Below are positions 1 to 64,000 of a stretch of DNA of 64,000 nt, in pieces. How positions within the stretch are numbered: position 1 is the stretch's first letter; every line of letters starts with the position of its first letter. The position numbers were made by a program, and so were the translations under genes. Source of the DNA: Candidatus Lokiarchaeum ossiferum (GTDB lineage: Archaea > Asgardarchaeota > Lokiarchaeia > Sigyniarchaeales > Promethearchaeaceae). The stretch covers positions 3,105,121 through 3,169,120 of the forward strand of contig CP104013.1 of NCBI GenBank assembly GCA_025839675.1, given 5' to 3'. A model generated the notes under the pieces. It worked only from the letters and a program-made list of their open reading frames with translations. It made no database searches and was not told the origin of the DNA.

Positions 1-180
1 TGTTGTTGCATCCTTCGTCTTTGTTGGCGATTCAATCCTTTTGTAGACGTTGCTCTTTGATTCATTGCGGCATTGCCTTGAGATCTTAGAGATTTACTCC
101 TTCTTTTCTTTTGCTGCATTGATTTTGGTAATTTTCCCATTGCTATCATTCTGTTATATTTAGATTATTTATAAAAAAAA

Positions 181-687
181 TTAATTCTTAAGTTTTATTG
201 AATTAACACCTTTTCGTACTTTAACAGCGCATCCACTATTACTTGAAAGAATCAAATTCACCGGAGCATTCAATTTACCAATCGCTAGTAGTTCATCCGA
301 TTCGTCAACTACAAAGACTTCATCACCAATTTTAAGATTTTTATCAAGCAATTCAACATGCTGAGAGAAGACAGATTTACCTTGTCTAATAAAATCTGCT
401 ACATCATGTTGTACTTGGATTCGGTTATTTGGATTTGGAATTTTTTTTAAAATTCTAAGAGCTGCATAAAGTGTGAGTGAAAAAGTTCCGAAAGGAGATC
501 TATAAGTAGATTGTAATTCTCCTTGATAGAATATTTGCTTCACTTTACCAGTTCTTCTAGAAAACTTGATGACCATATCTTCAAAAGGTTCTAAAAATAA
601 ATCAGCAATATTTTCACTGAATTGGTAGCTGAAAATTTGATGTAAAACATGAAATAATTGAGCTTTAGATAAAGATTGCATCTTCAT
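181..687 (-). CDS. PUA-domain protein, possibly a Nip7-like ribosome biogenesis factor (N-terminal pre-PUA plus C-terminal PUA)
   Basis: 168-aa ORF. The C-terminal segment FVVDESDELLAIGKL...GCAVKV resembles PUA beta-strands, and the size matches archaeal Nip7. Confidence 0.4.
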   Translation of the reverse strand: MKMQSLSKAQLFHVLHQIFSYQFSENIADLFLEPFEDMVIKFSRRTGKVKQIFYQGELQSTYRSPFGTFSLTLYAALRILKKIPNPNNRIQVQHDVADFIRQGKSVFSQHVELLDKNLKIGDEVFVVDESDELLAIGKLNAPVNLILSSNSGCAVKVRKGVNSIKLKN

Positions 688-758
688 ATTAGTTTCACCG
701 CCGACGAAAGCATAAATGTCAGAAGTACAATAAAATCAATTAAAGAAATAAAAAAAAT

Positions 759-1985
759 TTATGCATATAGAGTAAATCTATCATGAGTCTTTTTTGATCC
801 TTTAACAACTTTTGTTATTGCTTTTTTGAAATCGGTCACAAGAATTGTGTCAGATTCCCTACGGATTGCAAACATTCCAGCTTCCATTACAATTGCTTTA
901 ATTTCCGCACCAGTTGCCCCCTCAGTAGCAGATAAAAATTGTTTGAAATTCTGAGCTTTTTTCTCAATATTCATATTTCTAGTGTGGATATGAAAGATTT
1001 GGAGTCTAGCGTCTTCATTGGGAGGAGGAAACTCGATCAATCGATCAAATCTACCTGGTCTCAATAAAGCAGGATCCAATATATCTGGACGATTAGTAGC
1101 ACCAATTATACGAACATCACCCCTATTATTAAAACCATCAAGTTCGCTAAGAAGTTGCATTAAGGTTCTTTGAACTTCTCTATCACCAGAGGTTGCAACT
1201 TGTAGTCTTTTTGAACCAATCGCATCAAGTTCATCAATGAAAATTATGGCTGGTGTTTTCTGGCGAGCCATATCAAACAACTCACGTACCATTCGAGCAC
1301 CTTCTCCGATAAATTTTTGAACTAATTCACTACCAATAATTCTGATGAAAGTCGCATTAGTTGCATTTGCTACTGCTTTTGCGATCATTGTTTTTCCAGT
1401 TCCAGGACTTCCAAACAATAAAATTCCTTTTGGAGGGGAGACTCCAACTTTTTTGAATATTTCTGGTTTTAATAAAGGAAGCTCCACCGTTTCTCGAACT
1501 TCTTGCAATTGATCTTCTAATCCACCAATATCATCATAAGTGTATTCTGATGGTTTTTCTTCAATTTCCATTACTTGCACCATAGGATCAACTACACTTG
1601 GCAGACGTTCCATTACTGAAAAAGTTCTTTGATTTAATGCAACACGATCGTTTACTTTCAAAGTCTCAAAATCTACTTTGCGAGCAATATTAACAATAAA
1701 AGAAGGTCCTGAACTTGATTTTACAACTGCACGCTTATCAGGAAGTAAATCAGTTAAATTTGCAGAAATCAAAGGAGGTTGACGTAGTCGATCTAATTCT
1801 TGCCTTAAATTTGCCAAATCTCTTTGACTTGATAGAAGTTCTCGCTCTAATTTTGACTTGGTGGATTCCAAATTTCTTAAACGTCGTTCCAAGTGTCTCG
1901 TATAAGTTATGAGGTAATTCGAATCTTTTTCTTTCTCAATTGGTATGTTTGAATCTTTATCCTTTTCAATAGCCATCCTTTTCAA
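759..1985 (-). CDS. pan: Proteasome-activating nucleotidase PAN (AAA+ ATPase)
   Basis: N-terminal coiled coil, Walker A GSPGTGKT, Walker B IIFIDELDA, AAA second region of homology; about 400 aa, typical for PAN. Confidence 0.9.
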   Translation of the reverse strand: MKRMAIEKDKDSNIPIEKEKDSNYLITYTRHLERRLRNLESTKSKLERELLSSQRDLANLRQELDRLRQPPLISANLTDLLPDKRAVVKSSSGPSFIVNIARKVDFETLKVNDRVALNQRTFSVMERLPSVVDPMVQVMEIEEKPSEYTYDDIGGLEDQLQEVRETVELPLLKPEIFKKVGVSPPKGILLFGSPGTGKTMIAKAVANATNATFIRIIGSELVQKFIGEGARMVRELFDMARQKTPAIIFIDELDAIGSKRLQVATSGDREVQRTLMQLLSELDGFNNRGDVRIIGATNRPDILDPALLRPGRFDRLIEFPPPNEDARLQIFHIHTRNMNIEKKAQNFKQFLSATEGATGAEIKAIVMEAGMFAIRRESDTILVTDFKKAITKVVKGSKKTHDRFTLYA

Positions 1986-2683
1986 CTCTATTGGAATTTT
2001 TCACTTTTCTCATGCATTTTTTTTGTTGTTCCTAATATGTCTAAGATAATCTGAGTTTATATAATTTCTTTTGGAAAAAATCTCAATCTTCTTGGAATAA
2101 AAAAGAATTATATCTTTTGTTTAAAATCTTTTTACTATTTGTTAGTTGAATTATTTTTGATGAACTAGAGGGATTTTTCTTGAGCTTTAAAATTTATGTA
2201 AAAATTAGATTTACGTGAGAAAAAAGGCTATCTCAGAAATAAACGCATAAAAAAAGATTGTGGGAAGTTCCACTTGAAATTCTTTTTAATGAAGAACAAT
2301 TAAAACAATTTTTTATTAAATTAACTTGTTCTCTTCTTTTCCGTGATGAAAACAACCTTCGAACAGTTGAGTTGCAACATTTTACATTATCAGTATGATT
2401 GTTACCTTACTAGATTTATGGCCAGAAGATAGTATTTTCATTTTAAGATCAAAAGGCAAATTGATGGAAACTGCAATTGCAAAATCATGCAAGAAGTTAT
2501 TTATAGTTGAACAAATAATGAGGTCGCACCTTTTATATAAGAAGTATATATAAGATTAGAATTGAAGAATGTTTGGATTAATAGAGGAAATCCTTATTAT
2601 TGATTTAAAGAAGATAAGAATTTATATTCCAAATTAATTAAGAATGGATTACTACGTTAGAAATATAATCTTCTAATCACATT

Positions 2684-2947
2684 CTAATAAGAAATAAATT
2701 CATACAACGAAATATTCTTTTTTTCGAGTCTATGAAATTGAGTTAATTCTTGTTCAGTAGTGATTATTTCATAATCACGAATTGAGAAATTATAGTCCAT
2801 TATAATAATAAATTGATGGGAACATACAGTTCCACTTTTGATAGGGAATTTAAGCAAGGAACCTGCATCAAAATTAAAAATATCATCTGAAAGAGTGATT
2901 CTCCGGGATTTAGAACAAACCGGACATATTATTCTAACTTTACGCAT
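2684..2947 (-). CDS. Small putative zinc-ribbon protein (hypothetical)
   Basis: 87-aa ORF with a CPVC...C.H cysteine pattern. Weak support, and it sits in an AT-rich intergenic region next to the rRNA. Confidence 0.2.
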   Translation of the reverse strand: MRKVRIICPVCSKSRRITLSDDIFNFDAGSLLKFPIKSGTVCSHQFIIIMDYNFSIRDYEIITTEQELTQFHRLEKKNISLYEFISY

Positions 2948-3139
2948 TTTTAGATCAATTATTTTTCAAAATTTTAATTTTAAATTTCTATATTTTTTAT
3001 CAATAAAAATATATGAACCAATATCAAAAGTAGTAAAATCAGCCCATGGCAAAGTCCTGTTGTACCAATTGTATTAGCTCTGTATGAAATCCGGTTCCTT
3101 GGCTGATTCAAAGCCAGGGTCCATATGTTCCTTTTCCAG

Positions 3140-6330
<3,191 letters not shown>

Positions 6331-7134
6331 ACGAACCCTGATTACTTATCTGAGACGAATTGTCTCGAACGGTCTTCATACTACTTCGTAGGTTATCAAA
6401 ATCGTTGGGAGACTTTTGATAACCTGGAATTTTAATACAATAATTAATTGTTTTTGACTTAATATGCATTTCACGATCTAGTTACTTTGCATATATGTGT
6501 CGGTACAACATGTTATCCGAATTGAATGCTAATTGTAGTTCAAAAAGTAGAAGTGTACAAATTTAACACGAACATTGGATCACTTTAACCTGATCAGATG
6601 TTACAAAACGAATAAGACTTTGCCATGGGACCAATGTTCATGCGTAAACGCATGCTGAACGGAGATTCGCCCGGATATTCCGACTATTCCAATCAAACTG
6701 AGTGGTGTTCTGTAACAGAACCAATAATCAGACCGATGCCTCAACGTTCCCATATCAACACGAGATCGATGTTTTTGGCTTGTTGTCGGTCAAAACATCG
6801 TCGCACTTTTGATATGCTTTTGAGATTAGATCGAGTTTGATAACTAAATCTAAGATAATAAGAGGTCTCTAATATTTAAAGTTAATGTCGCTTCTGAAGT
6901 AAAGTTTATATTAAATGCAGCTAACTTTGATTCCCGAAACATTAGATTTAAACATTTGCTCGTAATAATATTAAATCGAAACTTGTAATTATTGAATGTA
7001 TTAAAGTCATGGAATGATAAAAAAAAATGTGCAATTTATTAGATTTTTTTTAAAGAAGATTATCAAACAATACTCAGATATGAATCCTTGAACTACCAAA
7101 AAAATAAGTTCAAATATAGCTAAAGTGACATTCC

Positions 7135-8478
7135 ATGAAAAATCCATTTAGTACCAAAATAATAAGAGAAAAAATAATAATTTATTTAGATTTATCCAGT
7201 AAAGTTATATCAAAGAAAAATTTACTCAAAAACATCAATTCGTTTGTAATTGCTAAATTTGAATCAAATCCTCATCATGATTTTAGCATTTTTTACTTTA
7301 AAGAGGGTGGAGAACCTGTTATTCAAGATGGATTAATTTCATCAAAAAGTGTCAAACAAGCAATTGAAATTGCATATGATGAAAGATCTAATACTTCAAA
7401 TTACTTTGAAAATGGACTTTTCTTTTGTTTAAGTGGCATTGCTTCTTCATTTTTAGCTCAAGCAATCACTTTTAGGATAATAGTTTTTTCAGATTTACCA
7501 AGCGAAAAAAATACTCAATATATGGATGCATTGATGAACTTAGTCGAAACTGTTCGTACATTTCCAACTTTCATCGATATTATAAGAATTGGAGATGAAA
7601 GATTATATTCTGATGATGTTAAATTACGAATAATTACAACACTTACAAATGGTGGTTTATTTTATATTAATTCAGCAAAAAACTTAAAAGAAGCACTTGC
7701 AGGTTTAGTTCATAATAAAATTCTTCCAGATTTAAGATCTGAAGGAGGTCAATCTATTTCAGATCAACATAAATTGTATTACATGGATCTTTCCTTGGAA
7801 TTAAATCAACCTCCAATCCATCAACGATTGAAGTTAAAATGCAATTTGTGTGAAGATGGATTATGCCAGTATTGCAATAATTCGAGTGATCTCTTGAAAA
7901 CATGTCCTTCATGCGGAATAGCTTTACATGAATGTTGTTCTGCTTTGTATTCATGGAATTATAATATCGGAATGAAAAATATATTTCGCTGTCCTAGTTG
8001 TGGCAGTTTAATTAGATTGGATGAAAAAACAGTATATCGAGTGAATGGAGTAGAATTTCTCAATGAAATTGGAGAAAATACGAAAGAAAAAACTTTAGAA
8101 CCGGAGGAAATTGAGGAAAGTTGGAAACCTGAATCAATTCAAAAACCAAAACCGATCAAAATACCGAGTTCTATCGGAAGACAAACTAGCAATCACGAAA
8201 CAAAAAGAAAACCCTTAAAAACTAAAATGGGGTTATTTGGACCACGACCTGTGCCGTCAAATCGTGATGTTGAATTCAATCCAACAATAGAAAATAAAGA
8301 TGATAGCTTGATAAAACCTGAACCACAAAAAAAAATAACAGTAGCAGAATTGCGATTGAGAAGAGAAAAGAGAAGAGAATCAACCAAATCACAAGTAGTC
8401 GTGTGCCCAGTGTGTTCTTCTTATGCTAAACCAGGAACTGTCAAATGTCCAAAATGTGGATGTCCTATTAGATCTTAA
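7135..8478 (+). CDS. von Willebrand factor A (vWA) domain protein with a C-terminal cluster of zinc fingers (RING/PHD-like cross-brace plus terminal zinc ribbon). The architecture recalls Ssl1/p44 or Rpn10-type proteins.
   Basis: N-terminus IIIYLDLSS...is like vWA beta1 with a MIDAS-like DxSxS context. The C-terminus has CNLCEDGLCQYC...CPSCGIALHECC...CPSCG and a final CPVC...CPKCGC. A low-complexity K/P/E linker separates them. Confidence 0.55.
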   Translation: MKNPFSTKIIREKIIIYLDLSSKVISKKNLLKNINSFVIAKFESNPHHDFSIFYFKEGGEPVIQDGLISSKSVKQAIEIAYDERSNTSNYFENGLFFCLSGIASSFLAQAITFRIIVFSDLPSEKNTQYMDALMNLVETVRTFPTFIDIIRIGDERLYSDDVKLRIITTLTNGGLFYINSAKNLKEALAGLVHNKILPDLRSEGGQSISDQHKLYYMDLSLELNQPPIHQRLKLKCNLCEDGLCQYCNNSSDLLKTCPSCGIALHECCSALYSWNYNIGMKNIFRCPSCGSLIRLDEKTVYRVNGVEFLNEIGENTKEKTLEPEEIEESWKPESIQKPKPIKIPSSIGRQTSNHETKRKPLKTKMGLFGPRPVPSNRDVEFNPTIENKDDSLIKPEPQKKITVAELRLRREKRRESTKSQVVVCPVCSSYAKPGTVKCPKCGCPIRS

Positions 8479-8520
8479 ATACTAAATTGTAGGAAAAAAG
8501 TACTTTTCTTTTTGTTATTT

Positions 8521-9264
8521 CTATACATCGTAGGTTCCTTGAGATATCTCATATATTTTAAAAGAATTTTCACATTGAGCACATTTTAATGTAGTAGAAT
8601 CATTTGGACTAACGCTACCTGGAAATGAGAATCCCAAACCTTTTAAAAACAACGAATCACACTTTTCGCAACGAAAACACAAATAGCCTTGATTTTTTTC
8701 TTTATAATAGTTAATGATTTCATTATCGGTCATTCCAGTTGAACCAAAAGAATAACTGCCGTTTAAATCATATTTTGAAGCCATGTAAAATGCATCTTCT
8801 CCATCTCGATAATAATGACCAATAATTCTGATTCGTTCGAATCTATGAAGCTTCTCGTAAAGAAATATCGCCCCAGCATTGGACACTCTAACTTCTAAGA
8901 CATACTCTGAAATATTATATTTTGTAACAATTTCCATGCTTCTTTCAAGTAAGGCATTCGCAACACCAATCCGGCGAAATTCAGATAAAACAGCCAAAGA
9001 TACAAGATGGGCTTTTTTTACATAATCCAATCCAAATGAGGAAGGACCACGTTCAATTCTCCACATAATATAGCCAATTATTTTCTTTGGATCATCTTCC
9101 AGATAAGCAAGTTGGAAAGAATCTGGATACCGTTCGAGAATTTGTTCATAGAAGAATAAAGGATAATTTTCAGGAAGAGTTGTTTCATTCACATCCATAA
9201 CTAAGGAAATATCATCAGAAGTACATGGTCTCAAAGAGAACTTCGTATTATTCACTGCAGACAT
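8521..9264 (-). CDS. GNAT N-acetyltransferase (Ard1/NatA-like N-terminal acetyltransferase) with a C-terminal zinc ribbon
   Basis: GNAT motif A, RRIGVANALLE, within a roughly 160-aa core. The C-terminal tail carries CFRCEKC...CAQCENSF. Confidence 0.7.
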   Translation of the reverse strand: MSAVNNTKFSLRPCTSDDISLVMDVNETTLPENYPLFFYEQILERYPDSFQLAYLEDDPKKIIGYIMWRIERGPSSFGLDYVKKAHLVSLAVLSEFRRIGVANALLERSMEIVTKYNISEYVLEVRVSNAGAIFLYEKLHRFERIRIIGHYYRDGEDAFYMASKYDLNGSYSFGSTGMTDNEIINYYKEKNQGYLCFRCEKCDSLFLKGLGFSFPGSVSPNDSTTLKCAQCENSFKIYEISQGTYDV

Positions 9265-9317
9265 AGTTTTATTACCATTTTATTTATTTTATTTGAGGTT
9301 TGTTGTCAATCGGGATG

Positions 9318-10094
9318 CTAAATTTTGGATTGTAAATATTGGATCATATGAATCAGTGATTGATCAAGATTTTTCTTCTGATTAAAGTTATTTTTTATAC
9401 CTTTAATTTTTTCAGCTTTCATTTTTTTCATTGAACGTGCGATATTTACCATTTTAGGAATGCATCGAATTAAATTATCAACAATTGTAATATGAGATTT
9501 TTGGGCAGTTCTACTTAAAGGATTCAAATCAATAGCGATGACTTTCTTTCCACTCTCGATCAAAGCTTCAGCACGATCTCCATCTTCAAGTGGGATCAGA
9601 ACGACATCTGCAGAAAAAATCCCATCCGGATCCACAATTCGCCGATTGGAAGAAAGATTGTTTAATTTAACAGATACTTTTTCATTTAAACCCAATATTT
9701 TATCAGCACCATTATCTCGCAAAATTTGCTCAATAGCATTTAAACGACCAGGGGCTTGATAAAATAAGTTAATTTCTAGTAAAGATCCAGTTTCATTTGA
9801 AAAATCAACAATTTCTTTAGGAATAAGTGCGGCAACATTCCCATTTACACTGATTACTGGATGTTTAGCAGACAATATCATTGCAACTGCTGCTTCCATT
9901 GCGTTTTCTGCAGCGTCTGTGGTAGTTTCCCCAAGAATATAATCGTAAGCCTCCCCCCTACCATGTGCACATAATCCGGAAGGAGTGACTATCTTTTTTT
10001 CCATACCGTCAACTAGTACATGGCGATAATGGAGACTTTGTGCTCTAGGATGATCCTCGGGTATCGTTGGATTGTTTTTATTATTGGACATCAT
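9318..10094 (-). CDS. Archaeal 4-phosphopantoate--beta-alanine ligase (phosphopantothenate synthetase, COG1701-like)
   Basis: The conserved GLCAHGRGEAYDY segment and the roughly 250-aa size fit the archaeal phosphopantothenate synthetase family. Other CoA-pathway genes in the window (panB, panE, pantoate kinase) support the call. Confidence 0.5.
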   Translation of the reverse strand: MMSNNKNNPTIPEDHPRAQSLHYRHVLVDGMEKKIVTPSGLCAHGRGEAYDYILGETTTDAAENAMEAAVAMILSAKHPVISVNGNVAALIPKEIVDFSNETGSLLEINLFYQAPGRLNAIEQILRDNGADKILGLNEKVSVKLNNLSSNRRIVDPDGIFSADVVLIPLEDGDRAEALIESGKKVIAIDLNPLSRTAQKSHITIVDNLIRCIPKMVNIARSMKKMKAEKIKGIKNNFNQKKNLDQSLIHMIQYLQSKI

Positions 10095-10269
10095 TTATCC
10101 ACCTAAAATTAACTTTTTCATTGCAAGTTAAGAATTAAATTTTTATAAACAGATAATTGTTAAAAGAAAATTTCGGATTTGAAATTAATTAAAACTACAA
10201 TTTAAAAACATAAAGTTGAAAAAATTTGCACAACTCATTTTATTATAAAAAAATCAACGAGAGTTTATT

Positions 10270-11538
10270 ATGTCCACAAAATCAAAAAAAGAAGATGATT
10301 CCTATAAACGATATGTTTTAAAAAAAAATTTAGATATCCTGAAAAATAAAAAAGGATTTCATACTGGACTAATCTCGCTATTAATCCCACCTTCCCGAAA
10401 AGTTCACGATGTGATGAGTTATTTGAAGAACGAAGTTAGTGAAAGTTCTAATATTAAATCAAAAGGGAATAGAAAAAATGTAATGGATAGTATCAGTGCT
10501 TTAATGGGCAGATTGCGACTTATAAAATCCTTTCCACCCAATGGATTAGCAATGTATTCTGGTCAGATTCCTGAAGATGGAAAACCTGGGACAGAACAGA
10601 GCGAATTATATATGATAGAGCCCACCGAACCTCTAACAACTTTTAAATATTATTGTTCTTCGGAATTCTTAATAGATCCTTTACTCGATATGATCCGAGA
10701 GAAGGGGACTTATGGAATTGTAAATATTGAAAATAAGGAAGCTGCAGTTGGTTATATCAGTGGTTCAAAACTAGTAATTTCGAAAACTTTCACATCCGGA
10801 GTTCATAGTAAACATAAAGCAGGAGGACAATCTCAACGCAGGTTAGAACGATTAATTGAAGAGGGCGCTCAAGCTTTCTATAAACACGTTTCGGAATTTG
10901 TCAATTCTGTGTTTGTTGATATAGAAGATCTTGAAGGAATTTATGTTTCTGGAGCTGGAATGAGTAAGGAAAAATTTGTCAATAAGGGGGATCTGGATTA
11001 CCGTTTGAAAGACAAAGTTCTCGGATTTGTTGATGTAAGCTATTCAGGAGAAGCAGGAATTAGAGAAACAGTAATTAAAATTCAAGATAAGTTACAAGAT
11101 CTCCAGTATATTAAAGAAAAAAAAATCTTCAATCAATTTATGAAGGAAATTGTTAAAGATACAGGTAAAGTCACCTATGGAGAAGTGGAAGTACGCAAAG
11201 CATTGATCGCAGGAGCCATAGATGTTCTTCTTATGTCAGAAAAATTGAATAAAACAAGATTGACTGTGAGTTGCACCCAATGTGGCCAAGAAAATTTGGT
11301 TACAATAGATCCTAGTGAGGTAGATTCCTTTTATGAACAAATTCGAATCAGTCAATGTCCATCATGTCAATCAAATCAGAATTCAGTTTCCAGTGAGGTA
11401 GATTTAATTGAAGATCTTGGTGCAATTGCTGAAGAACAAGGAACCAAAATTATGATGATGTCAACTGATACTGAAGAAGGTACTACATTATTTCAAACAT
11501 TTGGAGGAATAGCTGCATTATTGCGCTTTGTAATGTAA
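10270..11538 (+). CDS. prf1: Peptide chain release factor aRF1 (eRF1 homologue)
   Basis: NIKS motif (NIKSKGN), GGQ motif (KAGGQSQRR), three-domain length of 422 aa. The C-terminal domain carries a CxxC...CxxC insertion. Confidence 0.9.
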   Translation: MSTKSKKEDDSYKRYVLKKNLDILKNKKGFHTGLISLLIPPSRKVHDVMSYLKNEVSESSNIKSKGNRKNVMDSISALMGRLRLIKSFPPNGLAMYSGQIPEDGKPGTEQSELYMIEPTEPLTTFKYYCSSEFLIDPLLDMIREKGTYGIVNIENKEAAVGYISGSKLVISKTFTSGVHSKHKAGGQSQRRLERLIEEGAQAFYKHVSEFVNSVFVDIEDLEGIYVSGAGMSKEKFVNKGDLDYRLKDKVLGFVDVSYSGEAGIRETVIKIQDKLQDLQYIKEKKIFNQFMKEIVKDTGKVTYGEVEVRKALIAGAIDVLLMSEKLNKTRLTVSCTQCGQENLVTIDPSEVDSFYEQIRISQCPSCQSNQNSVSSEVDLIEDLGAIAEEQGTKIMMMSTDTEEGTTLFQTFGGIAALLRFVM

Positions 11539-11552
11539 TTTTTTTCTACTCA

Positions 11553-12545
11553 TCATTCAATAAAAAATGGTCCTTTATCACAAATTTTTAAAATTTGAAG
11601 AGCAACAATGGAACTAAACCGCATGAATTCTTTTTTAACTGCTTCTACTTCACTTGAGTGACAGATACAAAAAACAGATTTCCCTAACATATTCATACTT
11701 GCACCAAAATGTGAAATCTGATTTAGAGCAGAGATTAAAGATTTTAGGTCCATTAAATTGAGGCGTTCTAAAAGCTGGGTTTCTATTAGAAACTTTTTAC
11801 AGACAAACATATAATTTAATAAAGAAAAATCCGCTTTCATCCTTTTCATTGCTTTTCTTCCTTTCAAATGAATTAGTTGTTTGTAATTTGTGTCAGTTAA
11901 TATAAACCTGGTTGAAATGGGCCCAAATGAACCAACTACGATACGAATTCCTGACGGAATCTCAATTTTTTGCATATTAAAAGGAAATCCTGGTTGTAAA
12001 GATATACTTAATCCACCAACAAATTGCCCTCCAACAGTACCTAATCCAGTATGATTCATTACTTCAGCAATATGAGCATATTTTCCGAGTTCATCATTAG
12101 ATAATCCCAATTTATACAACTTATTTAAACCAAAAGTGATTCCCAAGGCTCCGGCACCACTTGAACCATAGCCAGAACCTTGAGGCAAATCAAAAGTGTG
12201 ATATACTATCAGCGAATCCGTACCATTTAGGTATGATTTCATCAATTCTATAGCACTTCGAGAAGTATTAGCTTTTGATGTGCAATCAATTCCATCAATG
12301 AAAATAGAATATTGCATCTTATTAGGAATTGGATGAGATTCAGAGTACTTCTGTCGAATGATAACAGTTTTTCCAAAAGCATTTAAAGCGGGACCGCCCC
12401 CACGAGAACCAATCTTGACAAAATCATCTGAATTTCTATATTCGTGTTGATTAGATGGATCTTGCATCTGAAAAAAACCAGAAATTCGAAGAGGTACCCA
12501 AACTTCTACTCTATTTGATGAAGATTTTATTTTGGTTGAATTCAT
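11553..12545 (-). CDS. GHMP-family kinase, probably archaeal pantoate kinase (COG1829)
   Basis: GHMP motif LPQGSGYGSSGAGALG. The archaeal CoA-pathway context (phosphopantothenate synthetase two genes away, panB and panE in the window) supports pantoate kinase. Confidence 0.55.
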   Translation of the reverse strand: MNSTKIKSSSNRVEVWVPLRISGFFQMQDPSNQHEYRNSDDFVKIGSRGGGPALNAFGKTVIIRQKYSESHPIPNKMQYSIFIDGIDCTSKANTSRSAIELMKSYLNGTDSLIVYHTFDLPQGSGYGSSGAGALGITFGLNKLYKLGLSNDELGKYAHIAEVMNHTGLGTVGGQFVGGLSISLQPGFPFNMQKIEIPSGIRIVVGSFGPISTRFILTDTNYKQLIHLKGRKAMKRMKADFSLLNYMFVCKKFLIETQLLERLNLMDLKSLISALNQISHFGASMNMLGKSVFCICHSSEVEAVKKEFMRFSSIVALQILKICDKGPFFIE

Positions 12546-12613
12546 ATCGTCAAAGAAAAGTATCTGGGAACAAAAAAGAATATTTTCAATCCGAACATCC
12601 TTAAATTTATATC

Positions 12614-13330
12614 ATGTCTAATAAACGCATCTTGTTAAAAGTCGGTGGATCATTGCTTTTTGATAAAAACTTAGAAATTCGTGAAGAAATCGTTAAAAAT
12701 TTTGCGCAAATATTAAAAAACGCAAAATCTGTTGTTTCAGTAGTAGTTGGCGGAGGAAAAATTGCACGTACATATATTAATGCAGCACGTGCACTTGATG
12801 CTGGGGAATCTCTCTGTGATACTTTTGGTATCGAAGTTTCTCGTCTCAATGCAAGGCTTTTGATAGCTGCTTTGGAGGATAAAGCATACCCTGAACCTAT
12901 AACTAACTTAAAAGAAGCTCGATCTTCAACACTCTGGAATAAAATCTTAGTAGCAGGAGGATTTGTCCCAGGACAAAGCACAACATCAGTTACTTTTGAA
13001 ATGGCAGAAGCTTTGAAAGCAACTGATGTTTTAATTCTTACAAATGTTGATGGAATATACGATAAAGACCCAAATAAATTTCCAACTGCTTCTAAATTTG
13101 ACGAAATTGGTATCAAAAAATTAGAAGAGGTGATTTATGGGGAAGGGGGCAGTTCCCAATCAGCAGCGGGTGAATACCGCATTTTTGATGCAGTGTCTTT
13201 ACAAATTTTAAAACGAAGTCGTTTAGCTGTCAGACTCATCAATGGGGAAAAATTCGAAGAATTAAAACAGCTATTAGTTGAGGAAGACTTTGAGAATCTC
13301 ATTGGCACCAAAATCCTCCACTCCTTATAA
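12614..13330 (+). CDS. pyrH: UMP kinase, archaeal type (amino-acid kinase family)
   Basis: KVGGSLL N-terminal motif and VVVGGGKIAR...DTFGIEVSRLNARLLIAAL, typical of UMPK. Isopentenyl phosphate kinase is the alternative. Confidence 0.65.
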   Translation: MSNKRILLKVGGSLLFDKNLEIREEIVKNFAQILKNAKSVVSVVVGGGKIARTYINAARALDAGESLCDTFGIEVSRLNARLLIAALEDKAYPEPITNLKEARSSTLWNKILVAGGFVPGQSTTSVTFEMAEALKATDVLILTNVDGIYDKDPNKFPTASKFDEIGIKKLEEVIYGEGGSSQSAAGEYRIFDAVSLQILKRSRLAVRLINGEKFEELKQLLVEEDFENLIGTKILHSL

Positions 13331-13415
13331 CTACGAAAGGGATCATTTCAGAAAAAATAAAAACAATGGAACTTTAATTACCATAAGTTTATTTAAACGC
13401 AATTTTTTTTCATTT

Positions 13416-13549
13416 GCAGGGATAGCCAAGCCTGGTCAATCTCCTATAGGCGCAAAAAATTTAGCGTCACACTCTTTTGGAGGACTATCGGCGCTGGACT
13501 CAAGATCCAGTCCTGTAGGGGTACGTGCGTTCGAATCGCACTCCCTGCA
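13416..13549 (+). tRNA. tRNA-Leu (anticodon CAA) with a roughly 50-nt non-canonical intron in the D-loop (about 13440 to 13489)
   Basis: Acceptor GCAGGGA/TCCCTGC, D-arm GCC-AAGCCTGGTCAA[insert]GGC, anticodon stem-loop CTGGA-CTCAAGA-TCCAG, long variable arm, T-arm GTGCG-TTCGAAT-CGCAC, discriminator A. CCA is not encoded. Confidence 0.75.
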
Positions 13550-13636
13550 CTTATTTTTAAAACATTAAACATCTCTCTAAAAATTTTGAAATAGGTACTA
13601 AAAAAAACTTATAAAACAGTAGGGACGAAGAATTGA

Positions 13637-13975
13637 TCAAAGAAATCCTCGAACTTTTTTAAAGAAAAATATTAATTCTACAACAGCAGGATGCTCAGAA
13701 TTTAATCTAACCATTCTTGGTGGGCTCTGAGCATGGGTTTCAATTATCTTCTCCTCAACAAAATCATTTTGCAATAGCTGATCTAAAATCCTTTTTCCAC
13801 TACTTTTTGCAACTTTTGCTTGTGAAGCAATATTAGAAAAATTCCTCCACAAAGTTTTGCCTTCAATTTGTTCTTCCAAGGCATTTCTCAGCAAAATTTC
13901 GAGAATTTTAATATTCACACTGCTTCCAAATAGCTTTGTCAAGTAAAATGACGATTTGCGGGATGGGTGACTCAT
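13637..13975 (-). CDS. Putative winged-helix DNA-binding protein (hypothetical)
   Basis: 112-aa ORF. The IKILEILL...segment looks like an HTH recognition helix. Weak. Confidence 0.3.
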   Translation of the reverse strand: MSHPSRKSSFYLTKLFGSSVNIKILEILLRNALEEQIEGKTLWRNFSNIASQAKVAKSSGKRILDQLLQNDFVEEKIIETHAQSPPRMVRLNSEHPAVVELIFFFKKVRGFL

Positions 13976-14015
13976 AAATATTGTCTCGATCAGAAAATTA
14001 AAAAAAATTTTCCTT

Positions 14016-14258
14016 TTATCCTAGGAGTCGAGGGACGACTAGCATGGTAAATATCATAACAACGACTAACACAACAATCTGAATTGTGCTGGATCGACCT
14101 TTCTTTTTATCTGCGCTAGAATACTTTTCTTTACAATCTTGGGTACAAAAATCCCTATCCATAGGAACAGCTCTTCCACATACCATACAATGTTTATGTT
14201 CATCATATTTGCGTGATTTTAGCGATTCTTTCCAAGTTTTATTCTTTAATTCGGGCAT
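14016..14258 (-). CDS. Small zinc-ribbon membrane protein (DUF2116-like)
   Basis: CMVCGRAVPMDRDFCTQDC zinc ribbon followed by one hydrophobic C-terminal TM helix. Confidence 0.4.
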   Translation of the reverse strand: MPELKNKTWKESLKSRKYDEHKHCMVCGRAVPMDRDFCTQDCKEKYSSADKKKGRSSTIQIVVLVVVMIFTMLVVPRLLG

Positions 14259-14359
14259 TTATTTTCAAAAGTCTAAGGTTATGATATTTTTTTAACTTTC
14301 AGATAATGAATAATCTTGAAAATGAATTTTTAATATAGACCGATCATTTTACTTTTATA

Positions 14360-14743
14360 ATGTCAATTAATATTTCAGGAGAAGGAATGGCAATTTTTGA
14401 AAATTTCGTTGTAAAAGCAACTTTTGTCTCCCTAAACAATAGCTATCTACTTATGGTTACGGATCAAGAACAATTTGGCATAGGAACCGTGACCTTATCT
14501 AGTCCACCAACGGAATTTGGAACTAAAGCCACTAGTTCCCCATTTAATATCTTTGGAATGAAAAATTCAATGCTTTCCAACGCAATTGGGAGAAATGCGA
14601 GTAAACATCTAAAAAAACCTGTACTATCTTTAGTTTTATTGGTAGAAAAAGACTTTAAGCAAGAAATTATCATTAAAACCACAATGGAAGCGGTAAATAA
14701 GGCCATTGAAGATGTAATAAGCAAAGGAAATAATAAAATTTAA
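14360..14743 (+). CDS. Hypothetical protein
   Basis: 127-aa ORF with no recognisable motif. Its stop overlaps the stop of the convergent gene. Confidence 0.3.
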   Translation: MSINISGEGMAIFENFVVKATFVSLNNSYLLMVTDQEQFGIGTVTLSSPPTEFGTKATSSPFNIFGMKNSMLSNAIGRNASKHLKKPVLSLVLLVEKDFKQEIIIKTTMEAVNKAIEDVISKGNNKI

Positions 14744-15321
14744 CCATTGAAATATTCTTTTTTGTTGATAAACGGAATTAAAGCCATTTGAACACCTTGT
14801 CGCGTGATATCGGTTCTAGTTATGCGCCCTTGACTATAGAATCCTATTGCACCTTCTTTATGTTTAATATTTTTGTCACCTGACAATTGTCCCATAACAT
14901 CTCCTAATTCTATTTGGGGGTTATCTAACAATAATTTGACCACTTTCGGAGGAAAATCCAAGCCTGATCCAGATGAAAGTGAGAGTCTATCTTCAGAGTT
15001 CACAATAGCGCAGAATTGAAAGTCTAAATAACCAGATATAGATGATGGTATTGGAACAAATCCCGCTTCAATCCCTACAGCAAATATTTCATTATGGAAG
15101 CTAAACTCAGACAAATAATCTTTTTTAGCTTCTTGCATCACATTTTTTGCACGATTAATTGCACCTTGAGTTACCTTTTCCAGACCAATGGGTTGATCTG
15201 CAACATTGGATTTTACCTTTATCCCGACGACTTTAATTGATTCTTGAGGAAAAGCATGTTCAAATTCGATTTTGGTTGCATTAATTTTGACAGGATTAGT
15301 AGACCCTACAAAGACCAACAT
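14740..15321 (-). CDS. Non-canonical purine NTP phosphatase (inosine/xanthosine triphosphatase, YjjX/Mj0226 family)
   Basis: N-terminus VFVGSTNPVKINA resembles the YjjX-family GSxNPxK signature; about 190 aa. Confidence 0.55.
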   Translation of the reverse strand: MLVFVGSTNPVKINATKIEFEHAFPQESIKVVGIKVKSNVADQPIGLEKVTQGAINRAKNVMQEAKKDYLSEFSFHNEIFAVGIEAGFVPIPSSISGYLDFQFCAIVNSEDRLSLSSGSGLDFPPKVVKLLLDNPQIELGDVMGQLSGDKNIKHKEGAIGFYSQGRITRTDITRQGVQMALIPFINKKEYFNG

Positions 15322-15367
15322 TTTTTCTAACCTCAGGAAAAGTATAAAAAGAACAAAATTAATACAA

Positions 15368-15895
15368 TTACTCTACTTGTTGAGCATAGTATATTAACCA
15401 TTTGCTCATAGCAGTGAACATTGGTTCAATATTAAGGTTTAGCTTGGAAGAACACATCACATTCATCAAACAACTGGCACTTTCCGCATATTGCTCTGCA
15501 ACATTAATATCTACTTCGTGGTTTTCTAAATCATACTTATTCCCAACTAGAGTAATTGGAACCATCCCAGCATTTTCTCGAATTATCCGTAACCATTCAG
15601 GAATTTCTTCAAATGTCGCATAATCAGTGACATCATAACAGATAAATGCCCCACTGGCCCCACGACAATAATCACCTAATAAAAAGCGAAATCGTTCTTC
15701 ACCAGCAAAATCCCAAAGTTGCATTCTTACGTGCTCGCCTGTATCTAACGAAACATCTTTCACGCTAAATTGAGCTCCAATGGTCATTTTATGATCTTCA
15801 ATAAACGACCCAGTTACATATCGTTCAATTAAGGCAGTCTTTCCAACTCCCCCAGCACCCGCGACTACAACTTTAAAGATCCAATTTGACGACAC
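15368..15895 (-). CDS. Rab-like (Ras-superfamily) small GTPase
   Basis: G1 GAGGVGKT, switch I TIGAQF, G3 WDFAGEERFR, YDVTD, G4 VGNKYDL. The near-colinear match to eukaryotic Rab core motifs suggests an Asgard-type eukaryotic signature protein. No C-terminal prenylation cysteines. Confidence 0.85.
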   Translation of the reverse strand: MSSNWIFKVVVAGAGGVGKTALIERYVTGSFIEDHKMTIGAQFSVKDVSLDTGEHVRMQLWDFAGEERFRFLLGDYCRGASGAFICYDVTDYATFEEIPEWLRIIRENAGMVPITLVGNKYDLENHEVDINVAEQYAESASCLMNVMCSSKLNLNIEPMFTAMSKWLIYYAQQVE

Positions 15896-15970
15896 TTTTA
15901 TATCACTTCAGACATCTATTCGAGAAAAATATTAACTAATAGTTTTAACATTTGTTTGGCTAAATAGTTT

Positions 15971-18175
15971 TCATCCTTGATCAGTCATATTTAAATCATC
16001 AATAAGCTTCTTTCCCATTTGAAAAAGTGGACAGTGCGTCACACAATTTTTGCAACTGGTACACTTTTCAGTATCAATTTTAATATTAATATCATTCAAT
16101 TTGATAGCTTTTACTGGACATATACTGATACAAGTTTTGCACTGATTACAATAAATTGCACGTAAAACTGAAGTGGTTATAAGTTTAAAGAATTGTCCAT
16201 AGGAAAATTGCTGATTCGGAACTAAAAGGAAAAAACTTCCATCCGGAAATAGATTCAAACGATAAGATTCTTTTTTAAACTGTGAACTAATAGAGATGAC
16301 ATTCAGATCAGAATCAAATTCATAATCTTTGGTCACTGCAGGTAAAATATTGTTTAGAATATTTAGATCAATCGGTTGGGAGAATTTGCCCTTCATAGAA
16401 TACCCCGATTGTAAACAAGGAGAAAATCCCTTCGTTATATCCAAATGAAGGGGCATAGAAGGATCCGCTCCAGTATAATCCAATTGGATATTATGCTCTT
16501 CGACAATATTTTTCCATTGAGGACTTAAACGTTTGAATCGCCAGAGTCCCATGCTGATCCATTCTTGAGGAAGTTTATATTTAAAAGCATAATCCTCCAA
16601 ATAACTAAACCAACGAGCATACATTTGAGGGTGAGATGACTTTAAAAGATTGAAAGAAGCAAGATTTGCCGCGGGGCAGAGATAACAACCTAAACGTTCA
16701 TGTCCTTCAAAATATAATGGATTACTTGGTACTTCAATTCTTTCCAGAGTATCTGGATGAATTACAGGGTCGAATAAGACAAATAGCCAGAGAAGTAATG
16801 CATTCCAGGTTTTTATGGGTGTTGCTGCGATTTGGAGTGGAATAAAAGAATTCACGTAGACTAGCTTGGATTGAGCCCTAGTAAGGGATTCATATTGTCG
16901 TTGTCCTAAAAATGTGAGAACTTTCTCACCATTATATATGGTATTAATGATCTCAGTAATTTGTTGAGCCTTTAGACTATGGCAACAATATCGATAATCC
17001 CTCCCCGGAGGCCCGAAAGAGTCAACAATCTTCCAAAAAGTATCTGAGGCATCTTTAATTATTAATTTATCATCCATTCCTAATGCTTTTGCAACTTGGA
17101 AGATATTTTCTTCTACTTCAGGTAATTCTAAACCAGTATTTGCAAAAAATATCTTGAAATTCGGTCCTAAAACCTTCCAGGCGAGTAATAATGTTGCTAA
17201 ACTATCTTTTCCACCCGAATACGCAACAGCAACTGGTTTACTTATCTGATTTAGAGTTTTTGAAATAAACGATGTAGCCTTGGATATTTCCCGAAGTATT
17301 CCTGAAGCATTTGCTTCATGAGTTTTCTTCAAATTCTGGAAAATATATTCTAAAAATTCATCTTTATTAACAATTAGAGCCTCAGTTTTCATCACAGATT
17401 CAGGGGATATATTATTAAAAGGGTGAAAAAACTCATATGGGAAACAAGATCCGTTTTTTTTATAAGCCTTATTTTTTGCTATACTTCCATAATTCTCTTT
17501 CACCATGGATTTAAGGAGAGTAGAATCTTCTCGCGCAATACCTATCGCAACACACATTGATTTATCAATTTCTACAGAATCATTCTTTATTATTAAGACA
17601 TAATCATCTTTTCTAATCGAAGGTGAGACAAAACTTACTCCTGGCGCGAGAATTGATTTCCCAGTCTGAATAAAGGGTAATGCATCTTCTTTTACCCAGA
17701 TTTGTTGAGTTTTAGGAATGCACAATTTTGTTTGGAGAAAAAAAATCAAATCTCCACCAGCAACCCGAGGCTGAAATTCAAACATCTGAGTGACAATATT
17801 GAATATAAGTAATCCGATTACAACACCGTTCAATACAACTTCATCCGTTCGATCTAAGCCCCCAATTCGGCTTAAAAGAACAATTTGATTCTCGGAGAAC
17901 AGTGCTGATCCAACCCCTTTTCCATATTGACGATTAACCGTTTCTTGTAATATTGCATAATCCTTCCAAAATGCGGGACGAACATCTCCAGGAGGTGAAA
18001 TTTTAACCTTAATCCCTTGATTACCACAGAGACCACAAGCATGGTGATCTAATAGGGGTAAATTGCATTTTGAACACCAAAATAGAGATACTTTACCAAG
18101 ATAGGGGATTTTCATTCTCCCTTTACGTTTTTTCCGGGGATAGTTTGGACGTGCTGAATTATTTCGAGAACCCAT
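15971..18175 (-). CDS. Multi-domain protein: N-terminal zinc ribbon plus PUA-like domain, PP-loop ATP pyrophosphatase (PAPS-reductase-like), and C-terminal 2x[4Fe-4S] ferredoxin domain
   Basis: PP-loop AYSGGKDSLATL. C-terminal CNQCKTCISICP...CTSCKNCVTHCP. N-terminal CSKCN..CGLCGN. Confidence 0.65.
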   Translation of the reverse strand: MGSRNNSARPNYPRKKRKGRMKIPYLGKVSLFWCSKCNLPLLDHHACGLCGNQGIKVKISPPGDVRPAFWKDYAILQETVNRQYGKGVGSALFSENQIVLLSRIGGLDRTDEVVLNGVVIGLLIFNIVTQMFEFQPRVAGGDLIFFLQTKLCIPKTQQIWVKEDALPFIQTGKSILAPGVSFVSPSIRKDDYVLIIKNDSVEIDKSMCVAIGIAREDSTLLKSMVKENYGSIAKNKAYKKNGSCFPYEFFHPFNNISPESVMKTEALIVNKDEFLEYIFQNLKKTHEANASGILREISKATSFISKTLNQISKPVAVAYSGGKDSLATLLLAWKVLGPNFKIFFANTGLELPEVEENIFQVAKALGMDDKLIIKDASDTFWKIVDSFGPPGRDYRYCCHSLKAQQITEIINTIYNGEKVLTFLGQRQYESLTRAQSKLVYVNSFIPLQIAATPIKTWNALLLWLFVLFDPVIHPDTLERIEVPSNPLYFEGHERLGCYLCPAANLASFNLLKSSHPQMYARWFSYLEDYAFKYKLPQEWISMGLWRFKRLSPQWKNIVEEHNIQLDYTGADPSMPLHLDITKGFSPCLQSGYSMKGKFSQPIDLNILNNILPAVTKDYEFDSDLNVISISSQFKKESYRLNLFPDGSFFLLVPNQQFSYGQFFKLITTSVLRAIYCNQCKTCISICPVKAIKLNDINIKIDTEKCTSCKNCVTHCPLFQMGKKLIDDLNMTDQG

Positions 18176-18292
18176 AATAATATTATAGAAAAAACGCCAA
18201 GAGAAAAAAAATTAATCATTTTACACCATAACATTTTTTTTTGGACTGAAAATTCTTCATTTCAAGTTGAAGTTTTTTAGAAAAAGACTGAA

Positions 18293-19558
18293 TCAAACCA
18301 AATAAAATTGTATTTTTTCGTCTTTTAGCAACCTTATAGCAGTTTTTTGCAAAATTTCTCGAAAAGCGGTCCATGTATAGATTCGGATCAGTCTTAAATG
18401 CCCCTTAAATTGATTAAAAAAAAGGGAATAATCCTCCAACTTAACTGGCTTTTTCTCACCATTTGATAATCGTTTAAAAGCATAAATCTCGTTTGGTCTG
18501 GTTTGACTGATATGATTATAGGGAACATTGGGACTACTGGGGAGATCAATATAAATATCTGCGACCGCAATACCAGAGGCTTCAGATAAAGCATTTTTCA
18601 ATTTTTGCTCTTGAAGATTGAATTCTGACATTTCTATACGGGTTTCAAAACATAATTTTAGTAATTCTCGTCGTTTAATCTTATTCATGAGTATTTTGGA
18701 TTGAGGATGATTTATCAATTCGGTCCACAAAGTGTAATCATCCCACTTAGTGTAATCATCCGGAGTTTTAAATTTGAGTAACCCTAGTTCCCGATTAAGC
18801 GTTTTAAACCCTTCTGCAAGCATTAATTGAACCGCTCGGCACGTTTTATGAAAATAAATAGTCCGAAAAGAACTGATTCGTGAAAGCAAGAACCCTTCCA
18901 ATGCAATTAATGCAGAGATGTCTACACCCAAAAATCCTTCATCCACTTCATCTATGGAGATTAATAAACGGTCCACATCAACAGGTCTTCCTTTTGTCCC
19001 ACAATGATAATTATCACGTAGGAGATAATCCATCGAGTCGACATTGACTGCGCTGGTTATAACTTGACTTAATAATGAACCTTTGGTATAGGCTCTCTCT
19101 TGCATTTTTCCCGTGGCTATATGAGCTATATAATCTTTCTCAAAGCTTAAATCCGAGAGTGTATCACCCAATTCAGAATCTTTAATGATCCAATCAGTAA
19201 AATCTTCATGATCCTTGCCTTGTTCTACCAGTACACTTTCAAAATTATGTGAAAATGGTCCATGGCCTAAATCATGTAACAAGGAGCCGACGATGCAGTC
19301 ATTAATGTCATCCGTTGTTAGCTCAACATTATGTAAATCCCGCATATTTCTCATTAAGCGTTGAGCTAGTGCAGCAACACCTAAACTATGTTCAAAACGA
19401 GTATGATTAGCCCCTGGAAATACATGATTTGTTCCAGAAAGTTGACGAATCCTCATTAACCTTTGAACCTCTTTTGAATCCACAATTTTTTGGATAATAC
19501 TCGGAAAAAGGACAAATCCATGAATTGGATCATTGATTTTGAGGATTTTATTCATCAC
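18293..19558 (-). CDS. HD-domain phosphohydrolase (dGTPase/SAMHD1-like dNTP triphosphohydrolase)
   Basis: HTRFEHSLGV...LLHDLGHGPFSH HD motif. The 421-aa length fits the dNTPase family. Confidence 0.8.
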   Translation of the reverse strand: MMNKILKINDPIHGFVLFPSIIQKIVDSKEVQRLMRIRQLSGTNHVFPGANHTRFEHSLGVAALAQRLMRNMRDLHNVELTTDDINDCIVGSLLHDLGHGPFSHNFESVLVEQGKDHEDFTDWIIKDSELGDTLSDLSFEKDYIAHIATGKMQERAYTKGSLLSQVITSAVNVDSMDYLLRDNYHCGTKGRPVDVDRLLISIDEVDEGFLGVDISALIALEGFLLSRISSFRTIYFHKTCRAVQLMLAEGFKTLNRELGLLKFKTPDDYTKWDDYTLWTELINHPQSKILMNKIKRRELLKLCFETRIEMSEFNLQEQKLKNALSEASGIAVADIYIDLPSSPNVPYNHISQTRPNEIYAFKRLSNGEKKPVKLEDYSLFFNQFKGHLRLIRIYTWTAFREILQKTAIRLLKDEKIQFYLV

Positions 19559-19705
19559 TATTCTCTATGTAAATTTGTTACTTCATTTCTTATATACCTA
19601 TACGTTTTTTATTTTGATGTAATGATTCGATCACATTTTCGAAGTTCAGAGATACAAAAAAGTGTTAAATGTTCAAGGTTAAATATAATATTAAGTGGTT
19701 TTTTC

Positions 19706-20161
19706 ATGGCAGTTGAAGAGCATAATTTCATTTATAAAGTTTATTTTAAAGGTATCAAAAAACATGATCACGATCTTATCAATTTAACCTTTCTCAATGA
19801 CGCTTCGGAAGTGTTTTTAGAGAATTTTCCAAATTTTCTTCTTTTAATTAATGAGAAAAGTCGAAAAAAGTTAGCCCACTCCTTCAGTAATATTCAAGAA
19901 ATCATTCCTATGGGCAATGCTTCCAAAGTTGATATCACCCAATTTATTGCCGTCCTATACACCGAAAAGAATCTGGATGGACAGAATCTTAAGCAGGGCA
20001 TTTTAATCGGAAAAATAAAAGATGGACGTTACAAACTTTTGGGAGCATGGCCTCGAATTGTCCAAGAAAATAAAATCCGGGAAAAAACAGATTATAAACT
20101 TAAATTACAAGAAATTATTGAGAAAGAATCAAATTTTACCGATATCTTGATTATCATGTAA
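19706..20161 (+). CDS. Hypothetical protein, possibly longin/roadblock/sedlin-like fold. Start set at an internal Met to avoid a divergent overlap.
   Basis: The upstream part of the 223-aa ORF overlaps the 5' end of the HD hydrolase. The MAVEEHNFIYKVYFKG... segment loosely resembles a sedlin/longin N-terminus. Confidence 0.25.
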   Translation: MAVEEHNFIYKVYFKGIKKHDHDLINLTFLNDASEVFLENFPNFLLLINEKSRKKLAHSFSNIQEIIPMGNASKVDITQFIAVLYTEKNLDGQNLKQGILIGKIKDGRYKLLGAWPRIVQENKIREKTDYKLKLQEIIEKESNFTDILIIM

Positions 20162-20518
20162 TATTTGCACATTTGCATCTATTTGTGGCAAATTAGGTTT
20201 TTTCCGGTCATTTCAAGCGATTTCACGCACTATCAAAATGTCAAGTGTCCACATCGTGTGGTTTTCGATCCAAAAATTCTTCATCTCGTGAAACCCCCTA
20301 AAACCCCCCTTGGACCAGTTACTCGGAAAAATTTGTTCCCACTTGCGATCCCCTCTTTTTCACCTCGATCGCAAAATTTTTCTTTTACCCCTTCTTGTTA
20401 TAGTTAATAATCGGATGGTCATTCTTGATTTCACCCTCTGTTTTCTTCTCCCTTCATTCGGGTGAATCGGTGAATTTACCCTCCGAACTTATTCTACACT
20501 CAAGGAGAACGAAAACAT

Positions 20519-20668
20519 ATGGTATATGTCTGCGCTAGCAAAGATTGTCAACGAACTGTCACCCAAGAAAATCTCAACCAATTACCTGGGATTAAGTGTC
20601 CTCACTGCGGATATCGTATCTTGTTCAAGAAACGTCCGCAGGTTATAAAACGCGTAAAAGCAGTTTAA
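20519..20668 (+). CDS. rpoP: DNA-directed RNA polymerase subunit P (RpoP/Rpb12 homologue), 49 aa, absent from the ORF track
   Basis: MVYVCASKDCQRTV...IKCPHCGYRILFKKRP: C4 zinc ribbon with the characteristic CxxCGxRIL(F/Y)KxRP ending. Confidence 0.55.
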   Translation: MVYVCASKDCQRTVTQENLNQLPGIKCPHCGYRILFKKRPQVIKRVKAV

Positions 20669-21061
20669 AATTTTTTTTACCTTTTTGGAAATCCAGATGC
20701 ATTAATCACCCTAAATCCAAGTAGAACTGACTTGAGAACTCTATGTTCACTGAAAATTTGGTTCAATTTCTTCGGTGAGGATTATAAAATAATATAAAGG
20801 GTGCTTTAGATCGGGGGTTTCTTAGCTCGGCAAGGAATTTTCGCAGTTAGTTGAAAATGTGAAGAGTTGGCTAGCATGTGGAGTTAATCTAATGTAGCAT
20901 GATTTAGTATCACGATAATTTTCTGAACGGTGGCCGCAAATGGAAATGTGTTGTCACATTGGTTTTGTGCCTTCCATAAATAATGCGTACCGTAGAAAAA
21001 TTTGAACGAGCAAAAATATATTGATCCATTTACAAAGGCAAATAAAATTTGGAAAAAAGGT

Positions 21062-22009
21062 TTATTCAAGAGGATTCATAGTTATATTGAGATGTTTAAT
21101 CAATTCCTTATATCTATTACGGACTGTTACTTCAGTAATATTAGCAACACGAGCAATTTCTTTTTGAGTTTTTCGCTCCCCATGTTGAAAAGCAGCCACA
21201 TATATAGAAGCAGCAGCTAAACCACAAGGATCTTTACCAGAAGTTATTCCTCGACGGGAAGCTTCTTTCAAGATCTTGATGGCACTTAGTTGAGATTGCG
21301 TTGAAACTTTCAAGTCATTAGCAAACCTAGAAATAAATCTTGTTGGAGTCGCAGTAGGAATTTTGAGTTTTAATTCCCGTAAAATCAATCGATAACACCG
21401 CCCTAATTCCCGACGATTGATGCGAGAATTTTTTGCGAATTCATCTAAAGTTCTCGGTATTCGAGCAATACGACAAGCCGCATATATAGAACCTGCAATC
21501 ATTGCTTCAATAGAGCGCCCCCGAATCAATTTCATATCAATAGTTCGACGATATATTAAGGCTGCAGTTTCTTTATGGATTTTGGCAATTCCAATTTGTG
21601 AACAAAGGCGATCTAATTCACTCATTGCAAAAGCTAGATTTCGATCGATTGAAGAATGAATTCGCATTCGTACTTGCCATTTACGAAGACGATAAGCTTG
21701 CGCTCTTCGTTTAGGAGATAATTTATTGCCAAAGGCATCCCGATCTCGCCAATCAATAATAGTTGACAATCCTTTATCATGTATTGATAGTGAAGAAGGA
21801 GCCCCAACCCGTGATTTTTTATTCATATCTGCAGAATTGAACGCACGCCATTCTGCCCCTTGATCAATTGCATTTGATTCTAAAATCAATCCACAACTAC
21901 TACAGATCAAATCCCCCCGGCATTGATCTGACAATAAATTGAAGGAACCACATTCTGGACAATTGTCATTTACGTCGTCTAAGCAACGATTTTTTCTTTC
22001 GATATCCAT
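21062..22009 (-). CDS. tfb: Transcription initiation factor TFB (TFIIB homologue)
   Basis: N-terminal zinc ribbon CPECGS...CSSCGLIL, B-reader/linker, and two cyclin-fold repeats. The ORF-track start at 22069 adds a 20-aa hydrophobic extension, so Met at 22009 is preferred. Confidence 0.9.
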   Translation of the reverse strand: MDIERKNRCLDDVNDNCPECGSFNLLSDQCRGDLICSSCGLILESNAIDQGAEWRAFNSADMNKKSRVGAPSSLSIHDKGLSTIIDWRDRDAFGNKLSPKRRAQAYRLRKWQVRMRIHSSIDRNLAFAMSELDRLCSQIGIAKIHKETAALIYRRTIDMKLIRGRSIEAMIAGSIYAACRIARIPRTLDEFAKNSRINRRELGRCYRLILRELKLKIPTATPTRFISRFANDLKVSTQSQLSAIKILKEASRRGITSGKDPCGLAAASIYVAAFQHGERKTQKEIARVANITEVTVRNRYKELIKHLNITMNPLE

Positions 22010-22130
22010 TTCAATAACTAAACGGAAAAAGATCTGACATATAAAATTTGTAGAAAAAATACCCGCCATTATGAATTAATAGAAAAATTCTCCGCCGATT
22101 TATGGAAAAAACTTAAATTGTTTAGGATAA

Positions 22131-22868
22131 TTATTGTTCAATTTTTTTTGGACGAGTATGCTTTTCTTCCATTTTCTTTATCCCCTCTTTTTTTAACATT
22201 GATTCCAGAGCATCAGGTTTAATGGGAAATTTTAAGGGATTAATTACAAATGATAAATTCACGATAAATAAAATTGTTAAAACTATTATGGTAATTCCAA
22301 AAATGAAGGCTAAATTTTCAAGCCAAAATGAACCTGACTCACTTGAAGTGCTTCCAGCTATTTCAGGAATTAACCCAACGACAAGTGTTAGCACCATGAT
22401 CACAATTAGCAACCCCAATAAAAGAAGATTCATTAGACCAAATCGCCACATCTTGGAAGTATTGGAAATTCGAGAGCGATATGGATGAGAATTTTCAAAA
22501 TTCTTAAAAAGTAGGACGCGATTACGAATACCTTGGAGTAAGAATATGTTTTTCAACAGGTGTTTGAACTTATAGGCTCCAAGATTTTGATAATGCTCTT
22601 GAATAAATTTTTTTACCGAATTTAATTCAGAAGTTGGATCTTCACTTATTAAATTAGAAAGAACAAATATATTGGGATTTAAAAACCTATTAACAATTCT
22701 TTCATACAAGATGTCAGATTGAAATTGGTTATAAGAAAGGCTATAAGGACCTCGATATAGATAGAGTCGCTTATTATCTGAATTGGAAATCAGAATGATA
22801 TCTTCAGGTGAAACCGTGTCCACAGATAGAATTTCATCTTCAGTAATTTTATATAAATTCAAAACCAT
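22131..22868 (-). CDS. Membrane protein with a possible N-terminal gelsolin-like domain, two TM helices and a Lys-rich C-terminal tail
   Basis: The N-terminal ~95 aa (DIILISNSDNKRLYLYRGPYSLSYNQ...) resembles the gelsolin repeat core (DsYIvL...l.iw.G..ss..E pattern). Two clear hydrophobic helices lie around residues 150 to 215. Confidence 0.3.
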   Translation of the reverse strand: MVLNLYKITEDEILSVDTVSPEDIILISNSDNKRLYLYRGPYSLSYNQFQSDILYERIVNRFLNPNIFVLSNLISEDPTSELNSVKKFIQEHYQNLGAYKFKHLLKNIFLLQGIRNRVLLFKNFENSHPYRSRISNTSKMWRFGLMNLLLLGLLIVIMVLTLVVGLIPEIAGSTSSESGSFWLENLAFIFGITIIVLTILFIVNLSFVINPLKFPIKPDALESMLKKEGIKKMEEKHTRPKKIEQ

Positions 22869-22949
22869 CTTGAATATAAATTCATCAATTCCTCAGATAA
22901 AATTTTCGTTTACCAAAAGGGAGTGAAAGTGAAAAAAAAGATTATATTT

Positions 22950-23573
22950 TTAAAAACCAAAAACTTGACGAAAATCGCTGTAGGCTTTGCTCAACTTTGC
23001 GAGTACAGTAGGATCGTTTTGGTCAAGATAATATTGAATATAACCAGATAAACCATTAGGATCTTTTATCCATGATAGGAATCCTTCAATCTCTTGTTTT
23101 ACTGCTGAATCCCCTCCACCACTCGCACTTGCACCAACAACTTCGGCATCATCATATTTCCCCAACTGTGCATTAGGATCAAGATAAGTTCCACCTTCCT
23201 TCATTTGATTAGCAGCTCTTACAACATCAACGTAAGCGCTTTTCCCATCGACGCCAGGGGGAGCATATCCAAGAACATAATATCTATCATTTTCATCTAA
23301 AGAGGCAGCTCCAAGAAGGAAGGATCTCTCTTTAAAATTGACTCCAGAAAAATATTCATCTGTATTCAATAAAAGAGAATACTTTATATCTTGAAATTTT
23401 ACAAATTGACCGTGCGCTAACCACTTTTTTATACATTGTGCAATATCACTCGGCTCTACCGACCAATTTGATGAAATATATACAATTTCTCCATCCTTTC
23501 GAGCCACAACAGCGGCAATGACAATTCCCTTGTTAAATAATTCGTTTATAATTCCTTCAAAATCGATTGGCAT
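22950..23573 (-). CDS. Profilin-like (or roadblock/LC7-like) alpha/beta protein with an acidic/Gly C-terminal extension
   Basis: GIVIAAVVARKDGEIVYISSNW resembles the profilin AAI.g.DGsvWA.S motif. Later ...RYYVLGYAPPGVDGKSAYVDVV... resembles the profilin C-terminal sheet and helix. Adjacency to the gelsolin-like candidate is suggestive. Confidence 0.35.
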   Translation of the reverse strand: MPIDFEGIINELFNKGIVIAAVVARKDGEIVYISSNWSVEPSDIAQCIKKWLAHGQFVKFQDIKYSLLLNTDEYFSGVNFKERSFLLGAASLDENDRYYVLGYAPPGVDGKSAYVDVVRAANQMKEGGTYLDPNAQLGKYDDAEVVGASASGGGDSAVKQEIEGFLSWIKDPNGLSGYIQYYLDQNDPTVLAKLSKAYSDFRQVFGF

Positions 23574-23611
23574 TTTCTAACGATCTCCGTATTTCCGACT
23601 TAATCTCCTAT

Positions 23612-24115
23612 TTAATTAATTCGCTTTCTCCTTAATAAATTTTCAAATTTTTTTTTATCGTTGGGATCTTTCGTCTTTAAAATAAACCGATCTTGAAGAG
23701 TATCCAGCTTATTTTTGGTTTTATATTGACCAATATCCATGTTTGGAGCTTGCGAAAGATTCTGGTCATCCCATGAAATTAAATCAAGTACTTGATTAAA
23801 AAAATTATCATGGCGATCATCTTGTTTAACAAGTTTTTTTATGTGTAATTCTAATGCTGATTCCGAATCAAGAATTCTTCCACACACTGGACAAGTAAAG
23901 GTAATTTTTTCCAAAGATTTTAACTTATGATCCTGATAAGTTTCTTTCACTTCAAATTTCTTACGCTGTTTAGCAGGACAATGATGAGGAAAGGGTCGTC
24001 CATATATGGGTAAATCAAAAAAGATTTTTGCACCTTTTGTACTTTCCCAAAATAGAACCGATTGGCCACATTTCCGACATTTAGTAGGGAAAGACCGGAG
24101 TTTTATATGTTTCAT
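23612..24115 (-). CDS. Zinc-finger protein (hypothetical)
   Basis: CRKCGQ...HHC and a C2H2-like CPVCGRILDSESALELHIKK. The start was moved to MKHIKLRSF to drop a low-complexity Phe/Asn-rich leader. Confidence 0.4.
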   Translation of the reverse strand: MKHIKLRSFPTKCRKCGQSVLFWESTKGAKIFFDLPIYGRPFPHHCPAKQRKKFEVKETYQDHKLKSLEKITFTCPVCGRILDSESALELHIKKLVKQDDRHDNFFNQVLDLISWDDQNLSQAPNMDIGQYKTKNKLDTLQDRFILKTKDPNDKKKFENLLRRKRIN

Positions 24116-24231
24116 GATCTTATAACCATAAAAGAAATGTAAGTTATCATAAGAAGTACGATGAAAAAAATTTTTATCAAATAAAAAGAAACAATAATTC
24201 AAGTTGTAAAAGTGGAAGTTTAATAAAACCA

Positions 24232-24852
24232 ATGTCAAAAAAAACCATCTCGATCAACAGTGTTTTATGGAAGCGAATGAACGCGTTAAAAAATGAATTG
24301 AATGAAAATTCAAAAAAAGTATATCATTGGAATGATACAATTGAACATATTTTAAACCACTACACAAATAATAAAGAACAGTTGAAGGAGAAAAAAAACG
24401 CAATACCAACACCACCGCAAAAATCCATAAGAAAACCTTCGAAACCATCTTTACCTCCATTGAATATATCGATACCTGCTCCAAAATTACCCAACTTAAC
24501 CAAAAAAGGGAAGAATCCCATAATGTCAAAAGAAAATCTGAATTTAAGTATACCAGCACCTCCAAAAAAAAAAGCAATTGTTTTGGATGTCAGCCCTGAA
24601 AAATTGGAGGAATTAGCAAAAAAAGAAACAAAAGATACACGTTATATCATGATTGAATGCCAAATCTGTGGGAACATCCCAATTTTAATGCCAGTACCAA
24701 AAGCTCTAGTCCTAGATGCAAAGGAACCTGTTGTGGATGTATCATATATTCACGGCGATCCTCAACATGTTATTGTTGCACAGTTAGATCATGATTTTCA
24801 AGTTCGACGAAGAAGAGCCAGTTGGGTAGTGTACGAGAAAGATTACAAGTAA
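24232..24852 (+). CDS. Hypothetical Lys/Pro-rich protein with a C-terminal CxxC/His cluster
   Basis: 206-aa ORF with low-complexity P/K repeats and CQICGN...HGDPQH. Confidence 0.35.
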   Translation: MSKKTISINSVLWKRMNALKNELNENSKKVYHWNDTIEHILNHYTNNKEQLKEKKNAIPTPPQKSIRKPSKPSLPPLNISIPAPKLPNLTKKGKNPIMSKENLNLSIPAPPKKKAIVLDVSPEKLEELAKKETKDTRYIMIECQICGNIPILMPVPKALVLDAKEPVVDVSYIHGDPQHVIVAQLDHDFQVRRRRASWVVYEKDYK

Positions 24853-24856
24853 ATTT

Positions 24857-25840
24857 CTATTTTTGGGAAAATTCTTTCCCTTTAATTAGGGCGGTTAATA
24901 GTCCATTTATCGGAGTTGGAACCCCGAGTTTTTTTCCCAAGATAACTATTTTTCCATTCAAAAACTCAATTTCGGTGGGGTTGCGTCGTATAAAATCCTG
25001 CAACATACTATTTTTATTTGCCGAGGTGGCATGAATAACATTATAAACATCCTGAAGATAATAGTTTTCATTTTGCAACTGCACTCCGAGTAGTTTAGCG
25101 ACATTGATTGCTTCTTGAACTGCCATTTCACAATATTGGGTAAGTTCATTCACTTGGATTATTGATCCATTAGCGAGACCAGTTAAAGCACCAATCGCAT
25201 TAATGCCAATATTGATAAATGCTTTTTTCCATATTTCTGCGTGAGAATTCGTTGCAATGGTGGTTGGTATTCCAGCAGAATTTAATGCATCTACGAAATT
25301 TTTCATCTCCTTTGCTATTGAATGTGCTTCATCTGTGGAATTTGGATACCAAGGGCTAAGAAAAGTTTTACCTGCACCGCGATGTTCAACAGTACCATTA
25401 CTAGATAAATAAGCACCATTTGAAGTAATCAACCGATAAATATGCATGTTTGGATAATGAGTATAAACAACTTCCTCATTGCCAAGTCCATTTTGTAAAA
25501 GAACTAGAGATTTCATTTTTGATAAGAGAGGTTTATACACTATACAAATGGAATCCAGATCGTAGGATTTTGCAGAAATTATACATAAATTTGGGAGATT
25601 TGATTCATCTACCTTTAATAATTTTTCAAGGGGCGAGGCAAGGGCAAAATTTTCTACTTCGTGAATCGTTTTTCCAATATCCTGTAGCTTTAATTTATGT
25701 TTTAATAAATAATTAGAAGTTTTTTTATCAGTATAAACCAATACTTGATTTCCTGACAAAGCAAGTTTTGCCCCAAAAAAAGATCCTATGCTACCCGCCC
25801 CTATAATTAAAAATTTCATATTCATTATATCCTTAACCAA
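24857..25840 (-). CDS. panE: 2-dehydropantoate 2-reductase (ketopantoate reductase, ApbA/PanE family)
   Basis: N-terminal Rossmann motif KFLIIGAGSIGSFFGAKLA; 327 aa. Pantothenate-pathway context (panB nearby). Confidence 0.7.
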   Translation of the reverse strand: MVKDIMNMKFLIIGAGSIGSFFGAKLALSGNQVLVYTDKKTSNYLLKHKLKLQDIGKTIHEVENFALASPLEKLLKVDESNLPNLCIISAKSYDLDSICIVYKPLLSKMKSLVLLQNGLGNEEVVYTHYPNMHIYRLITSNGAYLSSNGTVEHRGAGKTFLSPWYPNSTDEAHSIAKEMKNFVDALNSAGIPTTIATNSHAEIWKKAFINIGINAIGALTGLANGSIIQVNELTQYCEMAVQEAINVAKLLGVQLQNENYYLQDVYNVIHATSANKNSMLQDFIRRNPTEIEFLNGKIVILGKKLGVPTPINGLLTALIKGKEFSQK

Positions 25841-25849
25841 GATTCTTTA

Positions 25850-26818
25850 TTAATCTTTAAACCATCTATCAAGTTTCTGATTTTGTTTTTGCACATGAGA
25901 TAATTTTTGAGTTGCTTTCCTTGTTTTCTTTGAGGTAAATTTCTCAGAAAACAGCAAATTTACAACCTCTTGATCCTTAATTGGTTTCAGATTCATCTCA
26001 GGCAAAATATCCATAGCATTTTTTACAGCATATCCGCTGAAGTGATTGTTAAAATACCCTACATGAGTAATCCGAGGATTTTGAGAATAAACTTCATTTA
26101 ACTCAGATGCCCAATGAGCTAATTCTTCGTGAGAAAAATTGTAATTCCACCAAGGTTTCTTTCCGTATCCATGAAAGCGGAGATAAAAAAGGTCTTTTCG
26201 TGTAATTTCCATTACCGGTGGAAGGAGAGGTTCAACAACAGCACAATAGGCTACATTATACTTGCGAAGAAGTTCAAATGTTTTTTCCTTCATCCATGAT
26301 TTATGACGGAATTCTACCACTGGACGGAATGATTCCTTAGTAAATGAGGATCCACATAGTTCTTTTCCTTTTGTTTCTCGCCATTCATTCCAATAATTTA
26401 AAAACGATTCCAAATTATGAGAAAAATTTAACTCCGAAAACGTAGGAGGAAGTTGGATGAGATGGGCCAATAATTTACTTTCTTTTTCAAGGGGAAGCAT
26501 GTTTGTGAGATAGAGATGTAAATCCTCTATCATCTCTTGCTTTTGCAAACTCAATTTTGCCCTATGAGTGACCGTCTGCGGTAATTTTGCACTAAATTTA
26601 AATGTTTTCGGTGTTTTTTGACACCAATTCAAAACTGTTTTTTTAGAAGGGATATGATAAAAGCTGGAATCTATTTCAACTGTTGGCAATATTTGGGAAT
26701 AATATTCGAGAAATTGGGATGCAACTAAGTGATCTGGATAGAAAATACCTTTCCAATCATCTTTATAGCTCCATCCGCATGTCCCAATTAAAAATTGTGC
26801 TGGTGGTTCCAAACTCAT
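25850..26818 (-). CDS. DUF72-family protein (UPF0759)
   Basis: IGTCGWSYKDDWKGIFYP...LEYYSQILPTVEIDSSFY matches the conserved DUF72 N-terminal signature. Confidence 0.7.
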   Translation of the reverse strand: MSLEPPAQFLIGTCGWSYKDDWKGIFYPDHLVASQFLEYYSQILPTVEIDSSFYHIPSKKTVLNWCQKTPKTFKFSAKLPQTVTHRAKLSLQKQEMIEDLHLYLTNMLPLEKESKLLAHLIQLPPTFSELNFSHNLESFLNYWNEWRETKGKELCGSSFTKESFRPVVEFRHKSWMKEKTFELLRKYNVAYCAVVEPLLPPVMEITRKDLFYLRFHGYGKKPWWNYNFSHEELAHWASELNEVYSQNPRITHVGYFNNHFSGYAVKNAMDILPEMNLKPIKDQEVVNLLFSEKFTSKKTRKATQKLSHVQKQNQKLDRWFKD

Positions 26819-26873
26819 CTCTAGGTCACTTAAACAAATATTTTATTAAAAAGGTGGAGAGAGACTTAAAAAA

Positions 26874-27812
26874 TTAATTTCCATATATCTTTCCTAAATC
26901 TTTTTCTTGAGTTTTGGAATGATGTTGGGATTTTGTTTTGGAATGACGAATCACTTTAGGATTATTTGCTAGACTGGTTTTAAACATTTGATATTCATCA
27001 GCTTCAATGGAAAAACTATGATTTTGAGTGGGAAATTGAGTAGATTTTACGTCAGCAATATATTGAGAAGTTGAATTTACAAGAATATCCCAAATTTTGG
27101 CGTATTGTTTTACAAATCTAAAAGGTTTTGTCTCGGAAAAACCCAACATATCTTGAGCTACAAGAACTTGTCCATCACACCCCACTCCAGCACCAATTCC
27201 GATGGTAGGTATGTTAATATGCTTTGAGATCTCTTGGGCAACTTGCCAAGGGACCATTTCTAATACAATTGCGAATACACCCGCTTCTTCCAAAATTAAG
27301 GCATCTTCAACGAGTCGTTCTGCGGCCATAGCATTCTTTCCCTGGAGTTTGAAACCTCCTAATTGATGCATATATTGAGGTGTTAGACCAATATGACCCA
27401 TAACTGCGATACCACATTCTGTCATCATTTTGATGCTCTTGGCTCGTTCCCTTCCCCCTTCTAGTTTTACAGCGTCAGCACGCCCTTCTTTAATAAAACG
27501 TCCAGCATTCCGGACCGCATCTTCAGGTAAGGCGAAACTCATAAATGGCATATCAGCTATCACCATGGTTCTTTTGGCTGCACGGGAAACGGCTTGAGTA
27601 TGTCGAATTACGTCTTCCATTGTTACATGAAGGGTTGAATCTTCTCCATAAATGACCATCCCCATAGAATCACCCACAAGCAAGGCGTCAATTCCAGCGG
27701 AATCAAAAGCTCGAGCCATGCTATAATCATATGCAGTTAGCATTGTTATTTTTTCATTATTTTCTTTCATGGAAAGGAAATCAAGGGTAGAAATTTTTTT
27801 CATAGGAACCAC
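26874..27812 (-). CDS. panB: 3-methyl-2-oxobutanoate hydroxymethyltransferase (ketopantoate hydroxymethyltransferase) with a Lys/His-rich C-terminal tail
   Basis: LTAYDYSMARAFDSAGIDALLVGDSMGMV... is colinear with the PanB TIM-barrel. Confidence 0.85.
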   Translation of the reverse strand: MVPMKKISTLDFLSMKENNEKITMLTAYDYSMARAFDSAGIDALLVGDSMGMVIYGEDSTLHVTMEDVIRHTQAVSRAAKRTMVIADMPFMSFALPEDAVRNAGRFIKEGRADAVKLEGGRERAKSIKMMTECGIAVMGHIGLTPQYMHQLGGFKLQGKNAMAAERLVEDALILEEAGVFAIVLEMVPWQVAQEISKHINIPTIGIGAGVGCDGQVLVAQDMLGFSETKPFRFVKQYAKIWDILVNSTSQYIADVKSTQFPTQNHSFSIEADEYQMFKTSLANNPKVIRHSKTKSQHHSKTQEKDLGKIYGN

Positions 27813-28237
27813 TAATAACTAAATACTTTTGCACTCAGAGCTTTTTCATAATTCAGACTTGTATAATTCGGACTAGTATATACTAAAATAATTGCAACCA
27901 TTTTATTCATCGAGGTGCAAAATATGATATCACGATGTTATAACCAATATTAAATTATTTATCTATTAATTCAATAGATCAATTCATTTCATAAATAGTA
28001 GTATTTTTGTCGATTTTTGTCAATGATCGTGCAACATATTTTTAAATAGTAATATCTATCGTATTTTGTCGATTAATGTCAGATTTTATTTTTCATTCCA
28101 AAGATCAAATTTTTTTGTTAAATAATACTATTTGGCGGTTTTTATCGGTTTTATTCGCAATTAGATTCAAAATTACACCTTAATTAAAATAGATAAAATA
28201 GTAATATTTAGCGATTAAGACGTTTTTTGTCGTTGCT

Positions 28238-28615
28238 TTATTTAAGAACCTTTGACCATATAAAAAAATCAGAATCAAGTAAATCTTCTATTTCAAATTG
28301 ATTCAACGCCAGAGCTATTTTATGCGCTAACAAATGCTTGCAGAAATGAAAACTTTTTTTCCGATAAATAGATGTCAATAAAAAGGATTGACATTGACAA
28401 AATATATCTGGATAAATGACATATTTACGTTTAGCACCCTGAACAGTCCACATTTCTAAATTGGAGGGGAAAAAAGTATGTTTTTTGATTTTTGGGCCAC
28501 TTTTTTGTAGAAATTCAAGCGCTTTATAGAAAAGTTTCCCATATTCCTCTTCAAATTCCTTAATGAGTGAGGCGGTTAATTTCCCTTCTTTCATTAATCT
28601 TGAAAAAATATCCAT
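28238..28615 (-). CDS. SWIM zinc-finger protein
   Basis: CQCQSF...(12)...CKHLLAH matches the SWIM CxCxnCxH pattern. Confidence 0.4.
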   Translation of the reverse strand: MDIFSRLMKEGKLTASLIKEFEEEYGKLFYKALEFLQKSGPKIKKHTFFPSNLEMWTVQGAKRKYVIYPDIFCQCQSFLLTSIYRKKSFHFCKHLLAHKIALALNQFEIEDLLDSDFFIWSKVLK

Positions 28616-28729
28616 TAGTAATTAACCATATTTTTTTGTTGATTTAAAGTTATAAAATTAGGCAGTATTTTCAAATAAATTTACTAAACCATCAAAACAA
28701 TTTTAGAAAAAATAATTTCAAATTATGAT

Positions 28730-29212
28730 TCAACAAATCTTCAATTGGTAATTTTGTTTTCCTGCAATACATTTATCAAGAAAAGAAGCGAGCATCTCGA
28801 TCTCAACCCCATTTTTCCCTATTACAAATTGTCGTAAATTTTTTGGAGCTGTAATAGTTATTTGATATGAAGAACCAATTGATTCCATGTCAATTTTCAA
28901 TTCCTTAATATTGACATACCAATTTTTGATTAATTGAGAGAGATTCTGAGAGAATTTAATCAATCTAACATGGTACATTGTTCTATAACGCCGACTTTTA
29001 AGGTAATAATGCCATTGACGGTTTGCTCGGTCAAACTTATCGGGATCAATGAAAACAAAAAGCCGATCTTCATAGATATGAACAAATTTAAGTTTAGTTT
29101 TGATTTTGTTTTCAATAAATTGAATCCAACCGAGATGATTGTTTGTATAAAATATTTTAAAATTGATGACGTGAATTCGATCAAGATCAAGGCTTATAGC
29201 TGTAGGAAGCAT
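28730..29212 (-). CDS. Hypothetical protein with a possible C-terminal KH-like motif
   Basis: FVIGKNGVEIEML resembles a KH GxxG loop. Preferred over the overlapping plus-strand ORF (28934 to 29383), which runs into the GT gene start. Confidence 0.3.
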   Translation of the reverse strand: MLPTAISLDLDRIHVINFKIFYTNNHLGWIQFIENKIKTKLKFVHIYEDRLFVFIDPDKFDRANRQWHYYLKSRRYRTMYHVRLIKFSQNLSQLIKNWYVNIKELKIDMESIGSSYQITITAPKNLRQFVIGKNGVEIEMLASFLDKCIAGKQNYQLKIC

Positions 29213-29276
29213 GAATTTTTTTTCAAAAGCACAAATAAAAAATCCGATAAAAAATTTACAAAGATAGATTATTTCG

Positions 29277-30596
29277 ATGAAAATTTTAATGTTTCCAACA
29301 AGATTTTATCCTGCCATTTCTGGAGGAGATTTTTACCTAGAACGATTAGGTCGCGAATTGAAAAGGAAACAACTGCAAAATAATCAAGTTCAATTCATTA
29401 CAACAGACGCGATTGATTTTGCAGGTTTAAAAGGAAAGGGGAAAATCGTTGCTCCAAACCATAGATTTTTTTCTCGATATAAGAATTTGCAGATCAAACG
29501 GTATCGGACTCATCCCTTGGAAAGAATGGTTCAAGAAAAATCGGAGGAAGAGCAAGAATTATACGAATTATGCCATAAAATGTTAAAATTATCTTCTGAA
29601 ACTATTGAACCCTTAATGGATAATGGTCCAATAATACCAGAATTAAATCAATTTCTCCTTAATAATAACCAAAATAAATCGATACTATACAATTTCAAGC
29701 CAGAAATCATGCATTGTACCTATTTACCATATACAACTCTTCTATATTGCTTGCTCTTAGGGAAAAAGATGAAAATTCCAACTTGTGTGACTCCATTTTT
29801 ACATGAGAATAATTTTCGATATAAAAACCAGGAATTATATAAAATTCTTGATCAATTTGATGCAATCTTAGCATGTACAAATCATGAAAAGATGATCATG
29901 ATCAAAAATGGAGTTTTGGAAGAAAAAATCCATGTTCTTCCAATGGGTGTAGATTCAAAACGATTTCAACAGGATCATAAAAAATTGGTTCGCAGATTGT
30001 ATTCGATTGAGAATCCTGTGGTATTATTCTGTGGTTATAAGAACTATGAAAAAGGAGCATTAACACTCCTAAATACAATTCCTTTAATTATTAAGGAAAA
30101 TTCGGCGATATCATTCATATTTATTGGACCTCCTACAACAGCTTTTAATTATACAGTTAAGAAAATTAAATCGAAATATCCCGCAGCTCAAATTCTTAAT
30201 TTAACACCAGAAAATCTTACCGGAATTTATGATAAAAAGAAAATCGGAGCTTTTCAACTGGCCAAAGTTTTCTGTATGCCCAGCCGATCAGATGCCTATG
30301 GAATTGTCTTTTTGGAATCTTGGGCAAGTGGCACACCCGTTATTGCTGCGAACATCCCTGCTATGCATGAAGTCATTGATAATCAAGAAGACGGAATACT
30401 AGTAGAATTTGATAATCCCAAGGCTCTAAAGAAAATTATTCTTGATCTTATAAATAATCCAGAAAAAGCCCAAACGATGGGTAAAAAAGGACAAAATAAA
30501 GTGGAAGAACAAAATCGCTGGGACATAATTGCCAAGCAAACTTTGAAAATATATCAAAAATTAATCAACTCAAGGGAACTCAATGAAAACAACTAA
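29277..30596 (+). CDS. Glycosyltransferase family 4 (GT-B fold, group 1)
   Basis: C-terminal FLESWASGTPVIAANIPAMHEVI...GILVE matches the GT4 EX7E-type motif region. Confidence 0.8.
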   Translation: MKILMFPTRFYPAISGGDFYLERLGRELKRKQLQNNQVQFITTDAIDFAGLKGKGKIVAPNHRFFSRYKNLQIKRYRTHPLERMVQEKSEEEQELYELCHKMLKLSSETIEPLMDNGPIIPELNQFLLNNNQNKSILYNFKPEIMHCTYLPYTTLLYCLLLGKKMKIPTCVTPFLHENNFRYKNQELYKILDQFDAILACTNHEKMIMIKNGVLEEKIHVLPMGVDSKRFQQDHKKLVRRLYSIENPVVLFCGYKNYEKGALTLLNTIPLIIKENSAISFIFIGPPTTAFNYTVKKIKSKYPAAQILNLTPENLTGIYDKKKIGAFQLAKVFCMPSRSDAYGIVFLESWASGTPVIAANIPAMHEVIDNQEDGILVEFDNPKALKKIILDLINNPEKAQTMGKKGQNKVEEQNRWDIIAKQTLKIYQKLINSRELNENN

Positions 30597-31833
30597 AAAT
30601 GCCCTCTACGGAAACAAATTTGTTAATATTCGAGAAAACATCCTCCATCTCGGGAAATTTCAAATTCAAGATATTATAAGCAAAAAAAAGACCCCATCCT
30701 TTGTATTCCTCTTAGATAAACTACGTGCTAATATTAAACAAATCTCATGGTGTTTTTCTGAAGTTTTTCCGAAAGCCCAAGGATTTTATTCCATGAAAGC
30801 CAATTTCTTTTCTCCTATCATAGAAACTGTTAAAAATGCAGATTTTGGGGCTGAAATTGTTGGAATTCCAGAATTCAACTCGTTAAAAAAAATAAATTTT
30901 CCAATGGATAAAATTATTGCAGGTGGACCTTACTTACCAGATGATTTTCTCAAAGAATTAGTCAAACATAAAGTAGGATATATTGTAGTTTATGATCTTG
31001 AAGATTTGTTAAGAATCCAAAATGAAATTACAAATAAAAACAAGGATGTTTCATATATTCAAAAAATATTGGTAAGATTCCAATCCCCAAAATATACTGG
31101 ACGTCAAGGGATTGCCTTAAATAAGCAGAATTTATTGAATTTAAAAGAAATTGTTGATAATTCACCGAATATTTTGATGAAAGGTATATTATCGCATATG
31201 GGTACCCGGATGAAAACCCTCGAGAATTTTCAAAAGAATATTGCATTTATTATAAAGACAGTGAATGATCTGAAGCAAATCGCTCGAATTTCAACCGAGA
31301 TTATTGATATGGGAGGTGGATTTCCAAATGCAGACACTTTAAAGAAAAATCAACTTCTCTCAATATTGGAACAGCTTAAGAAAGAATTAATTATTGGAAA
31401 TTGTGCTCACTGTCAAATTTTTTATGAACCTGGGAGATTTTTGGTTGGAGATATCGGTTTTTGTTTGACGAAAGTGTACAAATATGATGAAGCTACAGCA
31501 ACAGCATTTTTAGAAATTGGAAATAATATGATTCCTAAATTTATGAAATCCGCATTACGTTTCTACAATGCCTCGAGAATTTATGAAAAACCTAATAAGC
31601 CTATTGATTTCATGGGAATAATCCCATCAGATCAAGATATTTTGATAAAAAATTATAATTTTACCAGAAATATAGCAGCGGATGACATTATAGTTATTGC
31701 AAATGTAGGGGCATATGCATTAACATGGTCTACCCGATTTCCATATATTTTACCTTCAATTTTGTTTATTGATGGAAATGACATTGAGATATTTCATGAT
31801 AATGCTGTCCAATCCGATTTTTCTATTCACTAG
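30583..31833 (+). CDS. PLP-dependent decarboxylase of the Orn/DAP/Arg decarboxylase family (alanine-racemase-like fold III)
   Basis: FYSMKANF (PLP-binding Lys in the YAxKAN motif); about 416 aa. Overlaps the upstream GT gene by 14 nt, suggesting an operon. Confidence 0.55.
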   Translation: MKTTKNALYGNKFVNIRENILHLGKFQIQDIISKKKTPSFVFLLDKLRANIKQISWCFSEVFPKAQGFYSMKANFFSPIIETVKNADFGAEIVGIPEFNSLKKINFPMDKIIAGGPYLPDDFLKELVKHKVGYIVVYDLEDLLRIQNEITNKNKDVSYIQKILVRFQSPKYTGRQGIALNKQNLLNLKEIVDNSPNILMKGILSHMGTRMKTLENFQKNIAFIIKTVNDLKQIARISTEIIDMGGGFPNADTLKKNQLLSILEQLKKELIIGNCAHCQIFYEPGRFLVGDIGFCLTKVYKYDEATATAFLEIGNNMIPKFMKSALRFYNASRIYEKPNKPIDFMGIIPSDQDILIKNYNFTRNIAADDIIVIANVGAYALTWSTRFPYILPSILFIDGNDIEIFHDNAVQSDFSIH

Positions 31834-31932
31834 TTTTTTCTCGAAAAGGTAATATCACGATATTATCACTAATAATAATCTAATTCTTCCATCCTCATTG
31901 TATATAGATCGGAATTAGGATCGGATTAAACA

Positions 31933-33075
31933 ATGAAACGAATTCTTTCTCATGTTGAAATACCAAAACAATCACGAGCTCCATTCTCTTCACAGCAACC
32001 AGGAATTGGACAAGCAAATATTATTATAATTGGATGTGGTGGTGCTGGGAATAATACTGTTGATCGCCTCATGAAAATTGGAATCCGAGGAGCTCGTTGC
32101 ATAGCGATCAATACCGATCAACAACATCTAAATGCAATCCAGGCTCATGAAAGACTCTTGATTGGAAAAAACCTCACACGCGGTTTAGGCGCGGGAGGAC
32201 AACCGGACATTGGTCGATCTGCTGCAGAAGAATCTCAAAATGATCTTACAGGATTGCTTAGAAAAGGGGATTTAGTATTTATCACTTGTGGGATGGGAGG
32301 AGGTACGGGTACAGGAAGTGCACCGATTGTTGCTGAAATAGCAAAAAATAATGGTGCTATCGTAGTCGGAGTTATCACGATGCCTTTTGAAGCGGAAATG
32401 GGAAGAATTCAAAAAGCAAAAGAAGGTGTTAAGATTCTTCGAAATTTTGTAGATACTCTTGTTATGATCGATAATAACCGTCTCCTTGAAATAGCTGCAG
32501 ATCTACCTATTACAGAAGCTTTTAGCTTAGCAGATGAAGTTTTGGCCACAATGGTTAAAGGAATTACTGAGACTATATCACTTCCCTCGTTGATCAATTT
32601 AGATTATGCGGATATTCGAACAATCCTTACATCTGGAGGGGTAGCAATCGTGGGGATTGGAGAAGGTGATGATCCCCAACATCGAATTGAAGAAGCAATT
32701 GATGATGCGTTAAATTCACCTCTCTTAGAATTTGATATTTCAGGAGCTCAAGGTGCTCTTATTCATGTCACAGGTGGTGATGATCTTACTTTGGTAGAAA
32801 CAACAAAAGTTGCAAATTTAGTGACTGAACGAATGGATCCTAACGCAATGGTGATTTGGGGAGCGCGGGTCGATCCAAATATGACTGGAGCAGTAAGGGT
32901 CATGTTATTAATAACGGGTGTAAAATCGTCTCAGTTGTTAGGGAATTCAAATAACAGATTTTTATCAACGGATTTTGCAGGCAAATCTGGGAGAACCAGA
33001 CCAAATTTAGCAGATGAGTTTTTCAATATAAGTGAAATCCGCTCAATTAATGAAGAAAATTTAAATTTATTTTAA
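31933..33075 (+). CDS. ftsZ: Cell division GTPase FtsZ
   Basis: IGCGGAGNN, tubulin signature [20 protein letters not shown]. Confidence 0.9.
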
Positions 33076-33085
33076 CCCAAAAAAA

Positions 33086-33667
33086 TTATAATGTAGGTTT
33101 CCAGATTTTTGTAAAGTCTTCTTGTTTCTTTTTCTGATGTTCATATTGTAAATAAGCTAAAACAGTTTTATGAGCAGAACCTTGGATAATCATATTTATC
33201 CCTTTTTTAGCAATTTTAATGGAATCAAATTCCCCAATTAATGCCAAATGCTTCTTATATATGGAAAGAAACACTCCGCTAAACTGTTCAATAGAATTTC
33301 GGATTTTTCCATGGTCACCAATTATTCTCCCTTTGATTCTCTTCAATCGTTTTTCTGAATGGCCTAAAATACTTTCCAGATCAATAACTTCTAATATATT
33401 TTCACTATCGAGTAATTTTAATGCTTTATCAGGGTTAAAACCAAAATTAATTGCTTCTAAAATATGATTTGTTGTATAAACCCGCACACCAGATGCATCG
33501 AGTTCATTTTGTCCATCCTTCGAAGAAGCTTCGGGATCTACTTCAATATGATAATCCCCTGATGTACTATCTATTGTGATTTTGGTACCAGTGAGTTGTT
33601 CAATCTTTTTTTTTGTATCCCCATTTTTTCCAATTGCTATTGGTAACCTACCCAAATCAAATGACAT
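33086..33667 (-). CDS. Two-KH-domain RNA-binding protein (archaeal Dim2/Pno1 homologue)
   Basis: Two KH GxxG loops, IAIGKNGDTKKKIE and RIIGDHGKIRNSIE. Lies immediately upstream of a RIO kinase, as in conserved archaeal arrangements. Confidence 0.7.
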   Translation of the reverse strand: MSFDLGRLPIAIGKNGDTKKKIEQLTGTKITIDSTSGDYHIEVDPEASSKDGQNELDASGVRVYTTNHILEAINFGFNPDKALKLLDSENILEVIDLESILGHSEKRLKRIKGRIIGDHGKIRNSIEQFSGVFLSIYKKHLALIGEFDSIKIAKKGINMIIQGSAHKTVLAYLQYEHQKKKQEDFTKIWKPTL

Positions 33668-33734
33668 TACGACAATATATGAAACAAATATTAAATTTTT
33701 TTTGATTAAAATAGAAATTTGAAAGAAAACAAAA

Positions 33735-34523
33735 TTAAGATTCTGAAAGAATTTCTTGAACTAATGTGTTCACATCAGGAAGATCCGATTTGGAAACAAA
33801 TTGCTCAAAATATTTAAGCACATTAATTATATCTCGCTTTAGAAAAACTGGTGCATTATAATGATAGACTGAAACTGCTTGAGAAACGTCAATAATTATT
33901 GGTTCACCCTTAAAATATAAAATATTAAAAGCACTTAAATCCCCATGAACTAAATGGGCTTCAATGTACATTTTTTTAATTTGATTTATAACAAAATCGA
34001 GGGTTTTTTTTGGATCCTCCAAATGATTAACATCTTTAAGTCGTGGAGCAGGAGAACCATTTGATTCTCCAATAAATTCCATTACCAAAAGATTATCTCG
34101 ATTAATCAATGGCTTGGGTACAATAATTCCATGTCGTTCCATTTGTTTTAAATTTTTAAGTTCCTTTTTACACCAAGTATAAATTATTTTGTGTGTTGAA
34201 GTTCCGATTTTCTTGAATCTAGGATCTCCGATTATATAGTTCTTCATCCATTTGGTATTTTGAGGATCGATTTTATAGATTTTGACTGCGAGAGGAATAT
34301 TTTCTTCACCCAAGGCAAAATATACGTTTGCTTCTTTTCCAGCAGATATGATTCCAACAAATTCTTGGATTATTCCTTTTGCCATCATTTTATTCAAGTT
34401 AATTGAAGTGTAACTGTCGAAAACACCACCAAAAGCAGAATGTTCTTCCGTTTTCCTTTTTGTTTTTTCTCGTTGTTTATCTTGTTTTCGATCCATTCGA
34501 TCTTGAATTTTTTCGTTATCCAT
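33735..34523 (-). CDS. rio1: RIO-type serine/threonine protein kinase (Rio1-like, no N-terminal wHTH)
   Basis: AGKEANVY (ATP-binding), LVHGDLSAFNILY catalytic loop, IIDVSQAV metal-binding loop. The start was set at an internal Met to avoid overlapping the Nmd3 stop. Confidence 0.8.
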   Translation of the reverse strand: MDNEKIQDRMDRKQDKQREKTKRKTEEHSAFGGVFDSYTSINLNKMMAKGIIQEFVGIISAGKEANVYFALGEENIPLAVKIYKIDPQNTKWMKNYIIGDPRFKKIGTSTHKIIYTWCKKELKNLKQMERHGIIVPKPLINRDNLLVMEFIGESNGSPAPRLKDVNHLEDPKKTLDFVINQIKKMYIEAHLVHGDLSAFNILYFKGEPIIIDVSQAVSVYHYNAPVFLKRDIINVLKYFEQFVSKSDLPDVNTLVQEILSES

Positions 34524-34530
34524 CTTAAAT

Positions 34531-35460
34531 TCATTCCTCGTCGATGAGAGTCCACTTCTTTTTCTGAAAGATATCATAATTCACTTGTGTTACTTTACCG
34601 CCATCTTCAGTTTGTAAAACCACTTTATTTCGAGTTATTTTTTTTACTATATAATCCATTTGTTCTATTTTTATACGATCCTTAGGAACTACTGGCAAAA
34701 GCCGAAGAAGTGTTGTCAATCGGTAAAGGTCAGATCCTTTTTCTTGATCTACTCCAATCAGTTTCTTGGAAATTTTAATTTCAAAATGATATTTTCCTCT
34801 TAATTTTGCAATTAAAACTCTTGCCATCGCATTGGTACTAACCATCAAGTCAAATCCATTTATAGTATAAGATATTTTTGAGATGTAATTTTGAATCCTT
34901 TGAAAATTCTCAGTATCTTCAATTTTTTTGCATTCAAACATTAGCTCATCTAACTTTAATTTATCTCTCGGACTTTGGATCCGAATTTGAACGATCGCAT
35001 CAAATCTACCCCCTTTCTTTTTGGCACAATAGGGACAGTGAATCTCTTTTCTTCTGATTCTTATGGACTCTTCAGCAGTATTAATTACATCATTAGAACT
35101 GGTGCGTACAACTAAATTAATATCAAAATCTTTATGGATATCTAATTCTTGTTCAAAAAACAATTCATAATTTCGATTATGTTTCTTTTCCAGAGGAATA
35201 AAAATTCGTTCATACAAAATTCTAGTTAGAAAATCAATAGCAGGTTCATCATTTGGTTGATAACACCATTCAAATTCTTGATCATCTTTTTTTAAAGAGA
35301 ATGCTTTGCAATGAACGCATTGTCGAAGTTGAATTTTTCCGGGTAGGTTTGATTCGATAGGCTTTTTGCCCGTGCACTTTTCACAAATAAAGCCTTCATA
35401 TATTTTATCGGTGGCAGTAAACCTATTACCACATTTTGAACAAAATCTGCGCAACTTCAT
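34531..35460 (-). CDS. Nmd3-family protein (archaeal homologue of the 60S export adaptor)
   Basis: N-terminal 4x CxxC zinc-binding domain (CSKCGN, CEKC, CVHC, CPYC) and about 300 aa. Confidence 0.5.
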   Translation of the reverse strand: MKLRRFCSKCGNRFTATDKIYEGFICEKCTGKKPIESNLPGKIQLRQCVHCKAFSLKKDDQEFEWCYQPNDEPAIDFLTRILYERIFIPLEKKHNRNYELFFEQELDIHKDFDINLVVRTSSNDVINTAEESIRIRRKEIHCPYCAKKKGGRFDAIVQIRIQSPRDKLKLDELMFECKKIEDTENFQRIQNYISKISYTINGFDLMVSTNAMARVLIAKLRGKYHFEIKISKKLIGVDQEKGSDLYRLTTLLRLLPVVPKDRIKIEQMDYIVKKITRNKVVLQTEDGGKVTQVNYDIFQKKKWTLIDEE

Positions 35461-35487
35461 ATTGATAACCTCTAGGGGAGAATTTTT

Positions 35488-35799
35488 TTAAAATAAAAAT
35501 TTGATTGCAATGGGAACCTCATCAACTGCTATTATTCCATCTTTATGAATAATCTCTTTTTCAATTAAGGCATCTATAATGTTTTTTCCAACAACATTGA
35601 AATTGCTGGCCTTTTTCAATACTTTAACTGCCTCTTCTTGTGATACAAGTTGATCTTTAAAAAAAACTTCTGAAACATTGAAGCGAAATTTGTCTTTTTC
35701 TAATATCTTTCCTAAACAGTCTTCATCGCAGACTCCAACAACAATATTATCAAAACGTGAATGTATTTTTAAATAGCAATTCATAAATAAAACGCTCAT
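35488..35799 (-). CDS. DUF424-family small protein
   Basis: 103-aa ORF with VGVCDEDCLGK...VSEVFF...VGKNIID; the pattern is typical of the archaeal DUF424 family. Confidence 0.45.
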   Translation of the reverse strand: MSVLFMNCYLKIHSRFDNIVVGVCDEDCLGKILEKDKFRFNVSEVFFKDQLVSQEEAVKVLKKASNFNVVGKNIIDALIEKEIIHKDGIIAVDEVPIAIKFLF

Positions 35800-35818
35800 T
35801 AAGTAAATAAAGAAAAAA

Positions 35819-36232
35819 TTAAAGCTTCACAGGATGTCGGGTTCCACAAGCTTGACAAACTAGTAAATGTACCCTTCCTTCTTTGACAATAACAGTATCT
35901 GGTTTTCCACAAGTCTCGCAGATTACATATTTTTCACAATAATTTTTAATCAACCGATTTATTGTGTTAAGCTTTTGTTTTCCTTTCAAAATTGCTTTAT
36001 TTCCTTTTATTCCACCAGCAGTTCCAACTTCTTGTAAAATATTTTTGATAAAATGTTTTTCATCCCGTTTTATACTATCTACTACTTCTTTGAAATTAAG
36101 AAGGATTGTATTTTTACCTTCATATTCCAATCTTGCAATAGGAATCTTCCATCGATCAGTTTCATGGAATCCACTGGGGATTTTTGCAAAAGCTCGGTCG
36201 AGTAATTTTAAATATTCTTCATCCTCTGACAT
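35819..36232 (-). CDS. eif2b: Translation initiation factor aIF2 beta subunit
   Basis: C-terminal zinc ribbon CETCGKPDT...CQACG; preceding helix-turn region LLDRAFAKIP...FIKNILQEVGT. Confidence 0.8.
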   Translation of the reverse strand: MSEDEEYLKLLDRAFAKIPSGFHETDRWKIPIARLEYEGKNTILLNFKEVVDSIKRDEKHFIKNILQEVGTAGGIKGNKAILKGKQKLNTINRLIKNYCEKYVICETCGKPDTVIVKEGRVHLLVCQACGTRHPVKL

Positions 36233-36290
36233 TACTATAATAAATATATAATCAGCAAAAAAATTTTCTATTTCTAGTTAAGGTTTTTTT

Positions 36291-37127
36291 TTAGTAGGAA
36301 GAATAGTGCCCAGGTTGACTTTTATAAATTCGAACATCTTGAGATAATTGTTCTAAGATCGATTGTAAATGATTTATCTCTATGGAAAAATGCTCAGCGA
36401 TTTGCTTTATTGACACTCCATCGCCAGAATCTTGTTTCAATATATAATCAACAATTTGATCATTTTGATCTAGATTATCAAATACAGCAGATTCATTTGA
36501 CTTCGTTATAACTTGATCCCTAACTGGATTAATTTTCATTGGAGGGGGTGATTGAGATTCAAATTCTTGAATATTTGGAATGGTTTTTTCTTCCGTAGGA
36601 TTAAAATCAAAATCAGTAAAATCATTTTGGGGAGACTTAGATATTTCAAAACTTTGGTCTAATTTTCTTTTTCTCAAAACTTCAAGGTTGTGATAGATTA
36701 AATTGTTCGGATCTTTAATTTTCCGCACAAATTCGGCAGTAACCGCAACATTACTCTTATAAAATCGTACGATTCCTACAAAATCAATTAAATCTCCCTT
36801 CAACAAATGATCATACTCATTTTGTTCGATGCCCCAGATAGTTCCCCACAATTGGCCTGTTCCATCGTCAATTTGAAATGATAAACGAGAATTAGATTCA
36901 AAAGACTCAGCTAAAAAAGAATCTTCCGAATTCTGTTCCACAACCTCTTTTTTATTGATCAAGGTTCCACACAATCTTACCCTCTTTAAATTTCCGTACC
37001 TGGTAGAAAGTATCTTCTCCTCATCATTCCATTGGCCTTCAATTAAATCACCAATGAATGTTCTTTTTGCAGGATGTCGTTTGAACTTCGTATTGGAAGG
37101 AGCGTTATTGTAACTCATAGAAATCAT
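36291..37127 (-). CDS. RPA-like OB-fold protein with a C-terminal winged-helix (RPA32/Stn1-like architecture)
   Basis: OB-fold signature RVRLCGTLIN...FQIDDGTGQLWGTIWG. C-terminal DYILKQDSGDGVSIKQIAEHFSIEINHLQSILEQL resembles a wH domain. Confidence 0.45.
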   Translation of the reverse strand: MISMSYNNAPSNTKFKRHPAKRTFIGDLIEGQWNDEEKILSTRYGNLKRVRLCGTLINKKEVVEQNSEDSFLAESFESNSRLSFQIDDGTGQLWGTIWGIEQNEYDHLLKGDLIDFVGIVRFYKSNVAVTAEFVRKIKDPNNLIYHNLEVLRKRKLDQSFEISKSPQNDFTDFDFNPTEEKTIPNIQEFESQSPPPMKINPVRDQVITKSNESAVFDNLDQNDQIVDYILKQDSGDGVSIKQIAEHFSIEINHLQSILEQLSQDVRIYKSQPGHYSSY

Positions 37128-37271
37128 AATTTTTGTTAATATGTCTATTAGAATATAGGATAATAAAAAGAAATATATTTCCCCAAAAATACCTTTACTT
37201 GCCTTTTAGCTTAAACATTGCTGAGTTATGCGATGATGTAATGTGAACTCATAAGGCAACAATAAAGAAAT

Positions 37272-37381
37272 TGGTAGCGGGAGGAGGATTTGAACCACCC
37301 GATCTCAGGGTTATGAGCCCTGCAGCCTAGACCAGATTTGACTTATAAAGTGAAACACCTTATAATCTAGCCCATCCCGCT
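37272..37381 (-). tRNA. Initiator tRNA-Met (CAT) with a roughly 35-nt insertion (putative non-canonical intron) in the D-arm; CCA encoded
   Basis: The reverse complement reads AGCGGGA-TG-GGCTAG[ATTATAAGGTGTTTCACTTTATAAGTCAAATCTGGT]CTAGGC-TG-CAGGG-CTCATAA-CCCTG-AGATC-GGTGG-TTCAAAT-CCTCC-TCCCGCT-A-CCA. The A1:U72 pair and AGCGGG start are typical of archaeal tRNAi. Exact intron borders are unresolved. Confidence 0.7.
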
Positions 37382-37521
37382 TTGGTATTTATCCAAAGAT
37401 ATTTTAATGAATTAAGCACATCTAAAAAGATTTACGGTTAGTTGGGATCAAAGATGTAACCTTTAAATTCATTTTATTTTACAAGAAGAATTTTCTTAAT
37501 TCATCTTTCCTTGCTTAAGTC

Positions 37522-39648
37522 ATGGGATTTGATATTCTTGGATTTATTGTTGAAGTAATTAGAAATCCACTGTTCATAATATCTATAGTATTTTGGGCGA
37601 TTGCATTTGTTTTAGTGAAATTTTTAGGGAAGAAGAAGGAAAATGCATCAATTTTCTTTCCATTTTTAGCATTATTCAGATTTAGGTTTTTCAATAAATT
37701 ATTCAAAAAAATAGCTCAAAAAAATCGAAAATTGTGGAGAGCTTGGTGGAATATAGGTGTTATTGTCTCTTTCTTGCTTATGTGCTATGCTCTTTATTTC
37801 TTCGTATCCAATTTCTTCCATCTAATCATAGATCCGCAACCTGAAAATGCAATTATGCCTTTAATTCCAGGTGTCACAATTTCTCTTCCCCAATTTCAGG
37901 TTTTGATTCTTCCAATTCTGTTAACTATGACAGTTCATGAGTTTTCTCATGCAATTGCTGCTGAAAACGATGATGTGAATGTTAAATCAGCAGGTATTAT
38001 GGGAGCAGGTCTATTTTTCATAATTCTTTATGGTGCTTTTGTGGAAGTTGATGAATTCCAATTATATTCAAGAACTTTTTCGAGTAAAACTCGATTGAGG
38101 GTTGCGGCAGCGGGAGTTTGGACCAATGTTGTCTGGGCAGGATTAGCTTTTCTCTTAATTAGTTCATTTCCGCAAATTATGAACTTAAGTTATGAATCAG
38201 CTTCTTTCCAAGTTACAGCAGTGGTCCCAGCCCAAATGGGAGGATTTAATGAGGAAAATTTAGAGGTTGGGGACATTGTATACAAAATCAATGGAACAAC
38301 TGTTGATTCAAATAATGCAGCAAGTTTGACAGATATTTTAAGTAATCGCACAGCACTCCAAGTCTCAGCAGAGGATGTTCTCCTGTTAACATGTTATAAT
38401 GCCGAAAACAGGAGCTTTTATGACAAAGAAGTGGTATTAGGATTTCGACCTTTTATTGGTTTCGATTATCAATTTTATAATAATACTGCCATTAACATTA
38501 CTTCTATCAATCCTTCTCTTAATGGTGGAAATAATGAAGGATTAATACCAGTCAACACGATTATTACAAAAATAGGAAACAATACATTAAATAATGCTAG
38601 CGGAATTACGTTAGAAAATATTTTGATTCAGAGAAAACCAAATTATAAGTTAAATTTAACATCAAATACGAATGAAATTTATGAAATAAATGTAAATTAT
38701 TTTCCAGCCGCTCCAGGAGCTCATGTTTTTCACGACATATATACCGGATTGAATTTATCAAAAGTTGATAATTTTTCACTAAATGTAACTAATGTTTTCA
38801 AAAATGTTACAGAATCTGGAAATAATGAAGGAAATATTCCAGAAAGGGTAATTATCAAAAAAATTAATGGAATTTCTTTAAATCTAACTGAATATTCTTT
38901 CAAGGAATTTGTAAAAACATTCATCAACCCTGAAGTGGGCGATATTTTAATTTTTACAGATAATGAAGGACAAAATTATTCAATAAATACCTCAGAAATC
39001 CCAGTAATTCCAGTTTTTATAGGATTAACTTCAGAAACATACTGGATTCCTAAAAATGGGATTGGAAGACTATTTGGGGGATTATTCCCAATTGAACTAT
39101 ATACTTTTCTTTACTATACTTTTCTTATAATGTTTAGCTTAGCAATATTTAATCTTTTACCAACAACTATATTTGATGGTGGACGATTGGTAAAGGAAAT
39201 AATCAATCTAATATTTGGAACTAAGGATTATAATCTTAATGCTCGAAAAAGATTACATTATGAATATAGTGAAAAAGATCAAAAACAACACTTAATGACT
39301 CAAGGAATTCATCATGTTATTGGTGTGAGAGAATTAATTCCATTGAATGACGAAGAAAATAAGAAGGATATTAATTTAGAAGATGAAAGTACCTTTGAAT
39401 TGCGCGAATTAGAATACCAGCCTCATGATACTTCAACTGATGGTTTTATTGATACTATTGAAATAAAATCATATAAAGATCTGAAAAATAAAAGTTTAAT
39501 TGAAGTTGAAATCGAATATGAACAAGATCTCAAAGAACCCATCAAGAAAAAAGTTTATAAAAGTATCTCATGGGCAATTGGGATAATATTGTTAGCAAGT
39601 CTTGCAATTTCAACAATAAAATTCAATAAAACTCTTTTTTGGTTATAA
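37522..39648 (+). CDS. Site-2 protease (M50 family intramembrane metalloprotease) with a very large Asn-rich extracytoplasmic insert
   Basis: HEFSHAIAA (HExxH in a TM helix) and FNLLPTTIFDGGRL (LDG motif). There are multiple TM helices at both ends and about 350 aa of N/T/S-rich insert with many N-x-S/T sequons. Confidence 0.7.
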   Translation: MGFDILGFIVEVIRNPLFIISIVFWAIAFVLVKFLGKKKENASIFFPFLALFRFRFFNKLFKKIAQKNRKLWRAWWNIGVIVSFLLMCYALYFFVSNFFHLIIDPQPENAIMPLIPGVTISLPQFQVLILPILLTMTVHEFSHAIAAENDDVNVKSAGIMGAGLFFIILYGAFVEVDEFQLYSRTFSSKTRLRVAAAGVWTNVVWAGLAFLLISSFPQIMNLSYESASFQVTAVVPAQMGGFNEENLEVGDIVYKINGTTVDSNNAASLTDILSNRTALQVSAEDVLLLTCYNAENRSFYDKEVVLGFRPFIGFDYQFYNNTAINITSINPSLNGGNNEGLIPVNTIITKIGNNTLNNASGITLENILIQRKPNYKLNLTSNTNEIYEINVNYFPAAPGAHVFHDIYTGLNLSKVDNFSLNVTNVFKNVTESGNNEGNIPERVIIKKINGISLNLTEYSFKEFVKTFINPEVGDILIFTDNEGQNYSINTSEIPVIPVFIGLTSETYWIPKNGIGRLFGGLFPIELYTFLYYTFLIMFSLAIFNLLPTTIFDGGRLVKEIINLIFGTKDYNLNARKRLHYEYSEKDQKQHLMTQGIHHVIGVRELIPLNDEENKKDINLEDESTFELRELEYQPHDTSTDGFIDTIEIKSYKDLKNKSLIEVEIEYEQDLKEPIKKKVYKSISWAIGIILLASLAISTIKFNKTLFWL

Positions 39649-39661
39649 TTGAGGAGATAAT

Positions 39662-40630
39662 ATGAAGTGTCAATATTGTTCAAAACCAGCGGTGTATCAT
39701 CGAAAAATTTCAAATGAAACGGTTTGTAAGGAACATTTTTGCACTACGATTGAAAACAAAATACGTAAAACTGTTAGAAAGTACAATATGTTCAGCCCAA
39801 CGGAAAAAATAGTTGTGGGCGTTTCTGGAGGAAAAGATTCTTTAGTTTTACTTTATAATGTAATGAAACTACAACAAAGATATCATCAATCGCCTCCCAT
39901 TGAAGCAATATTAATTGACGAAGGCATTGAGGGATATCGCTACGAAAGTACTGAAATTGCAAAACAAATGTGTAGAATTTGGAATGTAAAGCTTCATATT
40001 GTCAAATTTAAGGAAAATTTTGGCAAATCACTGGATGAAATAATTCCTAAATTACCCAATTTGAAGATAAATGCATGTACAATCTGTGGCACAGTAAGAA
40101 GACATCTTTTAAATAAAAAAGCAAAATCTCTACAAGCAGACAAACTTGCAATTGGACATAATCTGGATGATCAAACTGAAACATTCCTTCAAAATATTGT
40201 TCGAAATGATCTAAAAAGGATTTTACAGCATCCTCCGAATGGGAATATTACTGATCCAGATTCATTTTTTATTCCAAGAGTCAAACCCCTTATGCAAGTA
40301 CCAGAAGCGGAAATAAGTCGTTATTGTTACTACATGGATATACCTATTCAAACCACACCTTGTCCTTATGTTGAGAAATTTTTCATTCTCAGGAAAGAAA
40401 TTCAAAATTTCATTAATGCATTGGAAGATCAAAGTGCTGAAATTAAATACAACCTACTGAAAATGAATGAAAAAATTATTGATCATACAAAAATTGAAAT
40501 TGATCAAGATACTTCTTTTGATCCCCATGACCACCGTAATTTTTGTATCAAATGTAAAAGTCCATGCGGAGAAAAAAGGAAATTATGCTATTTTTGTGAA
40601 TTGAAAGAAAGTTTAAATTGCAACATCTAA
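39662..40630 (+). CDS. tRNA 2-thiolation PP-loop ATPase (NcsA/Ncs6/TtuA family)
   Basis: N-terminal zinc finger CQYC...CKEHFC, PP-loop VGVSGGKDS, central CTICG..RR, C-terminal CIKCKSPCG...CYFCE. Confidence 0.7.
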   Translation: MKCQYCSKPAVYHRKISNETVCKEHFCTTIENKIRKTVRKYNMFSPTEKIVVGVSGGKDSLVLLYNVMKLQQRYHQSPPIEAILIDEGIEGYRYESTEIAKQMCRIWNVKLHIVKFKENFGKSLDEIIPKLPNLKINACTICGTVRRHLLNKKAKSLQADKLAIGHNLDDQTETFLQNIVRNDLKRILQHPPNGNITDPDSFFIPRVKPLMQVPEAEISRYCYYMDIPIQTTPCPYVEKFFILRKEIQNFINALEDQSAEIKYNLLKMNEKIIDHTKIEIDQDTSFDPHDHRNFCIKCKSPCGEKRKLCYFCELKESLNCNI

Positions 40631-41181
40631 TCCGTAGGGATCGGAGCATTGTTATTATCTAAACCTAGGCCTTTCTTGCAAATTGGACAAGAATGACGCA
40701 TATTAATCCATTCTAAAAGATGATCTGAATGAGCTTTCGAATTACATAATGGACAAGCTAATACTTCATCAAATATCTTGATTCCTTTTCCGCAAACCGA
40801 ACATTTTAGAGATTCTTTGCTATTAATTTTGATTGTAGATTTCCCTGCATCAAGGCCAATATCTTGAGCGGTGTCTTCAGTAGGGATGATTAATCGAATT
40901 TCCCCATCCTTAGCACTTTTTTGAACACAAAACACTGTTCCTCGCATTCCATCAGTTCTATTCCCAATCCATTTTACGGTTCCCGCAAAAATTCCTTTCC
41001 CATCTTTTCCAACAGCTAGCTTCAAATTATTATTTTCCATAACGTATGTCTGTATTACTTTCGTTGCTTGTATGCCTTCTATTGTAGATGATATAGCTTG
41101 AATGAGATCCTTTGAACCTTTAAAAACTAAAGGTTTTATGTTCATCATACCTTGTTTAGATTTCTTCGCCATCGAGATCAA
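40627..41181 (-). CDS. Hypothetical protein with a C-terminal RING-like/treble-clef zinc finger
   Basis: CSVCGKGIKIFDEVLACPLCNSKAHSDHLLEWINMRHSCPICKK gives C-x2-C-x12-C-x2-C-x4-H-x2-H-x10-C-x2-C. The ...H..H...W.....CP.C part recalls RING-H2. Confidence 0.35.
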   Translation of the reverse strand: MISMAKKSKQGMMNIKPLVFKGSKDLIQAISSTIEGIQATKVIQTYVMENNNLKLAVGKDGKGIFAGTVKWIGNRTDGMRGTVFCVQKSAKDGEIRLIIPTEDTAQDIGLDAGKSTIKINSKESLKCSVCGKGIKIFDEVLACPLCNSKAHSDHLLEWINMRHSCPICKKGLGLDNNNAPIPTD

Positions 41182-41379
41182 CTTTGATTTTTCTATGTGT
41201 TTTACTATTACTCTTTATCCTAAAAAAAATTCGCTTATTGTTTTGGAACTTCTTGTTTTTCATAATTTTCACAAAGAAAAAAAAAATTTTCTTAGGTTCA
41301 TTTTTTAGAAGAAATTGATTATAGAACTTTTTAAATCACAAGAACAATTACTTTTTAATTAGAAGTGAAATAGTGATTA

Positions 41380-43128
41380 GTGAAAAAAATGGATTTTGAA
41401 GAAACAATTCAGAAAATTATTGAAAAAACAGGTCGCGCTCGAAATGACATAAAGAAATTAATCCAAGAACAAATTGAAGAATTAAGTGGATTAATTGATG
41501 AAGAGGGAGCAATTGTAATCGTCGCAAAAAATTTAGGAATCGATTTAAAATCAAATCAAGAAGCAGCGAATATGGAAGTTGATCAAAAAATTATTGATTT
41601 AAAACCACGAATGAATGCAAACACTGTGGGAAGAATTGTTGAAATTGAAGACATTCGTAAATTTAATAAAAAAGATGGAAGTCAAGGTGTTTTGTTACCT
41701 TTTATTATTGAAGATACTTCCAACATGATCCGGTGCCTGGCATGGGGAGAAAATCATGCCCAGATTTTACAAGAAAATGGATTTTCTTCGGGCGAAATAG
41801 TGAGAATAGTAAATGGGTTTATTAAAGAGGGAAGAACTGGTGCTCTTGAAATTCATATCGGCGGAAAAAGCAGAATTCAACTTCAACCAGACAATGTAGA
41901 TTATAAATTGATTCCTGATGGGAAGAATTCATCCAAAATTTCTATAACCCCTCTTGGAAAAATTTCCATAAAAATGCCTTATGTAAATATTCAAGGAATT
42001 GTAAGTTCGATATTTCCGCCGAAAGAATTCTCACGAAAGGATGGAAGCAAAGGAAAACGTGCTTCAATTGCTATATCAGAAAATGAGAATAGTGTTTACA
42101 TAACCTTCTGGGGAGATCATTGTGAGAAAATTAATGATATTGTCGAAGGTCATACAGTTCAGATCACTAGACTTACTCCGAAACCAAATTATAAAGATAA
42201 TTCAAAAATAGATCTGACAGCAACCTCGAATACTACTATTATAATCCAAAATGGAGGTAATATTAATCATTCTTCAGCTAAGCCTAATGCCCAACCAGGC
42301 CAGATCATTACTATTCAAGAATTAAATACTAAAGGAGGCTTTGGATCTATCGAAGGAAAAATTCAAGATATTGATGATATTAAAACCATTAATCTACGTG
42401 ATGGATCTCAAAAAAATATTTTAAAATTTGTTTTAGCAGATAAAACTGATGCAATAAGGGTCAATGTGTGGGGTGAAAAAATTCCCGAAACACCTCTCAA
42501 AGTTGGAGATGTCTTGAGTATTGAAAGTCTTATGGCAAAAATTAATTCCTATTCAAATCAAATGGAAGCGACTCTTACTCGAAACGGAGTAATTACTCAA
42601 ATAGATAAAATTATTGAGACTAATAAGACCATTGCGCCAATTGCTTCAAAAAATGCTTTTCAAAAACTTGATCGGAAGAATATTGAAGATATAACAGAAC
42701 CGGAATTTTATGAATTCAAAGGATCAATAATAAAGGAAATTAATCGGATCACGACATATTCAGCCTGTTCAACGTGTAATCGGAAATATGAAAACTGTAA
42801 ATGTGATAATCCAGGAGATCAGGTTAATAGAATGATAATAAATTTGCTTCTGGATGATGAAAGTAGCACAATTCGAGCAACATTAATGGGAGAACGTGCT
42901 GAAAAGTTCATTGGAGAAAAGACAGATCGAATTGTGGAACTCCAAGAAGGAGGGGAATTAGAATCCTTCTTAAAAGAACGAAATAAAAGTTTAGTGGGCA
43001 AAGAATTTGTCTTTCGGGGAAAAGCAAGATTTTCCAATTATTCTGAAAGTTATGAAATAAGCATCAATTCTTTTGAAGAATTAAATGTCGAAATGGAAGC
43101 ATCTAGAATTCTTAGCTTGTTGGAATGA
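41380..43128 (+). CDS. rpa: Replication protein A large subunit (multi-OB-fold ssDNA-binding protein with a C4 zinc motif)
   Basis: Several repeated OB-fold modules (GRIVEIEDIRKF..., VNIQGIVSSIFPPKEF..., GSIEGKIQDIDDIKT...) and CSTCNRKYENCKCDN zinc ribbon in the last OB. Confidence 0.7.
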   Translation: MKKMDFEETIQKIIEKTGRARNDIKKLIQEQIEELSGLIDEEGAIVIVAKNLGIDLKSNQEAANMEVDQKIIDLKPRMNANTVGRIVEIEDIRKFNKKDGSQGVLLPFIIEDTSNMIRCLAWGENHAQILQENGFSSGEIVRIVNGFIKEGRTGALEIHIGGKSRIQLQPDNVDYKLIPDGKNSSKISITPLGKISIKMPYVNIQGIVSSIFPPKEFSRKDGSKGKRASIAISENENSVYITFWGDHCEKINDIVEGHTVQITRLTPKPNYKDNSKIDLTATSNTTIIIQNGGNINHSSAKPNAQPGQIITIQELNTKGGFGSIEGKIQDIDDIKTINLRDGSQKNILKFVLADKTDAIRVNVWGEKIPETPLKVGDVLSIESLMAKINSYSNQMEATLTRNGVITQIDKIIETNKTIAPIASKNAFQKLDRKNIEDITEPEFYEFKGSIIKEINRITTYSACSTCNRKYENCKCDNPGDQVNRMIINLLLDDESSTIRATLMGERAEKFIGEKTDRIVELQEGGELESFLKERNKSLVGKEFVFRGKARFSNYSESYEISINSFEELNVEMEASRILSLLE

Positions 43129-43193
43129 ATTTTTTTTTTAAGTTTCTATTCTCCATTAATTTAAATAGTCGGATTTAGGGAAATACAATAGAA

Positions 43194-43844
43194 ATGGAAG
43201 AACAACGTTTGAATATGGTTTCCCAATTGCAATCGAGAAAAATATTAGAGTCAAAAATGATAATTGAAGCCATGAAGAAGGTTCCACGACATCTTTTTGT
43301 TCCCTTAAATATGAAAAATAGGGCCTACGAAGATAATCCCTTACAAATTGATTGTGGACAAACGATTTCTGCCCCACATATGAATGCAATGATGTGTGAA
43401 TATCTACAAATAGAAAAAGGACAAAAAATTTTAGAAATAGGTACTGGATCAGGATATCATTGTGCCCTCTTAGCTGAAATAGTTGGAAATAAGGGAAAAA
43501 TATATTCGATCGAGCGAGTTCCACGTTTAGCCAAGAAAGCTTCAAAAGTATTACGAGTACTAAATTACGACAATATTGAAATCATTACAGGTGATGGTTC
43601 ATGTGGTCACCAAATAGAGGCACCTTATGACAGAATACTGGTAACCGCAGCAAGCCCTCAAATTCCCGAAATTCTTATTCAACAATTAAGTGAAAATGGA
43701 GGAATTATGTGTATTCCAACTGGAAAACAACGCTGGATTCAAGATCTATTAGTAATCAAAAGACATGAACATTCAATTGAAAAGAAGTGCGTTTCTAAAG
43801 TCATTTTTGTCCCTTTAATTGGGAAATTTGGATTCAAAGAATAA
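43194..43844 (+). CDS. pcm: Protein-L-isoaspartate O-methyltransferase
   Basis: VPRHLFVP, GQTISAPHM, SAM motif KILEIGTGSGY; 216 aa. Confidence 0.9.
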   Translation: MEEQRLNMVSQLQSRKILESKMIIEAMKKVPRHLFVPLNMKNRAYEDNPLQIDCGQTISAPHMNAMMCEYLQIEKGQKILEIGTGSGYHCALLAEIVGNKGKIYSIERVPRLAKKASKVLRVLNYDNIEIITGDGSCGHQIEAPYDRILVTAASPQIPEILIQQLSENGGIMCIPTGKQRWIQDLLVIKRHEHSIEKKCVSKVIFVPLIGKFGFKE

Positions 43845-43865
43845 ACTTGTTGATAAACTATATAT

Positions 43866-44543
43866 TTAATTTTCTGGTTCTATATCGATAAACTCAATTA
43901 GACTCAGAATATTCTTTAATATCTCATCCCGGTCAATATTTGACTCAGCAACTAATAATTTTTGCACATTAGCTCGAGTTTCAGGATGTTTTGGATTGTT
44001 TTCACAAGCAGGACCTTTAATCAAACTCAATTCATATAGCCCAACTTTTTGGCTGATTTTAATAATGTCCAACTTGTCAAAACCGATAAGTGGACGAACC
44101 ACAGGAACTTCTTTATTAATTTGATGAACCGCATATAAATTATCTAAGGTCTGGGAAGCCTGCTCTCCTAAAATATCACCATTCACAATCATCGAAGCTT
44201 TATAAAAATGAGTTAAATATACTGCGGTATGAATCATGGTCCGCTTGCAAATAACGCATGTTAACTTCGGTTCGCATTTCTCTTTAAAAACTTCAACTAT
44301 CGCATCATAATCCACAAAGTGTAAACGCATCTTTCGTTTGGTTAATTCAACCAATTTTTTTCCGATCTGAATTATTTTTTCTTTATTTAAGTTCCTATTT
44401 TCTTTGCCATTAAGAAATGAAAGTCCAAAACAATTATACCCTTGTTTCATGATAAGATAGGAAGCGATGGGGCTATCTAATCCAGTGGATAATAAAGACA
44501 CAAAAGAAGGAGATATATCGAGAAAATCAGTTTCAGAAAGCAT
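43866..44543 (-). CDS. ThiI-like PP-loop ATPase domain protein (stand-alone ThiI C-terminal domain, with a degenerate SGG to STG motif)
   Basis: LLSTGLDSPIASYL aligns with the ThiI SGGxDSPVA PP-loop. No THUMP domain is present. Confidence 0.45.
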   Translation of the reverse strand: MLSETDFLDISPSFVSLLSTGLDSPIASYLIMKQGYNCFGLSFLNGKENRNLNKEKIIQIGKKLVELTKRKMRLHFVDYDAIVEVFKEKCEPKLTCVICKRTMIHTAVYLTHFYKASMIVNGDILGEQASQTLDNLYAVHQINKEVPVVRPLIGFDKLDIIKISQKVGLYELSLIKGPACENNPKHPETRANVQKLLVAESNIDRDEILKNILSLIEFIDIEPEN

Positions 44544-44760
44544 GATCCAATGTGTATAGCTTTGTAATGTAAATCAAATTTTCGATTTAGGTTTAAAAGT
44601 CATTATCTGATCTATGGATTTTCATTTTACACGAAAAGATCCAAGATATTATCTACGTATTTTATTCATATTATGTTCGTGACAATCCCATTGATTAGAA
44701 AAAATTTGTTGTGGATTAATTAAGAAACCCTACAAGAAACTACGATCAAAGCATATCACG

Positions 44761-45630
44761 ATGTTATCAGTTTATAGATATGATCCATTTTTGATCAGAA
44801 TTGTTGGTGTTATGGTGACCCCCATGCAAAACTTCCGCCTCATACAACTAGATGAACTTAACCCTTCTTCCCTTAATCACCCATTATGCATTATTGGCAT
44901 GCCCGGTATTGCAGACATTGGTAAATTTGCAGTTGATCAACTTATTGGTATTTTCAAAGCAAGAAAATATTGTGAAATTATTTTCAACGATTATCCCGCT
45001 GGGGCGATTGTTGACGAAAGTCTTTTATCCACACCCAAAGCAGAAATTCTCTATTACTTGGATCCAAAAAAGAAACAAGATTTAATTTTAATTACAGCTG
45101 ATGCTCAAGCAATGTCGCCTCGTGGTATCTATGAAATTTCAGATTATATTGCAACATTAATCCACCAATTAGGAGTAGTCAAAATCTTGGCATTAGGGGC
45201 TTATCCAATTAAGAACGCAAAAGCTGAACAAGGAAGTATCTACATCACATCCACAGAAACTAAATATATTGACCAATTTTCGAATTCAGGTGAAGCAAAG
45301 AAAGTTAGTAAAGGAGTCATTATTGGATCCAATGGATTAATTCCCACCTTGGCAAAAGCTCGTTTTGGCATGGAAGGTATTGTTCTTTTAGCGGAAACAG
45401 ATAATTCTGCTATAATGAATGAAAATATCACAGATTTACAAGCATCAATTCATTTACTCGAATTAGTTGGGAAGCACTTCAATCTACCAATAAAAAATAA
45501 TTTCAGTGAAAATCGAATAACAGAAATTTCTAAAGATTTAGAAACGAAAAGAAAGCAATTGGAAGAAGAATTGGAAACTATTCAACCTCATGTAGAGCTG
45601 GCAGATGTAGATAAATCTCTATACATTTAA
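44761..45630 (+). CDS. PAC2-family protein (proteasome assembly chaperone-like, COG1938)
   Basis: LCIIGMPGIADIGKFAVDQLI N-terminal motif resembles the PAC2 family. The true start is probably an internal Met. Confidence 0.45.
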   Translation: MLSVYRYDPFLIRIVGVMVTPMQNFRLIQLDELNPSSLNHPLCIIGMPGIADIGKFAVDQLIGIFKARKYCEIIFNDYPAGAIVDESLLSTPKAEILYYLDPKKKQDLILITADAQAMSPRGIYEISDYIATLIHQLGVVKILALGAYPIKNAKAEQGSIYITSTETKYIDQFSNSGEAKKVSKGVIIGSNGLIPTLAKARFGMEGIVLLAETDNSAIMNENITDLQASIHLLELVGKHFNLPIKNNFSENRITEISKDLETKRKQLEEELETIQPHVELADVDKSLYI

Positions 45631-45660
45631 TTTTCATTTAATTATGAAAAAAAAATAAAA

Positions 45661-46635
45661 CTACAATGGATACTTTTTTTGAAAATTTTGTTCATATCTT
45701 GCCTTAGCAGATGATGAGGTATAATTCTGAGTTTGCGGTCCTAAAGTTTCAACAGAAAATGAAGATAAAGTGGCACCCATTTGGCATGCTTCTAAAATGG
45801 AACAGTCATTAGCTATACCAACTAATAAACCCGCTCGAAAAGCATCTCCAGCCCCAGTCGTATCTAACACCTTCGAAGGTTTACAAATGCCAACATGAAT
45901 GATTTCCTCATCGAAGAAACAATCGGAACCTTTATTGCCTTTTGTTATTATAACTCTAGAATTTATTTTCAATAAATCCTCGATTGACATATTTAATTTC
46001 TCAAGAATCATGTTGACTTCAAATTCGTTCCCAATCAGCATATAAGCGAGTGGGATCACTTCTTCAAGCATTTCTTTAGAAAAAGCGGGCGTTACCTGCC
46101 CTGGATCAAAGATAAAAGGTATCTCAAGCGACTTCAATTCTTTTGCCCATCCCATCATAGCCATAACATTATCTGGACTTACTGATGCAATCTTTATCCC
46201 CGAATTTGTTATATTCTTCTTTTTCAAATTGATTTCGGGACATTTTTTCATTGCTCCTTCATGAAAAATAATCATTTGATTGTGATTCTCATCATTCACA
46301 ATATAACATGAAGCAGTAAATAAATCAGAATGAATATTTCCTCTGAAAATTAATGAGGGAAATCTCTCCATATGTTTTTGATAGCCTAAATCAATGAAAT
46401 CTTTACCTACAGAAGTGATAACTTGCACTGGACTGTCCAATTGTGCAATATTATATGAAATATTACCTGAGGTACCTCCAAAATTTATTTTCTTTGAATG
46501 TGGCATTACTGCGAGATTAAACACTTTTTTCTCTGGATCTGAAGTCAAATTCTTATTCAAATCCCCTCCGAAATCCATTATATAATCATAGGCAATAGAT
46601 CCTAATACAAGAATATCTTTATTACTCATAATCAC
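45661..46635 (-). CDS. PfkB-family carbohydrate/nucleoside kinase (ribokinase-like)
   Basis: N-terminal ILVLGSIAYDY; C-terminal DTTGAGDAFRAGLL (PfkB signature 2). Confidence 0.8.
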   Translation of the reverse strand: MIMSNKDILVLGSIAYDYIMDFGGDLNKNLTSDPEKKVFNLAVMPHSKKINFGGTSGNISYNIAQLDSPVQVITSVGKDFIDLGYQKHMERFPSLIFRGNIHSDLFTASCYIVNDENHNQMIIFHEGAMKKCPEINLKKKNITNSGIKIASVSPDNVMAMMGWAKELKSLEIPFIFDPGQVTPAFSKEMLEEVIPLAYMLIGNEFEVNMILEKLNMSIEDLLKINSRVIITKGNKGSDCFFDEEIIHVGICKPSKVLDTTGAGDAFRAGLLVGIANDCSILEACQMGATLSSFSVETLGPQTQNYTSSSAKARYEQNFQKKYPL

Positions 46636-46734
46636 ATTGGTTTAACCGATCCAAAAAAAAAAGGTTTTAGAATCCAAACAAAAAGGAACTGAAAAAGTAT
46701 CAATTGTTGATGAACAAGGCTAGTTTCCCTTCAA

Positions 46735-46855
46735 TGAATACGTAAATTTAAAGGTCCCGCATGAACAGCGGACCAATATGGTCCGTAAAAGAAAGTACCC
46801 CGGAACGGGGCGAAATCAAGGTGATGTGACCATCACCATCCAAAAAGACAAAATA
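46735..46855. ncRNA. Candidate structured RNA or leader element: a GC-rich island with four consecutive hairpins, two of them mutually exclusive
   Basis: ggtcccgc-atgaaca-gcggacc / ggacc-aatat-ggtcc share the middle ggacc arm. These are followed by ccccg-gaa-cgggg and ggtgatg-tgacc-atcacc. The surrounding intergenic DNA is AT-rich. Lies about 100 to 220 nt upstream of the PfkB kinase start on the minus strand. Confidence 0.25.
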
Positions 46856-47120
46856 AAATTCATGCGGAGACCAATATTCTAATAAATTCAAAGAATATAA
46901 ATTCTGAGATTATTCATGATAGGTTTAACCCCGTTATTTTGTTATGGATTACAAGAAATAGATCGAAAATTCAATTATGTCGGTCACCCTTATTTACCTT
47001 CCATCGGATTTAAAACAAAATCAATTCAAAATTTTAAGATATAATTAATATCTCGCAGGAAAGATCAGTATTTCTATTAACAATTTCCCAATACATGAAA
47101 AGAAAAAGAAAAAAAATACC

Positions 47121-47624
47121 TTAACTATAATCGTAGATAAATCCAACAGGGAGTTTGATCCCTAATAATCGTATATATAAGGTTAATTGTCCCCGATGAT
47201 GCACAACTTCTTCCTGAATTGTCATCAAGGCTTGGATTCCAGCTAATTTGAATCCATGCCAACAATGGAAGGTAATTTCTTGCTGCAATTTGTCTTCTGT
47301 CAACGATTCAAGTGTTTCGTGGAAGTAAGTCTTTATTTTCTTTATATAATCTTTAATTTGATCCAGTGTAGCACCTGTTTTTGGGGTTGGAATTTCTGCA
47401 AAATCTTCATTTTCCAATTTCCCTTTTCGTACTGCTTTCGAATAGGCAAATACCATCTCATACATATGTGCCACCAATTCCCCTAAAGATAGAGAGCTTT
47501 CATCCCCACAGGGTTTAAAATTCACAGCATCTTCAGAAATTTTGGTCAGTAGTTTATCGACGACTTTCATTTGGTTGTTTAACAAATGTAATAATGTTCC
47601 CTTAACGCTCTGTAATTGCGACAT
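47121..47624 (-). CDS. DinB/YfiT-like four-helix-bundle protein (putative metal-dependent hydrolase)
   Basis: 167 aa with conserved His positions (ELVAHMYEM...HCWHG...VHHRGQ) typical of the DinB_2 family. Confidence 0.4.
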   Translation of the reverse strand: MSQLQSVKGTLLHLLNNQMKVVDKLLTKISEDAVNFKPCGDESSLSLGELVAHMYEMVFAYSKAVRKGKLENEDFAEIPTPKTGATLDQIKDYIKKIKTYFHETLESLTEDKLQQEITFHCWHGFKLAGIQALMTIQEEVVHHRGQLTLYIRLLGIKLPVGFIYDYS

Positions 47625-47691
47625 ACATTAAATAGAACATATCCTATATTTAAGACTTGGTGGATGAAAATTTATCAGATCCCAAAAAGAA

Positions 47692-48207
47692 TTGAAATTT
47701 TTTTTCATGAAATTAATATACTTTTACACTTGTTATTCTATCATGACCAATCCAGCAGTGGTACGCAAAATCAATCCTGATGAACTGGACCAATTATTGG
47801 AGCTCTACTCCTATTTTCCCTCAAACGTTGAACCCCTACCCTCTCCCGATATTATTCAAGTAACATGGAATTCCATCATGGTCAATCCACATCTTCATTA
47901 TTTCGTTGTTGAATATGATAATAAGCTCGTTTCAACTTGCAACTTAGCCATCATCCCGAATTTAACTCATGGAGTCCGACCATTGGGTCTTATAGAAAAT
48001 GTCGTCACCGCTAAAGCCTATGAAAATCATGGGTTTGGGCAAAAGGTGCTCCACTATGCCAAAAAATGGGCTAAAAAACATCGCTGCCATAAAGTGGTCT
48101 TACTCACTGGTTCCAAACAGCCGCGGACTTTAAAATTTTATGAAAAAGCAGGATTTCAACGAGGGATAAAAACAGGGTTTGTCTCCACATTAGATGATGT
48201 CGTGTAA
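47692..48207 (+). CDS. GNAT family N-acetyltransferase
   Basis: Motif A HGFGQKVLHYAKKWA. C-terminal KFYEKAGF. Confidence 0.8.
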   Translation: MKFFFMKLIYFYTCYSIMTNPAVVRKINPDELDQLLELYSYFPSNVEPLPSPDIIQVTWNSIMVNPHLHYFVVEYDNKLVSTCNLAIIPNLTHGVRPLGLIENVVTAKAYENHGFGQKVLHYAKKWAKKHRCHKVVLLTGSKQPRTLKFYEKAGFQRGIKTGFVSTLDDVV

Positions 48208-48228
48208 TTCCCCAGAAATACAAATCAT

Positions 48229-48570
48229 CTATTTTTGATCTCTCGATGAATAGATAATAAATCCTTTCTTGCGCAATATATCAAACCCTATTTTTTTATA
48301 CATTTTATGAGCTCGTTCATTGGCTGATCCTGACAACAGCATTACCTCGGTACACTTTTTATCCCAGGCAAAGTTCAAAGCATGATTCACTATGGCCTTC
48401 CCGTAACCGTTGCGACGATAATCTCTATGGATCACCACATGTTCAAGAAACCCATAACCATCCCCACCCCGAATGAAAGAGGGTGTTATGGTCAAAATAA
48501 AAGAAGCAATTATTTTCTTATCTTCTTCTCCAATGAAATAGGTAATACACGGGCTTTTCTGTACTTGATC
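48229..48570 (-). pseudogene. GNAT acetyltransferase, apparently disrupted (in-frame TGA within a region coding GNAT-like sequence)
   Basis: The annotated ORF starts at a TTG. In the same frame upstream, ...QENLEIWDQVQKSPCITYFIGEEDKKIIASFILTITPSF... continues GNAT-like sequence after a TGA stop, and no plausible Met is present. Confidence 0.4.
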
Positions 48571-48768
48571 CCAGATCTCTAAATTTTCTTGTCATTTAAT
48601 AGTGGGAAATTTTCTTGGCTTGCATAATGATGATAAAGCGGAATTAATTTTCCGATTTCATCCTCGTTGATTTTTCGTATCTCCACACCAACTTTCCTCT
48701 GGTATCACTAATGATATTAAATTAAGAAATAACCTTGTTTTCAAAGGGAATTAAAAGGAAAGAGAAAT

Positions 48769-48827
48769 GGCGCAGGTGTCAGGGATCGAACCTGCGACCT
48801 GCCGATTAACAGCCGACCGCTCTACCG
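48769..48827 (-). tRNA. Partial tRNA-Asn(GTT)-like gene: 3' portion only (D-stem 3' strand through acceptor 3' strand plus CCA). No 5' half found adjacent.
   Basis: The reverse complement reads GGTAGAGC-G-GTCGG-CTGTTAA-TCGGC-AGGTC-GCAGG-TTCGATC-CCTGA-CACCTGC-G-CCA. Upstream sequence lacks the acceptor 5' strand and D-stem. Confidence 0.5.
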
Positions 48828-48966
48828 AAGATGTACCATATGCACTCAAATACATAATTCTTAACACCAAAATTCCTAGAAAATTGCTTGGCGTAAGATT
48901 TCGAGTATAATCCTTCTCTATGATAAAGTTTTAATTAATCAAAAACTCAAAAAAAAAAGAAAAAAA

Positions 48967-51900
48967 TTAAACAATTTCAATCCAAAAAGCTTTTGTTCCA
49001 TGATAATCTATGGTGAAAGTCTTAGCAAATAAGTCGGTGTCCGAAGGAATAAATGTCTCAAATTTTAAAGAAAATGATTCTCCTTCTTCAAATTTTAATT
49101 GAGATTCAAATTTAAGAGTTATCGGCCCAACAGGAATTGTGGTCCAAGCACCATAGTTTCGATTATACTCATGATCATTCACCATTTCAATTTCCCAAGG
49201 ATTATTTGGTAATAACTCCTCAGTTATACCGATTTGTTCACGTTGAGAGTAATATTGAGATCTGGGATCAAAAGTAATCCCTGGATAATCTGTATTGAAT
49301 TCACCTAAGAATTTTCTGAAGCGAAGGATTTCTTTGCTAGGATCTTGCTCCAAAATAATCCTTTGATAAGCGTGAACAGAATTGGCATCTTCGTATTTGT
49401 ATCCTATTCCTTTAACGTTTCCCCAATATTCAATTCCAACTATCACATCTTCTTCAATATTAAGGATAGGATTTTTAACAGTGAATGAGACTTTTTCTAA
49501 TTCCCCTAATTCAACATCAATACCTGCACCTCCTGTATCTTTAGATCCAATAGAAACACCGGCTTTTAGTTCAATTTTTTTTGTAGAAAAAGATGTTAAA
49601 CCTGGTGTTATATCCCAATCCAAATTAATCCCATTTGGAGATGTTGGAATATAGATTCGATATTCTGGAATGACAATCTTTTCAGAAGATATCAAATCCA
49701 CCGAATTTTCAACTGCCTTTCCAAGTTTTATGTTATCCATATAGACTTGGAAGGAAGCATCATTAGTATTACTTGTATAGATTTCGAGTTCCGTTACATC
49801 CCACATTTCAGTGCTGGCACGAGGTTCATCAGCGATCTTCACACCATCAACCCAAGCTTGCCATTGATTATTATCCATATCCATTAGTAAATCGATTTTA
49901 TACATGCGATTTGATTCTGGCAAACAATAAATATCATCAGGACCAATATAACTGTTGCCATATACATCATTAGTGACCGAAAGAACGTTTTCTGGAAAAT
50001 CACCATAAGTTTGGTGCAAACTTAATCTAATATAATCTTCGTAGGAAACAATATCATTATCTTTGAAAATGATTGTAAAATCTGGAATGCCAGTGTATCC
50101 GATTTCAAATGTGAAAAGATATTTTCCATAATTATCCATTTCAATATCTTTACTAATTTTCACTTTTTTATTATTTAAAATTCCTCCAGTACTGGAATCT
50201 ACAAATTCTATAACCCTTCCATAATAATCAGTTATTGGAGAAATTATAACATTAACAGAACAATCTGTTCCTTCAGAAATAGTATAACCAGAAGGATTTG
50301 TTCCAATACCTGCATTCTCATAATTATCCGTAACAGGGTATCCAGCATCCTTTGGATTAGAAAAATACAACTTGATCTCGTCATCATCAGTAAACCCATC
50401 ACTATCAGTATCTTCTAATCCAGGATTCGTAGTAAGTTCATAATGCTCATATCCGTCATTATATGTATCACCATCAGAATCTGGATTTGTAGGATTAAGG
50501 TTCACATAACCTTCATATTCATAGATGCCAGTAGCTTCAGAGCTTAAATCATCTCGTACAAAATCTAATTCTTGCTTATCAGTCAATCCATCAAAATCTG
50601 AATCAATTTCTGAGGGATTAGAATAATATGTTTTGTAGAATTTTGGTCGAGAATTTGGATCTGAATAAATTAAATCATATCCAGTTACTTCTTCGCTATC
50701 AGTTAAACCATCTTCATCTTTATCTGCTAAAGCATTCAAAGGATTTGTATTGTATACTAAAACTTCATCTCCATCAGATATACCATCATTATCTGAATCA
50801 GAATCACTTGGAGATAAATCATCTAACCTAGAATAATGAGCTTCATAGTTTCCATCCCATATATTAAACCAATTATAAGAATATTCTTCATAATTGGACA
50901 AATCATCATTATCAGTATCCCTATCCACATTTGGAAGATGGAAATAGCTTCTGTATCCTTCAGAAGATACTCCTAACCCATCAATTCCAAAATTCATAGC
51001 ATCATATCCACTATGTGTGTACATCCCAAGCGAGTTGATGTAGGAATAAGAAAGAACTGGAATATCACTTCCCACTTTTTGACCATCAATCCAAGCATCA
51101 ACTTGATTATTGCTGAAATCTAATTCAATGTGAACTTGATACCATTGATTCAATTGATAATCAAGAATTGGAATCCAAGTTCCTGTATCTCGTCTAATTC
51201 CAAGATGACCACCCCAGATTGGCATGTAAAATGGTTGTCCTGATCCGTGAAAAGTTAGATATGCATATCCATTTGATGAAGGCGATGGAGAATACCACCA
51301 GAAGTCAATAGAATCACCATCCTGACTCATAGTATTAAAACTGACAGAAGCGGTTGGACTTGTTGTTGGTGTGTTTCCTTGGGCAAGATATAATGCATTG
51401 GGATGATTTTCAATATTTTTAATTGTTGCAGTTGCTGTTCCAGGATTATAAGTCCACTCTTGCCAATTTGTGGTTCCAATTATTTTGAAGCTTTCAATAT
51501 CGGGATGATTTGAAAATGCTTCATACCCTTGGGAGGAAACTCCTAAACTATCAAATCCAAAATTCATTTTTTGTTCAGTACCCTGTGTATACATGAAAAT
51601 ATTGTCAATTTCAGAATATGGAAGCACTGGAATATCTGATAGAGTTTTTATTCCATTTGCCCATAAATCCACTTCATTATTTGTGAAGTCAAATTCAACG
51701 TGCATATGATACCAGGTTGACCATTCAAAATTGAAATATTCCCATGCACTTGTATCCTTTCTTATTCCAAAATGATTTGACCATATTGGGAAGTAAAAGG
51801 GCCGTGAACTCCCATCTTGCAAGCAAATATATGCATAACCAATCGTATCGGAAGAAGGAGAATACCACCAAAAATCAATATAATCATTATCTTGATTCAC

Positions 51901-53325
51901 CGCAGGAAAAGACACAGCTACAGTTGGACTAGTTATTGAATTAACATGATCTTCTTGGGAAAGATAGAGAGAAGTCGGATGATCTCCAATATTCGTAATA
52001 GTAGCAACTTCCGTCCCAGATTGAATATTAAAATCATTCCATTCAATACTATTTTCAACAAAGAAGCTATCAATCGTATAATGATTATTATAAGCTATAT
52101 ACCCTTCAGAAGACACACCCAGAGCATCAAAGCCAAAATTGGTATCACCAAGATCACTGTGGATATACATATTGATGGAATTAATGAAGGAGTAATCTAG
52201 GACTGAAACATCAACAAGTGATTTTTCCCCATCAACCCATAAATCCACTTCATTATTCGTAAAATCAAATTCAACATGCACATGATACCACGTTGAATAA
52301 TCAAAATTGAAGTAGTTACTCCAGCTTCCAGAACTATCGCGAATTCCAAAGTGATTAGCCCATATAGGAAAGTAGAAGGGTTGTCCTGTATCTTGTTTAA
52401 ATGTAATATATGCGTACCCATCGGAACCAACTGAAGGCGAAAACCACCAAAAGTCAAGATAATCTTGATCGTCATTCAATGTATTGAAATTAATGGATGC
52501 TGATGGATTAGTGGTTACTGGATCTTCTTGAGATAAATAGAGTGCATTATAGCGGCCATCAATATCAGTCAATACCGCTAATTCTGAACCTTGAGATATA
52601 CTCCAGCGGTTCCAATCGATGCACTCACTTTGATCATATCCTATCCCACTACCATCCATAGGATTTAGAGGATTTAAATTATTGATATATTCCCATCCAT
52701 CAGGCATTCCATCTTGATCTGTATCCATATTGTTGGGATCTGTTCCCAAAGTATTCGTTTCGAGCCAATCATTTAACCCATCATTATCAGTATCATCAAC
52801 AAGATAAACGTAAATCGACTCAATTCTTTTTCCTGTTAAGTAAAAGCATTCTTCCCCATCAGCATATTCGGGAGAATCACCTAAGGATTGAATGTGTCCA
52901 CGATATCGGATTTGATATTTATACTCAGGACAGTTTACTAGTCGAATTGCAAATTTTTCAATCTGTAGTGCCTGTCCTCTTGTTCCAGCATAATTTCCAT
53001 CACTTATCCACTGTGTCCACCCATTTCCTTGAATATATACTTTGTATTCAATGTCACAATCAAATGTATTGTCTACAATACTTAATTGAATCCCTTCTAA
53101 TCTTTTTGCAATACCTTTATGACCAACCCATTGGTGGTCAGTTCCAACAATATCCCCATAGGATTGTTGATGAACCAAAACGGATAAAATTTGGCTACTA
53201 ACGTTTGGTACGTTCAACTCCCTTTGAGATTCTTCTTGATCCTCTGTAAATCCAAATTCTCCAGAATTGGATAGAGTTAGGCTAAGAAGAAGTAAAAATG
53301 CAATATATTTTTGTTGATTTTTCAT
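48967..53325 (-). CDS. Giant secreted or surface protein (1452 aa): signal peptide, thrombospondin type-3-like Ca-binding repeats, three tandem ~190-aa lectin/ConA-like repeats, C-terminal beta-rich domain
   Basis: N-terminus MKNQQKYIAFLLLLSLTLS is signal-like. Repeats DFWW(F/Y)SPS...GYAY...PFYFPIW.NHFGIR...WYH.H.EFDF.NNEVD occur three times (about nt 50913 to 52617). Asp-rich DxDxDG motifs are present (DTDNDGLNDWLE, DSDNDGISDGDE, DSDGDTYNDGYE, DTDSDGFTDDDE). Confidence 0.8.
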   Translation of the reverse strand: MKNQQKYIAFLLLLSLTLSNSGEFGFTEDQEESQRELNVPNVSSQILSVLVHQQSYGDIVGTDHQWVGHKGIAKRLEGIQLSIVDNTFDCDIEYKVYIQGNGWTQWISDGNYAGTRGQALQIEKFAIRLVNCPEYKYQIRYRGHIQSLGDSPEYADGEECFYLTGKRIESIYVYLVDDTDNDGLNDWLETNTLGTDPNNMDTDQDGMPDGWEYINNLNPLNPMDGSGIGYDQSECIDWNRWSISQGSELAVLTDIDGRYNALYLSQEDPVTTNPSASINFNTLNDDQDYLDFWWFSPSVGSDGYAYITFKQDTGQPFYFPIWANHFGIRDSSGSWSNYFNFDYSTWYHVHVEFDFTNNEVDLWVDGEKSLVDVSVLDYSFINSINMYIHSDLGDTNFGFDALGVSSEGYIAYNNHYTIDSFFVENSIEWNDFNIQSGTEVATITNIGDHPTSLYLSQEDHVNSITSPTVAVSFPAVNQDNDYIDFWWYSPSSDTIGYAYICLQDGSSRPFYFPIWSNHFGIRKDTSAWEYFNFEWSTWYHMHVEFDFTNNEVDLWANGIKTLSDIPVLPYSEIDNIFMYTQGTEQKMNFGFDSLGVSSQGYEAFSNHPDIESFKIIGTTNWQEWTYNPGTATATIKNIENHPNALYLAQGNTPTTSPTASVSFNTMSQDGDSIDFWWYSPSPSSNGYAYLTFHGSGQPFYMPIWGGHLGIRRDTGTWIPILDYQLNQWYQVHIELDFSNNQVDAWIDGQKVGSDIPVLSYSYINSLGMYTHSGYDAMNFGIDGLGVSSEGYRSYFHLPNVDRDTDNDDLSNYEEYSYNWFNIWDGNYEAHYSRLDDLSPSDSDSDNDGISDGDEVLVYNTNPLNALADKDEDGLTDSEEVTGYDLIYSDPNSRPKFYKTYYSNPSEIDSDFDGLTDKQELDFVRDDLSSEATGIYEYEGYVNLNPTNPDSDGDTYNDGYEHYELTTNPGLEDTDSDGFTDDDEIKLYFSNPKDAGYPVTDNYENAGIGTNPSGYTISEGTDCSVNVIISPITDYYGRVIEFVDSSTGGILNNKKVKISKDIEMDNYGKYLFTFEIGYTGIPDFTIIFKDNDIVSYEDYIRLSLHQTYGDFPENVLSVTNDVYGNSYIGPDDIYCLPESNRMYKIDLLMDMDNNQWQAWVDGVKIADEPRASTEMWDVTELEIYTSNTNDASFQVYMDNIKLGKAVENSVDLISSEKIVIPEYRIYIPTSPNGINLDWDITPGLTSFSTKKIELKAGVSIGSKDTGGAGIDVELGELEKVSFTVKNPILNIEEDVIVGIEYWGNVKGIGYKYEDANSVHAYQRIILEQDPSKEILRFRKFLGEFNTDYPGITFDPRSQYYSQREQIGITEELLPNNPWEIEMVNDHEYNRNYGAWTTIPVGPITLKFESQLKFEEGESFSLKFETFIPSDTDLFAKTFTIDYHGTKAFWIEIV

Positions 53326-53794
53326 TTTATAACTTCCAGATCAAATTATTCTGACTTAAGACAAATTTTCCTCTAAACTAAAAATCACTAATTGTGTAAA
53401 ACCCCTACCATATGAAAAAGTCGCACAAATTTTTCGGATCATGAGCTAAAATTACTCTCGAAAAAAGACTTTTTGATTTTTGGATCAAATTACTGATTTT
53501 TTTACTATCTGTCCAAATCTGAACATTACTAATATAGTTAAAGAGGTATTTAAACTGCACGTTGTTAGTAAAACGCTATGATTTTTATTGAATAAATATT
53601 TAAAATAAACTTATTCCTATAATTCATTAATTACTTCAATTTTTTACCTTTTCAACAAATTTAAACTATTTATGTTACAAGTCATAATTCCACATTCAAT
53701 TCCCTGTACTTGTAAAATAATTTAGTGTTCAAGCTTCCAATTCTAACTCAAACATTAAATTATGCTCGGATGATAGGACTTAACTTGAAAAAAA

Positions 53795-56014
53795 TTACTT
53801 TAACTTCAGTTTAATATTGTCAATTAATTTTTCTTTGATAAATCCCTCTTCTCGAATTAATCGAAAATATTGCCCTTCCTCAAATTTAAACCCAAATTGA
53901 TCCCCACACTCCATGAAAACTTTGTGGCGCAATACCTTCCCAGGAAAATGTTTCCACTCTTCACCACTGGCAACTATTTCCTGTATTCGGTCTGAATATT
54001 TTGCAAACTGTTTGAGATAATACGGTTTATCTACAGATATATGACATTTTTCGCTGGTTAGTATATTCACAGTATTAAGAAAATTATCCAGCAATTCATT
54101 TTCCGATGTTGTACCACCCTTGATTCCCTCGATTATCGGTTTTATTAACTCTTTTTTTTCATCCTCCGAAAATACCTTTGGAAACTCCTCGAAAAAGAAT
54201 TTCAACTTCTTTGTCATCTTCATTGTCTCATCGATAGAAGTTTTGATTAGATTAGACACCTTTTCAAGGGTAATCTCTTCCTCTGAATCTGGATTGGATC
54301 TTTCAATAAGTTCTTTGAGTAGCTCAGGATTGAGGTATAAATTTTCGATTTCCCGCACTGGGAGTAGTACAATTTTATCTCGGATTTCTTTTGCCTTCTT
54401 ATTGCGAATTTCCTTATTACCTTCATCATTATCCAAAATAATGAGAAATTTGAAGTTTTTATTGGTAAAATTCTCTATCAACTGTGCATTTGCCCAATAA
54501 TGTAAATCTCGTTTGCCTCCTAACGGTTGTAGTATGATTCTTTGCTCTTCTAAAATTTCCGGAATTGCTTGTTTGAAAAACTCTACATCATCCTTTCCTT
54601 CCACCAATATCATCCCATTATTCATGAGATAATCTGAAGGTTTGATGCCTAAATCTTCAAAAACTTGTGGTATATTTTCTGCTTTTTCATTATATACATG
54701 AGTTATTTTATCACTTCGTTTTACCCTATGAATGCTCCATCCCTTTTTCATACTATCCAAGAAATATGGTGAATGAGTAGTAATTAAAACTTGAAATCGG
54801 CTCAAATTTTCCTCGATTATTGATAGGAGTATTTTTTGCAAATCAGGATGTATAAAAAGTTCCGGTTCTTCAATTAACAGCAATCCATTTTCTTTTGTTT
54901 CTAATATTGCAACTAAAATTGTTACCAATTGCTGAATCCCCTTCCCCAATTTGTCAAAAGTAAGTTTGTACTCTAAATCTTCTTCTAATACATAAGGAAT
55001 TGTCAAGGGATATTTCTCAATAGGAATGTTTGTTTCTGGGTAATAATCAATATTATAAAGAGAATAATCTGGTTGATGTAAAAAATTTTGATTGATCTCT
55101 TTAATATTAGGATACAATTTGCTCAGATAGTGGTTGAGTTTTTCTAATTTTTCTTTCTCATTTGTGTTATAGCTAAGAATTTTTAGTGGGACATTTTCTC
55201 CATCATATTCAAAATGAAAAGGCTTTGTAGAAGCCTCCACCTTATAGAATGGTAGGAATGAACGATCTTCAACTACCATATTCATCTTGGAATAGAAATC
55301 TATAATCGGTGATAAGAAAAAGTGCAATAAAGGATTGCTATGAACTCGTTTATCAAAAATGGATCTATTATTCAGAAGTTGATTGCCAGGATTCGGAAAT
55401 CCAGTATTGAAAATCGAATTTGGAAAAAAATGCCATTCAAATGAATTACTATTAGCAATGAGTTTTTTCCTTGGTTTGCTAAGTTCCATGTTTCTAATAG
55501 AATATTCATGTCCTACTGAAGTCCTATCCACAAAATTATAGGAAATCAGTCCATTTTTGAAAGTAACTCTTCTAATAAAAATTTCATAACTTGACCCAGG
55601 AGCTACTTCAAATTCATATACAATATTTTCAAATGCCTCCTCTAATAATATCGATTCCTCAGGGTTGAATCGATTATCTTTGAAAAATTTAAATAATTTT
55701 GGGTTTTTCAAGTAGTCTTTTGAATGTTCCCTAAATAGCCTTGATGCTTGATCACGAAAATATTCCAAAATCTTTGATCTATCAAATTTGAATTCTAAAT
55801 TTATCTTTACCGGATGCTTCTGGGAATTGAACTTAATCAATTTTTTATCTAAAAGCTTCCCCGACCTTATACTCTTTAAAATTTTAAATAAATTGCTTTT
55901 CCCTGAATTATTAGGTCCAATTATAACGCCTAAATCCCCAATATTCTCGAATACTTGGTGATCGAAACTTAGCAGATTGAATATTTCTATTCGATGCAAC
56001 CGCGAAATTGTCAT
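53795..56014 (-). CDS. OLD-family nuclease: N-terminal ABC-type ATPase plus C-terminal TOPRIM domain (class 1 OLD / Gabija GajA-like)
   Basis: Walker A GPNNSGKS, Walker B LLLIEEPELFIHP, H-loop ITTHSPYF. TOPRIM MILVEGKDDVEFF and ILDNDEGNKE (DxD). Confidence 0.8.
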   Translation of the reverse strand: MTISRLHRIEIFNLLSFDHQVFENIGDLGVIIGPNNSGKSNLFKILKSIRSGKLLDKKLIKFNSQKHPVKINLEFKFDRSKILEYFRDQASRLFREHSKDYLKNPKLFKFFKDNRFNPEESILLEEAFENIVYEFEVAPGSSYEIFIRRVTFKNGLISYNFVDRTSVGHEYSIRNMELSKPRKKLIANSNSFEWHFFPNSIFNTGFPNPGNQLLNNRSIFDKRVHSNPLLHFFLSPIIDFYSKMNMVVEDRSFLPFYKVEASTKPFHFEYDGENVPLKILSYNTNEKEKLEKLNHYLSKLYPNIKEINQNFLHQPDYSLYNIDYYPETNIPIEKYPLTIPYVLEEDLEYKLTFDKLGKGIQQLVTILVAILETKENGLLLIEEPELFIHPDLQKILLSIIEENLSRFQVLITTHSPYFLDSMKKGWSIHRVKRSDKITHVYNEKAENIPQVFEDLGIKPSDYLMNNGMILVEGKDDVEFFKQAIPEILEEQRIILQPLGGKRDLHYWANAQLIENFTNKNFKFLIILDNDEGNKEIRNKKAKEIRDKIVLLPVREIENLYLNPELLKELIERSNPDSEEEITLEKVSNLIKTSIDETMKMTKKLKFFFEEFPKVFSEDEKKELIKPIIEGIKGGTTSENELLDNFLNTVNILTSEKCHISVDKPYYLKQFAKYSDRIQEIVASGEEWKHFPGKVLRHKVFMECGDQFGFKFEEGQYFRLIREEGFIKEKLIDNIKLKLK

Positions 56015-56114
56015 ATATTATTAGTTTTGGACAAAGGTGTAGTTAAATTTTTAGATTAAAACTCAATTTCCTTTAAACTTTGATAAGGAAAAAAAAAACA
56101 CGTATATAATTAAA

Positions 56115-56420
56115 TCAATATCCATATTTTTGCATGATATCAGTAATATCTCTTCCATAGTATTTCACGTAGGCCACAATTCGCCCATAGGTATCAATCG
56201 CCACTTGTTTAATGGTAACCAAAGATCCTACAGGTATTAAAGAGGATAATATTCTTTTTGCTTTGAAATAACCAGATTCTCCCTTTTCAGGTGTGTTAAT
56301 ATTAGCAATTCGAACATATTTATTACCCGTTATAATGAAAGTATCTCCATCTACAATCGCAGCTACTTTTTTTCGATATATATTTGATGTTGGGTATTTC
56401 TTCGAAATTGAAGATGTCAT
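56115..56420 (-). CDS. Staphylococcal-nuclease (SNase/thermonuclease)-like protein, short form
   Basis: VDGDTF...VRIANINTPE...YGRIVAYV follows the SNase OB-fold motifs. Overlaps the upstream gene by 4 nt (ATGA). Confidence 0.6.
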   Translation of the reverse strand: MTSSISKKYPTSNIYRKKVAAIVDGDTFIITGNKYVRIANINTPEKGESGYFKAKRILSSLIPVGSLVTIKQVAIDTYGRIVAYVKYYGRDITDIMQKYGY

Positions 56421-57049
56421 ATTTTATCACCTCCATCCAAACTCCTAAGATATGTTTTAAATTGATTTTCTGAAAGCGCAAAGCAGTTATTAGAATTGTG
56501 ATACTTGTTAATATCTAGCAACCGCTCGTCAGTATAAAAGGAACCACTGCAAATGGCATAAAACTGCCCAGATTCATTTGATTCCGAATTTTCAAACAAG
56601 CGAACAATATTTTGCATCCTACTTGATTGAGAACCTCCACTCCCATCTGAATGAAATCGAACAAAATAGGACCTCTTTCCTTTAATTTTACATGAAAGAT
56701 GAATTGAACTTGATTTTACATTCAATCGCTTTTTTGTGATCTTTCCGTCTGTAATGTAGAGTCTTGGAGTTCTCCAATGAGTGATCAAATTTGAAATAAA
56801 AGTCTGGTTGGTCAGATATTTCGTAAATTCCCTCAGATAAGTATTTCCTCGCTTCAAATTTAGGTCCTTACTTACGCATATTGCAGCGAATAATTTATCT
56901 TCAAGAAATTTCTGTTCTATATCCTTAATTGGAATTCCCGTACGGTCATGTAACCGGATAAGCTGTTTTACCTTATGGCCCTTCATAATTCTCTTCCGAA
57001 TTATGGAGATTTGCGTGGTGACGTCCTTTCTAATCTGAAATTGGTACAT
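56417..57049 (-). CDS. Hypothetical protein co-transcribed with the SNase-like and OLD nuclease genes
   Basis: 210-aa basic protein with no recognisable motif. Shows translational coupling (4-nt overlap) to the SNase-like gene. Confidence 0.4.
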   Translation of the reverse strand: MYQFQIRKDVTTQISIIRKRIMKGHKVKQLIRLHDRTGIPIKDIEQKFLEDKLFAAICVSKDLNLKRGNTYLREFTKYLTNQTFISNLITHWRTPRLYITDGKITKKRLNVKSSSIHLSCKIKGKRSYFVRFHSDGSGGSQSSRMQNIVRLFENSESNESGQFYAICSGSFYTDERLLDINKYHNSNNCFALSENQFKTYLRSLDGGDKI

Positions 57050-57288
57050 TAATTAATTACTTCCTTTACTGAGTGGTGGTTTGTGTGTGACAGAATCAAT
57101 CCTTCGAGTAAGCTATTTGATCAATCTACGTTGACTTACGCGCGCGATCGTTACCCGTTACAATAACGAAGGTCACACGCGTATTTAAATCAAGGTATTT
57201 ATAGAGAAGTACCCTTCCTCAACCGACAAAAATTCAAAAATTTCACTGTTGGATAGAAAAACACGCAAGAATTCCAATATTTCATAAT

Positions 57289-58161
57289 GTGAATATTTTT
57301 AATATTTCACTCGTACTGTTAATATTGTTAGTGAAAAAAAAAATGAATTCCTTAGATTTAGTTGAAGAACGAAATATTTTAGTCGTTCCAATCGGTTTAG
57401 AAAATGAGCGGGTTGTTAAAAGCTGCCAAATTTACCCTGTGAACGTCATTTATCTCTTGAAGAGTAACTTTGAATCTAATTCTGATCATAAGGAAAAAAA
57501 CTCATCCCAATGGGGAATAGAACAATACTCAAAAACAATTGCATCTGAAGTCATTAAGAAATTTGAAAATACTTTTTTTGAAATTCAACCAAAAAATTGC
57601 CATCTCGGCTCCCTCCCGAGCACAATTTCTATTTTAAATGACATCTATGAAATTGAACAGAAAAAGGGAAAATTGAACAAAATTTACATCAATATCTCCA
57701 CCGCATCCAAATTATTCGCAATTGGGGCCTATATTTTTGCCTCTCAATTCCCCGATATATGCAAACTTTTCTATTTGGCCACAAATAATTATCTTCTCTT
57801 GGAACACTTGAAATCGGAAAAAGGGGATTTAGAAAAATTAAAAACGGAATTTAGAAAATTTGGTCTAACAAAAGGACCTTTCAAAGTTGTGAACATCCCA
57901 ATTCTGAAATCGGACCCTTTTTCAACCGATGAAAAACGATTGATCAATTATTTAGCCCAATTTGACCACATCAATTCGATAAAAGAAATATTGGAAAATC
58001 TCAAAAAGGATACCAACGCTAAAGAAAGAATGAATCTTCGCAGATCCCTTGAAAAACTCGAGAAAAACAATTTGCTGATACTAAAAAAAAGTGGAAAATC
58101 GGTTCAGGTTCTTATATCTGATGAATTGAAACAGCTCGCTGGCTCCTTTATACTGGAGTAG
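57289..58161 (+). CDS. Putative CARF-like (Rossmann) N-terminal domain plus C-terminal winged-helix regulator (Csa3-like architecture)
   Basis: ILVVPIGLENERVV (beta1 plus Gly loop) and NISTASK (a CARF dvTgGtK-like motif). C-terminal INYLAQFDHINSIKEILENL...NNLLILKKSGKSVQV resembles a wHTH. Confidence 0.3.
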   Translation: MNIFNISLVLLILLVKKKMNSLDLVEERNILVVPIGLENERVVKSCQIYPVNVIYLLKSNFESNSDHKEKNSSQWGIEQYSKTIASEVIKKFENTFFEIQPKNCHLGSLPSTISILNDIYEIEQKKGKLNKIYINISTASKLFAIGAYIFASQFPDICKLFYLATNNYLLLEHLKSEKGDLEKLKTEFRKFGLTKGPFKVVNIPILKSDPFSTDEKRLINYLAQFDHINSIKEILENLKKDTNAKERMNLRRSLEKLEKNNLLILKKSGKSVQVLISDELKQLAGSFILE

Positions 58162-58200
58162 CTTATATTCCGCTGTAATTCTTATACGATTCATTCAATT

Positions 58201-59241
58201 TTAAAATAATATCGCAATCACAATCGCCAAAATGGACAGGACCAACTCAATGCGCCATTTCGAAGTTTCTTTCCTATATTTCCGTTTCTCCATTGCATTT
58301 TCAATTCCATCAATGAAATTCTTCAACTCTTCTACCACTTGATCTGGTTCTTGGTTCTGTTTCGAATTGAAATGATATATATACCATGTTTTAACCTTCC
58401 CAAAAATCGCTTTCCATTCGTGTAGCTTTTCCAGTGAAAATATTTCATCATGTAAATCAATCGATATTTCATTCAGCTCTTCCTTATCAAACCCGGTCCC
58501 ATAATATAACTCAATCCATTTTCCATTATTTTGCTTGATTGTTTCAACTATCTCTTCGGAAGGTATCTTTTGTGTAAAAATTTGTCGATATTCTTCAACA
58601 AGATCATTTTCTTTTTCATAAACCCTTAATAAGATAAGATTCTTCGCATTCTCCAAGTTATTAAAGCAAAAAGTGAAATAATTCCTAAAAACTGCACAGA
58701 TATTCACTAGTACGAATACTATAAGACTTATATAAACAAATAGTAGATAATGGTCTTGAGTTTTGATTACAGCATAGTATCCAAAGGCTATAGTGCCTAT
58801 ACTGATAAAAATACTGAAAAGCGTTGAAAAAAAGAGAATATTATGATTCTTATCCTTCCTTAAAAAACTGGTTGAATATTTCAAAATCTGTATTTCCCTT
58901 TCTATTGTTTGTTTTGTATCCTTCGTATTCTTCTTGTCGAAATAATCTAAAAAATCTGAGAGAAATTCATAATTTTTTTCAGTATCCTCGACATTATATG
59001 GTAGTTCTTTCTTTGAAATCCAATAAGAAATTAAAATCCTAAGAAAAATTATAATGACGAATGTCCAAATTATTAATCCTTGCTCGTTTTCATCGAAAGA
59101 TCCTAATATTAAGATCATGCAAAAAATAATTCCATTAATTATTCTGGTTCCTGGAATTTCTGACTTAAATGTGGAGACTTTTTCTTCATATTCCCCGAGA
59201 ATTTTCAAAATATCATTTTTATTTATCTTTTTTTGATTCAT
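58201..59241 (-). CDS. Multi-pass membrane protein (about 5 TM) with a cytoplasmic acidic domain; hypothetical
   Basis: Hydrophobic helices at about aa 33 to 53, 57 to 77, 131 to 151, 157 to 177 and 322 to 344. No catalytic motif recognised. Confidence 0.45.
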   Translation of the reverse strand: MNQKKINKNDILKILGEYEEKVSTFKSEIPGTRIINGIIFCMILILGSFDENEQGLIIWTFVIIIFLRILISYWISKKELPYNVEDTEKNYEFLSDFLDYFDKKNTKDTKQTIEREIQILKYSTSFLRKDKNHNILFFSTLFSIFISIGTIAFGYYAVIKTQDHYLLFVYISLIVFVLVNICAVFRNYFTFCFNNLENAKNLILLRVYEKENDLVEEYRQIFTQKIPSEEIVETIKQNNGKWIELYYGTGFDKEELNEISIDLHDEIFSLEKLHEWKAIFGKVKTWYIYHFNSKQNQEPDQVVEELKNFIDGIENAMEKRKYRKETSKWRIELVLSILAIVIAILF

Positions 59242-59737
59242 CTTATTAAATTAATTGGATTATTATGGATTTTAAGCCATTTATTAGGACTTTAATACAT
59301 TCCATCATTTCTCGATTTATATATGGATAATCAAATTTTTTGAAATCCATTAGAACCGAATGTGTGAGATTTTTTTTATTTTAAATGATTAAAATAGTTC
59401 TAATCAGTAATTTTAGAAAAAAGTCATGGAAACGACCAATTGACAATCAATCGCAAAGTAAATCAATCATGAATTTTAAGAAGAGGCTAAAAGCGCAAAT
59501 GGAAGACTAATAGACTTATAATTAAATGATAACCAATTTTTTTTTTTATTTTCGATTATTAAATGATTCTACTTATTTTTTTTAATCAAGATGGAAAGCA
59601 TGTGGGTGCACAATTTTTTAATCCAAATTTTTTTTTACAAATCTATAATTTTCATTAGTAAAATTGTGTCTATTAGTTTGATTTGAAACATAGGACTGAT
59701 TGATTTAAAATTTGATTCAAATACTTGGGTTTTTGAT

Positions 59738-60421
59738 ATGAAAAAAAAAATATTTGCATATTATCGGATTTCAACTGAGAAACAAAAAAAAAAGAATACT
59801 CAGGAAAATCAGAAAATTGCAATTTATAATTTTGTTGAAGGTTTAGACGTTGAAATTGTGAATGAATTTGAAGATTTGGGTATTTCAGGGGCAGATAATG
59901 ACCGCCCACAATTCAATCTAATGCTTTCTAAATTGAATGAAGTAGAAGGATTAGTAATCTATGATTTAGACCGATTAACGAGAGATTTTGAAATGGGAGT
60001 AAACTTAATGTTTATGTTGAAAAATTCAAAAAAATCTTTGTATATTGCTCGAACCAAAGATATCAAAGATTTTTCAGATGATTCCGAGCAATTAATGACC
60101 ATTATCAAATCATGGGTTTCTGCACTTGAACGAAAGAAAATTAAAGAAAGACAAAAAATAGGAATTCAACGATATAAAGAAACAAAAGGTCGTTGGGGTA
60201 GAAAGAAATCCTTTGGAAAATATAAAAATCCAGAACAATTTTGGAAAAACTATGATATCTATAGAGATTTGGGTATTTCCAAGACATCCTGTGCAAAATT
60301 ATTAGGTGTCTCTCGTTCAACGATGAATAGACGGATAGAAGAACGTGAAATAAATAAGTCGAAAATCAAAACTACCCCAATTAATAACAAAATCAAAGAA
60401 TGGAGCGAACCAAAACTTTAA
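59738..60421 (+). CDS. Small serine recombinase (resolvase/invertase type): catalytic domain plus C-terminal HTH
   Basis: IFAYYRISTEKQ (catalytic Ser motif), DRLTRD, C-terminal HTH ISKTSCAKLLGVSRSTMNRRIE. Confidence 0.8.
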   Translation: MKKKIFAYYRISTEKQKKKNTQENQKIAIYNFVEGLDVEIVNEFEDLGISGADNDRPQFNLMLSKLNEVEGLVIYDLDRLTRDFEMGVNLMFMLKNSKKSLYIARTKDIKDFSDDSEQLMTIIKSWVSALERKKIKERQKIGIQRYKETKGRWGRKKSFGKYKNPEQFWKNYDIYRDLGISKTSCAKLLGVSRSTMNRRIEEREINKSKIKTTPINNKIKEWSEPKL

Positions 60422-60688
60422 AGGAAGTTTTTTTTATAAATTACTCTAATAATCGCTATATCGAAGAATCGAAGAAAAATTGAAATGTTAACGGTAAATT
60501 GAGCTTCCAGAGTGGCTTTTTCTAATTTCTGTCGGCTAATTTTTAAAGTAAAAGGATGAATAACACCTAAGCCCACCGGCCAAGGTGTTATAGAAGAAAG
60601 CCCACCGGCCATCTCCATGTTATTAATCTTCAAGAAAGTATTTAAAGATCACCATACATGTTTTTTATAGGTTTATTTAAAATCAAAA

Positions 60689-61477
60689 ATGATTAGAATG
60701 ATTATTGCATATCTTGACGAAACTGGAGATCCTGTCTATCGAAGGGGTGGCCCTAAATGGTTTGGTATAACTGCCGCAATCTTTCATGATTCAAAATTAC
60801 TTGATGGAATAAATGTGATGAAGTCATTCAATCAAAGTAAATCCGAAGAATATGACTGTGATTTTGAAATACATGCAAGGGAATTTTCCAGCTCGAAAAA
60901 AGAACCTTATAATGCAATGAAAGTTGAAGAAAAAATAGAATTATTTACAGAATGCTTACATACTGTCAAAAATACTGGTGCTTCAATTTGCGGTGTGTTT
61001 GTTGATAAAGTTAAGCATAGTTATTGGCATGGTAAATATGATTTTTTAAAAAATGTAGTTATGAACCTATTTGAAAGGATAGGTAGATATCAGATTGCAA
61101 ATTATCCTAATGAAGCCATTCTGATATTATATGACCAACCTTCTGCCCATTTAAGACCAATTATTAAACAATATTTCAAAGAAAGATTAGAAGTCGGTTC
61201 AAGATATGTCAAACCTGCGTTTTTCTTGAAAGAAATCTTATATGTTGAATCTAAATTTCATCAACCTATTCAAATAGCAGATTTAACAGGATATATTGTA
61301 AGAAGATTGATAGAAAAACGTATAGATGGTACATTTTCCAGTTTTCTAAAGTATGTTGATGACTTGTATAAAATAATTCGACCAATGTTAGATTTCAATC
61401 CAACAACAAAAGAAATATATGGGGCAGGAATTAAAATTATTGAAAGTAATGACAGGAAATATTATGGACGTTTCTGA
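60689..61477 (+). CDS. DUF3800-family protein
   Basis: Hallmark N-terminal IAYLDETGD and C-terminal PIQIADLTGYIV motifs of DUF3800. Confidence 0.7.
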   Translation: MIRMIIAYLDETGDPVYRRGGPKWFGITAAIFHDSKLLDGINVMKSFNQSKSEEYDCDFEIHAREFSSSKKEPYNAMKVEEKIELFTECLHTVKNTGASICGVFVDKVKHSYWHGKYDFLKNVVMNLFERIGRYQIANYPNEAILILYDQPSAHLRPIIKQYFKERLEVGSRYVKPAFFLKEILYVESKFHQPIQIADLTGYIVRRLIEKRIDGTFSSFLKYVDDLYKIIRPMLDFNPTTKEIYGAGIKIIESNDRKYYGRF

Positions 61478-61513
61478 ACAGAGTGTTTGCTTAACCAAAT
61501 ATGAAAATACCTT

Positions 61514-61870
61514 TTATGGATCCAAAAATTTTCTTTTTCGGTTATTTGCCGTTATTTTCTTATAATTCTCAGTAGTTTCTCTTACGTTATCTATTCCAGT
61601 ATCAATTAAGATTTGTTCAAATTTGCTACTTAAATTTTTGAATTTTATTGCATTATCAGCATAAGAATCAATATATTCATCAGGTTTTTTTTCAGGTTCT
61701 TTATTAAGGAATTTTAATAAGGAATATGATTTTGCCCCATGTTCAGCAGACAATTGGGCTTTGTGGTCGAGTTCTTCATATTTATCATAAGTAGCCGCAA
61801 AAATTGCATATAATTCAATTAAATCTAAAGGAATATTTAAAATTGGCATTTCATCTTCTTCAAAAGACAT
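61514..61870 (-). CDS. Hypothetical acidic protein
   Basis: 118-aa ORF convergent with the DUF3800 gene; no motif recognised. Confidence 0.35.
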   Translation of the reverse strand: MSFEEDEMPILNIPLDLIELYAIFAATYDKYEELDHKAQLSAEHGAKSYSLLKFLNKEPEKKPDEYIDSYADNAIKFKNLSSKFEQILIDTGIDNVRETTENYKKITANNRKRKFLDP

Positions 61871-62036
61871 AATTGCATTAAAAAAATAACGGATAAAAAG
61901 TTTAGTTCTTTTTTTCGGTTCCGATTATCTGGTATACGGTTCCGAACCCTTTAGAAATAGTTAATTTGTCATCCTTCTTCAGAAAATATCTACTAATGTC
62001 GGTTCCGAATTGATTTTGCTAATAAATGGGACCGAA

Positions 62037-62063
62037 ATTAGCGAGATTAGCGAGATTAGCGAG
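62037..62063. repeat. Perfect tandem repeat 3 x ATTAGCGAG (9-mer), next to four copies of a GG(T/A)(T)CCGA(A)TT motif at 61916 to 62036
   Basis: Read directly: attagcgag attagcgag attagcgag. The upstream tcggttccgaatt motif occurs twice, plus ggttccgattat and gggaccgaaatt. Confidence 0.8.
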
Positions 62064-63052
62064 TATTTCAGACAATAAGGTGATTTCATCACCCCACGTG
62101 ATATTTTTTCTTGGATTGATTCTAAGAATCGCAAATATGGACAGAAAATAGAAAAAACCCCTATTGGGTGATATGTTCAGTTTTCAAGCAAATCCCTTCC
62201 GCCGCGACACTTTCCTTTTTATCCTAAAAATCGAGAAGAGCTTAATTCTATTAACAAGAATTTAATTTCGAGCGTAAAGTCTGTTTAAATTCCTCAAATT
62301 TTTCGGTTACTCATTTTTTGCCAATTATTTCTCTTTTATTTAAAAAATAAACTTGATTGCTCAATTTATTATGCCATTTTAGAATAAGTATAAATGATAT
62401 TTATATCTACATATAAACTGAATTTATACATATCTATATATTATGTTTATTATTGAATGAAATTGGATAATTATATAAGACTTAATTTAATTATAATATA
62501 TTAGAGACGATTAATTTTTCTGACTCTTTTCTAGGTGAATATAAATGTTAAAAAAAGAAAAAAAATTGCAAAGAAAGAAGCTCAGTGCATTTAAAAATAT
62601 TAAAGAACTTCTAAAACGAATACTAGCTTATATCGTGTTAAAAAAACTGATTTCCATAATAGAATTGGTTTTGCTTTAAACCATTTGTGTGAGTTTTTTT
62701 TTTTTTTTTTTTAATAATTTTTTCTAAATTTTTATTTCTGTCTTAAAAAATTAAAGTGAATTGCTACATTATTGGCTATACCAGTGTTTTATCATAAGAA
62801 TCCACTATGTCGACTCAATCATATCCTAATTTTCCTAAAATTTGACCCAAAAGCATTTTATCAAATCTAAAGTATTTCAAAATGATTATGCTATTCATAT
62901 TGACCAAAATCAAATCCCCTTCAGTTTTATAATCGAGCTTGAATTTGATAATCAATATATGACACATGTTGGATAATCTGAGATTTGAACAAATTTGTAG
63001 TTACATATTGCTTGTGATTAATGATTGTTGGGACCAAGTAACTTTTACAATA

Positions 63053-63083
63053 GAAAGAGGAAATGGCACAGGTGACATGGACC
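63053..63083. repeat. Imperfect direct-repeat copy of the tRNA-Asn 3' end plus flank (partner at 48758 to 48793); candidate att-like boundary
   Basis: GAAAGAGGAAATGGCACAGGTGACATGGACC versus GAAAGAG-AAATGGCGCAGGTGTCAGGGATCGAACC at 48758; about 26 of 29 aligned positions match, same orientation. Confidence 0.45.
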
Positions 63084-63217
63084 TAACTCGCTGATTACAC
63101 TATATCTATACGTAGACGTTTCATTTTCAAAAATAATTTGTAGGACGAATCCATCATTTCATGCATTGACTCCCTTAATCAAAACTATAAATACACATCC
63201 TAACAATTACCTATTAG

Positions 63218-63748
63218 GTGTTTGAAATTCCGAAAGATGATCTCAATCAAGAAAAAGTCGACTACTTAAAAACCGTCTTCTCCCACAATCGCAGTATGAT
63301 CCAACTTGCAGACAACAAAGCCAGCATTTTAATCCGAATTATTGTAGTTATCCTCCCAATTATTTTTGGAATCGATTCCTACTTAACTACAATTACTCTC
63401 CATAATAGCCTAAAAACCTTTCAATATGTTAGCTTTATCATTTGTATGGTTACCTTCATCATTTCATTCTTCTTATCGACAGGTGTTCTAATGGCTCGAT
63501 TTGCTGAATATGATGATCATATCTTCTTTTCAAATATTGAAAAAGATTCCCTTGAAGATTATCAAAATATTATTGAAGAAATGGATGATTATGTCATTTT
63601 TGAAGATTATATCAAAGAAAATTATGCAATTGCCAAAATCAATAAAAAAAAGTATCAATGCTACAATATTTCCTTTTGGTTCCTTAATGCTGCGGTACTT
63701 TTATTGGTAATTCGATATATCTTATTGTTTACTTACCTTTTTTATTAA
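63218..63748 (+). CDS. Small membrane protein with 3 predicted TM helices and an acidic central loop (hypothetical; possible effector-like)
   Basis: Hydrophobic helices at about aa 36 to 58 and 68 to 92, and a C-terminal one at about 150 to 172. N-terminal MIQLADNKAS motif. Confidence 0.45.
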   Translation: MFEIPKDDLNQEKVDYLKTVFSHNRSMIQLADNKASILIRIIVVILPIIFGIDSYLTTITLHNSLKTFQYVSFIICMVTFIISFFLSTGVLMARFAEYDDHIFFSNIEKDSLEDYQNIIEEMDDYVIFEDYIKENYAIAKINKKKYQCYNISFWFLNAAVLLLVIRYILLFTYLFY

Positions 63749-64000
63749 ATCTCAATTAAATTTTCTTTTTTTATGTCTCTCTCCCACTATACGCAAATAT
63801 CTTGTAATTTTTCAATTCTTGAAAATTTGACTTCATTTTCCGAAAATATGAACAACAATAAAACGGAGGTTCAATTTCCTCACAATTATCTTTCTTTTCC
63901 TTGGATAGTTGAAAGAAAACATCGTACCCAATGCAAATCGTGATTTTTTCTTTAAAAGAAGCATGCTTTTTTCCAATGGATTCTAATCTCTTCGCTGCTA

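Follow-up and report, generated by a model that had tools for sequence, protein, structure and literature searches.

A tRNA-Leu(CAA) gene with a probable bulge-helix-bulge intron in its D-loop in a Lokiarchaeial genome

Does a stretch of DNA that spells out a leucine tRNA, but breaks off within the D-loop for some fifty nucleotides before resuming, still encode a working tRNA, and if so, how would the interruption be removed? The question is raised by positions 13416-13549 (+) of the window, by which we mean the whole stretch of 64,000 nucleotides analysed here. We suggest that this locus is very probably a functional gene for tRNA-Leu(CAA), whose precursor transcript of ~134 nt contains in its D-loop a bulge-helix-bulge (BHB) intron removed by archaeal splicing. 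The suggestion draws on the anatomy of the gene, the geometry of the motif, its conservation and covariation, and the exon junction, all of them taken from the window and its homologues; for cleavage, ligation and the enzymes concerned, we infer what would happen from established archaeal tRNA splicing.

The gene and the motif that bounds its insert

The locus reads GCAGGGA-TA-GCC-AAGCCTGGTCAA-(49 nt)-C-GGC-G-CTGGA-CTCAAGA-TCCAG-T-CCTGTAGGGG-TAC-GTGCG-TTCGAAT-CGCAC-TCCCTGC-A, in which every arm of a class II tRNA-Leu(CAA) is found and nothing is anomalous except for the additional sequence that separates GGUCAA from the 3' strand of the D-stem. The acceptor stem (GCAGGGA/TCCCTGC) consists of seven Watson-Crick pairs, the anticodon arm (CTGGA-CTCAAGA-TCCAG) presents the anticodon CAA at 13501-13503 within the loop CUCAAGA, and the T arm has a 5-bp stem (GTGCG/CGCAC) and the loop UUCGAAU. 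The marks of a class II leucine tRNA are present as well: a Leu anticodon, a long variable arm with a stem of its own, a 3-bp D-stem (GCC/GGC) with a long D-loop and a discriminator A73, located at 13549. The variable stem (48-50/55-57) covaries among homologues, and the D-stem strands lie 13 nt apart once the gene is spliced. A TATA-like element upstream (Table 1), also found upstream of the gene in the relative L027 at 90% identity, is a probable archaeal promoter, and the T-rich tract that follows the gene is probably a transcription stop.

Standard tools pass over the gene. ARAGORN makes no tRNA call across the whole 64-kb window at default settings, and Rfam at gathering score reports no tRNA at the locus, its only match in the window being to archaeal LSU rRNA; when the search is extended up to E 10, a partial tRNA-Sec match of 15 bits, below gathering, appears over the 3' half of the gene. 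Such a miss on an unspliced gene is expected for a D-loop intron, and hence is no evidence against the gene. When 13440-13488 is deleted in silico, ARAGORN calls an 85-nt tRNA-Leu(CAA). Fitted to ten spliced or intronless homologues, the cloverleaf pairs in 98.7% of cells, with 16 of its 23 pairs changed on both sides, as against 30-50% pairing when the partners are slid by one to three columns. The preliminary description of the locus, as a tRNA-Leu(CAA) that keeps all of its tRNA elements around a D-loop insert of about 50 nt, is therefore borne out, the insert measuring 49 nt.

Table 1. Features of the tRNA-Leu(CAA) locus (window coordinates; class II D-loop numbering as used here for A21 and C22, precursor numbering for the bulges)
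Feature	Coordinates	Strand	Description
TATA-like A/T-rich element TTTATTTAAA	13389-13398	+	18-27 nt upstream of mature 5' end; probable promoter, read from sequence
5' exon	13416-13439	+	acceptor 5' strand GCAGGGA, U8 A9, D-stem GCC, D-loop AAGCCUGGUCAA through A21
Outer helix h, D-loop GCC (nt 15-17)	13430-13432	+	precursor pairing with GGC 13490-13492 (75-77); local fold
BHB central helix, exon strand GGUC	13434-13437	+	pairs with GACU 13483-13486; strict scan, local minimum-free-energy fold, orthologue table
5' bulge A-A/U (A23 A24 / U25)	13438-13440	+	predicted 5' cleavage after 13439
BHB intron, 49 nt	13440-13488	+	3' part of D-loop, between A21 and C22
Inner helix h', 5' strand CUCC	13441-13444	+	pairs with GGAG 13479-13482; strict scan and local fold
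AGGCGC motif inside intron	13448-13453	+	copies start of exon 2
Inner helix 3' strand GGAG (13479-13482), then central helix intron strand GACU	13479-13486	+	scan, fold, orthologue table
3' bulge A-U/C (A72 U73 / C74)	13487-13489	+	predicted 3' cleavage after 13488
3' exon	13489-13549	+	C22, D-stem 3' strand GGC, G26, anticodon arm, long variable arm, T arm, acceptor 3' strand, discriminator A
T-rich tract TTATTTTT	13551-13558	+	immediately 3' of gene; probable stop, judged from the bases

A strict BHB scan (a 4-bp helix between two 3-nt bulges that lie on opposite strands, with the cut after the second bulge base) yields the register (24,73) in precursor numbering, in which GGUC-AAU-CUCC (13434-13444) pairs with GGAG-GACU-AUC (13479-13489). 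A BHB at the bounds of the insert had been suggested from the outset, with folding of the junctions named as a check, and the local fold indeed finds the motif. Its central helix is made up of G19.U71, G20-C70, U21-A69 and C22-G68, and its inner helix h' of C26-G67, U27-A66, C28-G65 and C29-G64. The outer helix h is the weakest element, with 2 bp in the strict register (U18.G75, C17-G76) and 3 bp if U18 is left unpaired or is paired to A72; the U18-A72 pair turns the central helix into one of 5 bp with a 2-nt bulge. Unconstrained local folds of the window sequence and of its counterparts in Promethearchaeum syntrophicum MK-D1 and L026 all show the BHB together with an exon-side GCC/GGC helix. 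The BHB is absent from the unconstrained minimum-free-energy fold of the whole precursor (-48.7 kcal/mol), and forcing it together with the other three arms gives -45.7 kcal/mol, a difference of 3 kcal/mol. When the intron was shuffled 100,000 times, 0.05% of the shuffles (P ~5e-4) produced a strict BHB in the exact register whose inner helix had 4 bp or more, and 1.1% produced such a motif at any nearby register.

The locus thus shows what is expected of an archaeal BHB intron, namely a complete tRNA after exon joining, a 4-bp helix with two 3-nt bulges, and both helices h and h', and the motif is near the strict hBHBh' form. The preliminary description holds that a non-canonical intron position requires a relaxed-specificity endonuclease; for the motif of the window, which has its two bulges and its two flanking helices, this goes too far, and in the Methanomassiliicoccales a perfect BHB occupies the same site. 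Nor is the motif built from the two short duplicated segments first proposed for it. Both segments exist, ATAGGCGC at 13446-13453 and ATCGGCGC at 13487-13494, but they are direct repeats and hence cannot pair with each other, and ATAGGCGC lies inside the intron, not at its border. The insert is also unlike a self-splicing intron of group I or II, whose ribozyme core is hundreds of nucleotides long: it measures 49 nt, and no Rfam intron family matches it even at E up to 10.

We propose that in the precursor of ~134 nt the D-loop GGUC (nt 19-22) would pair with GACU near the 3' end of the intron to form the central helix, and that the D-loop GCC (nt 15-17) would borrow the later D-stem GGC (13490-13492, the 3' strand of the D-stem in the mature tRNA) for an exon-side helix, with the D-arm giving way to the BHB. 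EndA, the splicing endonuclease of archaea, would then cut both bulges, after 13439 and after 13488; these positions follow the BHB rule of cleavage after the second bulge nucleotide and agree with the junction of an intronless homologue. An RtcB-type ligase would join the exons into ...GGUCAA-CGGCGC..., after which the D-arm would refold. In archaeal tRNA splicing an RtcB-type ligase usually circularises the intron, and the excised intron would probably be circularised here too. Addition of CCA after splicing is proposed because CCA is not encoded by the gene.

Neither EndA nor RtcB was found in the window by a Pfam scan of 50 ORFs together with the eRF1 and UMP kinase flanking genes, a scan that covered the ORFs other than a 1452-aa ORF at 48967-53325, the ORF at 63218-63748 and minor overlapping ORFs. 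The enzyme side of the proposal therefore rests on the literature for other Asgard genomes, for which a broad-specificity (alpha-beta)2 EndA with an L1 loop has been reported (PMC5829648). On the published view, it is relaxed motifs without one of the bulges that call for enzymes of the (alpha-beta)2 and epsilon2 types (PMC5829648, PMC6379350). More generally, the BHB is a transplantable splice signal, and the non-canonical sites at which it is found include 20/21 and 22/23 (PMC4090602).

Orthologous introns in the Lokiarchaeia and beyond

A pattern scan of species-representative genomes recovered 18 tRNA-Leu(CAA) genes with an insert after GCCTGGTCAA, including those of P. syntrophicum MK-D1 and of a second Promethearchaeum genome. 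Four more Lokiarchaeia copies, together with two intronless homologues rich in GC, came from metagenomes scanned with a pattern of the exons only, and further syntenic loci were reached via homologues of the UMP kinase, whose gene lies directly upstream of the tRNA-Leu(CAA) gene in the window. The kinase of the window is 100% identical to a protein of Candidatus Lokiarchaeum ossiferum, so that the window matches a cultured Asgard archaeon of the Lokiarchaeia. The order UMP kinase - tRNA - 112-aa ORF is found in MK-D1 and in seven other Lokiarchaeia lineages. At the MK-D1-type loci the neighbourhood proteins are 57-78% identical to those of the window; over the syntenic Lokiarchaeia loci the kinase is 59-90% identical, and a D-loop intron is located at the same site in every Lokiarchaeia orthologue found. 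In L034 and L035 (~50% kinase identity) the tRNA no longer adjoins the UMP kinase.

The exons and the introns of these genes have fared differently. The 5' exon is identical across five orthologous lineages, while the Lokiarchaeia introns range from 24 to 62 nt and are mostly unalignable, with the BHB retained. In order of decreasing kinase identity, L027 (90%) has a 49-nt intron and is identical to the window in gene and intron; L028/L029 (73%) has a 62-nt intron with a strict BHB two bases further upstream; L030 (68%) has a 49-nt intron; L031, from Harpocratesius (62%), has a 25-nt D-loop intron and in addition a canonical 37/38 intron; L032 (61%) has a D-loop intron of ~25 nt with a relaxed motif, again accompanied by a canonical intron; and L033 (59%) has a 30-nt intron with a relaxed motif. 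The MK-D1 orthologue (NZ_CP042905.2, L007:3893-4025, minus strand), which like the gene in the window has a UMP kinase upstream and a 112-aa ORF downstream, offers the most direct comparison. Its exons are near-identical and its intron of 48 nt sits at the same site, with the same GGUC/GACU pairing, the same 3' end GGAGGACUA and an internal AGGCGC. It differs in its inner helix, in which an A is bulged or mismatched while the CUCC/GGAG of the window is perfect, and in the remainder of the intron interior; compensatory differences are also found in the anticodon stem (C27-G43 against U27-A43) and in the variable arm.

In nine sequences from the Lokiarchaeia and Methanomassiliicoccales, the BHB pairs are kept in 88.9% of cells, as against 28-54% with slid partners, in an alignment that leans toward the BHB model because it was cut at splice sites of our own choosing. 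All four pairs of the inner helix change on both sides among orthologues, its variants being CUCC/GGAG, AAUC/GAUU, GAU/AUC, AUUU/AAAU, UUCA/UGAA and GAUG/CAUC. On the intron strand of the central helix, GACU alternates with GAUU, GACC and GGCC, wobble-compatible changes that keep the pairing; L028, in which the register is shifted, has CCAG. The second inner-helix pair is replaced by a C x A mismatch or disturbed by a bulged A in the MK-D1 group, L026 and L030, and one central-helix pair is mismatched in each of L032 and L033; the motifs of some orthologues are consequently relaxed, not strict, and the BHB of the window is the cleanest among its close relatives. Across these comparisons it is structure, not sequence, that is conserved among the orthologous introns.

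Inserts at this site are not confined to the Asgard archaea. The intron position had been called phylogenetically restricted, which is right in part, yet tRNA-Leu(CAA) genes with an insert at the same site are found in Asgard, Nitrososphaerota/Caldarchaeum, Methanomassiliicoccales and DPANN genomes. In the Methanomassiliicoccales (L006, L008, L009, L011, L015) the gene shares with that of the window the site after GGUCAA, the GGUC strand, the AAU bulge and the GCC/GGC helix, but its intron, of 27-28 nt and with 8 bp in the inner helix, is unrelated in sequence, and the host belongs to a euryarchaeal order. For the D-loop inserts of the DPANN, Caldarchaeum and Nitrososphaerota genomes, the strict BHB scan yielded no clean motifs.

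Protein-spliced D-loop introns at almost the position seen in the window have been described in Methanopyrus kandleri pre-tRNA-Glu(UUC), at 20b/21, and in Aeropyrum pernix pre-tRNA-Thr(UGU) (PMC5829648, PMC3241643). There, as proposed here, EndA cuts a BHB-type motif, although the tRNA identity and the host lineage are different. In M. kandleri, moreover, the motif is a relaxed HBh' whose efficient removal needs a loop-bearing (alpha-beta)2 enzyme, in contrast to the motif of the window with its two bulges and flanking helices. Within the Asgard archaea, introns, often non-canonical, have been reported in 92-95% of the tRNA genes of Atabeyarchaeia and Freyarchaeia (PMC11291895). The Lokiarchaeia resemble these and the Thermoproteales, which likewise have intron-rich tRNA sets with non-canonical and multiple introns in lineages with a broad-specificity EndA: both tRNA genes in the window are interrupted in the D-loop, in what is a 64-kb sample of the genome, and the tRNA-Leu genes of L031 and L032 have two introns.

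Other readings of the insert

It might be asked whether the intron is more than a spacer. The AGGCGC within it recurs in the MK-D1 group and in L026 and, as AGGCAC, in L030, so that the motif is kept in four lineages despite an intron interior that has diverged beyond alignment. In composition-preserving shuffles that ignore shared descent, a common GC-rich 4-mer in four interiors has P ~0.0007, and a common 6-mer in three interiors P ~0.003. AGGC is exactly complementary to the D-loop GCCU (nt 15-18), and the GCGCY of exon 2 is complementary to GGCGC. The motif could accordingly be imagined to mimic the start of exon 2 or to pair with the D-loop GCCU, with a part in precursor folding or quality control, or else in some role of the circular intron. 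Several observations speak against this. The shorter introns of L028 and L031-L033 do not contain the motif, its partner within the intron is not conserved, and either candidate pairing with the exons would cross the BHB or compete with it. No small RNA of the C/D type is apparent either: a C box has the consensus RUGAUGA and a D box CUGA, the archaeal tRNA-Trp intron being the example of an intron that bears such an sRNA, and neither UGAUGA nor CUGA occurs within 13440-13488, which also matches no Rfam family; the single C/D snoRNA family listed by Rfam falls outside the intron and, at 12 bits, stays below its gathering score of 80. We consider a functional role of this kind, as an exon mimic or as an alternative-conformer element, unlikely.

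The D-loop introns of Asgard archaea and Methanomassiliicoccales do share the same exon bases, the GGUC helix strand and the GCC/GGC outer helix. One could go further and posit a single ancient tRNA-Leu(CAA) D-loop intron that predates the split of the Asgard, Nitrososphaerota/Caldarchaeum, Methanomassiliicoccales and DPANN lineages, with AGGCGC marking a role in precursor folding, a scenario that we regard as speculative and rather improbable.

If the insert is a BHB intron, the exact position of the cuts may still be questioned. Because the central helix can extend by U18-A72, a register (23,74) is possible, in which the helix is UGGU/ACUA (U18-A72 to U21-A69) and the bulges are CAA and UCG; removal of 51 nt (13439-13489) would then leave an 83-nt tRNA with an 11-nt D-loop, GGUCA-GGC. 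In its favour, the strict scan reports this register as well (four pairs in the central helix, 5 bp in the inner one), the local fold contains a 5-bp helix with U18-A72 among its pairs, and ARAGORN accepts the product as tRNA-Leu(CAA). However, it would delete A21 and nt 22, and the register (24,73) is preferred because in the intronless homologues L021/L022 the D-stem strands are 13 nt apart and the sequence is GGTCAACGGCGC, exactly the spliced junction predicted by (24,73), and because L028, with its unambiguous strict BHB two bases upstream, gives the same GGUCAACGG product. L031 and the Methanomassiliicoccales genes likewise give GGUCAA-(C/U)GG in the main register, and in MK-D1 the junction slides over four positions with the product unchanged. 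We therefore hold the (23,74) cuts to be quite improbable; the mature tRNA would read GGUCAACGGC with (24,73) and GGUCAGGC with (23,74).

That the 49-nt insertion inactivated the gene and left a tRNA pseudogene with its processing lost is very unlikely indeed. It would account for the lack of calls by standard tRNA finders, but the intact exons covary as a cloverleaf across lineages in ten homologues, which speaks decisively against decay, and promoter-like and T-tract flanks exist. A decaying pseudogene would, in addition, keep neither the interrupted arrangement nor the BHB, and in at least nine lineages the arrangement is retained, with synteny, while the intron sequence turns over and the BHB is kept. 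As for the tRNA-Trp(cca) i(37,54) that ARAGORN -i reports over the same coordinates, a tRNA-Trp(CCA) with a 54-nt intron beside the anticodon is next to impossible, being an artefact of a forced anticodon-loop intron: it has a D-stem of only two pairs, puts the intron on the 5' side of the anticodon and counts as intron, to be discarded, the perfect CUGGA-CUCAAGA-UCCAG arm, which covaries among homologues (CUGGA/UCCAG, CCGGA/UCCGG, CGGGA/UCCCG, UUGGA/UCCAA).

Annotation and the second tRNA gene of the window

The D-loop intron of tRNA-Leu(CAA) adds no new mechanism. BHB introns in the D-loop, intron-rich tRNA genes in Asgard archaea and a broad-specificity Asgard EndA are all known already, and the gene in the window is a further example. 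Its practical value is mostly one of annotation, as default tRNA finders skip both the tRNA-Leu(CAA) and the initiator tRNA of the window; an Asgard genome annotated without archaeal models for non-canonical introns would hence seem to lack essential tRNAs, and the under-calling of tRNAs has already been flagged for Asgard and DPANN genomes (PMC5829648). The orthologue series also shows, on a small scale and cleanly, how introns turn over while the BHB constraint is conserved, and does so in the archaeal lineage that is closest to eukaryotes: intron length at the one site runs from 24 to 62 nt, a second, canonical intron is present in some of the genes, and the initiator intron shifts in position.

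The only other tRNA gene in the window is that of the initiator Met tRNA, which also has a D-loop insert. For this gene the strict BHB scan gave only products without G18-G19; the real D-loop is shown by the orthologue L036, and with it a 4-bp helix, G10-C42 to U13-A39, was found by hand. The position of the initiator intron differs between close relatives. The window as a whole has a GC content of ~33%; besides its LSU rRNA, which matches the archaeal model, it encodes a Ras/Arf/Roc small GTPase 2 kb from the tRNA gene.

The tRNA-Leu(CAA) D-loop insert across archaea

An insert immediately 3' of the D-loop bases GGUCAA recurs in the tRNA-Leu(CAA) genes of three further archaeal groups: Methanomassiliicoccales (loci L006, L008, L009, L011 and L015), Nitrososphaerota/Caldarchaeum (L002, L005, L010, L013, L014, L016 and L018) and DPANN (L001, L003, L012 and L017). 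The Methanomassiliicoccales copies form a perfect hBHBh' motif, a bulge-helix-bulge with outer and inner helices, whose inner helix spans 8 bp. Two orthologues, one from a Harpocratesius-like genome (L031) and one from another Lokiarchaeia genome (L032), each hold two introns, the D-loop intron and a canonical 37/38 intron. Within the Lokiarchaeum intron, we note a copy of the start of exon 2, AGGCGC; this hexamer is kept across four intron lineages, in one of them as AGGCAC, whose interiors cannot otherwise be aligned. The 96-aa ORF with a TTG start that spans the whole tRNA-Leu(CAA) gene is almost certainly spurious.

Coordinates of features in the window and at homologous loci
Feature	Position	Strand	Remark
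TGT_C2+PUA protein (archaeosine transglycosylase-type)	184-687	-	tRNA modification
Archaeal LSU rRNA	3137-6321	-	3185 nt
96-aa ORF	13278-13568	+	TTG start
Intron-internal AGGCGC	13448-13453		in tRNA-Leu(CAA)
Initiator tRNA-Met(CAT)	37272-37381	-	sole other tRNA gene in window
Initiator T-stem region	37283-37300	-	6- vs 5-base strands
Initiator D-loop insert	~37338-37366		~29-30 nt
TtuA-like 2-thiouridine synthetase	39662-40630	+	tRNA modification
ThiI-domain protein	43866-44543	-	tRNA modification
Low-GC region	53795-61477		GC 0.29-0.30
Two-intron tRNA-Leu(CAA)	L031:about 2917-3058		Harpocratesius-like genome
Two-intron tRNA-Leu(CAA)	L032:2796-2931	-	another Lokiarchaeia genome

The initiator tRNA gene

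The initiator tRNA-Met(CAT) gene encodes CCA, pairs A1 with U72 and has an anticodon stem with three G-C pairs; ARAGORN did not call it, and its Rfam score of 27 bits lies below the gathering score. It too carries a D-loop insert with an approximate junction, for which a candidate BHB helix can be drawn: G10-C42, G11.U41, C12-G40 and U13-A39, flanked by the bulges AGA and AAA. In the orthologous initiator genes of two other Lokiarchaeia loci (L036 and L037), the D-arm is uninterrupted (GGCU-AGUCUGGUCUA-GGCU), and it is the anticodon loop that holds an intron; the intron site thus varies among close relatives.

In all three Lokiarchaeia initiator genes (window, L036 and L037, respectively), the T-stem is uneven, with six bases in its 5' strand (GGGUGG, GAAUGG, GGGUGG) and five in its 3' strand (CCUCC, CCUUC, CCCCC). 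Together with covariation of the surrounding pairs, this inequality implies a conserved bulged U within the T-stem, a feature that is unusual among tRNAs.

Other genes in the window

The presence of three tRNA-modification genes in the window does not imply a tie to the tRNA-Leu(CAA) intron. The LSU rRNA gene exceeds its model (2987 nt) by about 200 nt of extra sequence, and no adjoining SSU rRNA gene lies in the window. The region of lowered GC resembles a mobile or defence island; its genes comprise an AAA_15/AAA_21 ATPase with DUF4435, a staphylococcal-nuclease-like ORF, an HFX_2341_N protein, a serine resolvase and a DUF3800 protein.

Follow-up and report, generated by a model that had tools for sequence, protein, structure and literature searches.

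An initiator tRNA gene of Candidatus Lokiarchaeum ossiferum whose D-loop insert is very probably an intron

The stretch of the Candidatus Lokiarchaeum ossiferum genome analyzed here (64,000 nt of contig CP104013.1, referred to below as the window) encodes an initiator tRNA-Met on its minus strand, the D-arm of which is interrupted by an insert. Is this a functional gene carrying an intron, a decayed copy of a gene that works elsewhere in the genome, or a tRNA that operates with an enlarged D-loop? And if the insert is an intron, where exactly would it be cut?

By sequence reading, positions 37381 to 37272 on the minus strand form an archaeal initiator tRNA-Met gene of 110 nt, counting both the intron and an encoded CCA; its letters, 5' to 3', are AGCGGGAUGGGCUAG (exon), AUUAUAAGGUGUUUCACUUUAUAAGUCAAA (insert) and UCUGGUCUAGGCUGCAGGGCUCAUAACCCUGAGAUCGGGUGGUUCAAAUCCUCCUCCCGCUACCA (exon). 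The coordinates of its parts, and of other features of the window, are collected in Table 1. An earlier, sequence-only reading had assigned the gene to the initiator class on the AGCGGG start, A1:U72, the CAT anticodon and the encoded CCA, and each of these hallmarks is in place. A1 (37381) faces U72 (37276), the acceptor stem AGCGGGA/UCCCGCU forms seven of seven pairs, three G:C pairs (29-31:39-41) close the anticodon loop with its CAU (37315-37313), and the CCA occupies 37274-37272. The same anticodon arm was found in more than 100 archaeal initiator genes among the matches listed by a pattern search. The gene for aIF2β is ~1 kb away. Upstream of the tRNA, the TATA-like box TTAAAATA is a putative archaeal promoter of the tRNA gene (a related genome, L126, has TTAAGATA at the equivalent site), and a T-rich stretch lies 3' of the encoded CCA.

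Table 1. Features of the initiator tRNA-Met gene and of other parts of the window (positions in the window; gene nucleotides are numbered from A1)
Feature	Position	Strand	Description and basis
Whole initiator tRNA-Met gene	37272..37381	-	Sequence reading; same borders from relaxed ARAGORN
Exon 1	37367..37381	-	Acceptor 5' strand AGCGGGA, U8 G9, D-stem GGCU (10-13), A14 G15
Intron, 30 nt	37337..37366	-	AUUAUAAGGUGUUUCACUUUAUAAGUCAAA, between tRNA positions 15/16; orthologue alignment
Intron, 29-nt alternative	37338-37366	-	Strict 4-bp-helix rule; 3' cut one base earlier
Intron hairpin (inner helix h')	37343..37365	-	UUAUAAGGUG / CACUUUAUAA, 10 bp, UUU loop; minimum-free-energy fold
Intron 3' segment	37339..37343	-	A-GUC-A, can pair with D-stem GGCU as central helix H; energy evaluation, register scan
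Exon 2	37272..37336	-	D-loop remainder UCUGGUCUA, then D-stem 3' strand GGCU
Exon 2, middle		-	Anticodon arm CAGGG-CUCAUAA-CCCUG, variable loop AGAUC, T-arm GGG(U)GG-UUCAAAU-CCUCC
Exon 2, extra T-stem pyrimidine	37297	-	Gene nucleotide 85
Exon 2, 3' end		-	Acceptor 3' strand UCCCGCU, A73, CCA
Putative TATA-like box	37400..37407	-	TTAAAATA, 19-26 nt upstream of A1; sequence reading
Conserved ~60-nt element	~37200-37258	-	Between tRNA 3' end and OB-fold gene
tRNA-Leu(CAA) gene	13416-13550	+	Interrupted in the D-arm
tRNA-Leu intron, 49 nt	13440-13488	+	3' end of D-loop
23S rRNA gene	3137-6321	-	Complete, archaeal, 3185 nt

Comparison with syntenic orthologues places a 30-nt insert (37366→37337) between tRNA positions 15 and 16. 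The sequence-only reading had described a D-arm split by an insertion of roughly 35 nt; the interruption of the D-arm stands, but the insert is 30 nt long (possibly 29, see below) and lies in the D-loop rather than in the D-stem. The TCTGGT that had been counted as part of it is the D-loop itself (U16 C17 U17a G18 G19 U20). Splicing out 30 nt restores the D-stem and an 11-nt D-loop, AGUCUGGUCUA. An Rfam scan with E-values up to 10 returned no match apart from a partial one to the tRNA model. A self-splicing group I or group II intron is ruled out by the 30-nt size (a ribozyme core takes hundreds of nucleotides) and by the absence of matches, and a mobile element was rejected on size and lack of matches as well.

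Standard gene finders fail at this locus as it stands in the genome. ARAGORN with default settings makes no tRNA call anywhere in the 64-kb window, and the Rfam tRNA model (RF00005) gives the unspliced gene a partial match of 27 bits against a threshold of 29; by the same model, the intron-less orthologue of the related genome L254 scores 57.7 bits (gathering score 29). When introns are allowed and the threshold is lowered, ARAGORN recovers the right borders (37272-37381) and misplaces the intron in the anticodon loop. With exactly 30 nt taken out, the remaining 80-nt sequence is called tRNA-Met(CAU) by default ARAGORN, whereas the product of removing 29 nt, with its 12-nt D-loop, is rejected. 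The call on the shortened sequence and the score of the orthologue are far beyond chance.

Orthologues at the same site were fetched via two flanking proteins, the intergenic DNA was read, and the tRNA genes of L. ossiferum B36, of the genomes L126, L127, L129, L253 and L254, and of Promethearchaeum syntrophicum MK-D1 were aligned. In the window the gene order is peptidase M50, tRNA, OB-fold (RPA-like) protein, aIF2β, DUF424 protein, NMD3, RIO1 and KH protein. The stretch from peptidase M50 to RIO1 recurs in B36 (CP163304) and in L126, L127, L129, L253, L254 and MK-D1; the aIF2β protein encoded on CP163304.1 is identical to that of the window. Logan assemblies of sequencing runs from the B36 project (L258-L260) have a D-loop insert identical to that of the window and no other intron in the gene. 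L126, an ENA assembly in which the neighbouring protein is 85% identical, has the same D-loop insert, again with no other intron. The insert is absent from L127/L128 (neighbour 74% identical), where the D-arm reads GGCU-AGUCUGGUCUA-GGCU and the gene has a ~38-nt anticodon-loop intron. It is also absent from L129, L253 and MK-D1 (CP042905; neighbour 45-54% identical), which have the D-loop AGUCAGGUUCA and an anticodon-loop intron, and from L254 (neighbour 41% identical), which has no intron at all. The D-loops of L127, L129, L253, L254 and MK-D1 are uninterrupted (AGUCUGGUCUA, AGUCAGGUUCA or AGUCUGGCUA), and all intron-less D-loops of the orthologues are of an 11-nt AGUCNGG type. Exon 1 is identical in L126 and L127 and nearly identical in L129, L253, L254 and MK-D1. 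A metagenome scan for the exact L. ossiferum exons separated by any insert of 1-61 nt gave no match.

The window and L126 can be compared region by region. The exons are identical (80/80 positions, 100%), the intron agrees at 27/30 positions (90%), and identity is 83.6% over 140 nt upstream, 84.2% in the neighbouring coding sequence and 93.8% over 144 nt downstream, the last figure being high because of a conserved ~60-nt element (see below). The gene differs between the two genomes at three nucleotides (23, 26 and 40), all G>A and all within the insert. With ~12% divergence, 80 nt of exon free to change should have picked up roughly 10 changes, and 0 are observed. The locus thus combines conserved exons with an insert that varies and that is absent from L127, L129, L253, L254 and MK-D1.

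These comparisons bear directly on whether the gene is alive. A decayed or disrupted duplicate, in which a 30-nt palindromic insertion broke the D-arm while a working initiator tRNA persisted elsewhere in the genome, would be in keeping with the rejection of the locus by standard finders and with the imperfect splicing motif described below. The locus, however, corresponds by synteny to the initiator gene of six relatives; its exons carry 0/80 changes relative to a genome that differs by 6-16% in the flanks, which look neutral; the insert holds all three of the changes within the gene and has been kept in two diverged genomes; and a search of the window that allowed 7 mismatches turned up no further copy of the 30-mer. 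The unchanged exons and the conserved genomic position together make a strong argument against a decayed duplicate, which on these comparisons appears very unlikely.

We find it scarcely credible that the insert is retained and that the tRNA works with an expanded D-loop bearing an extra hairpin. Such a tRNA would be in keeping with the preservation of G18 G19, of the D-stem and of all the remaining tertiary-contact positions, and with the compact, self-contained hairpin of the insert. Among the relatives compared, however, the insert is limited to L126, substitutions accumulate in it and not in the exons, and a textbook splice motif is found in at least one further tRNA of the organism. We know of no cytoplasmic tRNA with a 41-nt D-loop. 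In our judgement the locus is very probably a functional initiator tRNA-Met gene with a D-loop intron that would be removed by the splicing endonuclease. The earlier suggestion of a non-canonical intron, which we take to be protein-spliced, is supported by orthology based on synteny, by exon conservation and by the restored cloverleaf.

How the two splice sites would be presented is less straightforward. The insert is predicted to fold into a 10-bp hairpin (gene nucleotides 17-26 with 30-39), within which the G>A at nucleotide 23 (37359) in L126 converts a G·U into an A-U pair. Near the 3' end of the insert, AGUC can form four of four pairs with the D-stem strand GGCU, and in the alternative register GUCA forms two of four. 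The strict hBHBh' motif consists of two 3-nt bulges on opposite strands with a 4-bp helix between them, cut after the second bulge nucleotide. The initiator intron departs from this motif in either register, while the tRNA-Leu intron of the window (see below) and at least 49 foreign introns at position 15/16 conform to it. A relaxed HBh'/hBH motif, with at least one splice site in a bulge flanked by both helices and the other in a loop or unpaired stretch, is present: it is made up of GGCU:AGUC (4 bp), the bulge A14 G15|A16 (U17), the intron hairpin of 9-10 bp and, as the 3' site, the unpaired AAA|U directly after the helix. Relaxed motifs of the HBh' type have been described for organisms with (αβ)2 endonuclease (PMC4090602). 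In its lowest-energy fold (-40.2 kcal/mol) the precursor adopts a long helix between exon and intron, interrupted by a 6-nt bulge, and not a bulge-helix-bulge; the two motif folds lie at -25 to -31 kcal/mol (-31.4 for the 4/4 register, -25.4 for the alternative).

The two registers imply introns of different length. A 30-nt intron has a 2/4 central helix, keeps the inner hairpin in register, reproduces the orthologous D-loop and yields a product accepted by ARAGORN. If the intron were instead 29 nt long, the 3' cut (AA|A) would fall two nucleotides past the perfect GGCU:AGUC helix, as it does in all of the at least 49 analogous 15/16 introns, where the exon resumes 2 nt after a 4/4 helix; the strict rule applied to B36 points to this same cut (A44|A45), and the register is the more stable of the two in B36 by the energies just given. 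The mature D-loop, AGAUCUGGUCUA, would however be 12 nt, one A longer than the 11-nt AGUCNGG type of the intron-less orthologues, in a product that ARAGORN, which recognizes the 30-nt product, does not. The 29-nt register also has a 4-nt 5' bulge, costs the inner hairpin a pair and leaves it with a single inner-helix pair in register. In L126, the G40A change weakens the 4/4 helix by a C×A mismatch in its middle; under the 30-nt register the same change replaces U13·G40 by U13-A40. The evidence thus points both ways; we regard a 29-nt intron as somewhat unlikely and rank the 30-nt intron tentatively ahead of it, on the strength of the orthologous D-loops.

Under the preferred reading of a functional, spliced gene, a single precursor would be transcribed from the minus strand, with the TATA-like box ~20-26 nt upstream. 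The intron would form its 10-bp hairpin, and AGUC at its 3' end would pair with GGCU of the D-stem 5' strand, leaving the 5' site (A14 G15|A16) and the 3' site (AA|A or AAA|U) unpaired on either side of a short central helix. Both sites would be cut by an endonuclease of the (αβ)2 type with an L1/CSL loop, the type reported for Asgard archaea, and the exons would be joined by an RNA ligase to give the D-stem and the 11-nt D-loop AGUCUGGUCUA. The exon-joining RNA ligase of archaea is RtcB. We thus take the insert for a non-canonical intron of the bulge-helix-bulge type, presumably cut by a broad-specificity (αβ)2 splicing endonuclease; an (αβ)2 EndA with an L1 loop has been reported for Asgard archaea (PMC5829648).

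The window contains one further tRNA gene, a tRNA-Leu(CAA), which the sequence-only reading had likewise described as split in the D-arm. This gene is real, and two of two tRNA genes in the window are therefore interrupted in the D-arm. Its intron, at the 3' end of the D-loop, has a textbook motif, with the central helix GGUC:GACU, the bulges AA|U and AU|C and the inner helix CUCC/GGAG. The gene is missed by default finders, and its spliced 86-nt form is called tRNA-Leu by ARAGORN. From the textbook motif it follows that the organism evidently relies on the endonuclease splicing route. Both tRNA genes of the 64-kb window are missed by default ARAGORN and Rfam, and without intron-aware curation the genome of a cultured Asgard archaeon could seem to be without an initiator tRNA. 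L. ossiferum is one of the few cultured members of the Asgard archaea.

Introns between positions 15 and 16 of initiator tRNAs also occur in other archaea. We scanned genomes with a pattern for initiator tRNAs bearing an insertion in the 5' half; the at least 120 matches listed all came from outside the Asgard archaea and were mostly genes of Thermoplasmata and DPANN, and the bacterial matches were discarded as chance hits in which AGCGG..TRG lies upstream of a normal initiator gene. Clean-motif 15/16 introns are present in initiator tRNAs with at least 49 distinct sequences (at least 6 from DPANN genomes and at least 43 from soil-metagenome contigs). In these foreign introns, the central helix joins positions 10-13 to a four-base segment of the intron, with four of four pairs formed, and a tail of two bases leads from there to the exon. 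The 5' bulge reads A14 G15|A, and the inner helix starts without a shift in register. The site would recur because an intron that borrows the 5' strand of the D-stem as one side of its central helix must be cut two bases later.

The introns of Woesearchaeota and Nanoarchaeota MAGs and of soil metagenomes resemble that of L. ossiferum in the tRNA affected, in the arrangement A14 G15 | intron | pyrimidine-16, and in an intron 3' end that mimics the 3' strand of the D-stem and pairs with positions 10-13. Among the matches listed they are 21-44 nt long and begin with A, as in L. ossiferum. They keep to strict spacing with a 3-nt bulge, whereas L. ossiferum has one extra A before U16, and the soil-metagenome genes differ further in having a second intron in the variable-loop/T-arm region. 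No sequence similarity links the foreign 15/16 introns to that of L. ossiferum, which points to probably independent gains at a geometrically favoured site. The two-intron soil genes are found among the loci L133-L252 (e.g., L135:5772-5838), with the second intron placed 3' of the variable loop, within the region of the T-arm (…CCCUGAGAUUG-AUCGA…UCGAUC-CUCAAGCGGUGGUUCGAA…). A looser metagenome pattern listed, among its matches, soil archaeal genes and an SMTZ1-named contig with an intron at another position of the D-loop.

Another kind of D-loop insert emerged from the Thermoplasmata. Dozens of Thermoplasmata MAGs (L006-L125, e.g., L006:3926-4017) have an initiator tRNA with a ~29-nt insert placed later in the D-loop (…AGUCAGGAAA(ACGGCCGG…CCGGCCGUCCUGAAA)UCCC…, insert in parentheses). 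This insert is GC-rich, shows many compensatory changes in a hairpin and is flanked by a CAGGAAA/CUGAAA repeat; by these features it looks like a conserved D-loop intron. Thermoplasmata are usually said to have strict, canonical-only splicing.

The closest experimental precedent is Aeropyrum pernix. A crenarchaeal (αβ)2 EndA removes the D-loop intron of its pre-tRNA-Thr2(UGU) in vitro, at a slower rate than an intron of the anticodon loop, and the mature tRNA exists in vivo (PMC3241643). In both organisms a short D-loop intron of the protein-spliced kind has a hairpin and a short exon-intron helix that present the cut sites, its removal restores a normal cloverleaf, and the host clade has the (αβ)2 enzyme with its specificity loop (PMC5829648). 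The two differ in the tRNA affected (the initiator in L. ossiferum, tRNA-Thr2 in A. pernix) and in the motif: the A. pernix intron, which has been cut in vitro, is described as a canonical bulge-helix-bulge, whereas that of L. ossiferum is off-register, with either a 2/4 central helix or a 4/4 helix and a 4-nt bulge.

More generally, tRNA introns with a non-canonical bulge-helix-bulge, in archaea with a broad-specificity (αβ)2 endonuclease, are covered by reviews (PMC4090602, PMC6379350), one of which gives their positions as 20/21, 22/23 and others, closing with an "etc." (PMC4090602). Non-canonical tRNA introns, including those of the D-loop, are textbook knowledge for Crenarchaeota, Thaumarchaeota and Nanoarchaeota (PMC4090602, PMC3241643). 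Disrupted tRNA genes and incomplete tRNA sets were noted among Asgard archaea in a 2018 survey (PMC5829648), and a 2024 study of Atabeyarchaeia and Freyarchaeia found introns, frequently at non-canonical positions, in 92-95% of the tRNA genes (PMC11291895). The L. ossiferum gene belongs to the same superphylum as these intron-rich sets, in which non-canonical or multiple introns are frequent and are missed by standard finders (PMC11291895, PMC5829648); it differs from them in having a single intron, in place of the anticodon-loop intron of its sister lineages. The sequence-only reading had taken two D-arm insertions in one window as a sign of a lineage-wide tendency toward non-canonical introns. 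Such introns are already published as abundant for Asgard archaea, but this particular one was seen only in L. ossiferum and one close relative.

Our literature search found no published description of this gene or of tRNA introns in L. ossiferum. The general picture is unchanged by the gene, since non-canonical tRNA introns are well established in archaea and abundant in Asgard genomes. We consider the case mildly unusual for its off-register motif and because, in a single essential gene of a cultured Asgard archaeon, one intron position has recently been exchanged for another.

That exchange is best seen against the initiator genes of MK-D1, L129, L253 and L127, which are orthologous, lie in the same neighbourhood and have near-identical exons, down to an extra pyrimidine in the T-stem. 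Their intron is at the canonical position 37/38, is ~35-38 nt long, and has a central helix of 3-4 of four pairs and a 3' bulge AA|A38; unlike in L. ossiferum, the D-loop is uninterrupted. The anticodon-loop introns of L127 and of the P. syntrophicum group have similar 3' ends (…AAAAUUUGAGAA and …AAAAUUGUGAA), and, judged by eye on the alignment, they do not resemble the D-loop intron in any evident way. Among the syntenic orthologues compared, only L. ossiferum and L126 have the D-loop intron. It appears from this distribution to be a recent gain in the L. ossiferum lineage, coinciding with the loss of the anticodon-loop intron. The simplest history suggested by the alignment is that an anticodon-loop intron was ancestral and that it was lost in the L. 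ossiferum lineage, which gained the D-loop intron. At a single essential gene, and over short distances, the intron thus lies in the D-loop, in the anticodon loop or is lacking altogether, depending on the lineage; this turnover bears on the debate over whether tRNA introns were gained late.

A more far-reaching proposal, which we hold to be unlikely on present evidence, is that Lokiarchaeum swapped an anticodon-loop intron for a D-loop intron with a motif off by one base, so that either its endonuclease tolerates a geometry not previously described (a 2/4 helix or asymmetric bulges) or its initiator tRNA has a 12-nt D-loop. If true, the gene would be a dated example of tRNA intron gain in a cultured organism. 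Its imperfect motif offers a concrete substrate for probing the tolerance of the Asgard splicing endonuclease.

Several further features of the locus and its surroundings deserve mention. Of the genes aligned, those of L. ossiferum and L126 alone encode the 3' CCA, the others having A-UCC, A-UAU or A-CUA after the discriminator; an encoded CCA is therefore not a conserved feature of the gene. The orientation of the tRNA relative to the OB-fold gene is opposite in L129, L253 and L257 to that in the window, L126, L127 and L254, and the tRNA of MK-D1 and its group lies on the opposite strand relative to the OB-fold gene, unlike that of L. ossiferum. With the flanking genes the same, this difference between the P. 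syntrophicum and L. ossiferum groups suggests a small inversion at the locus.

Positions 51 and 52 in the T-stem of the gene are separated by an extra pyrimidine, which bulges out. It is shared by the window, L126, L127, L129, L253, L254 and L257, being U in six of these loci and C in L254, and Infernal also aligns it as an insertion in the Rfam alignments of the orthologues. Around it, the T-stem pairs 50:64 and 51:63 covary (GGG-U-GG/CCUCC, GAA-U-GG/CCUUC, GGA-U-GG/CCUCC and GGG-C-GG/CCCCC). The T-stem of the SMTZ1-named contig (L155) is normal.

Elsewhere in the window, the archaeal 23S rRNA gene is longer than its model (model length 2987), and no 16S rRNA gene was found in the 64 kb; the rRNA genes are thus unlinked here, and the 23S gene carries extra sequence.

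Finally, the conserved ~60-nt element that follows the tRNA gene (GCCUUAUGAG…CAUCGC…AUGYUUAAG…AAGGC) is also present in L126, L127, L129, L253, L254 and L257, and the OB-fold/aIF2β cluster has its apparent promoter downstream of the element. No Rfam model matches it. Its predicted fold is a nested hairpin with 19 pairs, of which 8 show compensatory changes when six genomes are compared, and it may represent an unannotated small RNA or a regulatory leader.

Follow-up and report, generated by a model that had tools for sequence, protein, structure and literature searches.

A folded RNA gene between DinB and PfkB

The cluster of hairpins found between a DinB-family gene and a PfkB gene of Candidatus Lokiarchaeum ossiferum is, with high probability judging from its sequence and those of its relatives, the gene for a folded non-coding RNA, ~120 nt long and encoded on the minus strand of the window (the whole stretch of 64,000 nt that was analysed) and independent of PfkB. 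The RNA family is undescribed and matches no catalogued family in the Rfam and literature searches. The element lies in the 485-nt spacer between the DinB-family gene (47121-47624, minus strand) and the PfkB gene (45661-46629, minus strand), and is present once in the window. A sequence-only reading had drawn attention to a GC-rich hairpin island in an AT-rich intergenic region, and such an island is indeed there: the GC content is 50% at 46750-46849 versus 25-31% in both flanks (33.5% for the window), and the segment folds far better than its shuffles. The features of the RNA are as follows.

46753..46872, minus strand: whole RNA, 120 nt, 5'-GGUCUCCGCAUGAAU...GUUCAUGCGGGACC-3'; 146.5 bits with the covariance model; the minimum free energy (MFE) fold is the consensus fold
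46858..46872, minus strand: P1 5' arm, GGUC-U-CCGCAUGAAU, with a single bulged U at 46868; partner of 46753-46766
46838..46857, minus strand: J1/2, U-rich joining strand UUUAUUUUGUCUUUUUGGAU, invariant in all 11 distinct sequences
46820..46837, minus strand: P2 hairpin, GGUGAUG-GUCA-CAUCACC; 7 of 7 pairs compensatory, 100% of cells paired
46812..46819, minus strand: J2/3, near-invariant strand UUGAUUUC; UUGAUUU invariant in the pattern-independent set (see below)
46797..46811, minus strand: P3 hairpin, GCCCCG-UUC-CGGGGU; covarying pairs, stem length and loop differing by lineage
46786..46796, minus strand: J3/4, ACUUUCUUUUA; conserved CUUUUA before an invariant CG at the base of P4, CUUUUaCG being kept in all members
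46769..46785, minus strand: P4 hairpin, CGGACCA-UAU-UGGUCCG; 3 pairs compensatory, 100% of cells paired
46753..46766, minus strand: P1 3' arm, GUUCAUGCGGGACC; partner of 46858-46872

P1 is a 14-bp terminal stem with a 1-nt bulge; it closes a multi-helix junction from which the three hairpins P2-P4 emerge. On the minus strand, the MFE of 46753-46872 was -55.3 kcal/mol (z = -7.9) and none of 200 shuffles folded as well; the wider segment 46730-46880 gave z values against shuffles of -7.6 (plus strand) and -7.5 (minus strand). Single-sequence folds of four members from different lineages gave the same architecture (z from -4.7 to -7.9). The limits first proposed, 46735-46855, have to be redrawn, as they omit the P1 arm at 46858-46872: the RNA extends from 46753 to 46872 and is closed by P1. 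As for the four hairpins that had been counted, three are conserved, namely P4 (46769-46785), P3 (46797-46811) and P2 (46820-46837), which read in plus-strand letters GGACC..GGTCC, CCCCG..CGGGG and GGTGATG..CATCACC, respectively; the fourth is not.

Homologues and covariation

NCBI taxonomy places the source organism in the family Promethearchaeaceae, within which the RNA is conserved. The PfkB protein of the window has an exact match in GCA_041410205.1 / CP163304.1, which is Candidatus Lokiarchaeum ossiferum strain B36 (2026 preprint). Homologues of the RNA amount to 11 distinct sequences of 119-128 nt, one of them in the cultured Promethearchaeum syntrophicum. Two contigs, L090 and L092, encode PfkB homologues (P0002 and P0003, 85% and 78% identity) and both carry the RNA element, with 94% and 89% identity to that of the window. 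The 52-nt 5' half, AUGAAUUUUAUUUUGUCUUUUUGGAUGGUGAUGGUCACAUCACCUUGAUUUC, is identical in the three copies, the PfkB proteins there being 78-85% identical, and the remainder of the intergenic spacer is largely unalignable among them; the RNA element is therefore under strong purifying selection. Divergent members (L134, L137, L141 and L118) were obtained from metagenome contigs by a degenerate pattern scan, followed by nhmmer and then by a covariance model. A PfkB-based scan of genome contigs yielded bacterial kinases for the most part, and a protein search with a neighbour of the RNA in L134 matched the query alone. A further set was found by synteny rather than by sequence pattern, with a search for THUMP proteins and application of the covariance model to the DNA around the homologues. 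The RNA was present in every THUMP-homologue locus fetched (L148, L150, L151-153, L154 and L157-160). The P. syntrophicum MK-D1 copy (L148) scored 109.5 bits with the covariance model, the THUMP protein next to the L154 copy is named Harpocratesius sp., and L157-160 are identical to L141.

The comparison of related genomes for conservation and covariation, which the sequence-only reading had named as a check, clearly favours a real RNA. In the 11-sequence model alignment, standard pairs occupied 97.3% of the cells, and 22 of the 35 pairs were compensatory, with 80 cells changed on both sides. Not one of 500 shuffles matched the real alignment in any of five pairing and covariation measures; when partners were slid by 1-3 columns as a control, pairing fell to 31-47%. 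RNAalifold, applied to the first seven sequences, predicted P1, P2, P3 and P4, with 20 of the 35 pairs compensatory. P1 has the most covarying pairs of any helix (compensatory change in 10 of 14, 96% of cells paired), and the 1-nt bulge of its 5' strand is found in all homologues, the identity and the exact position of the nucleotide being variable. Such covariation support for an RNA family is as strong as that for accepted RNA classes.

The single-stranded parts were examined in the same alignment. The P2 and P3 loops are not conserved and that of P4 is loosely R-N-N-U-U. Three single strands show no or almost no variation: UUAUUUUGUCUUUUUGGAU(G), which joins P1 and P2; (C)UUGAUUU(C), which joins P2 and P3; and CUUUUaCG, which leads into P4. 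J1/2 and J2/3 were partly fixed by the search pattern in 4 members, and the same invariance is seen in the 7 members obtained independently of the pattern. In the window copy, U accounts for 34 of the 59 unpaired nucleotides (58%). A mini-hairpin within J1/2, GUCU-UUUU-GGAU, is predicted in every member; its sequence is invariant and thus beyond the reach of covariation.

The earlier placement of the element on the minus strand, the strand of PfkB, holds. The covarying helices contain 28 G-U versus 5 A-C cells (15 versus 4 columns), and helix pairing is 97.0% when read on the window's minus strand versus 90.1% on the plus strand (binomial p ~7e-5, the cells not all being independent events). 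Among three close relatives (window, L090 and L092), each change confined to one side of a pair turns C into U on the minus strand and keeps a wobble; P4 displays the path from G-C via G-U to A-U across window, L092 and L090. From this asymmetry and from the wobble-keeping changes, it follows that the RNA is on the minus strand, the same as DinB and PfkB. A plus-strand RNA, suggested by the A-rich loops, is ruled out by the G-U/A-C asymmetry.

Ends of the RNA

Conservation among the window, L090 and L092 starts ~45 nt upstream of the first G of the RNA and ends a few nt at most from the last C of P1. Two flanking features lie nearby.

46894..46901, minus strand: putative TATA-like box TTTATATT, at -29 to -22, i.e. 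22-29 nt upstream of the first G
46744..46752, minus strand: 3' flank UUUAAAUUU, delimited by flank comparison; a weaker U-tract in the window copy

The TATA-like box reads TTTAAATT in L090 and L092; at -1/+1 there is a T/G step. An A/T box at the window's distance is present in six or seven of the 11 members; the nearest box is displaced in the other four or so. Transcription start at the first G is therefore plausible, and processing from a longer precursor is possible for the 5' end. In L148, L150, L151, L154 and L141, the RNA must have its own promoter, since the upstream gene points the opposite way. A start at 46860, where several contigs end, is incompatible with the covariation of P1, and these ends are explained by a 37-nt shared repeat (see below). 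On the other side of the RNA, most homologues show UCUUUUU directly 3' of P1; this is likely an oligo-U terminator, a type of signal used by archaea.

Gene neighbourhoods and relation to PfkB

The sequence-only reading had proposed a riboswitch or attenuator in the 5' leader of PfkB, in which the GGACC arm would switch between two GGTCC partners. The alternative stem (46753-57 with 46771-75, which in minus-strand terms is the P4 3' arm with the 3' end of P1) shows no compensatory pair in the 11 homologues; 79.6% of its cells are paired against a shuffle mean of 78.5%, and 229 of 500 shuffles are as high. The upstream GGTCC at 46753-57 belongs to the closing stem P1. Gene order argues against the switch as well. 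In the window, 118 nt separate the RNA from the PfkB gene downstream; the tandem order recurs in L090 and L092, with a distance in L090 of ~1.09 kb owing to a non-coding insertion of ~1 kb. Outside the genus Lokiarchaeum, the gene located 3' of the RNA is convergent (lineages of L118, L137, L141, L148, L150, L151, L154 and L155), and there is therefore no downstream gene for the RNA to control in these lineages. A conserved position in the 5' UTR of the regulated gene, as would be expected of a riboswitch, is thus not what the family displays, and no riboswitch family of Rfam matches the element. Because of the L090 insertion, the convergent downstream genes and the non-covarying alternative pairing, we conclude that the RNA is not a cis switch of PfkB.

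A 45-nt region just upstream of the PfkB start (46636-46680, minus strand), with a run of ten T, is conserved in the window, L090 and L092. In L090 it stays with PfkB, apart from the RNA. We regard this region as a probable control element of PfkB itself; its T10 run may, in addition, halt transcripts that run on from the RNA.

What can be said for a cis role at PfkB is that, in the window, the two are on the same strand at a short distance, that the terminator of the window copy is weak and that contigs run from the element into PfkB. Read-through is possible for the window copy only, given its weak U-tract. Even in a weaker form, in which read-through would have been co-opted locally in Lokiarchaeum and would aid PfkB expression, we regard a leader function as very unlikely, in view of the insertion in L090, where PfkB keeps its own 45 nt, and of the convergent gene in most family members. 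The fallback of the sequence-only reading, an independent small RNA, is the one that agrees with the data: the element is conserved and covarying, and its context is independent of PfkB.

The L090 insertion, from 4913 to about 5878 of that contig, follows directly the 3' end of the RNA and has a 9-bp direct repeat, GGGACCTCT, at its borders. It contains neither terminal inverted repeats nor an ORF, and nothing in it qualifies as a significant RNA copy. We also considered a duplication of the 3' portion of the RNA at the distal end of the insertion, but the alignment is at shuffle level there and only the 9-bp repeat holds. A possible origin of the insertion is a mobile or integrated element, now decayed, for which the end of the RNA gene was the target.

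Other neighbours recur. The RNA is convergent with a THUMP-domain (Tan1-like) gene in L141 and L118. In five lineages (L141/L157-160, L148, L150, L151 and L154), it is divergent from a phosphofructokinase gene, PFK (PF00365), and at most of these loci it is also convergent with a THUMP/Tan1-like gene that comes after Sua5. A TtuA-like thiolase gene and a tRNA adjoin the RNA in L137, and a ThiI-like gene (43866-44543) is two genes away from it in the window. No kinase gene is nearby in L137 and L155. Sugar-kinase or tRNA-modification genes are therefore close to the RNA in most contexts (neither is at L155), which may be a coincidence or may point to a function. None of the adjacent genes encodes a protein partner, and the PfkB locus of P. 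syntrophicum has no copy of the RNA.

Contig ends and a probable paralogue

Seven contigs of public assemblies with an identical PfkB (among L002-L009) terminate within the element, 46860 being the end point in five cases. From the DinB side, another contig reaches as far as 46838, and its overlap with the PfkB-side contigs is therefore 23 nt. The public assemblies are k = 31 de Bruijn graphs, and 30 + 30 - 37 = 23: the simplest explanation of the contig ends is that a second sequence in the L. ossiferum cultures shares exactly 37 nt with the element (46867-46831). One end of this segment is the nucleotide that follows the bulged U, the other is the last pair of the P2 5' arm, and family members vary at these points; L134/L155 departs from the window sequence at the bulge position. 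From the shared segment, L. ossiferum therefore probably has at least one paralogue of the RNA. We predict that the second copy shares exactly CCGCAUGAAUUUUAUUUUGUCUUUUUGGAUGGUGAUG and is probably located next to the PFK/THUMP genes of the organism. Some of the runs from which the contigs derive are probably L. ossiferum RNA-seq libraries; they were not counted as evidence of expression.

Two other accounts of the contig ends were rejected. An attachment site of the B36 provirus does not agree with the integration of Fylgjavirus 1 ~0.9 Mb away and with the absence of the 23-nt overlap and, three chance matches apart (see below), of the core from viral contigs. The end positions do not fit an invertible segment between the P1 arms.

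Comparison with known RNAs

Rfam 15 (4227 models, including tRNA, 5S, SRP, RNase P, C/D, H/ACA, Y RNA, vault, snRNAs and ribozymes) gave no family at E <= 10 for eight members, i.e. the window copy and those of 7 homologous loci. At gathering thresholds, the whole window gave the 23S rRNA only. Chance matches were to RT-2, Atu_L1 and ceN68 (about 10-25 bits, wrong strand). The likeness to RT-2 (AAAGUA-stem-CGAAAUCA) was set aside as chance, being on the wrong strand and at 14 bits. An identity as 5S rRNA, tRNA-like, C/D, H/ACA, SRP or RNase P RNA was likewise dismissed, with no Rfam match and the motifs absent. The alignment contains no conserved C/D boxes (RUGAUGA, CUGA), the GUGAUG of P2 covarying away, and no conserved ACA, the 3' flank being UCUUUUU or UUUAAAUUU. 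No description of such an RNA in Asgard archaea was found in the literature.

Motif comparisons point to some partial resemblances. Sm-class snRNAs (U1, U2, U4, U5 and U7) and Sm/Lsm/Hfq-bound sRNAs are small, stable and independently transcribed, their U-rich elements are the most conserved part, and they carry a single-stranded A-U(4-6)-G tract between two helices. The candidate Sm-like tract of the present RNA is AAUUUUAUUUUGUCUUUUUGG, between P1 and P2, where AUUUUG and CUUUUUGG are invariant. The canonical Sm site is AAUUUUUGG, that of the U7 type AAUUUGUCUAG. We take J1/2 to resemble tandem Sm sites, with the proviso that U-rich strings are common in a genome of 33% GC. CUUUUAC (within 46786-46796) and AUUUUGUCU (within 46838-46860) presumably match, fully or almost fully, the loop-1 core of U5 snRNA and the Sm site of U7, which may well be chance in a U-rich RNA. 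Unlike the snRNAs, the RNA gives no match with their covariance models and contains no ACAGAGA, branch-point or 5'-splice-site-recognition sequences.

The Ro60-bound Y RNAs and the nematode stem-bulge RNAs are similar in size (~100-130 nt), in ending in a long stem with a conserved 5'-strand bulge, in having a pyrimidine-rich interior and a U-rich 3' flank, and in the probable second genomic copy. However, the Y_RNA models of Rfam do not match, P1 varies freely in sequence whereas the Ro-binding helix is conserved, and the interior of the Lokiarchaeal RNA is made of three ordered hairpins instead of a loose loop. A Y-RNA-like reading, suggested by the bulged stem, the pyrimidine-rich interior and the U tail, is a possible one. 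Riboswitch aptamers and small ribozymes with multi-helix junctions, such as twister-sister, also combine conserved junctions with covarying helices, but the present RNA has in most cases no downstream gene in cis, and it has no expression platform, no alternative pairing and no Rfam match.

The structured RNAs HgcC-G were reportedly discovered by Klein, Misulovin and Eddy in 2002 as GC islands in AT-rich archaeal genomes. They are comparable in the way of detection, size range and orphan status; they differ in that the Rfam Hgc families show no match in sequence or structure, and the taxon here is Promethearchaeaceae.

Proposed function and alternatives

The reading that we favour, as somewhat better than even, is that of an independently transcribed, trans-acting structured RNA whose U-rich junction is bound by a uridine-specific protein, an Sm-like ring being the best candidate. 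We infer the promoter, the terminator, the action in trans and the protein partner from sequence features and from analogy. An AT-rich promoter of its own would drive the RNA, and an oligo-U terminator would end it in most relatives; the RNA ends would then pair into the long bulged P1, with P2-P4 radiating from the multi-helix junction. The helices would serve as a scaffold, free to change in sequence while pairing is kept, and the working surface would be the invariant U-rich single strands held between them. These strands would be bound by a uridine-specific RNA-binding protein, and the resulting ribonucleoprotein (RNP) would act in trans. The combination of variable helices and invariant strands suggests a surface for direct recognition, whether by protein, ligand or a second RNA. 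Since the RNA-pairing tests were null (see below) and ligand sensing in cis is excluded by the gene context, a protein-bound RNP is the most economical reading.

An Sm-like archaeal ring is placed first among possible partners because J1/2 resembles tandem Sm sites between two helices; this choice is a tentative one, made by analogy. To our knowledge, all archaea encode Sm-like proteins that bind U-rich RNA. That the RNA could be the core of an Sm-type RNP, an archaeal counterpart or forerunner of the eukaryotic Sm-class snRNAs (or of the Ro/Y-RNA particles), is a doubtful extension of the same analogy. The host family belongs to the archaea closest to eukaryotes and, if the Sm/Lsm link were true, it would bear on the origin of the eukaryotic small nuclear RNPs. 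What is new is the RNA family; its mode of action may be of a known kind, e.g. that of an RNP scaffold. At the least, it is an unannotated conserved gene that deserves a place in Asgard annotation and in Rfam. Both lab-grown organisms, L. ossiferum and P. syntrophicum, have the RNA, which makes its expression, partners and loss-of-function effects directly accessible to experiment.

As one alternative, a regulatory sRNA would use the U-rich strands to pair with purine-rich stretches of mRNAs, possibly those of sugar-kinase or glycolytic genes; the conserved single strands could act as seed regions, and the gene is a neighbour of PFK in five lineages and lies in tandem with PfkB at three loci (window, L090 and L092). 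Yet the duplexes that J1/2, J2/3 and J3/4 form with PFK and PfkB start regions are no better than those with 33 control gene starts, the adjacency to PFK may reflect one ancestral gene order, L137 and L155 have no kinase gene in the vicinity, and purely antisense sRNAs seldom have a covarying junction of this complexity, all of which renders this option unlikely. Guide-like complementarity to the 23S rRNA of the window was also searched for; the conserved strands were no better than shuffles. The junction might otherwise be the core of a ribozyme, for instance one self-cleaving at the P1/J1-2 boundary. Invariant junctions between covarying helices are what small ribozymes and aptamers have, and several public contigs begin exactly at 46860, i.e. 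at this boundary. We hold a catalytic or processed RNA to be improbable nonetheless: a second sequence with 37 shared nt, at k = 31, fully accounts for the ends at 46860 and 46838, no ribozyme family of Rfam matches, and the purine-poor, U-rich core is unlike known self-cleaving cores.

The terminal inverted repeats, the insertion of L090 exactly at the RNA end with its 9-bp direct repeat and the probable second copy in L. ossiferum could bring to mind a DNA-level element, either an inverted-repeat recombination or attachment site or a miniature mobile element. The strand-asymmetric pairing (97% on the minus strand versus 90% on the plus strand) is not expected from selection on DNA, however, the three internal hairpins covary, most loci have a single syntenic copy, no similar sequence exists in phage and plasmid collections, and the three exact core-motif matches in viral contigs reach only 13-17 bits with the model, which is chance level; this makes such an element highly improbable. 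A small protein gene has almost no likelihood: a 47-aa ORF (46748-46891, minus strand) spans the element in the window and in L090, but no frame is open and conserved throughout the family, several members have stops in every frame, and the peptides diverge completely outside the invariant core. A protein-bound RNA acting in trans is our preferred interpretation.

Other features of the window

The archaeal 23S rRNA gene (3137-6321, minus strand) stands alone: the 64-kb window contains no 16S or 5S rRNA gene, and no tRNA was reported by ARAGORN. At 48771-48843 (minus strand), a GC-rich segment resembles the 3' two-thirds of a tRNA, with D-loop, anticodon loop CUGUUAA (GUU, Asn), T-arm and a ...GCGCCA end. 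It is without a matching 5' acceptor strand, and was given 17.2 bits by the Rfam tRNA model (threshold 29) and no call by ARAGORN; it could be an intron-containing tRNA, a split tRNA or a fragment left by an integrated element.

Follow-up and report, generated by a model that had tools for sequence, protein, structure and literature searches.

A tRNA-Asn 3′ half with no 5′ half beside it, accompanied some 14 kb away by an imperfect copy of its own 3′ end, raises the question of whether foreign DNA has entered a tRNA gene at this locus, and if so where that DNA begins and ends, what it carries and how it came there. The locus lies in the window, i.e. the whole 64,000-nt stretch of DNA that was analysed here, which derives from Candidatus Lokiarchaeum ossiferum strain B-35 (B35; the PycTM protein of the window is UYP46401.1 of this strain). 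Ca. L. ossiferum is among the very few Asgard archaea in cultivation, and B35 and B36, which diverge by 1.3–2.8%, constitute the first sister-strain pair, with a cultivated virus available for one of them. The initial annotation had proposed a 14.3-kb island bracketed by tRNA-Asn repeats; the island at tRNA-Asn stands, while its right bracket at 63.09 kb has to be moved.

A truncated tRNA-Asn, an intact one and the empty site in relatives

By alignment with the intact genes of two relatives, window positions 48768–48828 on the minus strand were identified as nucleotides 16–76 of tRNA-Asn(GTT) including CCA, carrying two substitutions (nt 39 C>T and nt 65 T>A) and with nucleotides 1–15 replaced by unrelated DNA at the 5′ side of the fragment, which bears out the earlier reading of a 3′ half without an adjacent 5′ half. 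Together with 14 nt of the tRNA-downstream flank, the fragment makes up the distal att repeat (DR-L, 48754–48828, minus strand). ARAGORN called no tRNA at all in the window, the tRNA-Asn 5′ part was sought across the window and found absent, and the Rfam tRNA model gave only 17.2 bits at 48771–48843 (minus strand), under its gathering score of 29, versus 68.7 bits for the intact tRNA-Asn orthologue of the sister strain. The distal copy is a non-functional 3′ fragment, the leftward side of which runs into host DNA.

The syntenic site was inspected in the sister assembly CP163304.1 (6.27 Mb; L008 and L020), which is probably strain B36, and in ENA NODE_272 (L006), from a relative at about 85% DNA identity. 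CP163304.1 aligned to window 40779–48828 at 98.7% and then diverged, the homology ending exactly at 48828; where the alignment ends, it carries an intact tRNA-Asn followed by host genes that are absent from the window. The same arrangement was observed in L006, where the same flanking genes enclose an intact tRNA-Asn but no island. The expected absence in close relatives was therefore found in two genomes, both with an empty site and an intact tRNA-Asn, and at that site both lack all island genes, those of module E1 and of module E2 (see below) alike. Consistently, 90% identity clusters held no B36 (XEO) member for the island proteins, while the host flank proteins have one. Judged from these sequence comparisons, this is a strain-specific presence/absence island at tRNA-Asn.

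For the right junction, the Logan contigs L018 and L019, which are 100% identical to window 62172–64000 and 62737–64000, respectively, were used to extend the sequence beyond the window end. Both run on through a cyclase gene, pycC, into a complete tRNA-Asn and then into host flank. This intact gene, 635 nt beyond the window end and thus outside the window, occupies window-equivalent positions 64635–64710 (ARAGORN match at L019 1899–1974), and with its host upstream flank spans 64635–64724; L019 1885–1988 is 100% identical to B36 DNA over the tRNA, its 14-nt flank and a further 14 nt on the upstream side. The search for an intact tRNA-Asn elsewhere has hence yielded a third and complete copy just beyond the window. 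The host junction assumed at 63.09 kb was not borne out, since a Pycsar gene pair comes next and host flank appears only after the tRNA at 64635–64710; likewise, the right flank of the sister strain has no match to anything right of 63090 in the window. The true brackets are direct repeats of 75 nt, identical at 72 of the 75 positions, at 48754–48828 and 64621–64695 (L019 1885–1959), and as the intact tRNA-Asn and host flank were found at 64635–64724, the insert measures 15,867 bp (15.9 kb) rather than 14.3 kb.

It is very likely, in our judgement, that the interval in the window represents most of a strain-specific defence island of 15,867 bp, inserted Campbell-style into the 3′ portion of the B35 tRNA-Asn(GTT) gene, which looks single-copy. 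Integration duplicated 75 nt, namely tRNA nucleotides 16–76 plus 14 nt of downstream flank; with its proximal copy the tRNA at 64635–64710 is complete and looks functional, and the distal one is dead and borders on host DNA. A tRNA-derived repeat of this length would fit the signature of tyrosine-integrase-type recombination, or of homologous recombination via a tRNA-derived attP.

The anticipated compositional contrast between inside and outside turned out nearly negative: the GC content of genes is 31.5% in the island versus 34.2% in the host (p 0.008) with equal GC3, tetranucleotide correlations are 0.94–0.97 for the island versus 0.98–0.99, and GC falls to 26–28% across 59–63 kb. This nearly host-like composition would suit an ancestral region that the B36 and L006 lineages have deleted by recombination between the repeats, as 75-nt direct repeats are able to mediate. 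Such a history would, however, need two independent base-perfect losses, each restoring an identical intact tRNA, and would still require an earlier insertion for the duplicated tRNA part; moreover, the island proteins are nearly without relatives among 5.8 billion proteins. We regard ancestral presence followed by deletion as very unlikely, and the reading as an inserted island stands despite the composition, because the comparative evidence outweighs the composition test.

An internal att copy and a Pycsar module at the right end

The imperfect repeat of the tRNA-Asn 3′ end that had been noticed at about 63053–63083 is real: 63052–63086 matches 48757–48790 at 29 of 35 positions with one gap and in the same orientation, and fainter similarity extends to about 63094. 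This degenerate internal att copy (copy 2, 63052–63094, minus strand) comprises about 15 nt of flank and tRNA-Asn nucleotides ~49–76, and shares with the proximal tRNA copy both T65 and the flank's TTG end. In blastn the match reached a raw score of 36 (E 2.6e-4), as against 22 for the second-best one in the window. Across 200 first-order Markov random windows the mean best score was 23.4 (sd 1.7, largest 32) and none attained 36, so the similarity exceeds what AT-rich DNA would yield by chance.

These scores bear also on whether the fragment could belong, as one half, to a tRNA gene that is split or contains an intron, or the repeats a chance product of AT-rich DNA. Genes with unusual introns do occur in this genome, such as tRNA-Leu(CAA) at 13416–13549, but the window holds no 5′ exon, a complete uninterrupted tRNA-Asn lies 15.8 kb off, the sister gene is continuous, and the repeat scores far exceed random ones. 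The random-window scores and the intact tRNA-Asn right of the window refute both versions, to which we assign practically no likelihood. The tRNA-Leu(CAA) gene itself has its intron in the D-loop and was missed by ARAGORN and Rfam alike.

Copy 2 is best viewed as an internal scar that separates a 14.2-kb module E1 (48829–63051, between att copies 1 and 2), which carries cargo and a putative backbone, from a 1.5-kb Pycsar module E2. In E2, the Pycsar transmembrane effector PycTM (UYP46401.1, NEF87_002686; 63218–63748, plus strand; PADLOC PycTM 6.4e-22, Pfam PF18967) is followed by the 237-aa Pycsar cyclase PycC (UYP46402.1; minus strand; PADLOC PycC 5.8e-20), the 3′ part of which occupies 63771–64000 and which continues to window-equivalent 64484. 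The genes of the island run in accession from UYP46390, the 1452-aa protein described below, to 46401 (PycTM) and 46402 (PycC). As in Pycsar systems, a PycC-type cyclase adjoins a PycTM effector; in contrast to them, the B35 genes are convergent, tail to tail and 22 nt apart, instead of co-oriented in one operon.

Two modules with a decayed third att copy between them suggest that the island is a composite of E1 and E2. It would then have to be asked whether the 14.2-kb interval (48.77–63.09 kb) is by itself the complete mobile unit, with the Pycsar pair a separate mini-element accreted in B35. Copy 2 is genuinely att-like and correctly oriented, all backbone-like features (recombinase, iterons, AT-rich tract) sit in E1, and tRNA att sites are well known to accumulate elements in tandem. 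Yet E1 and E2 are missing together from both comparison genomes, the well-kept 72/75 repeat pair encloses both modules, and copy 2 differs at 6 of 35 positions versus 1.3–2.8% between B35 and B36, making a post-split origin in place hardly possible. A separate accretion in B35 is therefore conceivable but doubtful. Since copy 2, at 17% differing positions, is too decayed to have originated at this spot since B35 and B36 separated, the composite is probably older: accretion at the att site would have taken place in another lineage, and the composite would have arrived, or been lost from the sister, as one unit, the extent to which copy 2 has decayed being the one basis for such a one-step arrival.

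Cargo genes and the missing integrase

The gene content listed by the initial annotation was borne out by Pfam and PADLOC. At the left end of E1, a 1452-aa secreted repeat protein (NEF87_002675, UYP46390; 48967–53325, minus strand) with a signal peptide comprises ChW and TSP3 repeats and three ~190-aa CBM/lectin-like modules, and its gene contains internal 570-nt DNA repeats; through it, the island may supply a giant secreted adhesin- or lectin-like protein. It is followed on the same strand by a nuclease operon. A 210-aa protein (56417–57049), with no match in Pfam, PADLOC, NCBIfam, PHROGs or PDB, is its first gene; a 101-aa staphylococcal-nuclease-like protein (56115–56420; Pfam SNase 6.6e-6, PHROG endonuclease 4e-12) overlaps this upstream gene by 4 nt; and the third product is a 739-aa OLD-family or PARIS AriAB-like ABC-ATPase with a DUF4435 (Toprim) nuclease (53795–56014), matched in Pfam by AAA_21 (1.6e-25), AAA_15 and DUF4435 and in PADLOC by AriAB (3.5e-28, residues 364–693), Old (6e-23) and GajA (5e-13). 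As in the OLD family (PARIS AriA/AriB including fused AriAB, class 1 OLD, GajA), an ABC-type ATPase precedes DUF4435/Toprim within one protein, and PADLOC places it closest to fused AriAB. Assignment to Gabija was rejected, since the best match of the ATPase-Toprim protein is AriAB/Old and no GajB (UvrD-like) helicase is found among the island ORFs; instead of GajB, its partners are the SNase-like and 210-aa proteins.

Further right lie a 290-aa CARF-like (HFX_2341_N) putative regulator or sensor (57289–58161, plus strand; Pfam PF19810 1.7e-15, PADLOC CARF3 2.7e-14) and a 346-aa multi-pass membrane protein recognised from its ORF and hydrophobic segments (58201–59241, minus strand), which had no family match in Pfam, PADLOC or further profile searches including PHROGs. 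Putative defence functions would accordingly comprise Pycsar, the OLD/PARIS-like ATPase-Toprim with SNase, and the CARF-like sensor with the membrane protein. Beyond the recombinase gene, E1 encodes a 262-aa DUF3800 protein (60689–61477, plus strand; Pfam PF12686 5.6e-11), with just two relatives of at least 57% identity in the 5.8-billion-protein search, and a 118-aa ORF product (61514–61870, minus strand) without a family match in Pfam and one further search. The iteron-like repeats were confirmed as a cluster at 61916–62063 (plus strand), in which three exact copies of the 9-mer CGGTTCCGA, all at 61916–62008 and nowhere else in the window, precede 3.4 copies of CGAGATTAG at 62033–62063 (TRF); at 62330–62760 there follows a non-coding tract extremely rich in AT, in which a T19 run and a tandem repeat of 23 nt occur.

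The sole recombinase of the island is a 227-aa small serine recombinase of resolvase/invertase architecture (59738–60421, plus strand; Pfam Resolvase 3.3e-28), with an N-terminal YRISTEKQ motif, a Resolvase domain at residues 6–149 and an HTH at 176–202. It matched a PHROG DNA invertase across its full length (1e-36) and aligned end to end with Tn3 and gamma-delta resolvase (residues 5–202 with Tn3 resolvase). Large serine integrases exceed 400 aa and have a large C-terminal recombinase/zinc-ribbon/coiled-coil domain; such an enzyme was rejected here, the protein being 227 aa long and TP901-1 and CcrB matching its catalytic domain alone. That this protein is nevertheless the integrase, and E1 or the whole island self-mobile into tRNA-Asn, could be argued from the lack of any other recombinase in the island and from PHROGs, in which serine integrases matched it as well, if more weakly (1e-28). 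The protein is, however, built like resolvases and invertases (about 190–230 aa), aligns with them end to end and has no large C-terminal domain. Serine recombinases exchange strands at a 2-bp core and neither need nor create 75-nt repeats. In addition, 2.6 kb separate the gene from the closest att copy, and no tRNA-Asn-like sequence was found near its 70% identical homologue in a Promethearchaeum MAG (L023), which sits in a different accessory context, or near the 41% homologues. A role of this protein as the integrase thus appears quite unlikely.

No tyrosine integrase (Phage_integrase or SSV-type) was detected in any ORF or in stop-to-stop non-coding segments. A provirus was rejected for want of virion hallmark genes: capsid, portal and terminase were not found, PHROGs yielded nuclease and invertase matches alone, and no relatives were present in IMG/VR or in the phage and plasmid collections. 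As no integrase is left in it, the island may now be immobile or mobilisable in trans alone, like cis-mobilisable elements; all Logan contigs seen at the locus represent the integrated form. The serine recombinase with its upstream repeats and the iteron/AT-rich tract could constitute a plasmid-style maintenance or resolution module, not integration machinery. It is an unlikely extension that a plasmid-derived composite (iterons, AT-rich origin, resolvase-type serine recombinase, DUF3800) is still mobile, entering and leaving tRNA-Asn through the integrase of another element in trans or through newly used functions of its own serine recombinase or DUF3800 protein, and ferries defence genes from one Lokiarchaeum strain to another as cassettes that accrete at a single att site; if trans integration were true, this would be a CIME- or satellite-like lifestyle so far undescribed in Asgard archaea.

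Relation to known islands and integrative elements

Maslac et al. 2026 (bioRxiv 10.64898/2026.02.13.705702) described B35 Pycsar systems clustered with a ‘Gabija’ operon, both absent from B36; in connection with these systems their text mentions neither an island nor att sites nor tRNA-Asn. That cluster is very probably the same locus as the island, the defence genes of which have thus probably been noted already. The island is genuine but of an ordinary sort, a standard tRNA-linked genomic island of low general surprise. Its value lies in base-exact ends for a 15.9-kb block that holds much of the strain-specific defence repertoire of B35, which explain the differing immune systems of two strains from the same sediment and mark tRNA-Asn and the adjoining tRNA region as a hot spot of gene flow; the defined 75-nt att site and the natural empty site are usable for excision PCR assays, and genetic tools could employ them as a landing pad.

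Integrated mobile elements and defence islands of other Asgard archaea (Valentin-Alvarado et al. 2024, PMC11529989; Wu et al. 2022, PMC8813620) resemble the B35 island in their Asgard host and in the grouping of defence genes in strain-variable DNA. Among the elements described, those of Atabeyarchaeia encode tyrosine integrases and have att motifs of just 11 bp. The B35 island, in contrast, is integrase-less and has a 75-nt att.

tRNA-targeting integrative elements include those with pNOB8- or SSV-type integrases, the Thermococcus TKV elements and bacterial tRNA-linked islands. With these the B35 island shares the 3′ portion of a tRNA gene as insertion site, the duplicated tRNA 3′ segment as direct repeat, the tRNA kept intact, the strain-specific presence, and accessory and defence cargo; it differs in having no tyrosine integrase, whole or partitioned, beside either att copy and no detected virus or conjugation hallmark genes. 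CIMEs and att-site tandem accretion arrays have been described for Streptococcus ICESt1/ICESt3. Unlike CIMEs, the island has an archaeal host and is a candidate for mobility only, with no helper element carrying a matching integrase identified; like them, it consists of att-flanked modules without integration genes of their own, with an internal att scar between two modules, and by analogy its excision by an integrase supplied in trans would in principle be possible.

The tRNA-Asn fragment and the right end of the island

Across the window, ARAGORN called no tRNA, and the Rfam tRNA model stayed below threshold, with 17.2 bits for minus-strand 48771-48843. At this site the minus strand from 48828 to 48768 reads TCGGTAGAGCGGTCGGCTGTTAATCGGCAGGTCGCAGGTTCGATCCCTGACACCTGCGCCA, i.e. 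nt 16-76 of tRNA-Asn(GTT) with the CCA encoded, preceded by unrelated sequence, and no candidate for the 5′ part was found anywhere in the window, verifying the 3′ part without a neighbouring 5′ half that the initial annotation had described. The imperfect second copy that it had placed near 63.05 kb was also recovered: copy 2 (63052-63086) is 29/35 identical with one gap, lies in the same orientation as the distal fragment and takes in ∼10-15 nt of flank past the tRNA 3′ end. No other non-self match in the window comes close to it (blastn raw score 36 versus 22 for the next best), and none of 200 random windows with matched dinucleotide statistics reached 36 (maximum: 32), so the similarity exceeds chance. 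A pattern scan for the tRNA-Asn 3′ end gave no match in the genome and metagenome contig collections, neither of which apparently includes L. ossiferum.

The true right end was located by two Logan contigs derived from enrichment cultures, L018 and L019, which matched window 62172-64000 and 62737-64000, respectively, at 100% and extend further. ARAGORN identified a complete tRNA-Asn(GTT) at 1899-1974 of L019, equivalent to 64635-64710 when window positions are extrapolated past 64000 and ∼150 nt beyond the gene of the PycC cyclase; L019 1885-1988, comprising the tRNA with 14 nt of flank on either side, is 100% identical to DNA of strain B36. The window stretch 48754-48828 is 72/75 identical to L019 1885-1959 at this intact tRNA, therefore 75-nt imperfect direct repeats bracket an insert of 15,867 bp (64621 minus 48754). 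Thus, the central idea of an accessory island at a tRNA-Asn gene holds, and an intact tRNA-Asn does exist, just past the window end; the right bracket at ∼63.09 kb has to be replaced, as the island measures 15.9 kb and ends at the intact tRNA-Asn outside the window. A split tRNA was rejected, given no 5′ part in the window and the complete tRNA-Asn on L019. Of the two 75-nt repeats, it is the distal, non-functional one that carries all three differences (at nt 39, at nt 65 and at one base of the flank). They may stem from attP, provided that the crossover took place close to the outer repeat end, or from later decay, and three changes per 75 nt set against a local divergence of 1.3% favour neither origin.

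The empty site in relatives and the host flank

Searching with the flanking PfkB kinase retrieved an identical protein on CP163304.1, a Ca. L. ossiferum chromosome of 6,274,825 bp, and, on an ENA contig of 47 kb from a more distant relative (L006), a protein of 85% identity. CP163304.1 is probably strain B36, which is reported at >6.2 Mb with 97.2% ANI to B35 (bioRxiv 10.64898/2026.02.13.705702). Its order is PfkB, DinB, GNAT, second GNAT, tRNA-Asn, an intron-bearing tRNA, a 333-aa Roadblock-like gene, tRNA-Leu, Tsr3 and thermosome; its alignment with the window covers 40779-48828 at 98.7% and ends there, with nothing of its right flank found in the window. The tRNA-Asn of CP163304.1 is intact (68.7 bits), and that of L006 is likewise intact in an unchanged position, so the proposed absence of the interval from related genomes was confirmed. 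Moreover, the 90% identity clusters of island proteins had members solely from B35 and Logan, while those of the host flank proteins contained B36 accessions as well, indicating that B36 is without the island and excluding its relocation.

The intron-bearing tRNA of the empty-site genomes (L008, a handle for CP163304.1, 8265-8369 (+); L006, about 6440-6550) spans 105 nt and scores 43 Rfam bits. It is encoded on the strand opposite to that of tRNA-Asn, from which it is separated by ∼200 nt on the upstream side; in L006, gene calling placed a spurious ORF of 58 aa over it. The GNAT acetyltransferase gene (48229-48700 (-)) adjoining the distal att copy is broken in B35 by a stop codon, leaving an 88-aa ORF; its sister-strain orthologue is intact (152 aa, L008 7450-7908), and the same gene in L006 looks disrupted too. 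A second stretch of B35-specific DNA was observed beyond the tRNA-Asn region, outside the window, at 1226-6607 of L021, a contig carrying NEF87_002688-002694. This segment begins 21 nt past the 333-aa Roadblock-like gene and encodes an EFR1-type ferredoxin, two RHH/CopG proteins, a 151-aa protein, an acidic repeat protein and an 839-aa HerA/FtsK-like ATPase (PADLOC mad8, 6e-14) without relatives in IMG/VR.

Left of 48.7 kb the window, with a GC of ∼33%, holds the housekeeping genes for RPA, PCMT, ThiI, PAC2, PfkB kinase, DinB and GNAT, and an archaeal LSU rRNA gene. The latter (3137-6321 (-)) is 3185 nt long versus 2987 nt of the model, a surplus that we assume may represent rRNA expansion segments, and no SSU gene adjoins it within the window. 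Two eukaryote-like signature proteins of the host part, a RING-finger protein (zf-RING_2) and a Ras/Roc-family small GTPase, are encoded by the pair at 40627-41181 (-) and 15368-15895 (-). In the tRNA-Leu(CAA) gene at 13416-13549 (+), the D-loop holds an intron of ∼49 nt (about 13440-13488). Neither ARAGORN nor Rfam, at either threshold, called this gene, and only its resemblance to the tRNA-Leu of B36 revealed it; tRNA counts from standard tools will come out too low for the B35 genome.

A probably composite island and its cargo

Aligned with the other copies, copy 2 agrees with the proximal copy at the intact tRNA-Asn in having T65 and a flank that ends in TTG. At its junction, the tRNA end and flank are followed by element DNA, and the copy is an internal scar between two modules of the island. 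The first, E1 (48829-63051), encodes a giant secreted protein, an operon of a 210-aa protein, an SNase and an OLD nuclease, a CARF-like protein, a membrane protein, the serine recombinase, DUF3800 and a 118-aa protein, and also contains the iterons and the AT-rich tract. The second, E2 (about 63095-64620), carries Pycsar only. About 17% of positions differ between copy 2 and the tRNA, exceeding the 1.3-2.8% divergence of B35 from B36, and copy 2 therefore predates the strain split. In the simplest history, the composite would have been assembled by accretion elsewhere and then have arrived, or been lost from B36, as a single unit; the rival is accretion in steps within B35.

The proteins of the interval correspond to NEF87_002675 to 002687, and family annotation reproduced the gene content listed initially, as did our inspection the iteron-like repeats and AT-rich tract; functions of the cargo were assigned by homology alone. 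In E2, the PycTM-like protein (63218-63748) is exactly UYP46401.1 (NEF87_002686) of Ca. L. ossiferum B-35 (genome 6,035,313 bp), and the PycC cyclase is the 237-aa UYP46402.1 (PADLOC 5.8e-20). The two genes converge, their stop codons separated by 22 nt, and do not form one operon (window 63218-64000; L018 1320-2313). As judged from their sequences, PycC and PycTM would produce a cyclic pyrimidine upon infection, whereupon the membrane effector would kill or arrest the cell. In E1, the 739-aa protein with ABC-ATPase and DUF4435/Toprim domains was matched better by fused PARIS AriAB and OLD than by Gabija GajA, and no GajB partner was found for it. B35 has been described as having two Pycsar systems in a cluster with a 'Gabija' operon, which B36 lacks, and almost all B35 defence proteins were detected in the proteome (bioRxiv 10.64898/2026.02.13.705702). 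That cluster is very probably the locus described here; the text of the preprint speaks of neither an island nor an att site nor tRNA-Asn in connection with these systems (bioRxiv 10.64898/2026.02.13.705702).

Within the 1452-aa gene, three diverged tandem repeats of ∼570 nt (51053-52517; 63-78% identical) encode its CBM/lectin-like modules. Neither the OLD protein nor DUF3800 had relatives in IMG/VR; an 80% identical DUF3800 homologue (P0266) lies on a 29 kb contig, and the AlphaFold2 model of DUF3800, based on a 3-sequence alignment, has a mean pLDDT of 50. Directly upstream of its gene, a GC-rich element (60540-60625) within the AT-rich spacer contains a 9-bp hairpin, AUAACACCU...AGGUGUUAU, and AGCCCACCGGCCA repeated at 29 nt spacing, and a minus-strand ORF of 64-71 aa was called across it. 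DUF3800 genes are known to occur with structured RNA motifs of at least 11 unrelated kinds (PMC5737381); the hairpin matched none of the DUF3800-associated motifs in Rfam, and its folding z-score was only -1.76.

Integration, recombinase and origin

A 61-nt tRNA segment plus flank is duplicated at both island ends. Such a duplication is the classical outcome of site-specific insertion into tRNA genes by a tyrosine integrase, and can also arise by homologous recombination via a tRNA-derived attP. No integrase domain was detected in any ORF by Pfam, NCBIfam or PHROGs, no decayed integrase remnants in the non-coding stretches when these were read from stop to stop, and no partitioned SSV-type integrase abutting the att copies upon sequence inspection. 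The island thus appears to be integrase-less now, and would therefore either be fixed as a remnant or depend on mobilisation in trans.

The sole recombinase of the island, a serine recombinase of 227 aa, aligns end-to-end with the Tn3 and gamma-delta resolvases and DNA invertases. Its closest homologue (70% identical) resides among unrelated accessory genes in a Promethearchaeum MAG, with no tRNA-Asn-like sequence nearby; the remaining relatives are distant (≤41% identity), and none were found in IMG/VR. Because of this alignment and of the homologue's different context, the serine recombinase was rated as a putative resolution or inversion enzyme of a plasmid-like backbone, to which the iterons and the AT-rich tract would also belong, rather than as the integrase. 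No convincing invertase-type inverted repeats surround the recombinase, and E1 backbone DNA had no match in plasmid or phage collections. The recombinase gene is preceded by an AT-rich spacer of 500 nt, whose short tandem repeats at 59260-59301 (20 nt twice) and 59612-59642 (14 nt 2.2 times) may be res-like binding sites; no conserved counterparts precede the gene of the 70% identical homologue.

Island genes have a slightly lower GC than host genes (31.5% versus 34.2%, p 0.008), with equal GC3 and a slightly lower tetranucleotide correlation, and the donor was probably another Lokiarchaeon. Part of the content is probably already published, and the host organism is of high interest. Overall, the island is a well-delimited addition to the well-known class of tRNA-linked defence islands, mildly unusual in its absent integrase, its nested att scar and its resolvase-type recombinase.

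What the first reader, a model, noticed from the sequence alone, without database searches (positions are those of the whole stretch)
48769..48827. Orphan 3' half of a tRNA-Asn(GTT)-like gene
The anticodon arm, T arm, acceptor 3' strand and CCA are recognisable on the minus strand, but the 70 nt upstream lack an acceptor 5' strand and D stem-loop. Three explanations are possible: a remnant of an integration event that displaced the 5' half, a split tRNA whose 5' half is encoded elsewhere, or a gene with a very long intron. The T-stem also has a mismatch.
Basis: seen in the sequence. Interest (0 to 1): 0.5.

Follow-up and report, generated by a model that had tools for sequence, protein, structure and literature searches.

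The report
Truncated tRNA-Asn relic beside defence island
The orphan tRNA-Asn piece is real, but it is a dead leftover of a normal tRNA-Asn gene whose first 15 bases were lost where strain-specific, defence-gene-rich DNA joins the chromosome of the Asgard archaeon Lokiarchaeum ossiferum B35; this is an ordinary kind of scar, not a split tRNA.

Summary
Minus strand 48828-48768 carries nt 16-76 of a tRNA-Asn(GTT), including the encoded CCA, and no working 5' part.

The window comes from Candidatus Lokiarchaeum ossiferum B35. At the orthologous site in a second genome of the species (CP163304.1, presumably strain B36) there is a complete, intron-less tRNA-Asn (Rfam 68.7 bits). A more distant Lokiarchaeum contig has the same, and four related metagenome contigs also carry complete tRNA-Asn genes. 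B35/B36 homology (98.9% over 10.6 kb) begins exactly at tRNA nt 16.

Upstream, B35 has at least 15 kb of DNA with no counterpart at the orthologous B36 locus: an OLD/AriA-like ATPase, a CARF protein, a PycTM effector, a serine recombinase and a giant ChW protein. B36 has tRNA-Glu and core genes there instead.

The 44 nt just upstream are a diverged (26/44) copy of the tRNA 5' end and promoter, which suggests recombination with a tRNA-like attachment sequence. The relic has two substitutions at positions invariant in six relatives.

The integration-remnant reading is supported. Split tRNA and long intron are not. The other island end and B35's working tRNA-Asn could not be reached. Interest is low.

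The parts
48768..48828 (-). Relic of tRNA-Asn(GTT), nt 16-76: end of D-loop, D-stem 3' strand, anticodon arm, variable loop, T arm, acceptor 3' strand, G73 and CCA. Anticodon at 48810-48808. B35-specific substitutions are C39>T at 48805 and T65>A at 48779.
   Evidence: Sequence. 59/61 identity to the complete tRNA-Asn of CP163304.1. Homology with B36 and with the outgroup starts exactly here.
48829..48843 (-). Degenerate arm colinear with tRNA nt 1-15 (GCATATGGTACATCT against GCAGGTGTAGCTTAG, 7/15 identical). It gives 5/7 acceptor pairs and no functional D stem.
   Evidence: Rfam end-to-end alignment at 17.2 bits; alignment to B36.
48844..48872 (-). Diverged homologue of the region immediately upstream of the intact tRNA-Asn (promoter-proximal). 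Together with 48829-48843 it is 26/44 identical, ungapped and anchored at the breakpoint. Similarity largely fades beyond about 50 nt.
   Evidence: only 3 of 127,912 window 44-mers match the B36 sequence as well. Over the same 200 nt, B36 and the roughly 84%-identical outgroup match at about 94% (189/200).
48873..64000 (.). DNA with no counterpart in the 20-kb orthologous B36 locus (island, continuing beyond the window end). It holds a ChW/TSP3 giant protein (48967-53325 -), an OLD/AriA-like ATPase-nuclease (53795-56014 -), an SNase-like protein (56115-56420 -), a CARF-like HFX_2341_N protein (57343-58161 +), a small serine recombinase (59738-60421 +), DUF3800 (60689-61477 +) and a PycTM effector (63218-63748 +).
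   Evidence: blastn of the B36 and outgroup loci against the window; Pfam, PADLOC and NCBIfam. The junction is confirmed by an independent read assembly, L001.
48229..48690 (-). GNAT acetyltransferase pseudogene immediately downstream of the relic (premature stop plus frame change). It is the first shared 'core-side' gene.
   Evidence: Translation. Intact 152-aa orthologue P0052 in CP163304.1.

Best explanation
The feature is a non-functional relic of the chromosomal tRNA-Asn(GTT) gene of Candidatus Lokiarchaeum ossiferum B35.

Shown: related genomes carry a complete, intron-less tRNA-Asn at this exact site. It lies between a divergently oriented tRNA-Glu and a GNAT gene. In B35 only nt 16-76 survive. 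The promoter, nt 1-15 and the neighbouring tRNA-Glu are missing from this locus. In their place is at least 15 kb (at least 20 kb counting the other junction contig) of DNA rich in defence and mobility genes, with no counterpart at the orthologous B36 locus.

Inferred: the island entered by recombination inside the tRNA gene, using a tRNA-Asn-like attachment sequence carried by the incoming DNA. This would explain why the first roughly 45-50 nt on the island side are a 59%-identical, colinear copy of the tRNA 5' end and promoter region. On this reading the relic is the attR-type repeat at the downstream edge of the island. A working tRNA-Asn should have been regenerated at the far edge, or exist elsewhere in the genome.

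The relic cannot form an acceptor stem or a D arm, so it does nothing in translation. It has begun to drift (C39>T; T65>A turns the G49.U65 wobble into a G.A mismatch).

My confidence that it is a dead relic at a strain-specific junction is about 0.9. My confidence in the att-type integration mechanism specifically is about 0.55.
For: Identity of the organism:
- The GNAT pseudogene product is 99% identical to an NCBI L. ossiferum protein from a 6,035,313-bp contig, the published size of the B35 genome.

Intact gene in relatives:
- The sister genome CP163304.1 (locus L010) has a complete tRNA-Asn at 9844-9919, found by ARAGORN and scoring 68.7 bits with Rfam.
- L010 9859-20459 aligns to window 48828-38228 at 98.9%. 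Nothing upstream of 9859 aligns to the island.
- The outgroup contig L014 (about 84-86% identical) has the same gene order, an identical 76-nt tRNA-Asn and the same breakpoint.
- Four JGI contigs all carry complete tRNA-Asn genes with C39 and T65. Two of them have a tRNA-Glu(TTC) called next to it, and a third has a Glu-like tRNA 3' end just upstream.

The B35 junctions:
- The left junction, on B35 read-assembly contig L012, follows B36 up to 21 nt past the 333-aa gene and then diverges into flavodoxin/Fer4 and FtsK/HerA-like genes.
- The right junction is reproduced in independent Logan assemblies.

The upstream arm:
- It is 26/44 identical to the intact gene's 5' end and promoter, at an empirical frequency of about 2e-5.

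Island content:
- OLD/AriA-like ATPase, CARF protein, PycTM, serine recombinase, DUF3800.
- The B36 preprint reports that Pycsar and Gabija are B35-specific (doi 10.64898/2026.02.13.705702).

Geometry:
- The island lies 5' of the relic and core genes lie 3' of it. This is the expected layout for the orphan repeat of a tRNA-targeting element (established knowledge of tRNA-gene integration).
Against: - The other end of the island was not reached, so no matching direct repeat or regenerated tRNA-Asn has been seen.
- The left junction does not lie in a tRNA. It is 570 nt upstream of the tRNA-Asn start, so the difference from B36 is a replacement (585 bp lost), not a clean insertion. At least one further event (a second insertion, a deletion or an inversion) is needed.
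- No tyrosine integrase is present in the 15 kb seen, only a small resolvase/invertase-type serine recombinase.
- A scan of GTDB representative genomes for the T-arm plus acceptor 21-mer, which the intact gene would match, returned no Lokiarchaeum hit. This means either that the species is not in that collection or that B35 has no second copy with this 3' end. I could not tell which.
- Two substitutions in 61 nt is no more than the local neutral rate. The adjacent 1.15 kb is about 7% diverged between the strains, so 'decay' is suggestive only.
Confidence: 0.85

Rival explanations
1. The relic is the same dead remnant, but made by illegitimate recombination, deletion or large rearrangement during island turnover rather than by att-type site-specific integration. 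On this view there is no duplicated repeat at the other end, and tRNA-Asn function comes from an independent gene copy. This is a sub-variant of the main claim and competes only with its mechanism.
For: B35 lacks 585 bp of the ancestral locus, including tRNA-Glu, rather than showing a clean insertion. The left breakpoint is not in a tRNA. No integrase was seen. The preprint reports 12 medium-to-long-range rearrangements between B35 and B36.
Against: The island-side arm is a colinear, 59%-identical copy of the tRNA 5' end and promoter. Random breakage would not produce this. A breakpoint inside a tRNA gene, with the 3' part retained towards the core side, is the classic integration geometry.
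Confidence: 0.3
2. The piece is the 3' half of a split (trans-spliced) tRNA-Asn. A separately transcribed 5' piece (nt 1-15) encoded elsewhere would pair with it and be joined by the splicing endonuclease and ligase, as in Nanoarchaeum equitans.
For: Two other tRNA genes in this window carry introns in the D loop, close to the nt 15/16 breakpoint. Asgard tRNAs are known to be intron-rich at non-canonical sites (PMC11291895). No second copy of the 3' end was found in the GTDB scan. CCA, the T-loop consensus and the downstream T-run are intact.
Against: The orthologous gene is continuous and intron-less in two syntenic relatives, and four further related contigs carry complete tRNA-Asn genes, so any split would post-date a 97.2%-ANI strain divergence. 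No 5' piece lies in the window or in the first 5.4 kb of the other junction. I could derive no bulge-helix-bulge arrangement by hand from the leader and the D stem. No complement of the 16-nt leader segment GTGCATATGGTACATC occurs elsewhere in the window. The relic has changes at two invariant positions, one of which breaks a T-stem pair.
Confidence: 0.03
3. The piece is the 3' exon of one gene with a very long intron, with the 5' exon far upstream on the same strand.
For: None beyond the absence of a nearby 5' part.
Against: The 15 kb upstream hold no candidate 5' exon. They contain genes on both strands, including a 4.4-kb ORF. The orthologue has no intron.
Confidence: 0.01
4. It is a complete tRNA-Asn gene that decayed in place by point mutation only, with no recombination junction.
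For: The 76 nt are colinear with the intact gene without indels, and the Rfam model can be aligned end to end.
Against: Divergence jumps from 2/61 to 8/15 at one point, largely fades beyond about 50 nt upstream, and gene content changes completely there. Uniform decay cannot give that step.
Confidence: 0.03

Closest known systems
Partial tRNA-gene repeats (attR/attL remnants) at the borders of integrated plasmids, proviruses and genomic or defence islands in archaea and bacteria, for example SSV/pNOB8-type integrations in Sulfolobales and tRNA-linked pathogenicity islands (from my own knowledge)
   Same: Only the 3' portion of the tRNA is retained. It sits at the edge of strain-specific, mobility- and defence-rich DNA, with the island on the 5' side and conserved core genes on the 3' side. 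An 'empty site' with an intact tRNA exists in a sister strain.
   Different: The partner repeat, the regenerated tRNA and an integrase were not observed. The left boundary is not at the tRNA (585 bp of ancestral DNA, including tRNA-Glu, is missing), so the island is composite or was rearranged. The island-side arm keeps weak homology to the tRNA 5' end and promoter, which is more than a minimal att core.
Split tRNA genes of Nanoarchaeum equitans, Caldivirga maquilingensis and Staphylothermus (from my own knowledge; discussed in the paper read)
   Same: A stand-alone 3' tRNA piece ending in CCA with no adjacent 5' part, in an archaeon whose other tRNAs have non-canonical introns.
   Different: No 5' half, no complementary leader/trailer and no BHB were found. 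The orthologue is continuous in close relatives. The piece has lost conserved bases.
tRNA pseudogenes and tRNA-derived fragments
   Same: It scores below the Rfam threshold (17.2 against 29 bits), cannot form a cloverleaf, and has substitutions at invariant sites.
   Different: It arose by truncation at a recombination junction, not by dispersed duplication or gradual decay.

Membership tests
Functional tRNA (Rfam RF00005) | Complete cloverleaf with a 7-bp acceptor stem and a D arm; score at or above the gathering threshold | tested here: not met
   17.2 bits against a threshold of 29; acceptor 5/7 pairs, no nt 8-9, D stem 3/4. ARAGORN finds nothing. The B36 orthologue scores 68.7 bits.
Functional tRNA (Rfam RF00005) | Conservation of positions that are invariant in orthologues | tested here: not met
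   C39>T and T65>A occur only in B35. Both positions are invariant in B36, L014 and L015-L018.
Split (trans-spliced) tRNA gene | A separate 5'-half gene whose acceptor and D strands complement the 3' half | tested here: inconclusive
   Absent from the 64-kb window and from the 6.6-kb left-junction contig. The rest of the B35 genome could not be searched.
Split (trans-spliced) tRNA gene | A leader complementary to the trailer of the partner, forming a bulge-helix-bulge at the junction | tested here: not met
   No complement of the 16-nt leader segment GTGCATATGGTACATC in the window. I could derive no BHB by hand from the leader and the D stem. Instead the leader is a degenerate copy of tRNA nt 1-15.
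Split (trans-spliced) tRNA gene | The split state is the form of the gene in the lineage (no continuous orthologue at the site) | tested here: not met
   A continuous, intron-less tRNA-Asn occupies the same site in CP163304.1 and L014.
tRNA-gene att remnant of an integrated element or island | A partial tRNA (3' part) abutting strain-specific DNA, with an intact tRNA at the empty site in a relative | tested here: met
tRNA-gene att remnant of an integrated element or island | A direct repeat of the same segment, completing an intact tRNA, at the other end of the element | not testable with these tools
   The other end lies beyond the window. There is no repeat in the window or in L012.
tRNA-gene att remnant of an integrated element or island | An integrase or recombinase encoded by the element | tested here: inconclusive
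   Only a 227-aa resolvase/invertase-type serine recombinase at 59738-60421. No tyrosine integrase in the 15 kb seen or in L012.
tRNA-gene att remnant of an integrated element or island | Cargo typical of mobile or defence islands | tested here: met
   OLD/AriA-like ATPase, CARF protein, PycTM, DUF3800 and an FtsK/HerA-like ATPase. Pycsar and Gabija are reported as B35-only.

The most novel reading that the evidence does not exclude
The island insertion has created a newly born split tRNA-Asn in L. ossiferum B35. On this reading, nt 1-15 with the original promoter now lie more than 20 kb away, and the two transcripts are still joined in trans, giving the cell its only tRNA-Asn. This would be the first split tRNA in Asgard archaea and a snapshot of how split tRNA genes originate at mobile-element junctions.
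Probability: 0.02. Interest if true: 0.85.

Novelty: new member of a known kind. Interest (0 to 1): 0.2.

Why it matters
On its own this is a routine genomic scar. It has three modest uses:
- It marks tRNA-Asn as one boundary of a B35-specific defence island in one of the very few cultured Asgard archaea, which helps explain why the two L. ossiferum strains have different defence repertoires.
- It warns annotators not to read orphan tRNA halves in intron-rich archaeal genomes as split tRNAs without a sister-strain comparison.
- The work showed in passing that standard tRNA finders miss D-loop-intron tRNAs in this genome, which may contribute to the low published count of 34 tRNAs.

Tried and rejected
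Searches for a 5' half:
- Exact and degenerate patterns for the acceptor-5'/D-5' strands, with variable spacing, G-U pairs and a leader-complement score. Only chance hits inside coding regions.
- The reverse complement of the putative leader in the window: only the leader itself.
- A permuted arrangement (5' half downstream): nothing on reading.

Searches for a second copy or an att partner:
- A k-mer comparison of 48700-48970 against the window and a T-loop pattern: none.

Public scans:
- The 29-mer from the anticodon loop to the T loop: 0 hits in genome contigs and 0 in metagenome contigs. In hindsight this was because B35's T39 is unique.
- The T-arm plus acceptor 21-mer in genome contigs: 3 chance hits in bacterial coding sequences.
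- Five viral-contig scans for the relic, the junction and the intact gene: 0 hits. So there is no evidence for a known virus attP.

Attempts to walk beyond the window end or into the B35 NCBI record:
- PycTM with two alternative starts, and P0001: not on record.
- A homologue search with PycTM returned only a 50%-identical protein.

Ideas I dropped:
- That the 4.8-kb Logan contigs L002/L003 (ChW gene plus relic only) indicate a recently transferred cassette. A 1.4-kb B35-like contig (L013) from the neighbouring run SRR32148624 suggests these runs are simply fragmentary assemblies.
- That B35-specific substitutions cluster next to the junction. The whole adjacent 1.15 kb is about 7% diverged in both lineages.
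- Hand-fitting a strict BHB to the iMet intron: unsuccessful, and its boundaries are left open.

The supplements of the B35 genome paper hold no tRNA list.

Full report
**1. What is in the sequence**

On the minus strand, 48828-48768 reads TCGGTA-GAGC-G-GTCGG-CTGTTAA-TCGGC-AGGTC-GCAGG-TTCGATC-CCTGA-CACCTGC-G-CCA. This is tRNA nt 16-76:
- the end of the D-loop and the D-stem 3' strand;
- an anticodon arm with GTT;
- a 5-nt variable loop;
- a T arm with a consensus T-loop and a G49.A65 mismatch;
- the acceptor 3' strand, discriminator G and an encoded CCA, followed by a T-rich run.

ARAGORN finds no tRNA in the whole window. Rfam at gathering thresholds finds only an archaeal 23S rRNA. When the Rfam tRNA model is run on 300 nt around the site, it aligns end to end at 48843-48771 with only 17.2 bits (threshold 29). 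It uses GCAUAUG as a 5/7 acceptor partner, has no nt 8-9, and gives a 3/4 D stem.

No sequence able to supply the acceptor 5' strand plus the D-stem 5' strand exists anywhere in the 64 kb. There is no second copy of the fragment.

**2. Which organism**

The window is 33% GC and archaeal. The frameshifted GNAT gene just downstream of the fragment gave a 99%-identical NCBI protein from Candidatus Lokiarchaeum ossiferum, on a 6,035,313-bp contig. That is the published size of the B35 genome, for which only 34 tRNAs were predicted (PMC9834061). Independent Logan read assemblies of the culture reproduce the locus base for base.

**3. The decisive comparison**

The 90% cluster of that GNAT protein has a second member. 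It is an intact 152-aa protein from a 6,274,825-bp L. ossiferum genome, CP163304.1. This is presumably strain B36, which the B36 preprint reports at 97.2% ANI to B35.

Its locus (L010) has this gene order:
- GTPase, HerA-like protein, thermosome, Tsr3;
- tRNA-Leu(TAG);
- a conserved 333-aa gene;
- an intron-containing Glu-like tRNA on the opposite strand;
- a complete tRNA-Asn(GTT) at 9844-9919;
- then GNAT, GNAT, DinB, PfkB, PAC2 and onward, exactly as in the window.

The B36 tRNA-Asn is GCAGGTGTAGCTTAG|TCGGTAGAGCGGTCGGCTGTTAACCGGCAGGTCGCAGGTTCGATCCCTGTCACCTGCGCCA. ARAGORN calls it and Rfam gives 68.7 bits.

BLASTN shows L010 9859-20459 equals window 48828-38228 at 98.9%. Nothing upstream of 9859 aligns to the island. 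The synteny break is therefore inside the tRNA gene, between nt 15 and 16.

A more distant Lokiarchaeum contig (L014, ENA, about 84-86% identical) has the same gene order, a tRNA-Asn identical over all 76 nt, and the same point where homology to the window begins.

Four JGI contigs found with a tRNA pattern all carry complete tRNA-Asn genes. Their acceptor stems covary and all have C39 and T65. Two have a tRNA-Glu(TTC) called next to the tRNA-Asn, and a third has a Glu-like tRNA 3' end just upstream. The intact arrangement is therefore ancestral, and B35 is the derived state.

**4. What replaced the 5' part**

Upstream of the break, the window holds 15.2 kb with no counterpart in the B36 locus:
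- a 1452-aa ChW/TSP3 surface-type protein;
- an OLD/AriA-like ATPase with a DUF4435/Toprim region;
- an SNase-like protein;
- a CARF-like HFX_2341_N protein;
- a small resolvase/invertase-type serine recombinase;
- DUF3800;
- a PycTM (Pycsar-type) effector.

GC content falls to about 28% at the far end. The preprint on strain B36 states that the Pycsar and Gabija systems are present in B35 and absent from B36.

The other side of the difference was reached through the 333-aa protein, which is identical in both strains. The B35 Logan contig L012 follows B36 at 99.1% to 21 nt past that gene. It then diverges into a flavodoxin/4Fe-4S protein, small ORFs and an FtsK/HerA-like ATPase, with no tRNA and no copy of GCAGGTGTAGCTTAG.

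At this locus, B35 therefore lacks 585 bp of the ancestral sequence: tRNA-Glu, the tRNA-Asn promoter and nt 1-15. It carries at least 20.6 kb of other DNA instead. L012 and the window do not overlap, so the true size and inner structure are unknown.

**5. How the junction looks**

The island-side sequence is not unrelated DNA right up to the break. Anchored at the breakpoint and without gaps, the 44 nt upstream in B35 match the B36 tRNA 5' end plus its upstream region at 26/44. Only 3 of 127,912 44-mers of the window match as well. Matches per 10 nt fall from 4-7 to mostly 0-4 beyond about 50 nt. Over the same 200 nt, B36 and the 84%-identical outgroup match at about 94% (189/200).

This step pattern is 59/61, then about 59%, then little or nothing. 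It is what one expects if incoming DNA carried a tRNA-Asn-like attachment sequence whose 3' part was kept similar and whose 5' arm had drifted, and recombination happened within the shared part. This is an inference.

The layout also fits established knowledge of tRNA-targeting elements. The island lies 5' of the relic and core genes lie 3' of it, which is the layout of the orphan (attR-type) repeat.

A second event is needed (nested insertion, deletion or inversion). The preprint counts 12 larger rearrangements between the strains.

**6. Is the relic still used?**

It cannot form an acceptor stem or a D arm with its neighbours.

It differs from the otherwise invariant gene at two positions. 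C39>T turns G31-C39 into a wobble pair. Both changes are B35-specific by outgroup polarisation.

This fits loss of constraint but is not strong on its own. The flanking 1.15 kb is about 7% diverged between the strains, so two changes in 61 nt is roughly the local neutral rate.

**7. The rival readings**

*Split tRNA.* Two other tRNA genes in the window have D-loop introns near the same position, which made this worth testing. Asgard tRNAs are known to be intron-rich at non-canonical positions (PMC11291895). Against it:
- the orthologue is continuous and intron-less in two syntenic relatives, and four further related contigs carry complete tRNA-Asn genes;
- any split would have to post-date a 97%-ANI divergence;
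- no 5' piece, leader/trailer complement or BHB is evident;
- the 'leader' is itself a decayed copy of nt 1-15.

*Long intron.* This is excluded within 15 kb, which contain genes on both strands.

*Uniform in-place decay.* This is excluded by the sharp step in identity and the change in gene content.

**8. What stays open**

I could not see where B35's working tRNA-Asn (and the tRNA-Glu) is. A scan of GTDB representative genomes with a 21-mer that the intact gene would match gave no Lokiarchaeum hit. Because the window itself is not found there either, I cannot tell whether the species is absent from that collection or whether B35 truly has no second copy with this 3' end. This is the main reason a small probability is kept for the split-tRNA reading. 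Searching the complete B35 genome would settle it in minutes.

**9. Verdict**

It is best explained as a truncated, non-functional tRNA-Asn relic at the edge of a B35-specific defence island. It is a new instance of a well-known kind of scar, with low intrinsic interest.

Noticed in passing
window 37272-37380 (-): An initiator-type tRNA-Met(CAT) gene (A1:U72, three G-C pairs in the anticodon stem, encoded CCA) is interrupted by an intron of about 30 nt in the D loop. It is missed by ARAGORN and sits below the Rfam threshold (27 bits). ARAGORN recognises it after in-silico intron removal. The exact splice sites and BHB were not resolved.
   Followed up: partly
window 13416-13550 (+): A tRNA-Leu(CAA) gene has an intron of about 50 nt between the D loop and the D-stem 3' strand. 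Default ARAGORN and Rfam miss it, and ARAGORN with its intron option miscalls it tRNA-Trp. It is recognised as Leu(CAA) after intron removal. Together with the iMet gene, this suggests the published count of 34 tRNAs for B35 is an under-count.
   Followed up: partly
window 48229-48690 (-): The GNAT acetyltransferase next to the relic is a pseudogene in B35 (premature stop plus frame change; RefSeq annotates only a 115-aa C-terminal piece). It is intact (152 aa) in CP163304.1. It also appears disrupted in the outgroup contig L014.
   Followed up: partly
window about 47680-48828, compared with L010 9859-11010: The first 1.15 kb on the core side of the junction (the two GNAT genes) is about 7% diverged between B35 and B36, split evenly between the two lineages. 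The overall figure for the 10.6-kb alignment is about 1%, with only a handful of differences in the next 600 nt. This is a divergence hot zone flanking the island.
   Followed up: partly
L010 9537-9644 (-), L014 8237-8344 (-): The tRNA beside tRNA-Asn in B36 and the outgroup has an intron of about 29 nt. ARAGORN labels it 'SeC (tca)'. Intron-less tRNA-Glu(TTC) genes are called beside tRNA-Asn in L015 and L016, and the anticodon loop visible in L018 reads CCTTCAC. By comparison, it is a tRNA-Glu(UUC) with a canonical-position intron and an unusual C at position 33. B35 lacks this gene at this locus.
   Followed up: partly
window 3137-6321 (-): A 23S rRNA gene with no 16S rRNA gene anywhere in the 64-kb window. 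This fits the report that one of the three rRNA copies of B35 is not in an operon.
   Followed up: no
window 61900-62070 (+): A non-coding stretch inside the island has several copies of CGGTTCCGA (two in an 18-nt direct repeat spaced 21 nt apart) and a short tandem run of GCGAGATTA. The Logan contig L001 ends just after it (62159). It could hold binding sites or an internal element boundary.
   Followed up: no
window 62150-63748 (+): The PycTM-type effector gene (63218-63748) is preceded by about 1 kb without any ORF over 50 aa, so no cyclase gene lies directly upstream in the window. Neither possible protein start is on record in the gene-position index.
   Followed up: no
window 48768-48803 (-): The relic can fold on its own into a minihelix. 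GCAGGT (nt 42-47) pairs with the acceptor 3' strand ACCTGC around the T arm, because GCAGG occurs twice in tandem (GCAGGTC GCAGGTT). The intact gene of relatives has this too, so it is a property of this tRNA-Asn sequence rather than of the relic.
   Followed up: no
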